Source: Octopus sinensis (taxonomy: Eukaryota). Taken from it: a DNA stretch of 64,000 nt. Positions 1 to 64,000 of the stretch are shown in pieces. The notes under the pieces are model-generated. The model was not told the DNA's origin. It saw only the letters and a list, made by a program, of their open reading frames with translations, and did no database searches. The stretch is from NCBI RefSeq assembly GCF_006345805.1, contig NC_043006.1:80476001-80540000 (forward strand), in the 5' to 3' direction. The position numbers and the translations under genes are program-made. The first letter of the stretch is position 1, and each line of letters begins with the position of its first letter.

Positions 1-142
1 CTTTTTTCTGATTCAGTAAATGCATCAGTCGTCTTTCCCTGTGAATAATTCCAAATAACAAATATTTTATTACGAAAATATTTTTCTTAGTAAACAGCCA
101 TTTTTATTCCACTTAATAGTAAACATCTAGTTTTATTCGATA

Positions 143-175
143 CTAGCAGTATTGCTCGGCGTTGCTCGGGTTTGT
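143..175 (-). mobile_element. Helitron-type 3' terminus (GC hairpin then CTAG|T). The element body extends to higher coordinates; its far boundary was not resolved.
   Basis: The minus strand reads cccgagcaacgccgagcaatactgCTAG|T, the canonical Helitron 3' layout. The hairpin is partly decayed. Confidence 0.55.
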
Positions 176-1436
176 TTTCTTTTCGACCCTTTAGAATTGG
201 AATTTTTTGAAAAGTAAACATTTTGCATTATACAGCTAGTTACGTAAACATTTTCCTGGTTGAAATAGACCAAAAATAGCGACACAGCAGTGGAAAATCG
301 TAAAAAATACGGATTATCATAGAAAAAAAACAACTTTTGACGTAAATAATTTTTGGTCTTAACAGGGTCCCATTTGAATTTTCCCTTTTACGAAATGAAG
401 AGCAAGCCTTCTTCTATGATACTTGCTGTTAGTGGTATAACCCAGTAGTAGTACTGTGTGTGGAATCATCTTTAATAGTCAAGTGACTTAAAAGTGACCT
501 GTTGCTACATGTCTAAATTCAAGAACTGAACTTTTTGGTTAATACCCATATTTGGCTAAATAGTTGTTAAGTATTTTATCTCTCTCTATTTTTTTATATA
601 TAATTTTGCATATATGTTTTACATGTATTTATATATATGTTTATATGTTTTTATTGTTTTATATATTCTTACATATTCTTTCTGTATTTTACCTTTCATT
701 CTGCATTTTTGTCTATTTGTGTATATAGAAGTGTATATGAACATATTTGTGCGTGTATGGGTATATACGTGTGTGTGTGCGTGTGTGCGGGTATGTATAT
801 GTGTACATGCATATGGTTGCATATATATATGTATTGGTATACATCCATGTGTTTCACACGAGAGTGAGTGAGAATATGAACATATAACATGTGCGTATTT
901 AGATGTATATATCAATATAGTTGTGCGAGTATGGGTATGTGCACGCGTGTGCGTGTGGGGGGATATGTATATGTGTACATGTGTATGGTTGCATATATAT
1001 AGACGTGTGTATGAGTGTGCTTTAACGTGTTTCACGCACGTGTTGGTGTGCTTATGCATAGCGGCACATGTACATGGGTGTGCGTGCGGACATGTGTATG
1101 TATATACATGCGCTCATACGCGAATTCTATGATCTTTTTTACCTTTTCACTTCCTCCCCTTCGCGTTTGTTCCCTTTATTTAACGGTCATTCTAATAGCT
1201 CTTTTGTTTGACTTAATAACGTTCATAGTAATTTCCATTTCTTTAACGGTCATTTTCATAGAATAATTTGATTGTCTTAATAACTGACGAGATGCCAGAG
1301 TAGTTTCCAAACCGATATACGAAACGTGGAGTTTAGTTATGGCAACCGATAAATTGTCATATATTATATTACAGATAAATTCCTCCATTTACATATTATC
1401 GAGGTTTCATTCATTCTTTTGTTGTCATACCATTAC

Positions 1437-1493
<57 letters not shown>

Positions 1494-2536
1494 GCCTACA
1501 TATACATACATATATCTAGTAATATATAAAATAGAGATGTACACGTATTCGCTTTTCGCGCGGAAACGGATTCAACAATTGCTTTCATACTTGTGATGCA
1601 TGAATAATTCGACATCGGTCAAATGATAGGCTGTTCATTATTATTGCTTTTTATATTAAACTATTGCTTTTTATATTACACTCACGTCTTTGAAAGATTT
1701 TTAAATGTTTACTTCCGGTTTTCTAGCGTTTGTGACGTTACATATCTCTTTATGTATCTCTCTCTATCCATTTGTTTCTAATTATTTCTAACTCTCTATA
1801 ACATATTTCTCTATTTATATCTCTTGTTTTCACGTTCATTTTTCAGACGTTATTTACAATTTCAATTTTCATACGACATTGTTTAACTTCCATGTTATTG
1901 TTTTCACTGTAAGTCTAAGTTTTCAATTACATATTCCCGCCGCCACGCCAATTTGGATGATCATAACTTTCAGAAAAAAGGATATTTTGTAATAAACCTT
2001 TCTACAAATATGTGATGTGATGTCATGTAGATTCCGGAAATACAAAATTTTGTGGGTAGGAATTTTAGGAGGGAGTAGGGATTTTCTGAAGATTCCACTT
2101 CAATTCGTCTTAACTTTCAAGAAAATTAATATTAATTAATGAAATTCTCTACAAATTTATCTCTGACTATGTAGAAGACATAGGAATTTTTGTAGAAAAC
2201 AATTGGGGGTTACATTTGAGAACTGTTCCCCACTCGGGATTGTTTCGTAACATGTCGTCCATATTTGTTTCATTTTCTCTGTTTTGTGCGTTTGTGCATC
2301 CCTAGTGTTCCACTGAAGCAACAAACAGGCAATGAAGGCAGATGAAGCCCTCCCCAGAAAACTCGTTATGCTAAAAATAACATCTAAATGTCTGGTCCAC
2401 AGAAATATGCTATTAAGATAAATTCTCTATCGCGTACGATTTCTTTTCACTTAAAATATATTCCCAGGCAAACATTTCTAATAGAAAGGCAGAAGACACT
2501 CGCAGCAAAAATAAGGAATATACACGCTTGACAGGG

Positions 2537-2742
2537 GTCAAACAAAGTAACTGTCTAATTTATCGTTGTTAATTGTCCTGCAGCTATAATTTGTTGATGA
2601 TGTTCCATGTTCAATTATAGTCTCGCTGATCACATCTGAACAACATTCATTATATAGATAACAATATTGATGACAAAAACACCTGTGCAAACTTTCTATA
2701 TCGCTTTCAATTTTGTAATATATTCTGGAAATAATGTAACAT
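2537..2742 (-). pseudogene. GPCR paralogue C, 5' fragment (start codon plus SMB-like domain only), copy 1
   Basis: The minus strand gives MLHYFQNILQ, then a deletion, then ESLHRCFCHQYCYLYNECCSDVISETIIEHG...YSCRTIN.DKLDSYF. This is homologous to the N-termini of A and B. The upstream motif gagacataaatacttttaaa-tatagg is shared with A. Confidence 0.85.
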
Positions 2743-2814
2743 CCTAAATATTAGTGTTACATTTTATGCAGCAACCTATATTTTAAAAGTATTTATGTCT
2801 CGATCGATTTGCCT

Positions 2815-2901
2815 AGTACTTATCCTATCGGTCCCGTTTGCTGAACCGCTAGGTTACAAGGACGTAAACACACCAAAATCGGTTGTCAAGAGATGTTGGG
2901 G
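2815..2901 (-). mobile_element. SINE body fragment (family I recall from octopus genomes)
   Basis: agtacttatcctatcggtcccgtttgctgaaccgctaggttacaaggacgtaaacacacc...ggttgtcaag followed by a CA-rich tract. Recognition is from memory, not from a database search. Confidence 0.5.
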
Positions 2902-4804
2902 AACATAACACACATATAATGAATGTCATGGTGTGTGGATCAACACAAACACACGTTTGCTATCTCTGGCATATACACACACATAGTCTTCGTTCTATCT
3001 CTCTTTATCATACTCTAAGAAAAAGGTCCACTTTTTGACGCAGACACACACACACACAGAAACACACTGACATAGAGAAACAGGCAGGTTGGTGTAAAAT
3101 GAAGGAGATCCAGCAGTTAGTTTTAGCAGGTCAAAGCACCAAATTGTGGATCCCAGTGTTGCTTTGACTCCATCTTTTTTTCAGTGAATCGAATTGGAGC
3201 TTCAGATATTTTCAGATTATTTATCTTAATATTGAATCATTATAAACATTCTGATTTGTACAATTATCAATAATATTTACTTAAGTAACTTACAATTAAT
3301 GTTCTGCTATCCAACGTTTATTTTACAGTCATTCATCCTACTATATGTTTGTGTTTGATTTCTATTTATGTGAAATATTGTGGGAAAATGATAGAGGGAA
3401 GTTGGGAGAGAAACAGTTGCAATCATCGTGGCTTGCATTCGCCCGCAAAGGAGTAGAGGTTGCCTAAATTTACTGGAGTATCGTGGATAGATGGTGGGAT
3501 CAACAATGGATAGACAGATCCGAGCACAGCGTTTGCTTGGCCAATAATTAGCAAAATTCATATAGACACTGCACCATCCACACTGAAACATTGAATGTAA
3601 GTTTTAACGTTGCATATGTGGAGGTAAAATATCTAAACGTATAACTCTTCAAAATTACCGTCTTGCTGTCTCAGACGAATTACATCTTGTAGAGGTACCT
3701 ATTTATATATATATTTCGTACAGAATTGTTTAGCCATGTGAAAAATTTAAATCAGATTAAGATCACTTTGTCAGACATCTCATGATACCTGTTAACCTTC
3801 TATTCGGCGCGAGAGTAAATGAATGAAATATGACATTGACTTTGAAATGTATACTTTTCATTTCGTGAGGTTGTAAATTCTAGAGCTTCCAAGAAAAATC
3901 ATTGAGGTATTTTCCCCGAGACTACGTTTCCAGTCGAAGTCAATATGACTTTAATCCCTTTGGATCCAATTATCTGCATCCCTCAAAATTCCGGATATTG
4001 TGCCTATATTAAACCCATTCTGTTACTTTTAATAGTTTTCTCTCTACAAACGTATGAAACGTCATACCTTTTCATAACGTTTACTTTGCTAATTCTCCGA
4101 TAAATTAGCCGTAAGCTGGCGAGAAATATTAGCTTACCACAACTAGATTCAGTGTTATTGTGTAACTGAATGAGTTTTTAGTTGTTTTGTAAATATATTA
4201 GAGTAGGACTGGCTGGTTTAGTGTATTCTTAATCAGTAAATGAAGACGAATTTTTTATATATTTCGGCCGACAATAAAGCCACTGTTTTTCGGATGTTAG
4301 AAATACCACCACCATCATCAACATGAATACCACCACTACCACCACCATCACCACCATGAAGTCAACGGATTTAGGTAGTCTATTACTACCAACTAAGTTT
4401 CCTCTTTCTTACTGCACTTCAATTAGTAGTATGATATCCATCTGCAATAGGTCAGCTGTACCTCTGATTTCCTTTTCTATCCAAGGTCTTGATTTTTGTC
4501 ATGCGGCCTGTCCGAATGTGCAAGAATAAAGACAAAACATAAACCCTCTTCATCAAGTAACCTCGGTGGGGTCGCAGGTTAAGATTGTATTACATTGTAT
4601 TACGACTACTAGAAGATTTAGTCTTGACATACCTCAATTCAATGACGATTTTATTCTCTTTTCTCAGGGGATTCGTACATAAAGTAGAAACTATACACTT
4701 TCATTTAGTGATTTTTCACCATATCTGACATCACCAGGTGGAATAGATCAGCATGTAGAGATGTGGTTGCCTTTTCAATGACTCAGTTCCAGGATCCTTG
4801 TTCA

Positions 4805-4960
4805 ATGAGAGAGAGAAAGAGAGAGAGAGAGTGAGAGAGAGAGAGAGAGTGAGTGTGTGTGTGTATGAGTATGTGTGTCTGTTGAGTGTGAGGGAGAGAG
4901 AAAGGGAAGAGTGTGACTGTGAATGTATACTTGCACGAGAATGAGAGAGGGAGAGGGAGA
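4805..4960. repeat. (GA)n/(GT)n compound microsatellite
   Basis: Directly visible; second copy at ~35505-35665. Confidence 0.9.
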
Positions 4961-6722
4961 GTGAGATGATTTTATCGCATAAACAGTGGGGTTATTTCAC
5001 TGAATCTTTCCGGTTATATCACTCATTCTCATAACCTTCATCGTTAAAATAGATCCATCAAACATATTCAATGACATATTTCTTTACTGTATTTCTTTTG
5101 TTAGAGTTAAGAATTAATTCGAAATTTTTCTTTTTTTACCATTCAAGATGCGTTTTGCTAATAATTCGTGACTGCTTTCCGTTCCATAAATTTCATGCAG
5201 TAATTGATCTACCTATATTGGCCCCTCCACCCGATGGAGAAAGGCTCTGGCCACAGGAAGAGAGGTGGGTCATTATCGGGTGCGAAGCAGCGGTGAAAGT
5301 CGTGCGCTTTGACAGGCGCCGACGCAGCCAATGCGCAAAGCATTGATTCATAGGGACTGAACATTCTAGTAACATCAACCGCACTTCAAAGACTTACACT
5401 TCAGAAACTCAGAGGAGATATCAACAGCGATTAAAAATATCTTCACTCATTAATTATTAAGGAAAAAATCACATTGTCTATAATACATAGTACATAAGAT
5501 TACTATGTGGATTTCTCATTTTTGGACTGAATACAGACCTTAGTCCGGAGATGTACTCGCATGGGAAAAATTTAATTGAAACTGTACGTTGAAGCTAAAA
5601 CAGTTAAATTAATAATTAAAAAGAACATTAAAAAACACAACTACTTAAACATTTCTTAGTTTTATTGTAGTATGTACGACCTAGTCACAGACATCGAATC
5701 ACTGCCACACATTGACTTTGGGAAACGGAATTACTGAGGATGTATGTAACTTTTGAAATTACATTGCTCAAAAATAGAAGCAGATTTTAACCAGGAATTA
5801 TAAAGATGTCACCTTCCCGTATGGCTAGAATGACAGAGGTAATATGTTTTGTGAATAGTAAGAGAAGCCCGAATAATATTGTTACATTATTTATTCCACA
5901 TAAGATTTATATAATACATGAGATTTTATATGACTTTAACGCGGATTTTTGTAACCTGAGAGGGCATCTACTCTAGCTGGTTAACGATACACAGCTACAT
6001 CGAAATGACAGCCATGCTGAAGTGGCTACGAATATAACTTGTTAATACAACTACTACATTTATCTCTTGGAAAAAATAAAACTAGCAGTTTTGCTTGTTG
6101 CAAAATCATCGACTGTTTTTCGCTTGAATTTATATATATTGCGAGTAGAAGCGAGCTGCTACCTTTAACAGACGAGGTGCCCAATATTGAAGAGACGCAA
6201 ACCAGGCTGCTCTACTGCTCGCGTCGCAAGAATCTCGTAGGGGTTCGCTCCCCTGCTGGAAATATATCTGATGCAGCTGTGCATCATTAATCAACAAGAA
6301 GGAGGTCTTCTGGTGATTAAAAATCGCAGTAAGATCCGTTCGAACGGACGTCCATGTTGAAATAGCTGTGAACGTTACGTTTTCGTACAGCTATTTCGTT
6401 GATCTCTTAGTCTTTTTTTCTGATATATGTATATATATTTGGAAAAACACTAGAGATCTATACATATCAGATTTTTGATATGTAAAATATGGAAAGAGAT
6501 ATTACGAAAGAGTTTATGAAACGGATTTTAAAAATATATAAAGAAAATGTAGAATATATATATATAATCCGTTCCGCAGTTCTCCAATAATGTTGCAAAT
6601 ACACAAACAGACAAAGACGAATGATAATATCCGGCTTTTGCTTACGCGAGCAAGGTAATAAAAACAAATATAACCGTACGCATAAACTGAAAACCACACA
6701 CAAACACAGATACAGACTCAAA

Positions 6723-6754
6723 CGCACACACACACACACACACATATATGCATA

Positions 6755-6823
<69 letters not shown>
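6723..6823. repeat. (CA)n(TA)n microsatellite
   Basis: Directly visible; the copy at ~37425-37513 differs in length. Confidence 0.9.
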
Positions 6824-6826
<3 letters not shown>

Positions 6827-8001
6827 AAAAAATGAAAACATGGATGGCTTGAAAATAGTCTAAATATTTATACGTCATATTTGTTCTGGATTATGACAAA
6901 AGCATTTGGACATTAAAGAATGTAATTGGTAGATATTGTCTATACAAATAATATTATAATAAATAGTATGATAGAATGAAATAAAAATGAAAAAAAAGTG
7001 ATGTTATAGGATATAGTAAAATAGAGAGTAAAAGGTAAACTGGAAAGAAAATTATAGTTATGAGGAAATAATAAGATGATAGAATATATAATAACTATTT
7101 CTCTGTACATAAAACCCATACTCTGTGTGTGTGTGTCTGTGTGTGTGTGTAAACCAGCATAACGTCTGAAGTTTTCAAATGATCTTCTTCAAACTGGGAG
7201 CATGCACCTCTTATGTTACAGAGATGTTTTCTATACTTTTAAAATGTTTCACATCATAAATAATGGGGTCAGTAACCACCTTCCTGGGGCAAGTATGACT
7301 ACTGTGGAGAAGGGGGCGGGATAACTGATTGCAAGGTAACTTTTCTTAAAATTTGCTAAGATATTGATATTAATTTTTTTTATTGAGATATCCTTATTAA
7401 CTTGTAATTGTCATATTTCTTGATATAATGTCTTCAAAGGAGTGATCATCTATTGCTCAAAAATGGTGGTGGCAGAGAAATTGAAAAGAAAGTGAGCAAA
7501 AGAATCATCGTTTGAGACTTCAATTAGACAATCCCAGAACGCTGCATGTACAGCTACTGCAAGAGCAATGGAAATAGATGAGAACAGTGTTCGCCTGGCC
7601 ACGAATGCTGCATTAATAATTTCACCCAATACCTACCCCTTTATCACGTCAGAACTTTCATGAATATTTATCTCTTGTGTTGCTGTTTAGCGCGCTCACA
7701 GGCTTTATTTATCACATAGAGGTAGATACTATGTCTGATGATTGTTCAGCGTGGTAGCTGCAACGCCCACAGCCGCAAAGGAGAGTGTATCCAATAAGAG
7801 TTTTTGGGGCCTTCAAAAATCACACCTCCACACACATTTTCTATGACAACGTTAGTGACTGGAAACCTCCAAACAGACGCATGACATGTCACTTAGTCGA
7901 ATTAGTCCTTCATTTACTCCAGAAAAGTTTAGTGAATGCTGTACATCCCCGTGTCATGTTTGAACCTAACTGTACCATACGTACAAACTATACCATTTAA
8001 A

Positions 8002-8030
8002 GCCCGAGCAACGTGGGTATGTCTTCTAGT
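8002..8030 (+). mobile_element. Helitron-type 3' terminus
   Basis: gcccgagcaacgtgggtatgtcttCTAG|T carries the same hairpin motif as the end at 143-175, in the opposite orientation. Confidence 0.5.
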
Positions 8031-9106
8031 AATTGAATAAATGTTTATAACGTTACGAGATGAATAAAAGGATAGGACAAATAAGAAAACAGAAAGCAGT
8101 AAAATATAAATTTCCAAGCCACGATTTCAAGCGAATAGAATAGATAAACCCAACCGTAGTCGCAAATTCATTCATATTGTAAATTAAAAAATTATGATGT
8201 ATAAAAAAGTATTTATACATATTGCATACCACATGAGGGATATTCGTACATAATGCATAAAATAGTTCTTATGATAGGTTATAAACAATCATATATAAAT
8301 AAAAAATATATAGTATATAAAATATGAATATCAATATAAATGAACTTGTTTAATATAAATTCAAAGTACTTATTAATCGTATATACGTATAATAGTGTAT
8401 ACTTCAGTGTATATACCATTAAAGCATACTTGCGAAGTTCTTAAAGCAATATGATAAAAAGTATGGGATGTATAGAAACTTTATATTTATAAAAATTTCA
8501 GGTTAAAGAAACCCATCATTAAGATCAATGATATAAAAAATCGGATCAGTATTAATTAGATTATAGCGCGTACAGATCAAGTGTTAATTTACTTTTAGTT
8601 AATACAGTTATAAGATCAGGATTAATGGGTACGATAAGATCAAAATATAATGAAATGTAATAAAATATAATAAAAGTATGGTACGAGGACAAGAGTGTTG
8701 GCAATCTATTGCAATATTATAGACACGTTTAAGTACCATTTAAAACAGGTATAAAATAGTTTTAAAAGTTATATAAGTGTAACCAAAATATAACTAAAAT
8801 GACGAAGGATCATTTGGGGGCTTGGAGGTTAGGAAGCCTATTACTATATAACCGCATTGATGATTCTACAACAGAGACCGAGGTAGAATGTAAAAACTAA
8901 GTTTAGTGGTGAATAGGATATATAAAACAGGGGCTAGAGGATTATGCAATACGTTAAAATTATCTGAAGTTTCGGAGGATTTTGCGAATGCACGAAAATC
9001 GAAAATCAAATTTATTAATAATTAAAGTATCATTGTTCCCATTTATCAATATTTCATAGAGCTTCATATAATAGAGTCATAACACATATCTACTGCTAAA
9101 TGTACC

Positions 9107-9172
<66 letters not shown>

Positions 9173-9321
9173 TATATACATATATATATATATATGTATA
9201 TACCTATATATACATAAATATATATATATATATATATATGTATTAATATATACATACGTATATAAATGTATATACATATATATATATGTATATATATGTA
9301 CATATGTATACATGTATAGAT

Positions 9322-9375
<54 letters not shown>

Positions 9376-9409
9376 GTATATATATGTACATATGTATACA
9401 TGTATAGAT

Positions 9410-9466
<57 letters not shown>
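9107..9466. repeat. Compound TA/CA microsatellite with an ~88-bp higher-order unit (2 copies)
   Basis: The unit atgtatatatatgtacatatgtatacatgtatagata(CA)n(TA)n starts at 9286 and 9374. Confidence 0.85.
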
Positions 9467-9467
<1 letters not shown>

Positions 9468-10789
9468 TTCTCGTCCCAGCTCAGAGCTGCGGCCATGCTG
9501 ACGCACCGCCGTTTTGTGCTACACTGTTATTGCGACGAACCTCGTCTAATATGTGGCACTTGGTGAAGAATGGAGTTTGATATAGCTACTCTCATTTGCA
9601 CCTCTTGCCGTGAGGTAGGTTCATCTGGGACTCTTGACAGGAAGATGTCCAGCTTTGATTTAAAAACCGCTACATCTACTTTGTGCAAGTTCCTCAGACT
9701 CTTTGGGGGAATATTAAAAGGCTGTGGGCCCGTGAAACCCAGGCTGTTGCAGGAGCTGCTCCTGAAGCGTGATGGCATTGCTGGGATCTTTGGCACTATG
9801 CAGTGTCGTCCCGTTCTAGCATTGGTGTAGCTTACAATGCCAAAATTTGGCACAATTCCTTCCAGGATCTTCCAGACATATATTACTGCATACCTCTCCC
9901 GTCTTCTCTCCATGGAGTAGAGTCTTAGCTGTTTCAACCTTTCCCAGTAGCTGAGCTGTTGCAAAGAGACGATCTTCTTTGTGAATCTTCTCTGGATTGC
10001 TTCAAAGTCCGCTGTTAATTTTACACTGGTGGCTGACCATAGCTGTGAGCAGTAATCCAGGCGACTGAGGACGAATGTCCGCCAGAGGACCATCATGGTT
10101 TCCTTATCTCTGGTTCTGAATGTTCTTAGGATCCACCTAGCCAGTCGTCTGCACTTTGTCGCCATCCTGGTAATGTGCACTTGGAAAGAGGTATCATCAC
10201 TCATGTCGATACCCAGGTCCCTAACAGACTTAGGCTCTGCGATTGAAATTCCCTGTGGACCGGTGTATCCTGTAAGTTTAATATTCAGTTTTGGATAATG
10301 GTAGCGCAGGGCCTGGAATTTTTCAGCATTAAACTGCATATTATTATCCTCAGCCCATCTGTAGATTGAGTCCAACTCCTGCTGCAGGTGTGCAACATCG
10401 CTGGGGTTCTGTAGTTTCTGCGAGACTTTCGTATCGTCTGCATAGCTGACCAGAGTGGCTATCCGGCATTTGAGGGCATATCTGAGAGGGCCACTATAAA
10501 AAGCAGTGGTCCCAAGACAGTGCCCTGTGGAACACCGCTCACTATTTGTGTGTTCATAGAGGTGGCTCCATTAACCACTACTGCCTGACTCCTATCTTTC
10601 AGGAAGTCATGCAACTACACTCCAAGTTTTCCAGCTATGCCGAGGTCACGTAGTTTGTGGCATATCATACCATGATCCACCTTGTTAAAAGCTTTGCACA
10701 ATCAAGTTAGATTAGGTCCACATTTGATTTGTTGAGTAACTGCTTCAACACCCAATCATAATAATGTAAGAGCTGGGTCAGGCAGCCCC

Positions 10790-10792
<3 letters not shown>
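9467..10792 (-). mobile_element. CR1/L2-group LINE, 5'-truncated; reverse transcriptase C-terminal half, frameshifted
   Basis: The minus strand encodes GVPQGTVLGPLLF, then YADD (10433-10444), VRDLG, SRLDYCSQLWS and YSMERRRERY (282-aa ORF 9527-10375). There is a frameshift near 10465, and (TA)n flanks both ends. Confidence 0.9.
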
Positions 10793-10825
<33 letters not shown>

Positions 10826-11057
10826 TAAATTAGAGATAAACCCACTATTAGGCAAATCAAACAGAGAAAAATATAAACCAAAACATAGAAATAAATTAAT
10901 ATAATATAGAAAATATGTAAAATATAAAATTCAAAATTTAAATTATTTAAATTTAAAGTTAAAAATTAAAGAAAAAATTTTAATTAATAATTTATACTTA
11001 TAATCATTTATATATATATATAAATATATAATACATAACTATTTTTTTTATCTTTTA

Positions 11058-11088
<31 letters not shown>

Positions 11089-11180
11089 TTTTGTATATTA
11101 AATATATATAAATATCAAAAAGTATTAAAAAGTTTAATATAATATTTATAAATATATATATATATATATATACATACATG

Positions 11181-11268
<88 letters not shown>

Positions 11269-11409
11269 CCTCATTGATATCACTGATAGTATTGTTTTTA
11301 TGCGTAGTAACAGCAGTGGTTGAAGCAACAGTTGTAGGTATGGGGTAAATGGCAAGGGTGGTAGTTGGGACTCAGATTCCTATGCTATCATAATAGTAGT
11401 ATTATGGGA

Positions 11410-11461
11410 TTACACAAAATAATTGAAACACCTTAAAATTTCAGACAAATTGATTTTAATA
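11410..11461 (+). mobile_element. Solo Tc1/mariner terminal-repeat fragment
   Basis: 52 bp matching 14138-14189 (ttacacaaaataattgaaacaccttaaaatttc..acaaattgattttaata) with 2 mismatches. Confidence 0.7.
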
Positions 11462-11488
11462 CATCTATATGTAAACACACAGACACAT

Positions 11489-11551
<63 letters not shown>

Positions 11552-12572
11552 AATATATATATACAAAATAAGAAAATGGAGAAATACATATAAATCAAAT
11601 ATCAATTACCAGATAATACTCAATCACATACTTTATTAAACCACCACATAACAAACTATAAGGTTAAACATAAAAATTAGAGCAAAACAGTGTACATAAA
11701 GGATATACATAAAAAAGTGTACATAAAGGAGTAATGTTATACAATAAGTAGAATATATATAAGAGAATATAAATATAAGTAAATATAAATATAAATATAG
11801 ATTACATCTTACAGCTGTTTCGGCCATGTAGATAAATATGTCTCATTTTACTTATATTAGCCTTTTATGGTAGGTCAATATGTAGTTATAAATAAGACAT
11901 TGACAAAAATATCATAAGGCCTCTTCGGAGATTATGTGATATAAATCAGTCTATATATATACCTATAGGGGTGCGGGTACATACCTATAATACATCATAT
12001 GCATATACATAGGAGTGCATATACTCACACTCTTATACATATAAATACATACATATACATAATGATATAAATAATATAAATTAGTAAACATACATATGTT
12101 CCACATTCAATGTTACAGTTTTTCTACTTAATATAGTGATAATAAACATACACATATCAATACTGTGATAATAAACATACACATATTAATACCTAAATGC
12201 AGATATACAGAGTCAATAGTACATTATATTAATTCCTACTAATTTCTAAAGTGTCATTAAAGTTAGCATCATTATCATTGTCAGTACCATTAATGCTACC
12301 AATATCATCATTTATATTATTATTAATAACGCTAATACTAGAAAAACAATTTATAGATTCCATTATTAGCAATATAGTCACAATAGTACTACAATACCAT
12401 GTAAAGTGTTAAATATCCGCATATACATACGAAGTATGAAGTACAAGCATTCTGTTTACACTACGTAAGGATCCATAGTTGCACATATGTACGTCCGACT
12501 TCAAGTTTAATGTTCCTTACGACATAAATACAACATTGGATTTGAATTTAAATTACAACCCCTATCTCAATT

Positions 12573-12620
<48 letters not shown>

Positions 12621-12917
12621 TAATAATAATAACATTAGGGAGTAAATCCAAACTTACTGGGAAAAATTAGATTTAAGATTAAATCCAGTTTTATAGCATA
12701 AATATAAATATATATATATTATATTAAATAAGAGATAAAACCACTAATAGGCAAATCAAACAGTGAAAATCGTAAACCAATACACAGAAATAAATTTAAT
12801 TAATAAAAAATATATAAAATATAAAATTCAAAATTTAAAATATTTTAATTAAAGTTAAAATTAAAAAAAAATTATTTAAATTAATAATTTATACTTATAA
12901 GTTTTTAAATATATACT

Positions 12918-12956
<39 letters not shown>

Positions 12957-14131
12957 GTATATATATATTATTATTATTATTATGATTATTGATATTATTA
13001 TTATTATTATTTATATTTATATTAAATATAACTATCAAAAAGTATTAAATGTTTTATATAAGATAAAGAGGATGACCACTTTGACCGTTTCATGCCCATA
13101 TACCAATTAGAATAACAATAATTTAAATTCAATTAATAATTCGAATTATGGTTATAGTCAATCTTCAGGTTAATTATAATATTTAAATAAATAATCAGAA
13201 ATATTTAAACAATATTTCTTAAGCAATAAATAATATAATAATTCTTCTTATAAGAATCTCTATTATCAAACTAGAAACTTAACGATTATGATTATGTCAT
13301 ACAATCGATTATAATGTTAAATATTAATTTTTAAGTTTTAAGTATTCATTTTTAGGTAATATTAGTTATAGTCAATATCTAATTACATAAATATTTTACA
13401 AAAAAATAACTATTCATATTATTAAATATATAATATTTGAATAATATATAAATTATCAAAGAAAATATACAAATGTATATAAATTTTATAATTAGGATAT
13501 AAAATCATCTCTATCAATAAATATATATGCACGTACAATATATACCTAATAAATTAATTATTCACTATTACTAATAAATATATTAAAAGATTAAAGATGA
13601 AATAGATAATTGTAAAAAACAAACAACCTGAAACGAATGCTATAAGAAATTAACAAACTATATATCACTTTAGCTAACTAATAACTTTCAAAAATTGTAT
13701 AGTTAAAATATAATAATATAGTATCAAATAAACACTACAAATATATTTATGAATGGGAAGAATATTACTACCATTATCGATTTAAAAAGACAATATATAA
13801 GTAATAATAACAATTATAAGAAATTAAAATAACTATCAGCAAATATAGTTTTTTTAGGCTAAAAATAATGCTATCAAACATGTATATATATGAAACCGAA
13901 CTTTAAACAACTCGTATAACTGTTATCGAACTATATATCTCCATGGCTAATTAAAGTCTTACTAATAAAGGTAAAGTTAATATCTAATAATTATATAGAA
14001 AAATTACGATAATTAGATCATTACTTAAACATCAATATTTACATTAAATAAAAAACAATATTATACCATTAGACTTAGAAAATATTTAAATTTTAAATTT
14101 CAAAAATCTTAAATATAAATATATACTTCGC

Positions 14132-15120
14132 TTTGAGTTACACAAAATAATTGAAACACCTTAAAATTTCTAACAAATTGATTTTAATAAGATGTAGGAC
14201 CGCCTTTGGCAGTAATTACAGCTTGAAGTCTATGAGGTAGGGACTCGTTCAAATTTTGAATTGTTTGGAAAGGAATTTTTGTCCATTCTTCATCTAAAAC
14301 AGTCTCCAATTCTTGTAGTGATGATGGATGCGGATATCGACTCCTTACTTGTTTTTCTACAACGCACCTCAAATGTTCAGTAATATTGAGAACTGGAGAC
14401 TGTGTGCTCAGATAAGATATTCCACTTCACTAGAATGTTCCTTGTGTCATTCAGTAACAACGTTAGCAGAGTGAATTGGTCCATTATCATCCTGAAAGAT
14501 TGCATTTTGCTCCGGAAACAGTTCTGCAACCATAGGATGAATTTGATCAAATACTATGCTTAAACAGTCTTGAGTAATTCTACCATGAAGGGAAACCACT
14601 GGGCCGGCGACGTTCCTAGATATAGCCGCCCAGATCATCACAGATCCTCCTCTATGTTTAACTGTGTGTGTCAAATGCTTCTTTTGTTGGTCTCCACTGG
14701 TATAGTTGGGCGGTGGTCGGAAATGCTGTAAACGATGACTCTTCCGAGAAAATAACATTCTTCCAATGCTCAATGGACCAATTATGTAGCTTTTTACTCC
14801 ACTCTAAACGCTTTGCAACATTTGGTTTTAAAAGTAGTGGTTTTCTGATTGCATCTCTCCCGTGAAATACAGCTTTGCGCAGCTCCCTACGAACAGTTTT
14901 TGTGGAACATGGGATCTAGACGTGGTCATTAAGCTCTGTAGTAATTTTGGGAGCCGCACTTTTGTGTGCTTTTCTAACAGTTCGCATAAGAATCCTACGG
15001 TGCCTATTTGATATTTTGGTTTTCTTCCGGAGTTTTGTTTTGTCGAGGAGATTTTGCACTCTTTTTCAAACGCTGTCATACATTCGAGACTGTACTCCTT
15101 GCTACACCAAACATTTCGGC
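14132..15120 (-). mobile_element. Tc1/mariner DNA transposon, decayed transposase
   Basis: Across frameshifts the minus strand gives GRKPK (HTH linker), WKNVIFSEESSF, GGSVMIWAAIS, IFQDDNGPIH, QSPVLNITEHL and a terminal AKGGPTSY*. A terminal-repeat-like sequence lies at 14138-14189. Confidence 0.9.
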
Positions 15121-15888
15121 TATTACCTTTAATTACCTTATATATTATTATAGAAGCTTATCGTATAGGTCGTAATTCTTGTTGTGTACTAATGAATTTA
15201 AGGAAATATTATTTAATAATAATAAAATATTGGTTAATTACGTAGACGAGCGAAAAATTGAATGCAACCATAAATTACATTACTTATATAAGTTTAGCAA
15301 TTTTTCCGTATATATAAAACACTTTATTATGTTACTAATTTGCTGTAGATATAATTTATCTACAGTATATAAATTAGCATGATATTTTATGTTGTATATT
15401 ACATTATTTGAATACGTTTAAACTTGAATGTTTCTTAAATAAATGAATATATAATTTATTGAATATCTATCAATTATAGTAATATAAATTAATGTAACTA
15501 TATTATGAATATTTTACGCATTTTATTATTAATTTTTTCTACTTTAAATCTTCTACTAAATAGTAATTTATAGTTTTGCTTTTTGTTCTATTACTCTCTG
15601 ATTCTAAAATCTTAAATATCGTTCGCGATTTTCATTAATATAATACATACTACTATATAGTTATTTAATTTTTTTACTTACGCAACGTCTTCACGAGATA
15701 AATTTATTATAAACGCTAAGGCCTACGTGTTTACATTTAAAATTCAGTTAACAGATTTTCTTAGATGTCTTGGATTTCTTGTTAAAACAATATTGTTGAA
15801 TTTTGTTTGGCTTTGATTGTAAAAATATTGACTTCTATATTTTTAGTTGTTAATTATATGCTACGATACGTATATTTATTTACTTATG

Positions 15889-15949
<61 letters not shown>

Positions 15950-16340
15950 TTTTTCATTATTATTATTACTATTATTATTATTATTATTATTATTTTGTAA
16001 TCTATAATCTTAACGTATTGCATATAATTTACATTGGGAAATAGTTTTGTAAGACAAAATCTGACCGAATAGGTAGTAATTGTCTTTACTTGTTATGTAA
16101 TATTGCATTTAAATAAATATTTTTGATAATTATAGAAACTTTGGTTAATTCTATAAATGAGTGAAATATTAATTCAATACAAAAATTGAATTAATCATAT
16201 GATAAGTTTAACTAATATTTGTGTGTATATATTTGAAACATTTTTCAATTTTTAATTCTCGTAGTTATAATTTGTAGTAGTATTATATATATAAGTTCAA
16301 CACATGGCTATGATGCTATTATTATTATTATTTTTTATTA

Positions 16341-16408
<68 letters not shown>

Positions 16409-16962
16409 GAGTGAAAGAGCAGTGCATGCCATCAAAGTGACACTGGGGTAAAATATACGAAGCCCAATATACCCATCATGACTACCCGTCTGATAAAGGC
16501 ACACCAGGCACATGCATCACAACCATATGTGCGCGACATGGTGATCTCATATCAAGATAAACAGCACATGACCTTGCAGGTGGGGCCCAGTTAGAATTTT
16601 CTTCAGGTTGAGTAGCCCATCCCGCTCAAAAGGTCCCTGAATAAGGGTTGTTTAAGGATGTTGAAAGAACCACCCATGTTTCCAGAGGTGAATTATTCAA
16701 ACCCCAAAGAATCCCTCTCAACACATGGCTATGATGCTCCCCCACTACTTCTGCTCGTGATCAGAGATGCACATATCGGCGGCCACTAAGGGACATGCTC
16801 AACTGGTTAAGGTCAAACAACTGACAAGCAAATCTGTGGTATTGAGCAGAATATTTGCTGTAGCCCATCTTTTATACCAAGACAAAACAATGTACATGAT
16901 AACACTTCCAATCAGTTAAGATCAGAAGCCATGAGAGCCATTGCCTGGTACTGCATCAGGGC

Positions 16963-16965
<3 letters not shown>
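16409..16965. mobile_element. Interspersed repeat embedded in (ATT)n; possibly the 3' part of a microsatellite-targeting non-LTR element (Dong/R4-like)
   Basis: A ~560-bp block of ordinary GC content is bounded by (ATT)n on both sides. It resembles a repeat I recall as abundant in octopus. The family assignment is inference from its target site. Confidence 0.55.
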
Positions 16966-17031
<66 letters not shown>

Positions 17032-18217
17032 CATTATTTTGTAAACTATAATCTTAACGTATTGCATATAATTTACATTGGGAAATAGTTTTGTAAGACA
17101 GAATCTTACCGAATAAGTAGTAATTGTCTTTTCTTGTTATGTAATATTGCATTTAAATAAATATTTTTGATAATTATAGAAACATTGGTTAATTCTATAA
17201 ATGAGTGAAAAATTGAATTAATCATATGATAAGTTTAACTAATATTTGTGTGTATATATTTGAAACATTTTTCAATTTTTAATTCTCGTAGTTATAATTT
17301 GTAGTAGTATTATATATATAAGTTAGCATATAGTTTTTTAGCATATATTACATAATTAGAATAAGATTTAAAATTAGATGTTTATTAAATAAATACATAA
17401 ATAAATAATTTAATGGACATAGATTAAATTATAGTATTTTAGCTTCACTTAATGTATATTATGTATTTTATATATGTTGTTTTAAATATTTTGTTTTAAT
17501 TAGTATAACGCTCAGGAATAGAAAAAGTCTTTTACGTTTCGAGGACGCTCTTCTACAGAAAGGGACACAGAAAAAACAGTAATGATGTACTCTTATTTGC
17601 TACATTCTTCTATAAGCTAAAATATGTTTTCATAGATAAAATAAATATTTCTATATATTTATTCTATTTTAATTTACACCACGTTTTTAACGAGATAAAT
17701 TAATTATAAACGCTAGGTCCTACATATTACGTTTAAATATTTAGTTAACGGAATATATTCAATAAGATATTTATATTTTTATTTTAAGATATAGTGTTGA
17801 ATTTTGTTCGATTTTTTATTGTAAAATTACGTATTTTTATATATAATTTAATATTTTCTTTTAAGATAATATACGTGCATTTATTTAATTATTTTATTGT
17901 TTTTATCTTGGACCTGATGAGTGAATATATTTAAATTGAATTGATTTTATTGTGAACAATTTGAAAATATAGCCACGAAACACAATTCATATAATATGTA
18001 TATTTTATTTCGTACTTTACTTAATTCTAGGTTAATGTATTATCGTCTCATTAATTTTTTTCTATATGGAATGATTTAAGTATATCATTGTTGAATTGCT
18101 ACATGGTGGTTCTTCTATAATTTATATACATAAATTATATATTATGAAATTTTATTTAGAATTACTAAATTGAATTTTCCCTGTAAGTTTTGAATCATAT
18201 TACCTAATATTATTATG

Positions 18218-18251
<34 letters not shown>

Positions 18252-18503
18252 ATACACACACACACAGACACACACACACAAACACACACACATATACATA
18301 TATATAAAGTTAATCCAAACATGAAAACACAAAGTGAAAATACAACAATGCGAGGACGTGGAACAAACATAGTATTATTGGACGCTCAGGAAGGAAGGAA
18401 AGAAGGAGGGTTTAAAATTTCAGAAACATAGGAAAAGGAAATATCCACAGAAGGGAAGACGGAGGAAAAAATCGCCAACGGTACACACACGGTCACATTT
18501 TGA

Positions 18504-18552
<49 letters not shown>

Positions 18553-18795
18553 CATATGATAGATCGCAAAACACTACACGTTCTTTATTTTCTCTCCTTG
18601 TTCTTTCTGTGTTCTTTTCTGTGGAAGATCGTAGGTTCGAAACGCCAAAGAATTTTTCACTTCCTGGTCTTTAAACTAATACATCTGTTTGTTGTCTGCA
18701 CCACCTGTCTTCGTCTTGTCTTGTAAATTCTTCCCCTATATTTATGTATATAGATATATATATGTATATATATGTAATATATATGTATATATAAA

Positions 18796-19269
18796 TCTTA
18801 GATAAAACTTAGATATGTTTCGACCAGAGATTGGTCCAGGCCATTTCTAACTTAATAGCACCACCTGATAGGATTATTCGAATCCTGTTTAAGTCAAGTT
18901 TTGTTCAAGTAGTGAGTTCTTGTTGGGTGAGTTGTATCCAGTTTTGTTCAAGTAGTGAGTTCTTGTTGGGTGAGTTGTATCCAATTATGGGTGGCTTGTC
19001 TGGTATTCTTTGAAGGAATCTATCCAGACTCTGTTTGAAGTTGATGGGATCCTTTTCCTCTTTGATCTCCCTCGGGACAATGTTAAATAGGGCAGGGCCT
19101 GTTGAGGAAAAGAAATTATGTTGCAGTGTACATGTATGTTGTGATCTTGAATTTGGCAGGGGACGTACAGCCCGTGGTCCAAGTCTCGGATGAACCTTGA
19201 AGCTAATGTTTAGGTCGTTTGGGCAAAGTTGGCGGTATATTTTCCACATCGTACAAATGATGTATCGCT

Positions 19270-19270
<1 letters not shown>
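18796..19270 (-). mobile_element. CR1-type LINE 3' fragment (second subfamily)
   Basis: Encodes RYIICTMWKIY...TGPALFNIVPREIK...FKQSLDRFLQRIPDKP, homologous to the C-terminus of the 9527 ORF. It has a 3' tail cctggaccaatctctggtcgaaacatatctaag and an internal 43-bp tandem duplication (18898-18983). Confidence 0.85.
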
Positions 19271-19350
<80 letters not shown>

Positions 19351-20291
19351 TTAGAAAGACATATACTTAGAAACTTATAAGCAGTGTAAATATACATGAG
19401 ATACATTCGAACTTTTAATCCATCCATGGTATTTTGTCATAGAGTAAATTTCCCATTGTAGACACATATAGGTGCAAGAGCACCACTTAAGTTCTCAGAG
19501 TCCCCTAACCAGGCTGATGGAATCATACATTTCGGAGTTGTTATTTCCGCCTCAGTGCCACATACTGGAAAGTAAAGTGCCACAAACTGACAAGCGAAAG
19601 GTATCTCTTGCTATATCTTATACATGAGAAACAGTGAACATTTCAATCCAACTTTACACGGATATTCCCAGATGCTGAGACGTATGTATAAGCTATTTTT
19701 CAAACGATATCACGTAGGACCTTAGATGAATTGTGAAATCAACTGAGAAGAATTATCAGGGAATATTTGTTTCGTGATAGAAGTTTCTGCAAAGAGTCGG
19801 TTAGCTGATTCTTTCTTTCCCTTCATCTGAATAATTCACACGGCCAATTATGATTTCTCAAAGACTACTTTTGATTTGTATGTATTATGGATTTTCTCTC
19901 TCCCTAGATCTAACGAGTGAAACATTGATGGAAGCGAGAATTAGCATGGTATTCTCATGTTTGGTATACTCATATTTGATGTCGTTTCGAATTCTTACGT
20001 TGATCGATATACTACTTCATTGCACAAACAGCAATCCAGAGGACGGTGGGATGGTTTGGGTGGAATTGTTTCATTTACCAATTGAATAATGAATGACGCC
20101 TCTAGGAGTTTGTTTGGGACTGCATTTCTTGATTCGGGAAGCAAAATTTTAGAGAGAAATAACATACTTTAATGTGATGAGAGTTGAAGAGTTTATATGT
20201 ATACCAAGTGGGTGGTAATTGGTGACTTATATGAGTTAGTTAAACACCTAACTTATATAGTGTAATAGGATGAAATCAATTAATTTCATAA

Positions 20292-22193
20292 TTAGGAATG
20301 CATTTTGTACCAACATTTGCAGCACGATTCTTTGAAATGGCGTCTAACGACTTTCGTTGTCAAGAATGTAATACTAATTATTAAACCGACATAAGCATTT
20401 CCAATTAAGCTGATATAGAAAACGTCGTGCACTTTGGCAATGGCACCTAATGGTATTATATACCATGTTAATCCCATTATAAGGCTAAATTTAAAATAAA
20501 TCATAATTCCTATATTCTTACGTACCCCAAGATATTTTGATGAGTTTTTCCTAGCTAAACAGAGACCCACGACTGTGACGATGAAAATCAAAGTATTCAT
20601 TGATAAAAGTGTTATCAGCGGAACTCCAACAAACCACTTCGGAATTTCATTTCTATCATACCAACAAAAATATCCGTCCGGATCTTCAGAAGAAATGGTC
20701 TGCGAATATATCAATGTTGCAATCACAAATATAAGTGGAGACATCCAAGCATATAAGGAATAAAAGATAAATCTCTTCCCTTGTTTTTCAACAATTGGAA
20801 ACTTTATAATTCCTGAAAATGTGTATAAAGCATCAAATGAAATAACATTCATCCAAAAAGCAGACGCTAACACGAAATAATGCAACAATGAGTCGCCTAT
20901 GTTGCACACCAAATGACGATCCGCAACAATGTCGAAGAAATATAGAACCTCTGTTGCAAGTATTGAGAATAAAAGTCCAATGGTTAGTTTACCTGGTAAT
21001 GTACGGAAATATACAGAAATAGACCGTAATAGTGATGATTAGAGCTACACTGGAGGACCATATTCCCGTAAATAGAAGGTACGTTTCAGGATCCATACCC
21101 ACGTTTGTCTTATAGTTATTTACACAAATACTAATACCTTGGGGATCTCGAATGAATTCTGACTGGTTTAGAAGCGTTCTGGAAGAATTCAGATAATATA
21201 TCCATCAAGAGTGAAAGAAAACTCAGACTCTTTTAATCTTTCGGTGGTACAATTTAAGATGAAACTAAAGTCAACTTGTCGGCATTCTATCTTCAGTTCG
21301 TCGTAAAGAAATCCAGCAGAACAATATGGCAATTCTTTCAAATATACTTTTTCATTATTTGCATTTAATAGTTCAACTGTGTTATGATTATAGTTAAATA
21401 TTGTTATTTGTCTATATTCCTTCTTTCCATGTGATATCTTTGAAGAGATCGTCACGTTGCACTCAATATTATTAATACCAATATCATTACAAAATGCGCA
21501 GTGTACGTTTCTAAAACTAGTCCCATTTGATCTGACAATAGCCATTGGTTCAAACATACAAGGAGAATCTAAAGATATATTGGTAAATTTTGTGGGACAA
21601 TTTGAAACATAATCAGTGCATGGATATTGGTAATTGCTAAAGTTCATTGGCGCTTCAATCGATACATTACAATGATTATTTCTCAATATGCGAGGGAAGT
21701 TTGATAAATCCATATCTATCTGATGATTGCATTTGTAGTGAACTGTCCATAATATATATTCTTCACCGTTGCACAGAGCACAGAACAAATTCCTGTAAAG
21801 TCTTTTAGTTCGTTTTCCCAGAGCAGGTATGTTGTATAATTGGTCATTTTCATTCAGTGTTTCACAATAGGTAAGGTGTTCTGTAATTGAGTGGTCGCTT
21901 GGGCAGTGATCAAATAGAAAATAACTTTCTAATTTATTATCACTAATTTTCCTGCAATTATAATCCACTGATGAGATTCCATGGTCACTTATTGTTTCAT
22001 TAATTACGTCTGAACAACATTCATTATATAGATTACAATATTTATGACAAGAACATCTTCTTTGCAAACTTTCTGTATCACAAAGTGAAGGATAACATTC
22101 AATATTTTTCACCGAACAATATGAAAGCCGGATAACATGGTTTCCAAAAGCTATCAGTAGAATGTGTAAGAGATTCCAGAAATGATGTTTCAT
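20292..22193 (-). pseudogene. GPCR paralogue A, copy 1: SMB-like/Cys-rich ectodomain plus Methuselah-like 7TM, disrupted by two frameshifts
   Basis: Aligns end to end with intact paralogue B. A 1-bp deletion near 21195-21200 creates TGA at 21189-21191. A 5-bp deletion near 21010 is seen as tgtata-tttc-cgtaca versus tgtata-ccagaactc-cgtaca in B. Confidence 0.88.
21189..22193 (-). CDS. Possible 334-aa secreted ectodomain-only product of paralogue A (expression unproven)
   Basis: ATG at 22193 followed by a signal-peptide-like MKHHFWNLLHILLIAFGNHVIRLSYC. It has CSCHKYCNLYNECCSD, YRNLFCALCN and FRNVHCAFCN, and stops before TM1. Confidence 0.4.
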   Translation of the reverse strand: MKHHFWNLLHILLIAFGNHVIRLSYCSVKNIECYPSLCDTESLQRRCSCHKYCNLYNECCSDVINETISDHGISSVDYNCRKISDNKLESYFLFDHCPSDHSITEHLTYCETLNENDQLYNIPALGKRTKRLYRNLFCALCNGEEYILWTVHYKCNHQIDMDLSNFPRILRNNHCNVSIEAPMNFSNYQYPCTDYVSNCPTKFTNISLDSPCMFEPMAIVRSNGTSFRNVHCAFCNDIGINNIECNVTISSKISHGKKEYRQITIFNYNHNTVELLNANNEKVYLKELPYCSAGFLYDELKIECRQVDFSFILNCTTERLKESEFSFTLDGYII

Positions 22194-22699
22194 GCTGAAT
22201 ATATATTTTATAGAGCTACCTATAATTTAAAAGTATTTATGTCTCATTACATTTTCAGCATCCAAAATTTGATTTAGTTCATGGTATATTCAGACTATAT
22301 TTCTATTAGCAAATATGGACATATAATTAAGATTTACAAAATAATATGAGGATGATCCGTTGAATGAAATACGTCGCTACTGTTGACTCTGTTAAAAGAA
22401 AGAAAGAATACATTAAGATTTTGTTTAACAAAATCTAGGTAATATATTAATGTTTAAGTTTCAATATTTTCTAATAGATCCATTGTTTGCTTCAGAATAT
22501 TTTTTAATATGCTACTTCTTTTAAGGCTCTTTCAATCTTTTATGCCTATATATCTGATAACCGAAATAATAGAAGTTCAATGGAATTGTATAAAATTTTG
22601 GGGAATATATTTGTTTTTCCTACGTGAAATATTTTACTTCCATATTACCGTCGATAGGCGCTCATGATAGGTGGGCGGTTATCTAAGCCCCCAAATTTT

Positions 22700-23420
22700 T
22701 TGTAAAATAGAATTTTCCGTTTAACATCCCTGGGCGAATTTTCGGAAAATCATGAGTATTTGCACCCATCCAATCTATGAGTAACAAATCACAGTGTGGA
22801 AAATTTTGAATTGGCAGCAAATCGGTGCAGATTAAAGAGGCGTCCACACGATCGATACCTGACATTTATTCCTAGAGGGCTAACATTAGCAAAAGCATCA
22901 GTAGAAGTAGCAGGAAAGAGTTGGGGCAAGGATGTCACCCTGCTTGACACTATTCTCTACAGGAATCGTTCCCGCCATGCCACTACCAACATTGGCCCAA
23001 GCCTCTATCCCATCATGAAATGATTTAATTAAAGATACAAAGTGATACGGGCATCCAAGTTTGCCAAGTATTTTCCATAGTAATGCCCTATTTACAGTAT
23101 CAGAGGTTTGGTTAAATCAAAGAATTCCTGGACAAGACCTATATTCTGCTAATAACATTTATCCTGCATCTGTCCATTGTTCCTTTACCAGATCAGAAAC
23201 CCCAATGAGATTCAGATATAACATTTGCGAGGCACCCATTCAAGGGGGTGAGAAGAATATTTGTCACAACCTTGCAGGCAGGTGATAGTAGAGCAATACC
23301 TCTGTAGTTACCTCACATTTTTCTGGTTCCTTTTCCTTTATAGAGAGGAAGAATAATTGCATACCTCCAATCCTTAGGCATTGCACCATCCCCACCAGAC
23401 TACACTAATAGGTTCATGAA
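22700..23420 (-). mobile_element. RTE (BovB-like) LINE reverse transcriptase fragment, decayed
   Basis: The minus strand gives WRYAIILPLYKGKGTRKM*GNYRGIALLS, then DTVNRALLWKILGKLGCPYHFVSLIKSFHDG, VKQGDILAPTL and RYRSCGRLFNLHRF, interrupted by stops and frameshifts. Confidence 0.85.
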
Positions 23421-23939
23421 GGGACTGTATTATGTAATCACAACAAAATCGTGAGTGGCAATCAAATGATTCAAGCAACCAAAAATAATTAATCTCTGAA
23501 GCTGTAACTACAGTTTACTTTTGGATATTCATTCTCGTTTGATGTACTCTGTAGAAACATTGAATGAAGCGGCAATTTTATAGTGTTTCCATTTAACTAT
23601 GTACACTCATTTATGATGCTATTTTCAGTTCATGTGATTTTTGGGTATGTAACTGTAATAGTTAGGCATCACTCTTGAGGGTGAAAGCGGCGTATATTTT
23701 TCGTCTACAAATTGATTGAGGAATGATGTTTGCGGTGTTTGTGTTCGGGTATATTATTTCGTAGTGGGAACATTATTTTTAATGGAGAAACAACATAAGA
23801 ACAATATAACTTTTGACTGTTGAGGTTTTTTATGGTATTCTGAGCGTGTAGTAACAGATCCGTTAGGTGTAGGAAAAACTTGACTATACTTGTGATTTGT
23901 GTGCGGTGAAATGATTAAATCAAATTCATTTCATGAATA

Positions 23940-25844
23940 TTATTTTGCTTCGTGAAATAATTTGCAGCATGCTTGTTTGAAATGACGTCTAACGGCTTTC
24001 GTTGATAAAAATGTAATACAAATTATTAAACCGACATAAGAATTTAATGTGACGCATATAGTGATTGCGTCATGCATATCGGCATAGCCAAATATTGGTA
24101 TAAAAATCCAAGTGAAACCCATAATAAGGCTTAGTTTAAAATAAATCATAAATCCTGTTTTCTTACGTAGTCCAAGATATTTTGATGAGCTTTTTCTAGC
24201 TAAATAAAGACATATGGCGGTAATGAAAAACATCAGCGTATTAATTGATAAAATTGTTATTATGGGAAATGCAAAAAGCCACTTGAAAATCAAGTCCTTA
24301 AGATAACAAAGAATATATTCACGCGGGGTTTTAGGAGAAATGTTCAGCGAAAATAGCAGTGCCACTATCACAATTGCAAGTGGAGTTATCCAAGCATATA
24401 AAGAATAGAAGATAAACCTCTTCCCTTGTTTTCCTGCAACTGGAAATTTTATAATTCCTGAGAACGTGTACAAGGCATCAAATGATATGACATTCATCCA
24501 GAGGACTGATGTTAGTATTAAATAATGCAACAATGGCTGTAATACAAAACACGGTATTCGAATGTTTCTAAAGCTGACGATGAAGAAAAGAAATTCGATT
24601 ACAAACATGGACAACAACAGTCCCATGATTAGTTTACCTGGTAATGTACGGAGTTCTGGTATACAGAGATATACTGTAATAGTTATGAATATTGCTACAA
24701 CGGAGGACAATAATCCGATATACATCAGAGAAAATAAAACCCCTATCTGCCCTCTTGTCTCATGATCATTTACACAGATACTTATGCCTTGAGGATCTCG
24801 ACTGAACTCTGACTTGTTTAGCCATGTCTGGGAAGAATTCAGATAGAGAAACCCATCACTAGTAAAATGATATTCCGATTCCTCTAGTCTTCTGGTTGTA
24901 CAATTTAACACGGAATTAAATTCAACTTGTCGGCATTCATTCTTTAGTTCATCATAAACAAATCCATGCGAACAAGGGGACAGTTTTTTAATATAGTTTT
25001 TTTCAGTAGATGCATATAATACTTCAACAGTGTTATTATTGTAATTAAATATTGTTTCGAAAGTATACACTTCGATTTCATATGTCATTTCTCTAGAGAC
25101 AGTTATGTTACATTCAGTATCATTAATATCAACACTGTTACAGATGGCGCAGTGAATATTTCTGAAATCAGTTCCATTTGATCTTACCATAGACATTGGT
25201 TCAAACATACAAGAAGACACTAAAGATGCATTGGTAACCTTTAGGGGACAGTTTGAAACATAATCTGTACAGGGATATTGGTAGTCTTTAAAGTTAAATG
25301 GAGCTTCAATCGATACATTACAATGATTATTTCTCAACATTTGAGAGAAGAGTGATAAATCTATATTCATCCTATGTTTACATTTGTAGTGAACTGTCCA
25401 CAATAGGTATTCTTCTCCATTACACAGAGCACAGAACAAATTCCTGTAAAGTCTTTTAGTTTTTTTTCCCAAAGCAGGTATGTTGTATAATCGGTCATTC
25501 TCGTCTGGTGTTTCACAGAAAGTAACGTGCTCTGTAACTGAATGGTCGTTTGGACAGCGGTCAAACAAAAAGTAACTGTCTGATTTATTATCGTTAATTT
25601 TTCTGCAGCTATAATCTGTTGACATTGTTCCATGTTCAATTATCGTTTCGCTGATCACGTCTGAACAGCATTCTTTATATAGATTACAATACTGATGACA
25701 AGAACATCTTTGATGCAAACTTTCAGCATCACAAGTTGAAGGAGAACATTCGAGATTTTCTACCAAACAATATGACTGTTTAATGATTTCGTTCGCAAAA
25801 GCAATAAAGAAAATCTGAAAGAGATTCCGGAAGTGGTGTACCAT
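23940..25844 (-). CDS. GPCR paralogue B, copy 1: intact single-exon CDS, 634 aa, class-B/Methuselah-like 7TM with somatomedin-B-like and Cys-rich ectodomain
   Basis: The first ATG is at 25844 (the ORF-track start at 25874 is TTG). Features: signal peptide; CSCHQYCNLYKECCSD; YRNLFCALCN and FRNIHCAICN; seven hydrophobic helices with LRTLPGKL, HYLILTSVLWMNVISFD, RFIFYSLYAW and YFKLSLIMGFTW; TAA at 23940-23942. Confidence 0.9.
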   Translation of the reverse strand: MVHHFRNLFQIFFIAFANEIIKQSYCLVENLECSPSTCDAESLHQRCSCHQYCNLYKECCSDVISETIIEHGTMSTDYSCRKINDNKSDSYFLFDRCPNDHSVTEHVTFCETPDENDRLYNIPALGKKTKRLYRNLFCALCNGEEYLLWTVHYKCKHRMNIDLSLFSQMLRNNHCNVSIEAPFNFKDYQYPCTDYVSNCPLKVTNASLVSSCMFEPMSMVRSNGTDFRNIHCAICNSVDINDTECNITVSREMTYEIEVYTFETIFNYNNNTVEVLYASTEKNYIKKLSPCSHGFVYDELKNECRQVEFNSVLNCTTRRLEESEYHFTSDGFLYLNSSQTWLNKSEFSRDPQGISICVNDHETRGQIGVLFSLMYIGLLSSVVAIFITITVYLCIPELRTLPGKLIMGLLLSMFVIEFLFFIVSFRNIRIPCFVLQPLLHYLILTSVLWMNVISFDALYTFSGIIKFPVAGKQGKRFIFYSLYAWITPLAIVIVALLFSLNISPKTPREYILCYLKDLIFKWLFAFPIITILSINTLMFFITAICLYLARKSSSKYLGLRKKTGFMIYFKLSLIMGFTWIFIPIFGYADMHDAITICVTLNSYVGLIICITFLSTKAVRRHFKQACCKLFHEAK

Positions 25845-25980
25845 GTTGAATATATTTTCAAATAATTTACACAACGAATTAACATTATATTTGATTTAAT
25901 GTCAGTCTATATTGAGACTATTTCTTCTTGAAATAGTAACAAGATATTCCATTGAATGAATCGTTTAATAACTGTTGCAT

Positions 25981-26000
25981 CTGTAAAAGATAAAAAAAAC
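25981..26000 (-). promoter_or_regulatory. Likely 3' splice acceptor of a 5'-UTR intron of paralogue B
   Basis: The minus strand reads gtttttttttatcttttacAG|atgcaac, 137 nt upstream of the ATG. Confidence 0.55.
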
Positions 26001-26742
26001 GAAAGCAACAAATAAACAAAGACCGTATTGAGATGATTTTACAAAGGAAGCAGTATAATAAGGAAGAAAACTTGATATCAACTAACATTATAACGGAATT
26101 TCGTAAATATACATACTAGGCAAGAACGCAAAAAACGTTTTATATATTTTAAACAAAATTCGTAAGGTAAAATTTGAAATTAAATAATTTCGTAATGGTA
26201 CAAATGACGTAAGTAGTAAATGTGGAAAACATTGGATGATTATGGTGACTTTAAATGGGATTTGTTTTTCGATTCTGTGGCTTCATCTCCGAGTTAGAAT
26301 ATTTGTTGTTTGTATTCTTTTGAATTCTCAGGCACGTCTCATATAAAATTACAGCGTAACGAGAGAAAACTCACCGTTACAAGTCCAGGACCCATATTTT
26401 TAAATTTCCAATGGATGTTCTCATATCATAACTAATAACGAGTTGAGAATTTGCAAAACAACTACACGTCAGTGAGAGTAGAATTTATAACCATAGATCC
26501 TTAAATATATATAAGAACGCTTGTCACAAAATTGTTCAATTCTGAAAACGGCAGCCTCAGAAGGAGCAAGTTCTGGAATATAAGGGAAGTGCGACAGCAA
26601 CAATAGCGATACCTTGGTCGTCGTTTCCACGTCGTTGGTAAGCAGCATACTCATTATTGTGCACCCTGTGAATACACTTTAAGCCCATTTTGAGTATGAC
26701 GAGATCGTTACGAATAATAATTCTGCACACACAGAGACACTA

Positions 26743-26815
<73 letters not shown>

Positions 26816-26817
26816 TG

Positions 26818-27107
26818 TGGTGGCGCAATGACCCATTGGTTAGGGCAGCGGACTTCCGGTCGCAGGATCGCGGTTTCGATTCCTAGACCGGGCATTGTGA
26901 GTGTTTATTGAGCGAAAACACCTAAAAGCTCCATGATGCTCCGCCAGGGAGTACTCTTTCAACACTCTTTCTCCCACTCTTTCTTCTGTTGGCCTGCTCG
27001 TTTAGCCATGGGGTGGCGTCATTCGAAGGCTAAAACAATGGTAATGCATCGTGACCAGCGATGTGTAACAACATCTGATGGTCTGGTCGGTCACGTGATC
27101 ACGTGAT
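26818..27107 (+). mobile_element. tRNA-derived SINE
   Basis: tRNA-like head with an A-box-like tgacccattggttagggc and B box ggtttcgattcc (26872-26883). A non-tRNA body follows and ends in ggtcacgtgatcacgtgat, inside TA/CA repeats. Confidence 0.8.
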
Positions 27108-27555
27108 ATACACACATATATACGCATATATATACATTTAAATATGTATATAGATTTGTTACGACGTCAATAAGTTTATATCTATATGACTAAAAATCAC
27201 ATCGTTTTTATGCTCAAGTAATAAGTAGAGGTTGTAAGTGTAGTGTGGATGATATACACGATTTCGCCTGACCACCACTAGCATAGCCGGAGTGTTTACA
27301 TCATTGTTAACAGTTAGAAAAAGCAGAAACAAACAAAAAAAGATAAGCAAGAAGCAACACACTTTTGCACATTCTTATCAGTGGAATCTTTGCCAAGTTG
27401 AATTAATTACCATAGCTTCAGATGAAGTTGTTCGCGTGTAAATAAGGCTCCATTGTTAAACAACAAATCTTACTCTGTTCAAGCAACTGAAACACAATAC
27501 ATATATTCATTTTCAAACGCGTTCACGCATACACGTAACCATATACACACACATA

Positions 27556-27613
<58 letters not shown>

Positions 27614-28559
27614 GGCGTGTGTATGATAAAATACATTCATAAATACACACATGTGGATATAGATATGTGTGTGTGCGTGTGTGTATTTGTTCGTGTATGT
27701 GCATTCACGCATGTGTGTGTGAGTGTAGTGTATTATTTTCTGTACCGCTTTACCTTAATATTTGAATATTTGATATTTGTCAGTTACATTTTCCTAGAAA
27801 CGGCTACAACTATTTCAGATACCGCGACCATGTATATTGTAATATTTTGCATTTTGCATTGCATCGTCTGCAGAAGGTCTGAACGTATAATTGTTTACTA
27901 GCACACCGGCGAATCATTTGTAAGCTGCAAATTCACGCCTATGCACCACAGAAATATACGGATAGTATACTTTGAAAACGGTGCTGAAATTTCATTTCAA
28001 AGCATTACATAAGAAAAAACATTTGAATACAAGAATTTATAAGGAACAGTTACCATTAAGTAAATAATATTTAATTTACCTGATAGAAAAAGTAATTGAT
28101 AACCTCATGAAGCTTTGAAAAGTCGGAGAATTAAGTGATTCCAAGAGTAAAATCTGTTAATTTTGCTGATTTGTGTATTCTATATATTTCAGTTCTTGCT
28201 AAATACTTCTGACGGCTGCTGCAGTAATGGTTGTTTTTATAAGTTTTCCAGTTTCGGTATTTGCAAAATGAAGAAAACGGAAAATATATTTCAACCAATT
28301 GAGGTGCGTTACGTCATTAAAGGTTGTTAGATAGTATTTTCTTTTACATTATTTATATTATTCCATTTTGCACGTTAATTATTAACAATTTGGTATGATT
28401 ATCCCATATGTCACAAAATATTTGTTGTAAAATGATATTACTAGCAAGGGATAATTAGTTATGCTAATAGCTATACCAATTATCAAATGTACGACATAAA
28501 ATATTTTATTGCTCCACAAAGTTTTGCAGTATCTCGATAGCGCTTCTTTGGAGGTTCTG

Positions 28560-29720
28560 GTTCAATTCCAGTAATATATTGTTTAATCCGAATTTAGCAT
28601 AATTTTTTTTTTTAAGTTAATAAATTTCCAGATGTTGGGGTGATGAGACCCAACTTGAGTTTTGAATGCTCGGTGCTATTCTTCGATGAAGTTATGTGTT
28701 TTGGTGAAATCGTCTAGAACTCTTAAATAAATATTCCACATATTTAGTGGGAAGAGAAGTGTGCGTCACACATCCCTTCTTTTAGACCTTGCAATCCACG
28801 TATCCTCGAAATAATCAATGATTGTTTGCGCTTCATCCTAGAAGGTGTTGTTATCAAATAATAACTCATATGTTCTTTTTGCCCTACCTGCTGGGACAAA
28901 TGTTAATGCTGGTAACATCCTCATCACTAAAGCAAAATTAGGGTCTATTTCATATTTTCGTTTTAAACAATTACTTTGAATTACAGGAAAGATAGATTGG
29001 CTGAAGAGGAAAAAGCAAACGTTTTGTTCTGCACAAGGAAATTCTTTCAAAAATGCTTTCATCATCGCTTTCTCAAAAGCGATCGTTATTGACAATGGTG
29101 CACATGTTGGTTCAAGATTTTTTATCTCCTGCAAAAACGTTATATATGTTTCTTCTGTCTTGTCCGGCAATAACAAAAACACGAACGGCAGCAAAGCTTT
29201 CCCTTTTAATCCATGTAGGGTATATAACTGGTGAAACACTGTACATTAAGCCGCAAATATTACAATACGCTTTTCGACTGGTCCTGAGTCATAAAGTAGA
29301 AATTGAACACCTTTAAAAGATTTAGTAATTTCAGGTGGGAATAATATTTTACTGCAAGTTGGTGGTAAGGCCGGTCCAATAAGTGTTTGTTGCCTTATAG
29401 ATCTTATTGTTCTTTTACTACTTAGCATTTTTGGTAGTTTGCAGGCAACAACTTGATCGCAATCATCCAGAACAGTAGATAAGACTGAACGGGGCGCATG
29501 TTATGTTGATTTGGCCAGTTAAATTATCTTTGAAATGGCGTCTTTTGTTGCAATGTCAGCGGCGCCCGATATACGATTATGGTCGTTGGAAGACTTCACC
29601 ATTTCATCCTATACAGTAAATAATTACTGTAAAGGCATTATGTTGTTGGATATTTTTCGCACTTCCAATAAACATGTTCCCCATGTTCATAGTATGTCCA
29701 TTATCACCCAACTTGTAACG
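28560..29720 (-). mobile_element. Mutator-like (MULE) transposon with FLYWCH-like N-terminal remnant, decayed
   Basis: The minus strand gives YWKCEKY (FLYWCH-like), FHQLYTLHG..LLPFVFLLLPDKTEETY..FEKAMMKAFLKEFP..CFFLFSQSIF..LPALTFVP, and a C-terminal HRAFKTQVGSHHPNIWKFI. Confidence 0.88.
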
Positions 29721-29878
29721 CCTTTTTTCTGATTCAGTAAATGCAGCAGTCGTCTTTAGTTATGTGTGTTTTCCCTGTGAATAATTCCAAATAACAAATA
29801 TTTTATTACGAAAATATTTTTCTTAGTAAACAGCCATTTTTATTCCACTTAATAGTAAACATCTAGTTTTATTTGATA

Positions 29879-29911
29879 CTAGCAGTATTGCTCGGCGTTG
29901 CTCGGGTTTGT
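29879..29911 (-). mobile_element. Helitron-type 3' terminus, unit 2 copy
   Basis: Same sequence as 143-175. Confidence 0.55.
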
Positions 29912-31233
29912 TTTCTCTTCGACCCTTTAGAATTGGAATTTTTGAAAAGTAAACCTTTTGCTTTATACAGCTTGTTACGTGAAAGTTTTCCCGGTTGAAA
30001 TAGACCAAAAATAGCAACACAGCAGTGGAAAATGGTAAAAATACGGATTATCATAGAAAAAACAACTTTTGAAGTAAATAATTGTTGGTCTTAACATGGT
30101 CCCATTTGAATTTTCCCTTTTACGAAATGAAGAGCAAGCCTTCTTCTATGATACTCTCTGTTAGTGGTATAACCCAGTAGTAGTACTGTCTGTGGAATCA
30201 TCTTTAATGGTCAAGTGACTTAAAAGTGACCTGTTGCTACATGTCTACATTCAAGAACTGAAGTTTTTGGTTAATACCCATATTTGGCTAAATAGTGGTT
30301 ACGTTTTTGGTCCCCACTAGATCACAAAAACAAAATACTTTTTATATTGTTTCCACGTACAAGTATTTTATCTCTTTATATTTTTATATATAATTTTACA
30401 TATATGTTTTACATGTATTTATATATATTTTTATATATTTTTATTGTTTTATATATTCTTACATATTCTTTCAGTATTTTACCTTTCATTCTGCATTTTT
30501 GTCTATTTGTGTATATAGAAGTGTATATGAACATATTTGTGCGTGTATGAGTATATACGTGTGTGCGTGCGTGTGTGCGAGTATGTATATGTGTACATGC
30601 GTATGGTTGCATATATATATATATGGGTATACATCCATTATTTTCACACGAGTGTGAGTGAGAATATGAACATATAACATGTGCGTAATTAGATGTATAT
30701 ATCAATATAATTGTGCGAGTATTGGTATGTGCACGCGTGTGCGTGTGTGCGGATATGTATATGTGTACACGTGTATTGTTGCATATATATGTGCACATAT
30801 AGATGTGTGTTTGAGTGTGCTTGAACGTGTTTCACGCACGTGTTGGTGTGCTTATGCATAGCGGCACGTGTACGTGTTTGTGCGTGCGGACATGTGTATG
30901 TATATACATGCGCTCATACGCGAATTCTATGATCCTTTTTACTTTTTTACCTCCTCCCCTTCGCGTTTGTTCCCTTTATTTAACAGTCATTATAATAGCT
31001 CTTTTGTTTGACTTAATAACGGTCATAGTAATTTCCATTTCTTTAACGGTCATTTACATAGAATATTTTGATTGTCTCAATAACTGACGAGATGCCAGAG
31101 CAGTTTCCACACCGATATACGAAACGTGGAGTTTAGTTATGGCAACCGATTAATTGTCATATATTATATTACTGATAAATTCCTCCATTTACATAATATT
31201 GTGGTTTCATTCATTTTATTGTTGTCATACCAT

Positions 31234-31267
<34 letters not shown>

Positions 31268-32001
31268 GCCTACATATACATACATATATCTAGTAATATC
31301 TAAAATATATTGTGCGCGTATTCGCTTTTCGCGCGGAACCGGATTCAACAATTGCTTTCATACATGTGATGCATGAATAATTCGACATCGGTCAAATGAT
31401 CGGCTGTTCATTCGACTGTTTTTTATTAGAAATTATTAAAAAAACTATTGCTTTGAAAGATTTTTAAATGTTTACTTCCGGTTTTCTAGCGTTTGTGACG
31501 TAACATATCTCTTTATGTATCTCTCTCTATCCATTTGTTTCTAATTATTTCTAACTCTCTATAACATATTTCTCTATTTATATCTCTTGTTTTCACTTTC
31601 ATATTTCAGACGATATTTACAATTTCAATTTTCATACGACATTTTTTAACTTCCATGTTATTATTTTCACTGTAGGTCTAAGTTTTCAAGTACAATTTCC
31701 CGCCGCCACGCCAATTTGATTGATCATAACTTTCAGAAAAAAGGATATTTTGCAATAAACCTTTCTACAAATATGTGTAATGTCATACAGATTTCGAAAA
31801 TATAAAATTTTGTGGGTAGGAGTTTTAGGAGGGAGTAGGGATTTTCTGAAAGTTCCACTTCAATTCGTTTAAACTTTCAAGAAAATTAATATTATTTAAT
31901 GAAAGTCTCTACAAATTTATCTCGGACTATGTAGAAGACATAGGAAGTTTTGGAGAAAACAATTGGGGGTTACATTTGAGAACTGTTCCCCACTCAGAAG
32001 T

Positions 32002-32591
32002 GTTATGTGTTTTGGTGAAATCGTCTAGAACTCTTAAATAAATATTCCACATATTTAGTGGGAAGGAAGTGTGCGTCACACATCCCTTCTTTTAGACCTT
32101 GCAATCCACGTATCCTCGAAATAATCAATGATTGTTTGCGCTTCATCCTAGAAGGTGTTGTTATCAAATAATAACTCATATGCTCTTTTTGCCCTACCTG
32201 CTGGGACAAATGTTAATGCTGGTAACATCCTCATCACTAAAGCAAAATTAGGGTCTATTTCATATTTTCGTTTTAAACAATTACTTTGAATTACAGGAAA
32301 GATAGATTGGCTGAAGAGGAAAAAGCAAACGTTTTGTTCTGCACAAGGAAATTCTTTCAAAAATGCTTTCATCATCGCTTTCTCAAAAGCGATCGTTATT
32401 GACAATGGTGCACATGTTGGTTCAAGATTTTTTATCTCCTGCAAAAACGTTATATATGTTTCTTCTGTTTTGTCCGGCAATAACAAAAACACGAACGGCA
32501 GCAAAGCTTTCCATTTTAATCCATGTAGGGTATATAACTGGTGAAACACTGTACATTAAGCCGCAAATATCACAATACGCTTTTCGACTGG
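32002..32591 (-). mobile_element. Internal MULE transposase fragment inserted between 62-bp direct repeats (unit 2 only)
   Basis: Near-identical to 28691-29281. The flanks 31943-32004 and 32590-32651 are the same 62 bp. The insertion is absent from units 1 and 3. Confidence 0.92.
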
Positions 32592-32944
32592 AAGTTTTGG
32601 AGAAAACAATTGGGGGTTACATTTGAGAACTGTTCCCCACTCAGAAGTGTTTCGTAACATGTTGTCCATATTTGTTTCATTTTCTCCGTTTTTTGCGTTT
32701 GTGCATCCCTAGAGTTCTACTGAAGCAACAAACAGGCAATGAAGGCAGATGACGCCCTCCCCAGAAAACTCGTTATGCTAAAAATAACATCTAAAGGTCT
32801 GGTCCACAGAAATATGCTATTAAGATGAATTCTGTATCGCGTACGATTTCTTTTCACTTAAAATACATTCCCAGGCAAACATTTCTAATAGAAAGGCAGA
32901 AGACACTCGCAGCAAAAATAAGGAATATACACGCTTGACAGGAG

Positions 32945-33143
32945 TCAAACAAAGTAACTAATTTATCATCGTTAATTGTCCTGCAGTTATAATCTGTTGA
33001 TGATATTCCATGTTCAATTATAGTCTCGCTGATCACATCTGAACAACATTCATTATATAGATAACAATATTGATGACAAAAAAGTGTGCAAACTTTCTAC
33101 ATCGCTTTCAATTTTGTAATATATTCTGGAAATAATGTAGCAT
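32945..33143 (-). pseudogene. GPCR paralogue C, 5' fragment, copy 2
   Basis: Homologous to 2537-2742. The ORF track shows MISETIIEHGISSTDYNCRTINDDKL. Confidence 0.85.
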
Positions 33144-33215
33144 CCTAAATATTAGTGTTACATTTTATGCAGCAACCTATATTTCAAAAGTATTTATGTC
33201 TCGATCGATTTGCCT

Positions 33216-33302
33216 AGTACTTATCCTATCGGTCCCGTTTGCTGAACCGCTAGGTTACAAGGACGTAAACACACCAAAATCGGTTGTCAAGAGATGTTGG
33301 GG
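33216..33302 (-). mobile_element. SINE body fragment, unit 2 copy
   Basis: Same sequence as 2815-2901. Confidence 0.5.
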
Positions 33303-36300
33303 AACATAACACACATATAATGAATGTCATGGTTGTGTGGATCAACACAAACACACGTTTGCTATCTCTGACATATACACACACATAGTCTTCGTTCTAT
33401 CTCTCTTTATCATACTCTAAGAAAAAGGTCCACTTTTTGACGCAGACACACACACACACAATTTTGTAAGAAAATTATTCTCCTTCAAATAACCAAGAAG
33501 TAATTTTGTCTCTATTCTTCATTACAGAAAACATCAATGTATTCATACTCACAATTTTCTTCAGATATTAAATTGATTACTATTGTTTGGATAGTAATAA
33601 TTAAAAAAGTCCAGAAGTTAAGTTAAATATATAAACATGCATAAGTATCATGAATTCTCATGCTACAAATGGCAGATAATTTCGTGAGTACTTTACCGGG
33701 CTACGCTGGGTAGTAATCTAGTATGCTTTATAGGGAGGTTGGTGTAAAATGAAGGTGATTTAGCAGTTAGTTTTAGCAGGTCAAAGCACCAAATTGTGGA
33801 TCCCAGTGTTGCTTTGACTCCATCTTTTGTTCAGTGAATCGAGTTTGAGCTTCAAATATGTTCAGATTATTTATCTTAATATTGATTCATTATAAACATT
33901 ATGATTTGTACAATTATCAATAATATTTACTTAAGTAACTTACAATTAATGTTCTGCTATCCAACGTTTATTTTACAGTCATTCAGTCTACTATATGTTT
34001 GTGTTTGATTACTGTTTATGTGAAATATTGTGGGAAAATGATAGAGGGAAGTTGGGAGAGAAACAGTTGCAATCATCGTGGCTTGCATTCGCCCGCAAAG
34101 GAGTAGAGGTTGCCTAAATTTACTGGAGAATCGTGGATAGATGATGGGATCAACAATGGATAGACAGATCCGAGCGCTTTCGTTTGCTTGGCCAATAATG
34201 AGCAAAATTCATATAGACACTGCACCATCCACACTGAAACATTGAATGTAAGGTTTAACGTTGCATATGTGGAGGTAAAATATCTAAACGTATAACTCGT
34301 CAAAATTACCGTCTTGCTGTCTCAGACGAATTACATCTTGTAGAGGTACCTATTTATATATATTTTGTACGGAATTGTTTAGTCATGTGAAAAATTTAAA
34401 TCAGATTAAAAACACTTTGTCAGAGATCTCCTGATACCTGTTAACCATCTATTCGGCGCGAGAGTAAATGAATGAAATATGACATTGACTTCGAAATGTA
34501 TACTTTTCATTTCGTGAGGTTGTAAATTCTAGAGCTTCGAAGAAAAATCATTGAGGTATTTTCCCCGAGACTACGTTTCCAGTCGAAGTCAATATAACTT
34601 TAATCCCTTTGGATCCAATTATCTGCTTCCCTGAAAATTCCGGATATTGTGCCTATATTAAACCCATTCTGTTACTTTTTCATAGTTTTCTCTCAACAAA
34701 TGTATAAAAAGTCTATCGGTTGAAGTACTGATGTTTTGTGTTGCATCATAACTTTTCATAGCGTTGAAATGGTTCGGTTTACTTTGCTAATTCTCCGATA
34801 AATTAGCCGTAAGCTGGCGAGAAATATTAGCTTACCATAACGAGATTCAGTGTTATTGTGTAACTGAATGAGTTTTTAGTTGTTTTGTAAACATATTAGA
34901 GTAGGACTGGCTGGTTTAGTGTATTCTTAATCAGTAAATGAAGACGAATTTTTTATATATTTCGGCCGACAATAAAGCCACTGTTTTTCGGATGTTAGAA
35001 ATACCACCACCATCATCAACATGAATACCACCACTACCACCACCATCACCACCATGAAGTCAACGGATTTAGGTAGTCTATTACTACCAACTAAGTTTCC
35101 TCTTTCTTACTGCACTTCAATTAGTAGTATGATATCCATCTGCAATAGGTCAGCTGTACCTCTGATTTCCTTTTCTATCCAAGGTCTTGATTTTTGTCAT
35201 GCGGCCTGTCCGAATATGCAAGAATAAAGACAAAACATAAACCCTCTTCATCAAGTAACCTCGGTGGGGTCGCAGGTTAAGATTGTATTACATTGTATTA
35301 CGACTACCAGAAGATTTAGTCTTGACATACCTCAATTCAATGACGATTTTATTCTCTTTTCTCAGGGGATTCGTACATAAAGTAGAAACTATACACTTTC
35401 ATTTAGTGATTTTTCACCATATCTGACATCACCAGGTGGAATAGATCAGCATGTAGAGATGTGGTTGCCTTTTCAATGACTCAGTTCCAGGATCCTTGTT
35501 CAATGAGAGAGAGAAAGAGAGAGAGAGAGAGTGAGAGAGAGAGAGAGAGTGAGTGTGTGTGTGTATGAGTATGTGTGTCTGTTGAGTGTGAGGGAGAGAG
35601 AAAGGGAAGAGTGTGACTGTGAATGTATACTTGCACGAGAATGAGAGAGGGAGAGGGAGAGTGAGATGATTTTAGCGCATAAACAGTGGGGTTATTTCAC
35701 TGAATCTTTCCGGTTATATCACTCATTCTCATAACCTTCATCGTTAAAATAGATCCATCAAACATATTCAATGACATATTTTTTTACTGTATTTCTTTTG
35801 TTAGAGTTAAGAATTAATTCGAAATTTTTCTTTTTTTACCATTCAAGATGCGTTTTGCTAATAATTCGTGACTGCTTTCCGTTCCATAAATTTCATGCAG
35901 TAATTGATCTACCTATATTGGCCCCTCCACCCGATGGAGAAAGGCTCTGGCCACAGGAAGAGAGGTGGGTCATTATCGGGTGCGAAGCAGCGGTGAAAGT
36001 CGTGCGCTTTGACAGGCGCCGACGCAGCCAATGCGCAAAGCATTGATTCATAGGGACTGAACATTCTAGTAACATCAACCGCACTTCAAAGACTTACACT
36101 TCAGAAACTCAGAGGAGATATCAACAGCGATTAAAAATATCTTCACTCATTAATTATTAAGGAAAAAATCACATTGTCTATAATACATAGTACATAAGAT
36201 TACTATGTGGATTTCTCATTTTTGGACTGAATACAGACCTTAGTCCGGAGATGTACTCGCATGGCAAAAAATTTAATTGAAACTGTACGTTGAAGCTAAA

Positions 36301-37463
36301 ACAGTTAAATTAATAATTAAAAAGAACATTAAAAAACACAACTACTTAAACATTTCTTAGTTTTATTGTAGTATGTACGACCTAGTCACAGACATCGAAT
36401 CACTGCCACACATTGACTTTGGGAAACGGAATTACTGAGGATGTATGTAACTTTTGAAATTACATTGCTCAAAAATAGAAGCAGATTTTAACCAGGAATT
36501 ATAAAGATGTCACCTTCCCGTATGGCTAGAATGACAGAGATAATATGTTTTGTGAATAGTAAGAGAAGCCCGAATAATATTGTTACATTATTTATTCCAC
36601 ATAAGATTTATATAATACATGAGATTTTATATGACTTTAACGCGGATTTTTGTAACCTGAGAGGGCATCTACTCTAGCTGGTTAACGATACACAGCTACA
36701 TCGAAATGACAGCCATGCTGAAGTGGCTACGAATATAACTTGTTAATACAACTACTACATTTATCTCTTAGAAAAAATAAAACTAGCAGTTTTGCTTGTT
36801 GCAAAATCATCGACTGTTTTTCGCTTGAATTTATATATATTGCGAGTAGAAGCGAGCTGCTACCTTTAACAGACGAGGTGCCCAATATTGAAGAGACGCA
36901 AACCAGGCTGGTCTACTGCTCGCGTCGCAAGAATCTCGTAGGGGTTCGCTCCCCTGCTGGCAATATATCTGATGCAGCTGTGCATCATTAATCAACAAGA
37001 AGGAGGTCTTCTGGTGATTAAAAATCGCAGTAAGATCCGTTCGAACGGACGTCCATGTTGAAATAGCTGTGAACGTTACGTTTTCGTACAGCTATTTCGT
37101 TGATCTCTTAGTCTTTTTTTCTGATATATGTATATATATTTGGAAAAACACTAGAGATCTATACATATCAGATTTTTGATATGTAAAATATGGAAAGAGA
37201 TATTACGAAAGAGTTTATGAAACGGATTTTAAAAATATATAAAGAAAATGTAGAATATATATATATAATCCGTTCCGCAGTTCTCCAATAATGTTGCAAA
37301 TACACAAACAGACAAAGACGAATGATAATATCCGGCTTTTGCTTACGCGAGCAAGGTAATAAAAACAAATATAACCGTACGCATAAACTGAAAACCACAC
37401 ACAAACACAGATACAGACTCAAACGCACAAACACACACACATATATGCATATATATGTATATA

Positions 37464-37517
<54 letters not shown>

Positions 37518-38691
37518 AAAAAATGAAAACATGGATGGCTTGAAAATAGTCTAAATATTTATACGTCATATTTGTTCTGGATTATGACAAAAGCATTTGG
37601 ACATTAAAGAATGTAATTGGTAGATATTGTCTATACAAATAATATTATAATAAATAGTATGATAGAATGAAATAAAAATGAAAAAAAAGTGATGTTATAG
37701 GATATAGTAAAATAGAGAGTAAAAGGTAAACTGGAAAGAAAATTATAGTTATGAGGAAATAATAAGATGATAGAATATATAATAACTATTTCTCTGTACA
37801 TAAACCCATACTCTGTGTGTGTGTGTCTGTGTGTGTGTGTAAACCAGCATAACGTCTGAAGTTTTCAAATGATCTTCTTCAAACTGGGAGCATGCACCTC
37901 TTATGTTACAGAGATGTTTTCTATACTTTTGAAATGTTTCACATCATAAATAATGGGGTCAGTAACCACCTTCCTGGGGCAAGTATGACTACTGTGGAGA
38001 AGGGGGCGGGATAACTGATTGCAAGGTAACTTTTCTTAAAATTTGCTAAGATATTGATATTAATTTTTTTTATTGAGATATCCTTATTAACTTGTAATTG
38101 TCATATTTGTTGATATAATGTCTTCAAAGGAGTGATCATCTATTGCTCAAAAATGGTGGTGGCAGAGAAATTGAAAAGAAAGTGAGCAAAAGAATCATCG
38201 TTTGAGACTTCAATTAGACAATCCCAGAACGCTGCATGTACAGCTACTGCAAGAGCAATGGAAATAGATGAGAACAGTGTTCGCCTGGCCACGAATGCTG
38301 CATTAATAATTTCACCCAATACCTACCCCTTTATCACGTCAGAACTTTCATGAATATTTATCTCTTGTGTTGCTGTTTAGCGCGCTCACAGGCTTTATTT
38401 ATCACATAGAGGTAGATACTATGTCTGATGATTGTTCAGCGTGGTAGCTGCAACGCCCACAGCCGCAAAGGAGAGTGTATCCAATAAGAGTTTTTGGGGC
38501 CTTCAAAAATCACACCTTCACACACATTTTCTATGACAACGTTAGTGACTGGAAACTTCCAAACAGACGCATGACATGTCACTTAGTCGAATTAGTCCTT
38601 CATTTACTCCAGAAAAGTTTAGTGAATGCTGTACATCCCCGTGTCATGTTTCAACCTAACTGTACCATATGTACAAACTATACCATTTAAA

Positions 38692-38720
38692 GCCCGAGCA
38701 ACGTGGGTATGTCTTCTAGT
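38692..38720 (+). mobile_element. Helitron-type 3' terminus, unit 2 copy
   Basis: Same sequence as 8002-8030. Confidence 0.5.
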
Positions 38721-39796
38721 AATTGAATAAATGTTTATAACGTTACGAGATGAATAAAAGGATAGGACAAATAAGAAAACAGAAAGCAGTAAAATATAAA
38801 TTTCCAAGCCACGATTTGAAGCGAATAGAATAGATAAACCCAACCGTAGTCGCAAATTCATTCATATTGTAAATTAAAAAATTATGATGTATCAAAAAGT
38901 ATTTATACATATTGCATACCACATGAGGGATATTCGTACATAATGCATAAAATAGTTCTTATGATAGGTTATAAACAATCATATATAAATAAAAAATATA
39001 TAGTATATAAAATATGAATATCAATATAAATGAACTTGTTTAATATAAATTCAAAGTACTTATTAATCGTATATACGTATAATAGTGTATAATTCAGTGT
39101 ATATACCATTAAAGCATACTTGCGAAGTTCTTAAAGCAATATGATAAAAAGTATGGGATGTATAGAAACTTTATATTTATAAAAATTTCAGGTTAAAGAA
39201 GGCCATCATTAAGATCAATGATATAAAAAATCGGATCAGTATTAATTAGATTATAGCGCGTACAGATCAAGTGTTAATTTACTTTTAGTTAATACAGTTA
39301 TAAGATCAGGATTAATGGGTACGATAAGATCAAAATATAATGAAATGTAATAAAATATAATAAAAGTATGGTACGAGGACAAGAGTGTTGGCAATCTATT
39401 GCAATATTATAGACACGTTTAAGTACCATTTAAAACAGGTATAAAATAGTTTTAAAAGTTATATAAGTGTAACCAAAATATAACTAAAATGACGAAGGAT
39501 CATTTGGGGGCTTGGAGGTTAGGAAGCCTATTACTATATAACCGCATTGATGATTCTACAACAGAGACCGAGGTAGAATGTAAAAACTGAGTTTAGTGGT
39601 GAATAGGATATATAAAACAGGGGCTAGAGGGTTATGCAAAACATTAAAATTATCTGAAGTTTCGGAGGATTTTGCGAATGCACGAAAATCGAAAATCAAA
39701 TTTATTAATAATTAAAGTATCATTGTTCCCATTTATCAATATTTCATAGAGCTTCATATAATAGAGTCATAACACATATCTACTGCTAAATGTACC

Positions 39797-39797
<1 letters not shown>

Positions 39798-39871
<74 letters not shown>

Positions 39872-39942
39872 GTATATACCTATATATACATAAATATATA
39901 TATATATATATATGTATTAATATATACATACTTATATAAATG

Positions 39943-39983
<41 letters not shown>

Positions 39984-40028
39984 GTACATATGTATACATG
40001 TATAGATACACACACACACACACACACT

Positions 40029-40061
<33 letters not shown>

Positions 40062-40095
40062 GTATATATATGTACATATGTATACATGTATAGAT

Positions 40096-40151
<56 letters not shown>

Positions 40152-40185
40152 GTATATATATGTACATATGTATACATGTATAGAT

Positions 40186-40244
<59 letters not shown>
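39798..40244. repeat. Compound TA/CA microsatellite with an ~88-bp higher-order unit (3 copies)
   Basis: Units start at about 39972, 40060 and 40150. Confidence 0.85.
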
Positions 40245-40245
<1 letters not shown>

Positions 40246-41570
40246 TTCTCGTCCCAGCTCAGAGCTGCGGCCATGCTGACGCACCGCCGTTTTGTGCTAC
40301 ACTGTTATTGCGACGAACCTCGTCTAATATGTGGCACTTGGTGAAGAATGGAGTTTGATATAGCTACTCTCATTTGCACCTCTTGCCGTGAGGTAGGTTC
40401 ATCTGGGACTCTTGACAGGAAGATGTCCAGCTTTGATTTAAAAACCGCTACATCTACTTTGTGCAAGTTCCTCAGACTCTTTGGGGGAATATTAAAAAGC
40501 TGTGGGCCCGTGAAACCCAGGCTGTTGCAGGAGCTGCTCCTGAAGCGTGATGGCATTGCTGGGATCTTTGGCACTATGCAGTGTCGTCCCGTTCTAGCAT
40601 TGGTGTAGCTTACAATGCCAAAATTTGGCACAATTCCTTCCAGGATCTTCCAGACATATATTACTGCATACCTCTCCCGTCTTCTCTCCATGGAGTAGAG
40701 TCTTAGCTGTTTCAACCTTCCCCAGTAGCTGAGCTGTTGCAAAGAGACGATCTTCTTTGTGAATCTTCTCTGGATTGCTTCAAAGTCCGCTGTTAATTTT
40801 ACACTGGTGGGTGACCATAGCTGTGAGCAGTAATCCAGGCGACTGAGGACGAATGTCCGCCAGAGGACCATCATGGTTTCCTTATCTCTGGTTCTGAATG
40901 TTCTTAGGATCCACCTAGCCAGTCGTCTGCACTTTGTCGCCATCCTGGTAATGTGCACTTGGAAAGAGGTATCATCACTCATGTCGATACCCAGGTCCCT
41001 AACAGACTTAGGCTCTGCGATTGAAATTCCCTGTGGACCGGTGTATCCTGTAAGTTTAATATTCAGTTTTGGATGATGGTAGCGCAGGGCCTGGAATTTT
41101 TCAGCATTAAACTGCATATTATTATCCTCAGCCCATCTGTAGATTGAGTCCAACTCCTGCTGCAGGTGTGCAACATCGCTGGGGTTCTGTAGTTTCTGCG
41201 AGACTTTCGTATCGTCTGCATAGCTGACCAGAGTGGCTATCCGGCATTTGAGGGCATATCTGAGAGGGCCACTATAAAAAGCAGTGGTCCCAAGACAGTG
41301 CCCTGTGGAACACCGCTCACTATTTGTGTGTTCATAGAGGTGGCTCCATTAACCACTACTGCCTGACTCCTATCTTTCAGGAAGTCATGCAACTACACTC
41401 CAAGTTTTCCAGCTATGCCGAGGTCACGTAGTTTGTGGCATATCATACCATGATCCACCTTGTTAAAAGCTTTGCACAATCAAGTTAGATTATGTCCACA
41501 TTTGATTTGTTGAGTAACTGCTTCAACACCCAATCATAATAATGTAAGAGCTGGGTCAGGCAGCCCCTAC
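40245..41570 (-). mobile_element. CR1/L2-group LINE, unit 2 copy
   Basis: The 282-aa ORF 40305-41153 differs from the 9527 ORF at only a few residues. Confidence 0.9.
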
Positions 41571-41964
41571 TATATATATATATATATAAATTAAATTAGA
41601 GATAAACCCACTATTAGGCAAATCAAACAGAGAAAAATATAAACCAAAACATAGAAATAAATTAATATAATATAGAAAATATATAAAATATACAATTCAA
41701 AATTTAAATTATTTAAATTTAAAGTTAAAAATTAAAAAAAAAAAATTTTATTTAATAATTTATACTTATAATCATTTATATATATATGTAAATATATAAT
41801 ACGTAACTATTTTTTTTATCTTTTATTTTTATTTTATTTTTATTTTTATTTTATTTTTATTTTTATTTTATTTTTTGTATATTAAATATATATAAATATC
41901 AAAAAGTATTAAAAAGTTTAATATAATATTTATAAATATATATATAAATATATATACATACATG

Positions 41965-42045
<81 letters not shown>

Positions 42046-42186
42046 CCTCATTGATATCACTGATAGTATTGTTTTTATGCGTAGTAACAGCAGTGGTTGA
42101 AGCAACAGTTGTAGGTATGGGGTAAATGGCAAGGGTGGTAGTTGGGACTCAGATTCCTATGCTATCATAATAGTAGTATTATGGGA

Positions 42187-42238
42187 TTACACAAAATAAT
42201 TGAAACACCTTAAAATTTCAGACAAATTGATTTTAATA
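42187..42238 (+). mobile_element. Solo Tc1/mariner terminal-repeat fragment, unit 2 copy
   Basis: Same sequence as 11410-11461. Confidence 0.7.
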
Positions 42239-42265
42239 CATCTATATATAAACACACAGACACAT

Positions 42266-42358
<93 letters not shown>

Positions 42359-43364
42359 AAATAAGAAAATGGAGAAATACATATAAATCAAATATCAATT
42401 ACCAGATAATACTCAATCACATACTTTATTAAACCACCACATAAGAAACTATAAGGTTAAACATAAAAATTAGAGCAAAACAGTGTACATAAAGGATATA
42501 CATAAAAAAGTGTACATAAAGGAGTAATGTTATACAAGAAGTAGAATATATATAAGAGAATATAAATATAAGTAAATATAAATATAAATATAGATTACAT
42601 CTTACAGCTGTTTCGGCCATGTAGATAAATATGTCTCATTTTACTCATATTAGCCTTTTATGGTAGGTCAATATGTAGTTATAAATAAGACATTGACAAA
42701 AATATCATAAGGCCTCTTCGGAGATTATGTGATATAAATCAGTCTATATATATACCTATAGGGGTGCGGGTACATACCTATAATACATCATATGCATATA
42801 CATAGGAGTGCATATACTCACACTCTTATACATATAAATACATACATATACATAATGATATAAATAATATAAATTAGTAAACATACATATGTTCCACATT
42901 CAATGTTACAGTTTTTCTACTTAATATAGTGATAATAAACATACACATATCAATACTGTGATAATAAACATACACATATTAATACCTAAATGCATATATA
43001 CAGAGTCAATAGTACATTATATTAATTCCTACTAATTTCTAAAGTGTCATTAAAGTTAGCATCATTATCATTGTCAGTACCATTAATGCTACAAATATCA
43101 TCATTTATATTATTATTAATAACGCTAATACTAGAAAAACAATTTATAGATTCCATTATTAGCAATATAGTCACAATAGTACTACAATACCATGTAAAGT
43201 GTTAAATATCCGCATATACATACGAAGTATGAAGTACAAGCATTCTGTTTACACTACGTAAGGATCCATAGTTGCACATATGTACGTCCGACTTCAAGTT
43301 TAATGTTCCTTACGACATAAATACAAATTGGATTTGAATTTAAATTACAACCCCTATCTCAATT

Positions 43365-43445
<81 letters not shown>

Positions 43446-43735
43446 ATAATATAATAGGGAGTAAATCCAAACTTACTGGGAAAAATTAGATTTAAGATTA
43501 AATCCAGTTTTATAGCATAAATATAAATATATATATATTATATTAAATAAGAGATAAAACCACTAATAGGCAAATCAAACAGTGAAAATCGTAAACCAAT
43601 ACACAGAAATAAATTTAATTAATAAAAAATATATAAAATATAAAATTCAAAATTTAAAATATTTTAATTAAAGTTAAAATTTAAAAAAATTATTTAAATT
43701 AATAATTTATACTTATAAATTTTTAAATATATACT

Positions 43736-43766
<31 letters not shown>

Positions 43767-44718
43767 GTATATATATATTATTATTATTATTATGATTATT
43801 GATATTATTATTATTATCATTTATATTTATATTAAATATAACTATCAAAAAGTATTAAATGTTTTATATAAGATAAAGAGGATGACCACTTTGACCGTTT
43901 CATGCCCATATACCAATTGGAATAACAATAATTTAAATTCAATTAATAATTCGAATTATGGTTATAGTCAATCTTCAGGTTAATTATAATATTTAAATAA
44001 ATAATCAGAAATATTTAAACAATATTTCTTAAGCAATAAATAATATAATAATTCTTCTTATAAGAATCTCTATTATCAAACTAGAAACTTAACGATTATG
44101 ATTATGTCATACAATCGATTATAATGTTAAATATTAATTTTTAAGTTTTAAGTATTCATTTTTAGGTAATATTAGTTATAGTCAATATCTAATTACATAA
44201 ATATTTTACAAAAAAATAACTATTCATATTATTAAATATATAATATTTGAATAATATATAAATTATCAATGAAAATATACAAATGTATATAAATTTTATA
44301 ATTAGGATATAAAATCATCTCTATCAATAAATATATATGCACGTACAATATATACCTAATAAATTAATTATTCACTATTACTAATAAATATATTAAAAGA
44401 TTAAAGATGAAATAGATAATTGTAAAAAAACAAACAACCTGAAACGAATGCTATAAGAAATTAACAAACTATATATCACTTTAGCTAACTAATAACTTTC
44501 AAAAATTGTATAGTTAAAATATAATAATATAGTATCAAATAAACACTACAAATATATTTATGAATGGGAAGAATATTACTACCATTATCGATTTAAAAAG
44601 ACAATATATAAGTAATAATAACAATTATAAGAAATTAAAATAACTATCAGCAAATATAGTTTTTTTAGGCTAAAAATAATGCTATCAAACATGTATATAT
44701 ATGAAACCGAACTTTAAA

Positions 44719-45674
44719 TTTTGAATTGTTTGGAAAGGAATTTTTGTCCATTCTTCATCTAAAACAGTCTCCAATTCTTGTAGTGATGATGGATGCGGAT
44801 ATCGACTCCTTACTTGTTTTTCTACAACGCACCTCAAATGTTCAGTAATATTGCGAACTGGAGACTGTGTGCTCAGATAAGATATTCCACTTCACTAGAA
44901 TGTTCCTTGTGTCATTCAGTAACAACGTTAGCAGAGTGAATTGGTCCATTATCATCCTGAAAGATTGCATTTTGCTCCGGAAACAGTTCTGCAACCATAG
45001 GATGAATTTGATCAAATACTATGCTTAAACAGTCTTGAGTAATTCTACCATGAAGGGAAACCACTGGGCCGGCGACGTTCCTAGATATAGCCGCCCAGAT
45101 CATCACAGATCCTCCTCTATGTTTAACTGTGTGTGTCAAATGCTTCTTTTGTTGGTCTCCACTGGTATAGTTGGGCGGTGGTCGGAAATGCTGTAAACGA
45201 TGACTCTTCCGAGAAAATAACATTCTTCCAATGCTCAATGGACCAATTATGTAGCTTTTTACTCCACTCTAAACGCTTTGCAACATTTGGTTTTAAAAGT
45301 AGTGGTTTTCTGATTGCATCTCTCCCGTGAAATACAGCTTTGCGCAGCTCCCTACGAACAGTTTTTGTGGAACATGGGATCTAGACGTGGTCATTAAGCT
45401 CTGTAGTAATTTTGGGAGCCGCACTTTTGTGTTCTTTTCTAACAGTTCGCATAAGAATCCTACGGTGCCTATTTGATATTTTGGTTTTCTTCCGGAGTTT
45501 TGTTTTGTCGAGGAGATTTTGCACTCTTTTTCAAACGCTGTCATACATTCGAGACTGTACTCCTTGCTACACCAAACATTTCGGCTGTTATCGTTATGCT
45601 AGCGCCTGTCATACGTACACCAACAATTTGACCACTTTGAACGTCAGATAGATGTGTCATTTTAATGAATTTTA
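44719..45674 (-). mobile_element. Tc1/mariner transposon, unit 2 copy; 3' end deleted, extra 5' sequence retained
   Basis: ORFs 44912-45238 and 45293-45544 match unit 1. The junction ctttaaa|ttttgaa at 44718/44719 removes the equivalent of 13908-14253. Confidence 0.9.
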
Positions 45675-46436
45675 ATTACCTTTAATTACCTTATATATTA
45701 TTATAGAAGCTTATCGTATAGGTCGTAATTCTTGTTGTGTACTAATGAATTTAAGGAAATATTATTTAATAATAATAAAATATTGGTTAATTACGTGGAC
45801 GAGCGAAAAATTGAATGCAACCATAAATTACATTACTTATATAAGTTTAGCAATTTTTCCGTATATATAAAACACTTTATTATGTTACTAATTTGCTGTA
45901 GATATAATTTATCTACAGTATATAAATTAGCATGATATTTTATGTTGTATATTACATTATTTGAATACGTTTAAACTTGAATGTTTCTTAAATAAATGAA
46001 TATATAATTTATTGAATATCTATCAATTATAGTAATATAAATTAATGTAACTATATTATGAATATTTTACGCATTTTATTATTAATTTTTTCTACTTTAA
46101 ATCTTCTACTAAATAGTAATTTATAGTTTTGCTTTTTGTTCTATTACTCTCTGATTCTAAAATCTTAAATATCGTTCGCGATTTTCATTAATATAATACA
46201 TACTACTATATAGTTATTTAATTTTTTTACTTACGCAACGTCTTCACGAGATAAATTTATTATAAACGCTAAGGCCTACGTGTTTACATTTAAAATTCAG
46301 TTAACAGATTTTCTTAGATGTCTTGGATTTCTTGTTAAAACAATATTGTTGAATTTTGTTTGGCTTTGATTGTAAAAATATTGACTTCTATATTTTTAGT
46401 TGTTAATTATATGCTACGATACGTATATTTATTTAC

Positions 46437-46501
<65 letters not shown>

Positions 46502-46891
46502 TTTTCATTATAATTATTACTATTATTATTATTATTATTATTATTTTGTAATCTATAATCTTAACGTATTGCATATAATTTACATTGGGAAATAGTTTTG
46601 TAAGACAAAATCTGACCGAATAGGTAGTAATTGTCTTTACATGTTATGTAATATTGCATTTAAATAAATATTTTTGATAATTATAGAAACTTTGGTTAAT
46701 TCTATAAATGAGTGAAATATTAAATCAATACAAAAATTGAATTAATCATATGATAAGTTTAACTAATATTTGTGTGTATATATTTGAAACATTTTTCAAT
46801 TTTTAATTCTCGTAGTTATAATTTGTAGTAGTATTATATATATAAGTTCAACACATGGCTATGATGCTATTATTATTATTATTTTTTATTA

Positions 46892-46944
<53 letters not shown>

Positions 46945-47498
46945 GAGTGAAAGAGCAGTGCATGCCATCAAAGTGACACTGGGGTAAAATATACGAAGCC
47001 CAATATACCCATCATGACTACCCGTCTGATAAAGGCACACCGGGCACATGCATCACAACCATATGTGCGCGACATGGTGATCTCATATCAAGATAAACAG
47101 CGCATGACGTTGCAGGTGGGGCCCAGTTAGAATTTTCTTCAGGTTGAGTAGCCCATCCCGCTCAAAAGGTCCCTGAATAAGGGTTGTTTAAGGATGTTGA
47201 AAGAACCACCCATGTTTCCAGAGGTGAATTATTCAAACCCCAAAGAATCCCTCTCAACACATGGCTATGATGCTCCCCCACTACTTCTGCTCGTGATCAG
47301 AGATGCACATATCGTCAGCCACTAAGGGACATGCTCAACTGGTTAAGGTCAAACAACTGACAAGCAGATCTGTGGTATTGAACAGAATATTTGCTGTAGC
47401 CCATCTTTTATACCAAGACAAAACAATGTACATGATAACACTTCCAATCAGTTAAGATCAGAAGCCATGAGAGCCATTGCCTGGTACTGCATCAGGGC

Positions 47499-47501
<3 letters not shown>
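46945..47501. mobile_element. (ATT)n-embedded interspersed repeat, unit 2 copy
   Basis: Same element as 16409-16965. Confidence 0.55.
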
Positions 47502-47559
<58 letters not shown>

Positions 47560-48743
47560 TTTATTATCATTATTTTGTAAACTATAATCTTAACGTATTG
47601 CATATAATTTACATTGGGAAAAAGTTTTGTAAGACAGAATCTTACCGAATAGGTAGTAATTGTCTTTACTTGTTATGTAATATTGCATTTAAATAAATAT
47701 TTTTGATAATTATAGAAACTTTGGTTAATTCTATAAATGAGTGAAAAATTGAATTAATCATATGATAAGTTTAACTAATATTTGTGTGTATATATTTGAA
47801 ACATTTTTCAATTTTTAATTCTCGTAGTTATAATTTGTAGTAGTATTATATATATAAGTTAGCATATAGTTTTTTAGCATATATTACATAATTAGAATAA
47901 GATTTAAATTAGATGTTTATTAAATAAATACATAAATAAATAATTTAATGGACATAGATTAAATTATAGTATTTTAGCTTCACTTAATGTATATTATGTA
48001 TTTTATATATGTTGTTTTAAATATTTTGTTTTAATTAGTATAACGCTCAGGAATAGAAAAAGTCTTTTACGTTTCGAGGACGCTCTTCTACAGAAAGGGA
48101 CACAGAAAAAACAGTAATGATGTACTCTTATTTGCTACATTCTTCTAGAAGCTAAAATATGTTTTCATAGATAAGATAAATATTTCTATATATTTATTCT
48201 ATTTTAATTTACACCACGTTTTTAACGAGATAAATTAATTATAAACGCTAGGTCCGTTTAAATATTTAGTTAACGGAATATATTCAATAAGATATTTCAT
48301 ATTTTTATTTTAAGATATAGTGTTGATTTTTGTTCGATTTTTTATTGTAAAATTACGTATTTTTATATATAATTTAATATTTTCTTTTAAGATAATATAC
48401 GTGCATTTATTTAATTATTTTATTGTTTTTATCTTGGACCTGATGAGTGAACATATTTAAATTGAATTGATTTTATTGTGAACAATTTGAAAATATAGCC
48501 ACGAAACACAATTCATATAATATGTATATTTTATTTCGTACTTTACTTAGTTCTAGGTTAATGTATTATCGTCTCATTAATTTTTTTCTATATGGAATGA
48601 TTTAAGTATATCATTGTTGAATTGCTACATGGTGGTTCTTCTATAATTTATATACATAAATTATATATTATGAAATTTTATTTAGAATTACTAAATTGAA
48701 TTTTCCCTGTAAGTTTTGAATCATATTACCTAATATTATTATG

Positions 48744-48832
<89 letters not shown>

Positions 48833-49029
48833 TATATATAAAGTTAATCCAAACATGAAAACACAAAGTGAAAATACAACAATGCGAGGACGTGGAACAA
48901 ATATAGTATTATTGGACGCTCAGAAAGGGAGGAGGGTTTAAAATTTCAGAAACATAGGAAAAGGAAATATCCACAGAAGGGAAGACGGAGGAAAAAATCG
49001 CCAACGGTACACACACGGTCACATTTTGA

Positions 49030-49096
<67 letters not shown>

Positions 49097-49339
49097 CATA
49101 TGATAGATCGCAAAACACTACACGTTCTTTATTTTCTCTCCTTGTTTCTTTCTGTGTTCTTTTCTGTGGAAGATCGTAGGTTCGAAACGCCAAAGAATTT
49201 TTCACTTCCTGGGCTTTAAACTAATACATCTGTTTGTTGTCTACACCACCTGTCTTCGTCTTGTCTTGTAAATTCTTCCCCTATATTTATGTATATAGAT
49301 ATATATATGTATATATATGTAATATATATGTATATATAA

Positions 49340-49812
49340 AACTTAGATAAAACTTAGATATGTTTCGATCAGAGATTGGTCCAGGCCATGTCTAACTTAA
49401 TAGCACCACCTGATAGGATTATTCGAATCCTGTTTAAGTCAAGTTTTGTTCAAGTAGTGAGTTCTTGTTGGGTGAGTTGTATCCAGTTTTGTTCAAGTAG
49501 TGAGTTCTTGTTGGGTGAGTTGTATCCAATTATGGGTGGCTTGTCTGGTATTCTTTGAAGGAATCTATCCAGACTCTGTTTGAAGTTGATGGGATCCTTT
49601 TCCTCTTTGATCTCCCTCGGGACAATGTTAAATAGGGCAGGGCCTGTTGAGGAAAAGAAATTATGTTGCAGTGTACATGTATGTTGTGATCTTGAATTTG
49701 GCAGGGGACGTATAGCCCGTGGTCCAAGTCTCGGATGAACCTTGAAGCTAATGTTTAGGTCGTTTGGGCAAAGTTGGCGGTATATTTTCCACATCGTACA
49801 AATGATGTACCG

Positions 49813-49815
<3 letters not shown>
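49340..49815 (-). mobile_element. CR1-type LINE 3' fragment, unit 2 copy
   Basis: ORF 49450-49794 matches 18905-19348. Confidence 0.85.
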
Positions 49816-49852
<37 letters not shown>

Positions 49853-50723
49853 CATATTTAGAAAGACATATACTTAGAAACTTATAAGCAGTGTAAATAT
49901 ACATGAGATACATTCGGACTTTTAATCCATCCATGGTATTTTGTCATAGAGTAAATTTCCCATTATAGACACATATAGGTGCAAGAGCACCACTTAAGTT
50001 CTCAGAGTCCCCTAACCAGGCTGATGGAATCATACATTTCGGAGTTGTTATTTCCGCCTCAGTGCCACATACTGGAAAGTAAAGTGCCACAAACTGACAA
50101 GCGAAAGGTATCTCTTGCTATATCTTATACATGAGAAACAGTGAACATTTCAATCCAACTTTACACGGATATTCCCAGATGCTGAGACGTATGTATAAGC
50201 TATTTTTCAAACGATATCACGTAGGACCTTAGATAAATTGTGAAATCAACTGAGAAGAATTATCAGGGAATATTTGTTTCGTGATAGAAGTTTCTGCAAA
50301 AGTCGGTTAGCTGATTCTTTCTTTCCCTTCATCTGAATAATTCACACGGCCAATTATGATTTCTCAAAGACTACTTTTGATTTGTATGTATTATGGATTT
50401 TCTCTCTCCCTAGATCTAACGAGTGAAACATTGATGGAAGCGACAATTAGCATGGTATTCTCATGTTTGGTATACTCATATTTGATGTCGTTTTGAATTC
50501 TTACGTTGATCGATATACTACTTCATTGCACAAACAGCAATCCAGAGGACGGTAGGATGGTTTGGGTGGAATTGTTTCATTTACCAATTGAATAATGAAT
50601 GACGCCTCTAGGAGTTTGTTTTGGACTATATTTTTTGATTCGGGAAGCAAAATTTTAGAGAGAAATAACATACTTTAATGTGATGAGAGTTGAAGAGTTT
50701 ATATGTATACCAAGTGGGTAGTA

Positions 50724-51442
50724 ATTTCCGTACATTACCAGGTAAACTAACCATTGGACTTTTATTCTCAATACTTGCAACAGAGGTTCTATATTTCTTC
50801 GACATTGTTGCGGATCGTCATTTGGTGTGCAACATAGGCGACTCATTGTTGCATTATTTCGTGTTAGCGTCTGCTTTTTGGATGAATGTTATTTCATTTG
50901 ATGCTTTATACACATTTTCAGGAATTATAAAGTTTCCAATTGTTGAAAAACAAGGGAAGAGATTTATCTTTTATTCCTTATATGCTTGGATGTCTCCACT
51001 TATATTTGTGATTGCAACATTGATATATTCGCAGACCATTTCTTCTGAAGATCCGGACGGATATTTTTGTTGGTATGATAGAAATGAAATTCCGAAGTGG
51101 TTTGTTGGAGTTCCGCTGATAACACTTTTATCAATGAATACTTTGATTTTCATCGTCACAGTCGTGGGTCTCTGTTTAGCTAGGAAAAACTCATCAAAAT
51201 ATCTTGGGGTACGTAAGAATATAGGAATTATGATTTATTTTAAATTTAGCCTTATAATGGGATTAACATGGTATATAATACCATTAGGTGCCATTGCCAA
51301 AGTGCACGACGTTTTCTATATCAGCTTAATTGGAAATGCTTATGTCGGTTTAATAATTAGTATTACATTCTTGACAACGAAAGTCGTTAGACGCCATTTC
51401 AAAGAATCGTGCTGCAAATGTTGGTACAAAATGCATTCCTAA
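50724..51442 (+). pseudogene. Inverted copy of the TM2-TM7 half of paralogue A
   Basis: Reads FRTLPGKL...KCWYKMHS*. The ORF-track start at 50690 is TTG just after an in-frame TGA. There is no signal peptide or TM1. Confidence 0.88.
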
Positions 51443-52291
51443 TTATGAAATTAATTGATTTCATCCTATTACACTATATAAGTTAGGTGTTTAACTAAAT
51501 CGTATAAGTATACGATTTAGTTAAACACCTAACTTATATAGTGTAATAGGATGAAATCAATTAATTTCATAATTAGGAATGCATTTTGTACCAACATTTG
51601 CAGCACGATTCTTTGAAATGGCGTCTAACGACTTTCGTTGTCAAGAATGTAATACTAATTATTAAACCGACATAAGCATTTCCAATTAAGCTGATATAGA
51701 AAACGTCGTGCACTTTGGCAATGGCACCTAATGGTATTATATACCATGTTAATCCCATTATAAGGCTAAATTTAAAATAAATCATAATTCCTATATTCTT
51801 ACGTACCCCAAGATATTTTGATGAGTTTTTCCTAGCTAAACAGAGACCCACGACTGTGACGATGAAAATCAAAGTATTCATTGATAAAAGTGTTATCAGC
51901 GGAACTCCAACAAACCACTTCGGAATTTCATTTCTATCATACCAACAAAAATATCCGTCCGGATCTTCAGAAGAAATGGTCTGCGAATATATCAATGTTG
52001 CAATCACAAATATAAGTGGAGACATCCAAGCATATAAGGAATAAAAGATAAATCTCTTCCCTTGTTTTTCAACAATTGGAAACTTTATAATTCCTGAAAA
52101 TGTGTATAAAGCATCAAATGAAATAACATTCATCCAAAAAGCAGACGCTAACACGAAATAATGCAACAATGAGTCGCCTATGTTGCACACCAAATGACGA
52201 TCCGCAACAATGTCGAAGAAATATAGAACCTCTGTTGCAAGTATTGAGAATAAAAGTCCAATGGTTAGTTTACCTGGTAATGTACGGAAAT
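50724..52291. repeat. Long palindrome: 783-bp arms (50724-51506 and 51509-52291) around a 2-nt loop (ag)
   Basis: The centre reads ...aactaaatcgtata-ag-tatacgatttagtt... The ORF ends 51442(+) and 51573(-) are symmetric about it and encode the same C-terminal 206 aa. The segments I checked are exact reverse complements. Confidence 0.95.
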
Positions 52292-53474
52292 ATACAGAAA
52301 TAGACCGTAATAGTGATGATTAGAGCTACACTGGAGGACCATATTCCCGTAAATAGAAGGTACGTTTCAGGATCCATACCCACGTTTGTCTTATAGTTAT
52401 TTACACAAATACTAATACCTTGGGGATCTCGAATGAATTCTGACTGGTTTAGAAGCGTTCTGGAAGAATTCAGATAATATATCCATCAAGAGTGAAAGAA
52501 AACTCAGACTCTTTTAATCTTTCGGTGGTACAATTTAAGATGAAACTAAAGTCAACTTGTCGGCATTCTATCTTCAGTTCGTCGTAAAGAAATCCAGCAG
52601 AACAATATGGCAATTCTTTCAAATATACTTTTTCATTATTTGCATTTAATAGTTCAACTGTGTTATGATTATAGTTAAATATTGCTATTTGTCTATATTC
52701 CTTCTTTCCATGTGATATCTTTGAAGAGATCGTCACGTTGCACTCAATATTATTAATACCAATATCATTACAAAATGCGCAGTGTACGTTTCTAAAACTA
52801 GTCCCATTTGATCTGACAGTAGCCATTGGTTCAAACATACAAGGAGAATCTAAAGATATATTGGTAAATTTTGTGGGACAACTTGAAACATAATCAGTGC
52901 ATGGATATTGGTAATTACTAAAGTTCAATGGCGCTTCAATCGATACATTACAATGATTATTTCTCAATATGCGAGGGAAGTTTGATAAATCCATATCTAT
53001 CTGATGATTGCATTTGTAGTGAACTGTCCATAATATATATTCTTCACCGTTGCACAGAGCACAGAACAAATTCCTGTAAAGTCTTTTAGTTCGTTTTCCC
53101 AGAGCAGGTATGTTGTATAATTGGTCATTTTCATTCAGTGTTTCACAATAGGTAAGGTGTTCTGTAATTGAGTGGTCGCTTGGGCAGTGATCAAAGAGAA
53201 AATAACTTTCTAATTTATTATCACTAATTTTCCTGCAATTATAATCCACTGATGAGATTCCATGGTCACTTATTGTTTCATTAATTACGTCTGAACAACA
53301 TTCATTATATAGATTACAATATTTATGACAAGAACATCTTCTTTGCAAACTTTCTGTATCACAAAGTGAAGGATAACATTCAATATTTTTCACCGAACAA
53401 TATGAAAGCCGGATAACATGGTTTCCAAATGCTATCAGTAGAATGTGTAAGAGATTCCAGAAATGATGTTTCAT
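51573..53474 (-). pseudogene. GPCR paralogue A, copy 2 (same two frameshifts as copy 1)
   Basis: ORFs 52470-53474 (334 aa) and 51573-52193, with the same lesions at ~52478 and ~52291. Confidence 0.88.
52470..53474 (-). CDS. Possible 334-aa secreted ectodomain-only product of paralogue A, copy 2
   Basis: Open ORF that differs from copy 1 at 4 residues (M/L, N/S, I/T, T/A). Confidence 0.4.
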   Translation of the reverse strand: MKHHFWNLLHILLIAFGNHVIRLSYCSVKNIECYPSLCDTESLQRRCSCHKYCNLYNECCSDVINETISDHGISSVDYNCRKISDNKLESYFLFDHCPSDHSITEHLTYCETLNENDQLYNIPALGKRTKRLYRNLFCALCNGEEYILWTVHYKCNHQIDMDLSNFPRILRNNHCNVSIEAPLNFSNYQYPCTDYVSSCPTKFTNISLDSPCMFEPMATVRSNGTSFRNVHCAFCNDIGINNIECNVTISSKISHGKKEYRQIAIFNYNHNTVELLNANNEKVYLKELPYCSAGFLYDELKIECRQVDFSFILNCTTERLKESEFSFTLDGYII

Positions 53475-53979
53475 GCTGAATATATATTTTATAGAGCTAC
53501 CTATAATTTAAAAGTATTTATGTCTCATTACATTTTCAGCATCCAAAATTTGATTTAGTTCATGGTATATTCAGACTATATTTCTATTAGCAAATATGGA
53601 CATATAATTAAGATTTACAAAATAATATGAGGATGATCCGTTGAATGAAATACGTCGCTACTGTTGACTCTGTTAAAAGAAAGAAAGAATACATTAAGAT
53701 TTTGTTTAACAAAAACTAGGTAATATATTAATGTTTAATTTTCAATATTTTCTAATAGATCCATTGTTTGCTTCAGAATATTTTTTAATATGCTACTTCT
53801 TTTAAGGCTCTTTCAATCTTTTATGCCTATATATCTGATAACCGAAACAATAGAATTTCAATGGTATTGTATAAAATTTTGGGGAATATATTTGTTTTTC
53901 CTACGTGAAATATTTTACTTCCATATTACCGTCGATGGGCGCTCATGATAGGTGGGCGGTTATCTAAGCCCCCAAATTT

Positions 53980-54700
53980 TTTGTAAAATAGAATTTTCCG
54001 TTTAACATCCCTGGGCGAATTTTCGGAAAATCATGAGTATTTGCACCCATCCAATCTATGAGTAACAAATCACAGTGTGGAAAATTTTGAATTGGCAGCA
54101 AATCGGTGCAGATTAAATAGGCGTCCACACGATCGATACCTGACATTTATTCCTAGAGGGCTAACATTAGCAAAAGCATGAGTAGAAGTGGCAGGAAAGA
54201 GTTGGGGCAAGGATGTCACCCTGCTTGACACTATTCTCTACAGGAATCGTTCCCGCCATGCCACTACCAACATTGGCCCAAGCCTCTATCCCATCATGAA
54301 ATGATTTAATTAAAGATACAAAGTGATACGGGCATCCAAGTTTGCCAAGTATTTTCCATAGTAATGCCCTATTTACAGTATCAGAGGTTTGGTTAAATCA
54401 AAGAATTCCTGGACAAGACCTATATTCTGCTAATAACATTTATCCTGCATCTGTCCATTGTTCCTTTACCAGATCAGAAACCCCAATGAGATTCAGATAT
54501 AACATTTGCGAGGCACCCATTCAAGGGGGTGAGAAGAATATTTGTCACAACCTTGCAGGCAGGTGATAGTAGAGCAATACCTCTGTAGTTACCTCACATT
54601 TTTCTGGTTCCTTTTCCTTTATAGAGAGGAAGAATAATTGCATACCTCCAATCCTTAGGCATTGCACCATCCCCACCAGACTACACTAATAGGTTCATGA
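53980..54700 (-). mobile_element. RTE (BovB-like) LINE fragment, unit 2 copy
   Basis: Same as 22700-23420 at offset 31281. Confidence 0.85.
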
Positions 54701-55220
54701 AGGGACTGTATTATGTAATCACAACAAAATCGTGAGTGGCAATCAAATGATTCAAGCAACCAAAAATAATTAATCTCTGAAGCTGTAACTACAGTTTACT
54801 TTTGGATATTCATTCTCGTTTGATGTACTCTGTAGAAACATTGAATGAAGCGGCAATTTTATAGTGTTTCCATTTAACTATGTACACTCATTTATGATGC
54901 TATTTTCAGTTCATGTGATTTTTGGGTATGTAACTGTAATAGTTAGGCATCACTCTTGAGGGTGAAAGCGGCGTATATTTTTCGTCTACAAATTGATTGA
55001 GGAATGATGTTTGCGGTGTTTGTGTTCGGGTATATTATTTCGTAGTGGGAACATTATTTTTAATGGAGAAACAACATAAGAACAATATAACTTTTGACTG
55101 TTGAGGTTTTTTATGGTATTCTGAGCGTGTAGTAACAGATCCGTTAGGTGTAGGAAAAACTTGACTATACTTGTGATTTGTGTGCGGTGAAATGATTAAA
55201 TCAAATTCATTTCATGAATA

Positions 55221-57125
55221 TTATTTTGCTTCGTGAAATAATTTGCAGCATGCTTGTTTGAAATGACGTCTAACGGCTTTCGTTGATAAAAATGTAATAC
55301 AAATTATTAAACCGACATAAGAATTTAATGTGACGCATATAGTGATTGCGTCATGCATATCGGCATAGCCAAATATTGGTATAAAAATCCAAGTGAAACC
55401 CATAATAAGGCTTAGTTTAAAATAAATCATAAATCCTGTTTTCTTACGTAGTCCAAGATATTTTGATGAGCTTTTTCTAGCTAAATAAAGACATATGGCG
55501 GTAATGAAAAACATCAGCGTATTAATTGATAAAATTGTTATTATGGGAAATGCAAAAAGCCACTTGAAAATCAAGTCCTTAAGATAACAAAGAATATATT
55601 CACGCGGGGTTTTAGGAGAAATGTTCAGCGAAAATAGCAGTGCCACTATCACAATTGCAAGTGGAGTTATCCAAGCATATAAAGAATAGAAGATAAACCT
55701 CTTCCCATGTTTTCCTGCAACTGGAAATTTTATAATTCCTGAGAACGTGTACAAGGCATCAAATGATATGACATTCATCCAGAGGACTGGTGTTAGTATT
55801 AAATAATGCAACAATGGCTGTAATACAAAACACGGTATTCGAATTTTTGTATACCTGAAGATGAAGAAAAGAAATTCGATTACAAACATGGACAACAACA
55901 GTCCCATGATTAGTTTACCTGGTAATGTACGGAGTTCTGGTATACAGAGATATACTGTAATAGTTATGAATATTGCTACAACGGAGGACAATAATCCGAT
56001 ATACATCAGAGAAAATAAAACCCCTATCTGCCCTCTTGTCTCATGATCATTTACACAGATACTTATGCCTTGAGGATCTCGACTGAACTCTGACTTGTTT
56101 AGCCATGTCTGGGAAGAATTCAGATAGAGAAACCCATCACTAGTAAAATGATATTCCGATTCCTCTAGTGTTCTGGTTGTACAATTTAACACGGAATTAA
56201 ATTCAACTTGTCGGCATTCATTCTTTAGTTCATCATAAACAAATCCATGCGAACAAGGGGACAGTTTTTTAATATAGTTTTTTTCAGTAGATGCATATAA
56301 TACTTCAACAGTGTTATTATTGTAATTAAATATTGTTTCGAAAGTATACACTTCGATTTCATATGTCATTTCTCTAGAGACAGTTATGTTACATTCAGTA
56401 TCATTAATATCAACACTGTTACAGATGGCGCAGTGAATATTTCTGAAATCAGTTCCATTTGATCTTACCATAGACATTGGTTCAAACATACAAGAAGACA
56501 CTAAAGATGCATTGGTAACCTTTAGGGGACAGTTTGAAACATAATCTGTACAGGGATATTGGTAATCTTTAAAGTTAAATGGAGCTTCAATCGATACATT
56601 ACAATGATTATTTCTCAACATTTGAGAGAAGAGTGATAAATCTATATTCATCCTATGTTTACATTTGTAGTGAACTGTCCATAATATGTATTCCTCTCCG
56701 TTACACAGAGCACAGAACAAATTCCTGTAAAGTCTTTTAGTTTTTTTTCCCAAAGCAGGTATGTTGTATAATCGGTCATTCTCGTCTGGTGTTTCACAGA
56801 AAGTAACGTGCTCTGTAACTGACTGGTCGTTTGGACAGCGGTCAAACAAAAAGTAACTGTCTGATTTATTATCGTTAATTTTTCTGCAGCTATAATCTGT
56901 TGACATTGTTCCATGTTCAATTATCGTTTCGCTGATCACGTCTGAACAGCATTCTTTATATAGATTACAATACTGATGACAAGAACATCTTTGATGCAAA
57001 CTTTCAGCATCACAAGTTGAAGGAGAACATTCGAGATTTTCTACCAAACAATATGACTGTTTAATGATTTCGTTCGCAAAAGCAATAAAGAAAATCTGAA
57101 AGAGATTCCGGAAGTGGTGTACCAT
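55221..57125 (-). CDS. GPCR paralogue B, copy 2: intact single-exon CDS, 634 aa
   Basis: Open frame with ATG at 57125. It differs from copy 1 at 10 residues (H/Q, L/I, R/T, VSFRN/FRYTK, S/P, Q/H). Confidence 0.9.
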   Translation of the reverse strand: MVHHFRNLFQIFFIAFANEIIKQSYCLVENLECSPSTCDAESLHQRCSCHQYCNLYKECCSDVISETIIEHGTMSTDYSCRKINDNKSDSYFLFDRCPNDQSVTEHVTFCETPDENDRLYNIPALGKKTKRLYRNLFCALCNGEEYILWTVHYKCKHRMNIDLSLFSQMLRNNHCNVSIEAPFNFKDYQYPCTDYVSNCPLKVTNASLVSSCMFEPMSMVRSNGTDFRNIHCAICNSVDINDTECNITVSREMTYEIEVYTFETIFNYNNNTVEVLYASTEKNYIKKLSPCSHGFVYDELKNECRQVEFNSVLNCTTRTLEESEYHFTSDGFLYLNSSQTWLNKSEFSRDPQGISICVNDHETRGQIGVLFSLMYIGLLSSVVAIFITITVYLCIPELRTLPGKLIMGLLLSMFVIEFLFFIFRYTKIRIPCFVLQPLLHYLILTPVLWMNVISFDALYTFSGIIKFPVAGKHGKRFIFYSLYAWITPLAIVIVALLFSLNISPKTPREYILCYLKDLIFKWLFAFPIITILSINTLMFFITAICLYLARKSSSKYLGLRKKTGFMIYFKLSLIMGFTWIFIPIFGYADMHDAITICVTLNSYVGLIICITFLSTKAVRRHFKQACCKLFHEAK

Positions 57126-57261
57126 GTTGAATATATTTTCAAATAATTTACACAACGAATTAACATTATATTTGATTTAATGTCAGTCTATATTGAGACT
57201 ATTTCTTCTTGAAATAGTAACAAGATATTCCATTGAATGAATCGTTTAATAACTGTTGCAT

Positions 57262-57281
57262 CTGTAAAAGATAAAAAAAAC
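57262..57281 (-). promoter_or_regulatory. Likely 3' splice acceptor upstream of paralogue B, copy 2
   Basis: Same polypyrimidine tract and AG as 25981-26000. Confidence 0.55.
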
Positions 57282-58023
57282 GAAAGCAACAAATAAACGA
57301 AGACCGTATTGAGATGATTTTACAAAGGAAGCAGTATAATAAGGAAGAAAACTTGATATCAACTAACATTATAACGGAATTTCGTAAATATACATACTAG
57401 GCAAGAACGCAAAAAACGTTTTATATATTTTAAACAAAATTCGTAAGGTAAAATTTGAAATTAAATAATTTCGTAATGGTACAAATGACGTAAGTAGTAA
57501 ATGTGGAAAACATTGGATGATTATGGTGACTTTAAATGGGATTTGTTTTTCGATTCTGTGGCTTCATCTCCGAGTTAGAATATTTGTTGTTTGTATTCTT
57601 TTGAATTCTCAGGCACGTCTCATATAAAATTACAGCGTAACGAGAGAAAACTCACCGTTACAAGTCCAGGACCCATATTTTTAAATTTCCAATGGATGTT
57701 CTCATATCATAACTAATAACGAGTTGAGAATTTGCAAAACAACTACACGTCAGTGAGAGTAGAATTTATAACCATAGATCCTTAAATATATATAAGAACG
57801 CTTGTCACAAAATTGTTCAATTCTGAAAACGACAGCCTCAGAAGGAGCAAGTTCTGGAATATAAGGGAAGTGCGACAGCAACAATAGCGATACCTTGGTC
57901 GTCGTTTCCACGTCGTTGGTAAGCAGCATACTCATTATTGTGCACCCTGTGAATACACTTTAAGCCCATTTTGAGTATGACGAGATCGTTACGAATAATA
58001 ATTCTGCACACACAGAGACACTA

Positions 58024-58309
<286 letters not shown>

Positions 58310-58310
58310 G

Positions 58311-58600
58311 TGGTGGCGCAATGACCCATTGGTTAGGGCAGCGGACTTCCGGTCGCAGGATCGCGGTTTCGATTCCTAGACCGGGCATTGTGAGTGTTTA
58401 TTGAGCGAAAACACCTAAAAGCTCCACGACGCTCCGCCAGGGAGTACTCTTTCAACACTCTTTCTCCCACTCTTTCTTCTGTTGGCCTGCTCGTTTAGCC
58501 ATGGGGTCGCGTCATTCGAAGGCTAAATCAATGCTAACGCATTGTGACCAGCGATGTGCAACAAGATCTGATGGTCTGATCGGTCACGTGATCACGTGAT
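58311..58600 (+). mobile_element. tRNA-derived SINE, unit 2 copy
   Basis: Same element as 26818-27107, with about ten substitutions. Confidence 0.8.
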
Positions 58601-59034
58601 ATACACACATATATACGCATATATATACATTTAAATATGTATATAGATTTGTTACGACGTCAATAAGTTTATATCTATATGACTAAAAATCACATCGTTT
58701 TTATGCTCAAGTAATAAGTAGAGGTTGTAAGTGTAGTGTGGATGATATACACGATTTCGCCTGACCACCACTAGCATAGCCGGAGTGTTTACATCACAGT
58801 TAGATAAAGCAGAAACAAAAAAAAAGCAAGAAGCAACACACTTTTGCACATTCTTATCAGTGGAATCTTTGCCAAGTTGAATTAATTACCATAGCTTCAG
58901 ATGAAGTTGTTCGCGTGTAAATAAGGCTCCATTGTTAAACAACAAATCTTACCCTGTTCAAGCAACTGAAACACAATACATATATTGATTTTCGCACGCG
59001 CGCACGCATACATGTAACCATATACACACACATA

Positions 59035-59078
<44 letters not shown>

Positions 59079-60049
59079 TATATATAAGCGTGTGTATGAT
59101 AAAATACATTCATAAATACACACATGTGGATATAGATATGTGTGTGCGTGTGTGTATTTGTTCGTGTATGTGCATTCACGCATGTGTGTGTGAGTGTAGT
59201 GTATTATTTTCTGTACCGCTTTACCTTAATATTTGAATATTTGATATTTGTCATTTACATTTTCCTAGAAACGGCTACAACTATTTCAGATACCGCGACC
59301 ATGTATATTGTAATATTTTGCATTTTGCATTGCATCGTCTGCAGAAGGTCTGAACGTATAATTGTTTACTAGCACACCGGCGAATCATTTGTAAGCTGCA
59401 AATTCACGCCTATGCACCACAGAAATATACGGATAGTATACTTTGAAAACGGTGCTGAAATTTCATTTCAAAGCATTACATAAGAAAAAAACATTTGAAT
59501 ATAAGAATTTATAACGAACAGTTACCATTAAGTAAATAATATTTAATTTACCTGATAGAAAAAGTAATTGATAACCTCATGAAGCTTTGAAAAGTCGGAG
59601 AATTAAGTGATTCCAAGAGTAAAATCTGTTAATTTTGCTGATTTGTGTATTCTATACATTTCAGTTCTGCTAAATACTTCTGACGGCTGCTGCAGTAATG
59701 GTTGTTTTAATAAGTTTTCCAGTTTCGGTATTTGCAAAATGAAGAAAACGGAAAATATATTTCAACCAATTGAGGTGCGTTACGTCATTAAAGATTATTG
59801 TAGTTAGATAGTATTTTCCTTTACATTATTTTATATTTTTCCATTTTTATTAATTGTCAATTATTAACAATTTGATATGATTATCCCTTATATTACAAAA
59901 TAATTGTAGTAAAATGATTTTACTAGCCAGGGATAATTAGTTATGCTAATAGCTATACCAATTATCAAATGTACGACATATAATATTTTATTGCTCCACA
60001 AAGTTTTGCAGTATCTCGATAGCGCTTCTTTGGAGGTTCTGGTTCAATT

Positions 60050-61203
60050 CCAGTAATATATTGTTTAATCCGAATTTAGCATAATTTTTTTTTTTTAAGT
60101 TAATAAATTTCCAGATGTTTGGGTGATGAGACCCAACTTGAGTTTTGAATGCTCGGTGCTATTCTTCGATGAAGTTATGTGTTTTGGTGAAATCGTCTAG
60201 AACTCTTAAATAAATATTCCACATATCTAGTGGGAAGAGAAGTGTGCGTCACACATCCCTTCTTTTAGACCTTGCAATCCACGTATCCTCGAAATAATCA
60301 ATGATTGTTTGCGCTTCATCCTAGAAGGTGTTGTCATCAAATAATAACTCATATGCTCTTTTTGCCCTACCTACTGGGACAAATGCTAATGCTGGTAACA
60401 TCCTCATCACTAAAGCAAAATTAGGGTCTATTTCATATTTTCGTTTTAAACAATTACTTTGAATTACAGGAAAGATAGATTGGTTGAAGAGGAAAAAGCA
60501 AACGTTTTGTTCTGCCCAAGGAAATTCTTTCAAAAATGCTTTCATCATCGCTTTCTCAAAAGCGATCGTTATTGACAATGGTGCACATGTTGGTTCAAGA
60601 TTTTTTATCTCCTGCAAAAACGTTATATATGTTTCTTCTGTTTTGTCCGGCAATAACAAAAACACGAACGGCAGCAAAGCTTTCCCTTTTAAACCATGTA
60701 GGGTATATAACTGGTGAAAAACTGTACATTAAGACGCAAATATCACAATACGCTTTTCGACTGGTCCTGAGTCATAAAGTAGAAATTGAACACCTTTAAA
60801 AGATTTAGTAATTTCAGGTGGGAATAATATTTTACTGCAAGTTGGTGGTAAGGCCGGTCCAATAAGGTTTTGTTGCCTTATAGATCTTATTGTTCTTTTA
60901 CTACTTAGCATTTTTGGTAGTTTGCAGGCAACAACTTGATCGCAATCATCCAGAACAGTAGATAAGACTGGACGGGGCGCATGTTATGTTGATTTGGCCA
61001 GTTAAATTATCTTTGAAATGGCGTCTTTTGTTGCAATGTCAGCGGCGCCCGATATACGATTATGGTCGTTGGAAGACTTCACCATTTCATCCTATACAGT
61101 AAATAATTACTGTAAAGGCATTATGTTGTTGGATATTTTTCGCACTTCCAATAAACATGTTCCCCATGTTCATAGTATGTCCATTATCACCCAACTTGTA
61201 ACG
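60050..61203 (-). mobile_element. MULE transposon remnant, unit 2/3 junction copy
   Basis: ORF 60321-60677 (LPFVFLLLPDKTEETY...) matches 28838-29239. Confidence 0.88.
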
Positions 61204-61361
61204 CCTTTTTTCTGATTCAGTAAATGCAGCAGTCGTCTTTAGTTATGTGTGTTTTCCCTGTGAATAATTCCAAATAAAAAATATTTTATTACGAAAATAT
61301 TTTTCTTAGTAAACAGCCATTTTTATTCCACTTAATAGTAAACATCTAGTTTTATTCGATA

Positions 61362-61394
61362 CTAGCAGTATTGCTCGGCGTTGCTCGGGTTTGT
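61362..61394 (-). mobile_element. Helitron-type 3' terminus, unit 3 copy
   Basis: Same sequence as 143-175. Confidence 0.55.
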
Positions 61395-62716
61395 TTTCTC
61401 TTCGACCCTTTAGAATTGGAATTTTTGAAAAGTAAACCTTTTGCTTTATACAGCTTGTTACGTGAACGTTTTCCCGGTTGAAATAGACCAAAAATAGCAA
61501 CACAGCAGTGGAAAATGGTAAAAATACGGATTATCATAGAAAAAACAACTTCTGAAGTAAATAATTGTTGGTCGTAACATGGTCCCATTTGAATTTTCCC
61601 TTTTACGAAATGAAGAGCAAGCCTTCTTCTATGATACTCTCTGTTAGTGGTATAACCCAGTAGTAGTACTGTCTGTGGAATCATCTTTAATGGTCAAGTG
61701 ACTTAAAAGTGACCTGTTGCTACATGTCTACATTCAAGAACTGAAGTGTTTGGTTAATACCCATATTTGGCTAAATAGTGGTTACGCTTTTGGTCCCCAC
61801 TAGATCACAAAAACAAAATACTTTTTATATTGTTTCCACGTACAAGTATTTTATCTCTTTATATTTTTATATATAATTTTACATATATGTTTTACATGTA
61901 TTTATATATATTTTTATATATCTTTATTGTTTTATATATTCTTACATATTCTTTCAGTATTTTACCTTTCATTCTGCATTTTTGTCTATTTGTGTATATA
62001 GAAGTGTATATGAACATATTTGTGCGTGTATGAGTATATACGTGTGTGTGTGCGTGTGTGCGAGTATGTATATGTGTACATGCGTATGGTTGCATATATA
62101 TATATATGGGTATACATCCATTATTTTCACACGAGTGTGAGTGAGAATATGAACATATAACATGTGCGTAATTAGATGTATATATCCATATAGTTGTGCG
62201 AGTATGGGTACGTGCACGCGTGTGCGTGTGTGCGGATATGTATATGTGTACATGTGTATGGTTGCATATATATGTGCACATATAGATGTGTGTATGAATG
62301 TGCTTGAACGTGTTTCACGCACGTGTTGGTGTGCTTATGCATAGCGGCACATGTACGTGTTTGTGCGTGCGGACATATGTATGTATGTACATGCGCTCAT
62401 ACGCGAATTCTATGATCCTTTTTACTTTTTTACTTCCTCCCCTTCGCGTTTGTTCCCTTTATTTAACAGTCATTCTAATAGCTCTTTTGTTTGACTTAAT
62501 AACGGTCATAGTAATTTCCATTTCTTTAACGGTCATTTACATAGAATATTTTGATTGTCTCAATAACCGACGAGATGCCAGAGCAGTTTCCAAACCGATA
62601 TACGAAACGTGGAGTTTAGTTATGGCAACCGATTAATTGTCATATATTATATTACTGATAAATTCCTCCATTTACATAATATTGTGGTTTCATTCATTTT
62701 ATTATTGTCATACCAT

Positions 62717-62752
<36 letters not shown>

Positions 62753-63784
62753 ATGCCTACATATACATACATATATCTAGTAATATCTAAAATATATTGT
62801 GCGCGTATTCGCTTCTCGCGCGGAACCGGATTCAACAATTGCTTTCATACTTGTGATGCATGAATAATTCGACCTCGGTCAAATGATCGGCTGTTCATGC
62901 GACTTTTTTTTATTAGAAATTATTAAAAAAACTATTGCTTTGAAAGATTTTTAAATGTTTACTTCCGGTTTTCTAGCGTTTGTGACGTAACATATCTCTT
63001 TATGTATCTCTCTCTATCCATTTGTTTCTAATTATTTCTAACTCTCTATAGCATATTTCTCTATTTATATCTCTTGTTTTCACTTTCATATTTTAGACGA
63101 TATTTACAATTTCAATTTTCATACGACACTGTTTAACTTCCATGTTATTGTTTTCACTGTAGGTCTAAGTTTTCAAGTACAATTTCCCGCCGCCACGCCA
63201 ATTTGATTGATCATAACTTTCAGAAAAAAGGATATTTTGCAATAAACATTTCTACAAATATGTGTGATGTCATACAGATTTCGAAAATATAAAATTTTGT
63301 GGGTAGGAGTTTTAGGAGGGAGTAGGGGTTTTCTGAAAGTTCCACTTCAATTCGTTTAAACTTTCAAGAAAATTAATATTATTTAATGAAAGTCTCTACA
63401 AATTTATCTCGGACTATGTAGAAGACATAGGAATTTTTGGAGAAAACAATTGGGGGTTACATTTGAGAACTGTTCCCCACTCAGAAGTGTTTCGTAACAT
63501 GTTGTCTATATTTGTTTCATTTTCTCCGTTTTTTGCGTTTGTGCATCCCTAGAGTTCTACTGAAGCAACAAACAGGCAATGAAGGCAGATGAAGCCCTCC
63601 CCAGAAAACTCGTTATGCTAAAAATAACATCTAAAGGTCTGGTCCACAGAAATATGCTATTAAGATGAATTCTCTATCGCGTACGATTTCTTTTCACTTA
63701 AAATACATTCCCAGGCAAACATTTCTAATAGAAAGGCAGAGGACACTCGCAGCAAAAATAAGGAATATACACGCTTGACAGGAG

Positions 63785-63985
63785 TCAAACAAAGTAACTA
63801 ATTTATCATCGTTAATTGTCCTGCAGCTATAATTTGTTGATGATGTTCCATGTTCAATTATAGTCTCGCTGATCACATCTGAACAACATTCATTATATAG
63901 ACAACAATATTGATGACAAAAACATGTGTGCAAACTTTCTATATCGCTTTCAATTTTGTAATATATTCTGGAAATAATGTAACAT
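63785..63985 (-). pseudogene. GPCR paralogue C, 5' fragment, copy 3
   Basis: The ORF track shows CFCHQYCCLYNECCSDVISETIIEHGTSSTNYSCRTINDDKL; ATG at 63985. Confidence 0.85.
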
Positions 63986-64000
63986 CCTAAATATTAGTGT

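What the first reader, a model, noticed from the sequence alone, without database searches (positions are those of the whole stretch)
50724..52291. 783-bp-arm palindrome made from a GPCR pseudogene: candidate hairpin-RNA locus inside the receptor cluster
Seen: in unit 2 only, the TM2-TM7 half of paralogue A plus its proximal 3' flank is duplicated in inverted orientation around a 2-nt loop. Unit 1 has only ggtgact at the equivalent spot (20221-20227). A minus-strand transcript of A meets no AATAAA/ATTAAA between its stop codon and the loop, so it would run into the inverted arm. It could fold into dsRNA at least ~150 bp long (first ATTAAA-type site near 51350) and up to ~780 bp. Established: long hairpin RNAs feed Dicer/endo-siRNA pathways and are ADAR substrates, coleoid cephalopods edit RNA heavily, and nearly spacer-less long palindromes are normally unstable. 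Inference: this may be a recently born silencing or editing element for the A copies. It could act less completely on B, whose TM3-TM4 sequence is similar but not identical.
Basis: partly seen in the sequence, partly recalled or inferred. Interest (0 to 1): 0.85.

Follow-up and report, generated by a model that had tools for sequence, protein, structure and literature searches.

The report
Young palindrome in octopus receptor pseudogene
One copy of a broken octopus receptor gene has had its last 786 bases copied backwards right next to itself, giving a perfect 783-base-arm palindrome; this looks like a very recent DNA-repair or replication accident (or, less likely, a sequencing-library artefact), and nothing shows it is an evolved gene-silencing element.

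Summary
Arms 50724-51506 and 51509-52291 are 783 nt, with 0 mismatches and a 2-nt spacer. Only unit 2 of a ~30-kb tandem array carries it. Unit 1 and the Octopus sinensis locus have the empty site.

The arm is TM2-TM7, the stop codon and 64 nt of 3' flank of Methuselah-like class-B GPCR paralogue A. A is frameshifted across TM1 in both units but intact in O. sinensis.

The junctions show a two-breakpoint event: 3-nt microhomology (ATT) at the outer end, 1 nt at the centre, and GGTG lost. This is the signature of fold-back priming or template switching. A whole-read long-read foldback artefact has only one junction, so it does not fit simply.

Read-through would therefore give a perfect stem of at least ~150-177 bp.

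The functional reading is untested and weakened:
- The parent is a pseudogene.
- Intact paralogue B shares only two exact runs of 20 nt or more with the arm.
- Molluscs are reported to lack Dicer-2, siRNA-class Argonaute and detectable endo-siRNAs.
- ADAR hyper-editing is the likelier fate of any transcript.

No reads, RNA or independent assembly could be reached. Verdict: a real but ordinary young structural variant, about 0.6; a library or assembly artefact, about 0.25.

The parts
50724..51506 (+). Left arm: the inverted copy. It carries the sense sequence of the 3' half of gene A (TM2-TM7, stop, 64-nt flank) on the + strand. An accidental 250-aa ORF (50690-51442) runs in from the flank.
   Evidence: 0/783 mismatches to the right arm; ORF; 7tm_2, E 6.5e-13. 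It carries the unit-2 variants, not the unit-1 variants, at the two sites that differ, so it was copied from unit 2 itself.
51507..51508 (.). 2-nt spacer (AG) at the centre. With T 51509 it reads AGT, the reverse complement of the ancestral ACT (unit 1 20225-20227). The centre junction has 1 nt of microhomology (T 51509).
51509..52291 (-). Right arm: the native 3' half of pseudogene A in unit 2 (64-nt 3' flank 51509-51572, stop 51573-51575, coding TM7 back to TM2). It is collinear with unit 1 20228-21010 and with O. sinensis.
50724..50726 (.). [quoted passage not shown]
   Evidence: flank, arm and unit-1 sequences side by side
50720..50720 (.). Unit-2-specific G>A substitution 4 nt outside the outer junction (unit 1 and O. 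sinensis have G).
51573..53474 (-). Paralogue A of unit 2: a Methuselah-like class-B GPCR pseudogene. The 334-aa ectodomain ORF is 52470-53474. The TM1 segment is out of frame with stops. TM2-TM7 is back in frame at 51573-52289.
52282..52487 (-). Out-of-frame TM1 segment of A, bounded by a 1-nt deletion (motif 52466-52487) and a complex 5-nt deletion (motif 52282-52299). The second coincides with the outer end of the right arm (52291).
20221..20227 (.). Empty site in unit 1 (GGTGACT). It is collinear with O. sinensis L001 (...AAGTCGCCAATTACC...), so it is the ancestral state.
20292..22193 (-). Paralogue A of unit 1, with the same frameshifts. Its 3' half (20236-21010) is identical to both arms of unit 2.
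55221..57155 (-). Paralogue B of unit 2: an intact single-exon ORF (634 aa from the first ATG), 7tm_2. It lies upstream of A on the same strand and is about 76% identical to A in DNA.
   Evidence: 93% to O. sinensis 'Mth-like 12'
51349..51354 (-). First poly(A)-type hexamer (ATTAAA) that a minus-strand read-through transcript of A would meet, about 153 nt into the inverted arm.
50674..50679 (-). The ATTAAA that lies 119 nt after A's stop in unit 1 (20168-20173). In unit 2 the insertion displaces it to 894 nt after the stop.

Best explanation
This is a very young fold-back inverted duplication, a mutational accident rather than an evolved element.

How it formed (inferred from the junctions): in unit 2 of a tandem array of Methuselah-like GPCR genes, a break or a stalled fork arose 64-71 nt downstream of the stop codon of pseudogene A. 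A 3' end then primed on its own or the complementary strand with 1 nt of homology and copied 786 nt backwards through TM7 to TM2. It rejoined the other side through a 3-nt microhomology (ATT), and GGTG was lost. The result is a perfect 783-bp-arm palindrome with a 2-nt spacer.

What follows (inferred, none of it shown): the arms have no differences, so the event is younger than the last homogenisation of units 1 and 2. It may be private to the sequenced animal or to one haplotype. If A of unit 2 is still transcribed, or is reached by read-through from B, the transcript would run past the loop. The nearest poly(A) hexamer of the ancestral arrangement has been pushed 785 nt away. The transcript would then form a perfect hairpin of about 150-780 bp. 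In an octopus the expected fate of such RNA is ADAR hyper-editing, not siRNA production. At the DNA level the main expected effect is local fragility, through cruciform or hairpin formation.
For: Structure: a perfect palindrome, present in unit 2 only.

Polarity: unit 1 and O. sinensis (L001, CM016868.1) run collinearly through the site. The empty site is therefore ancestral and the left arm is the insertion.

Copy made in cis: both arms carry the unit-2/ancestral bases at the two positions where unit 1 differs.

Two junctions with 3-nt and 1-nt microhomology and a 4-nt loss. This is the architecture described for local fold-back inverted insertions at yeast breaks: one end extended by fold-back synthesis, the other captured by end joining (PMC11724301). 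It also fits the fold-back model of human inverted duplications, which uses 2-8 bp microhomology (PMC3907307).

Youth: there are 0/783 differences between arms, whereas units 1 and 2 differ at 0.55% over the adjoining 6.6 kb. About 4 differences would be expected, so P(0) is about 1.4%.

No selected function is apparent. A is frameshifted in both units. Its 7TM half has dN/dS 1.09 against O. sinensis. B shares only two exact runs of 20 nt or more with the arm. Rfam finds nothing. Molluscs are reported to lack the endo-siRNA machinery.

Near-perfect, short-spacer inverted repeats also occur in O. vulgaris loci of the same gene cluster (221-nt arms, 98%, 9-nt spacer; 311-nt arms, 99.7%). Such structures are therefore not unique in these assemblies.
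Against: No reads could be examined, so the presence of the palindrome in the animal's DNA is not shown.

Long perfect palindromes with almost no spacer are known to be unstable in eukaryotes (own knowledge: yeast, mouse transgenes, human PATRRs). That lowers the prior for finding one in a germline assembly.

Known yeast fold-back insertions are 5-34 bp, and human fold-back duplications have spacers of at least 766 bp. A 786-nt copy with a 2-nt loop falls outside both ranges.

Polymerases used in library preparation can make the same two-junction structure in a single molecule.

The outer breakpoint coincides with a pre-existing complex indel in A. A simple one-step accident does not explain this.

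The comparator palindromes come from an ONT-based assembly and could share an artefactual origin.
Confidence: 0.6

Rival explanations
1. It is a library or assembly artefact. One DNA molecule acquired the inverted copy in vitro, by strand-displacement synthesis with template switching during nick or end repair or during amplification. Alternatively an assembler kept a chimeric read as the backbone of the contig. On this view the animal's genome has the unit-1-like empty site.
For: The arms are exactly identical with an almost spacer-less centre, as expected of a copy made moments before sequencing.

Foldback artefacts make up about 0.55-0.6% of ONT genomic reads and are thought to arise in library preparation (PMC12870357).

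The closest public assembly of this species group, O. vulgaris GCA_951406725, is ONT R9.4.1 plus NextDenovo plus Hypo (PMC10700109). It is not known whether the window comes from it.

The locus sits in a 97-99.5% identical tandem array, where read placement and consensus are weakest.

No independent assembly or transcript of the locus exists in the collections searched.
Against: The classical foldback read is symmetric about the read's midpoint and has one junction. Here the inverted segment stops after 786 nt. It rejoins the correct flank 4 nt from where it left, with microhomology, and the contig continues collinearly for tens of kb on both sides.

A consensus from normal coverage should out-vote a 785-nt insertion carried by one read.

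HiFi data show virtually no foldbacks.
Confidence: 0.25
2. It is a functional, newly born hairpin-RNA locus. Read-through transcription of A in unit 2 makes long dsRNA. Either it is diced into small RNAs that silence the A copies and, partially, B, or it acts through ADAR, for example as an editing substrate or sponge that modulates receptor transcripts.
For: The geometry is right. There is no poly(A) hexamer before the loop, the ancestral hexamer is displaced, and the stem is perfect (177 bp to the first ATTAAA, -293.5 kcal/mol; 782 bp and -1387 kcal/mol at full length).

The arm is 100% identical to A of unit 1 over 775 nt.

hpRNA loci born by inverted duplication of their targets are established in Drosophila (PMC10317233; cited there and in PMC11114477: Czech 2008, Tam 2008).

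ADAR targets dsRNA from young inverted repeats across metazoans, and octopus edits far more than other animals (PMC9989829).
Against: The targets with perfect complementarity are pseudogenes.

B offers only a 24-nt and a 20-nt perfect match.

Molluscs lack DICER2 and siAGO, and no endo-siRNA signature was found in surveys that included octopus material.

There is no evidence that A is transcribed. Its intact O. sinensis orthologue is not among the annotated proteins found.

Zero divergence between arms means there has been no time for selection to act. The element is absent from unit 1 and from O. sinensis.
Confidence: 0.06
3. It is an older palindrome kept perfect by arm-to-arm gene conversion, and it has exchanged sequence with other units of the array. 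The ATT at the outer junction and the complex indel in native A would then have a common origin, spread to unit 1 by inter-unit conversion.
For: The outer breakpoint lies inside the complex indel that A carries in both units. The three bases created by that indel are the junction microhomology. By rough estimate the coincidence has a chance of about 0.7%.

The segment to the right of the centre (20228-26807 vs 51509-58089) is the most similar long block between the units, at 99.45% against 97.4-98.5% elsewhere. It begins exactly at the palindrome centre.

Large palindromes elsewhere, such as those of the primate Y chromosome (own knowledge), keep their arms about 99.97% identical by conversion.
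Against: Unit 1 keeps the ancestral GGTGACT, which unit 2 has lost, so unit 1 never carried this palindrome.

O. sinensis lacks the palindrome.

A spacer of 2 nt should not survive long.

Other 500-nt bins between the units also have 0 mismatches, so the identity pattern is not exceptional.
Confidence: 0.08

Closest known systems
Local fold-back (snap-back) inverted insertions at DNA breaks, and microhomology-mediated template switching (yeast, PMC11724301; MMBIR/FoSTeS-type events, own knowledge)
   Same: An inverted copy of the sequence immediately next to the break. One junction is at the fold-back point with minimal homology and a tiny loop. The second junction is formed by microhomology end capture. 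A few bases are lost at the site.
   Different: Length: 786 nt here against mostly 5-34 bp in yeast. The organism and the enzymes involved are unknown. No experimental break is known here.
Human constitutional fold-back inverted duplications (PMC3907307)
   Same: An inverted duplication formed by intrastrand pairing at short inverted microhomology (2-8 bp there; 1-3 nt here).
   Different: The human events are Mb-scale and terminal. They carry 766 bp-70 kb single-copy spacers and pass through a dicentric chromosome. This one is interstitial, 0.8 kb, has a 2-nt spacer, and both flanks are retained.
Drosophila hpRNA loci, mouse-oocyte pseudogene inverted repeats, and plant proto-MIRNA genes born from inverted duplication of their targets
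   Same: An inverted duplication of (pseudo)gene sequence which, if transcribed through, gives a long perfect hairpin complementary to paralogues.
   Different: No transcript or small RNA is shown. The host phylum is reported to lack Dicer-2, siAGO and endo-siRNAs. The perfectly matched targets are pseudogenes. The arms have had no time to be shaped by selection.
Palindromic AT-rich repeats (PATRR11/22) and engineered long palindromes: fragile, cruciform-forming DNA (own knowledge)
   Same: Near-perfect palindrome of several hundred bp, AT-rich (the arm is 33% G+C), with an almost spacer-less centre.
   Different: It is derived from coding sequence, not from AT-rich repeats. No evidence of breakage or translocation at the site.
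Foldback artefact reads of long-read sequencing (PMC12870357)
   Same: A perfect reverse-complement join with no or very little sequence between the halves.
   Different: Artefact reads fold at the read's midpoint and have a single junction. Here there is a second junction back to the collinear flank after 786 nt.

Membership tests
Fold-back / template-switch inverted duplication (structural variant class) | Inverted copy lies adjacent to its source, and the ancestral empty site is identifiable | tested here: met
   Unit 1 and O. sinensis are collinear across the site. The insertion is the reverse complement of the adjoining 786 nt.
Fold-back / template-switch inverted duplication (structural variant class) | Breakpoint junctions show microhomology and/or small deletions or insertions rather than long homology | tested here: met
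   ATT (3 nt) at the outer junction, T (1 nt) at the centre, GGTG lost. No repeats or transposon ends at the junctions.
Fold-back / template-switch inverted duplication (structural variant class) | Present in the organism's DNA: single molecules span both junctions | not testable with these tools
   No reads were available. No independent assembly of the locus was found.
hpRNA / endo-siRNA hairpin locus | Inverted repeat able to fold into a long, near-perfect intramolecular duplex | tested here: met
   782 bp, -1387 kcal/mol for the full arms. 177-bp stem if cleaved after the first ATTAAA.
hpRNA / endo-siRNA hairpin locus | One transcript spans both arms | not testable with these tools
   Only indirect evidence: no AATAAA/ATTAAA between A's stop and the loop. 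Hexamers are common in this 66% A+T DNA, and no RNA data could be reached.
hpRNA / endo-siRNA hairpin locus | Arm-derived ~21-nt duplex small RNAs made by a siRNA-class Dicer and loaded in a siRNA-class Argonaute | not testable with these tools
   No small-RNA data. The literature reports DICER2 and siAGO absent in Mollusca and no endo-siRNA signature (PMC11114477; PMC12479628).
hpRNA / endo-siRNA hairpin locus | Functional target gene(s) with extended complementarity | tested here: inconclusive
   Perfect complementarity exists only to the A pseudogene copies. Intact B shares just 24-nt and 20-nt exact runs with the arm.
Long-read foldback artefact | Single reverse-complement junction with the two halves symmetric, and no return to the original strand | tested here: not met
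   There is a second junction 786 nt away that returns to the collinear flank. The contig continues on both sides. Criterion taken from PMC12870357.
Methuselah-like class-B (secretin-family) GPCR (the parent gene) | 7tm_2 seven-helix domain above the Pfam threshold | tested here: met
   B: PF00002, E 7.6e-11, 42.2 bits (cut-off 20.6). Arm ORF: E 6.5e-13, 49 bits. The closest named proteins are 'G-protein coupled receptor Mth-like' of O. sinensis, O. vulgaris and O. bimaculoides.
Methuselah-like class-B (secretin-family) GPCR (the parent gene) | Complete open reading frame through all seven helices (for paralogue A) | tested here: not met
   The TM1 segment of A is out of frame with 5 stops in both units.

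The most novel reading that the evidence does not exclude
The palindrome is real, is transcribed through, and is a hairpin-RNA locus caught at birth in a cephalopod. It would be a perfect 0.15-0.78-kb dsRNA made from a receptor pseudogene. It would be processed either by octopus ADARs (massive hyper-editing, possibly titrating editing activity or marking paralogous receptor transcripts) or by the single mollusc Dicer into siRNA-like RNAs. The second outcome would contradict the reported absence of endo-siRNAs in molluscs.
Probability: 0.06. Interest if true: 0.75.

Novelty: new member of a known kind. Interest (0 to 1): 0.3.

Why it matters
If the palindrome is real, it is a clean natural example of a two-junction fold-back inverted duplication caught with zero divergence, with its empty site preserved both in the neighbouring repeat unit and in a sister species. 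That makes it useful for three things:
- studying how long, spacer-less palindromes arise and how long they survive in an animal germline;
- serving as a marker of instability in a tandemly expanding octopus GPCR cluster;
- providing a ready-made endogenous long dsRNA for asking what an octopus does with such RNA, given its heavy ADAR editing and no known siRNA pathway.

If it is an artefact, it is a useful warning. Two-junction inverted insertions can survive into polished long-read assemblies inside tandem arrays.

In neither case is there evidence of a regulatory function.

Tried and rejected
1. Independent evidence for the junctions. Exact-product look-ups found nothing on record for the junction-spanning 250-aa ORF, the 206-aa arm ORF, the 334-aa A ectodomain ORF or B. 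Homology searches with the arm ORF and the A ectodomain found no near-identical protein, only P0001 (74%, metaclust), P0002 and P0003. No other assembly or transcriptome of this locus could therefore be reached. Two metagenome scans, one with the 3' end of A and one with the palindrome centre, gave 0 hits.

2. Identifying the source assembly. O. vulgaris loci L002-L004 (OX597822.1, 28.27-28.89 Mb) hold paralogous cluster members. Only the last ~970 nt of L002 match the window, at 96%. O. sinensis L001 matches at 92-96%. The species is an Octopus of the vulgaris/sinensis group. The exact assembly, and hence the sequencing platform, remains unknown.

3. Transposon origin: rejected. The arms are gene A sequence and have no terminal repeats or target-site duplication.

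4. Unit 1 having lost a palindrome: rejected. Unit 1 keeps the ancestral GGTGACT, as in O. sinensis.

5. The two unit-1/unit-2 differences beside the centre being mutations made by the event: rejected. O. sinensis agrees with unit 2, so they are unit-1-derived.

6. Known RNA families: none in the whole window at gathering thresholds.

7. A truncated receptor protein from the left-arm ORF: rejected as implausible. It has a TTG start by the bacterial code only, no TM1 and no signal or ectodomain.
Full report
**Observation.** The palindrome is there exactly as described. Arms 50724-51506 and 51509-52291 are 783 nt and perfectly complementary, with 2 nt (AG) between them. The window contains no N.

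The window is a head-to-tail array of ~30-31-kb units. Unit 1 runs to about 30 kb, unit 2 to about 61.25 kb, and unit 3 begins there. The units are 97-99.5% identical. Each unit carries two single-exon genes on the minus strand:
- B: 23940-25874 and 55221-57155, an intact 644-codon frame (634 aa from the first ATG).
- A: 20292-22193 and 51573-53474.
Each unit also holds a short third ectodomain fragment.

Both genes are class-B receptors (Pfam 7tm_2). Their nearest named relatives are the 'G-protein coupled receptor Mth-like' proteins of Octopus sinensis, O. vulgaris and O. bimaculoides. B is 93% identical to O. sinensis 'Mth-like 12'. The DNA is 92-96% identical to O. sinensis chromosome CM016868.1 (L001). 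About 970 nt are 96% identical to O. vulgaris OX597822.1 near 28.32 Mb. The source is therefore an octopus of the vulgaris/sinensis group. I could not establish which assembly.

**What the arms are.** The right arm is native. It is collinear with unit 1 (20228-21010) and continues into the rest of gene A. It comprises 64 nt of 3' flank, the stop codon, and the coding sequence back to FRTLPGKL, the loop after TM1. That is TM2-TM7.

The left arm is the inverted copy. Unit 1 has only GGTGACT at the site (20221-20227).

The O. sinensis locus runs collinearly through the site, like unit 1: L001 14083-16472 matches unit 1 22452-20085. Its alignment to unit 2 stops at 51509, and the left arm matches in reverse. 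The empty site is therefore ancestral, and the palindrome is a derived insertion in unit 2.

The copy was made from unit 2 itself. At the two positions where unit 1 differs from the arm (20232, 20235), both arms carry the unit-2 bases. O. sinensis shows these are the ancestral bases.

**A is a pseudogene here.** Against O. sinensis A, which is an uninterrupted 646-codon frame (L001 14313-16253), and against B, the window's A has two lesions about 190 nt apart. One is a 1-nt deletion. The other is a complex 5-nt deletion (TGTATACCAGAACTCCGTAC to TGTATATTTCCGTAC). The stretch between them encodes TM1 and is read out of frame with five stops. Both units share both lesions. These are not homopolymer slips. 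The 7TM half of A has dN/dS 1.09 against O. sinensis.

**Junction anatomy and mechanism.**
- Outer junction: the flank ends ...GGGTAGTAATT and the copy begins ATTTCCGTAC..., so ATT is shared (50724-50726).
- Centre: the copy runs through AGT, the reverse complement of ancestral ACT. The native sequence resumes at T 51509, so 1 nt is shared.
- Only GGTG was lost, and the copied tract is 786 nt.

Two breakpoints, microhomology at each, a few lost bases, and an inverted copy that ends where it started. This is what fold-back priming at a resected break gives, with end-joining capture of the other end. The same architecture is documented in yeast for 5-34-bp copies (PMC11724301). An intra-fork template switch would give it too. 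The fold-back model of human inverted duplications also uses 2-8 bp microhomology, but it leaves spacers of 766 bp or more (PMC3907307). Which of these routes applied is inference.

A G>A change specific to unit 2 lies 4 nt outside the outer junction (50720). It fits error-prone synthesis but is not significant alone.

**Age.** The arms differ at 0 of 783 positions. Units 1 and 2 differ at 0.55% over the next 6.6 kb, so about 4 differences would be expected (P of about 1.4%). The event is therefore younger than the last homogenisation of the units, unless arm-to-arm conversion keeps the arms identical.

**Real or artefact?** I could not test this. No reads are available. Neither the exact-protein index nor the homology searches found another assembly or transcript of this locus. 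Two metagenome scans were empty.

Internal evidence argues against the simplest artefact. Foldback reads make up about 0.55-0.6% of ONT genomic reads and virtually none in HiFi. They fold about the read's midpoint and have a single junction (PMC12870357). Here there is a second, microhomology-bearing junction back to the correct flank after 786 nt, and the contig is collinear with unit 1 for kilobases on both sides.

A polymerase template switch during library repair could still make such a molecule, and consensus is weakest in near-identical tandem units. The nearest public assembly of this species group is ONT-based (PMC10700109).

Near-perfect inverted repeats with short spacers also occur in O. 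vulgaris loci of the same cluster: 221-nt arms at 98% with a 9-nt spacer, and 311-nt arms at 99.7%. Their slight divergence suggests that at least some such structures are real and persist. I put 'real DNA rearrangement' at about 0.6-0.7 and 'artefact' at about 0.25.

**The hairpin-RNA idea.** On the minus strand no AATAAA/ATTAAA lies between A's stop and the loop. The first ATTAAA of unit 1 is 119 nt after the stop (20173). In unit 2 that same hexamer is 894 nt away (50679). The first hexamers met are inside the inverted arm: ATTAAA at 51354, then AATAAA at 51239, 50975 and 50766. A read-through transcript would fold into a perfect stem of about 177 bp (-293.5 kcal/mol) and up to 782 bp (-1387 kcal/mol). 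Such hexamers are frequent in 66% A+T DNA, and the unit-1 hexamer is not conserved in O. sinensis, so these predictions are soft.

Four things weigh against an evolved silencing element.
1. The only perfectly complementary targets are the A pseudogene copies. The arm equals unit-1 A over 775 nt. Intact B shares just a 24-nt and a 20-nt exact run with it, at the TM2 start and in TM7, not in TM3-TM4.
2. Molluscs are reported to lack DICER2 and siRNA-class Argonautes. The gene survey behind this report included cephalopods. No endo-siRNA signature has been found in them. The authors suggest editing as the way long dsRNA is handled (PMC11114477; PMC12479628).
3. Nothing shows that A is transcribed. 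Its intact O. sinensis orthologue is not among the annotated proteins retrieved.
4. With zero divergence there has been no time for selection.

ADAR editing of dsRNA formed by young inverted repeats is general in animals and extreme in octopus (PMC9989829). If a transcript exists, hyper-editing is its most likely fate.

**Comparison with known systems.** As DNA, this belongs to fold-back or template-switch inverted duplications. It is unusual in its combination of length (786 nt) and a 2-nt loop. As a potential RNA locus it resembles three known cases: Drosophila hpRNA loci (PMC10317233), mouse-oocyte pseudogene inverted repeats, and plant proto-miRNA genes. Only the 'foldable inverted duplicate of a gene' criterion is met. 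Transcript, small RNAs and a functional target are untested or doubtful. It also resembles palindromic fragile sites such as the human PATRRs (own knowledge).

**Unexplained.** The outer end of the arm (52291) falls inside the complex 5-nt indel that A carries in both units. The ATT created by that indel is the junction microhomology. By a rough estimate the coincidence has a chance of about 0.7%. Possible readings are chance, a local stalling-prone spot, or sequence exchange between the junction and the native copy followed by inter-unit conversion. The most similar long block between the units does start exactly at the palindrome centre.

**Verdict.** A regulatory role is unsupported, and for the siRNA branch it is unlikely. 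Reality in the animal needs the raw reads. Interest is modest (0.3). This is a new member of a known kind.

Noticed in passing
window 52282-52299 (and 21001-21018 in unit 1): The outer breakpoint of the palindrome arm coincides, to within 2 nt, with the complex 5-nt indel that helps break gene A. The ATT created by the indel is the junction microhomology. Unit 1 has the indel but no palindrome.
   Followed up: partly
L001 9786-11686 and 14313-16253 vs window 55221-57155 and 51573-53474: Reciprocal damage. In O. sinensis, A is an intact 646-codon ORF, but B has a 4-nt deletion near its N-terminus, so the annotated protein P0003 starts downstream. In the window B is intact and A is frameshifted. 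The O. sinensis lesion could be an assembly error.
   Followed up: partly
window 51576-52289 and 55224-56000 vs L001: Against O. sinensis, the 7TM halves have dN/dS 1.09 (A) and 1.67 (B). The ectodomain halves have 0.34 and 0.28. The membrane half of these receptors is evolving without visible constraint, or orthology is blurred by conversion among array units.
   Followed up: no
L003 6664-7114; L002 43812-44576 and 43018-43702: Other near-perfect inverted repeats with short spacers in O. vulgaris loci of the same GPCR cluster: 221-nt arms at 98% with a 9-nt spacer, and 311-nt arms at 99.7% with a 143-nt spacer. They are single-locus within the DNA held. They could be older events of the same kind, foldback elements or ONT assembly artefacts.
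   Followed up: partly
window 2541-2702, 32935-33078, 63775-63945: A short fragment (50-60 aa, 72-78% identical to residues 49-108 of B) of a third receptor ectodomain, once per repeat unit on the minus strand.
   Followed up: no
window 9527-10375 / 40305-41153 and 18905-19348 / 49450-49794: ORFs that look like C-terminal tails of non-LTR retrotransposon ORF2 (no Pfam hit), once each per unit. The second lies about 0.9 kb from the palindrome's left flank. O. sinensis loses collinearity with the window about 140 nt beyond the insertion site.
   Followed up: partly
window 50720: A G>A substitution specific to unit 2, 4 nt outside the outer junction (unit 1 and O. sinensis have G). It is compatible with error-prone synthesis at the breakpoint, but a single site is not significant.
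   Followed up: partly
window 9110-9467, 39800-40245, 58027-58302: Long, imperfect (AT)n/(TA)n arrays (140-220 copies). These are themselves self-complementary and account for most other inverted-repeat hits in the window.
   Followed up: no
window 28691-29281, 32002-32591, 60174-60764: A 591-nt segment occurs twice, 3.3 kb apart, around the unit 1/unit 2 boundary (99% identical), but only once (60174-60764) in the covered part of the unit 2/unit 3 boundary region. The units therefore differ by a local duplication there.
   Followed up: no
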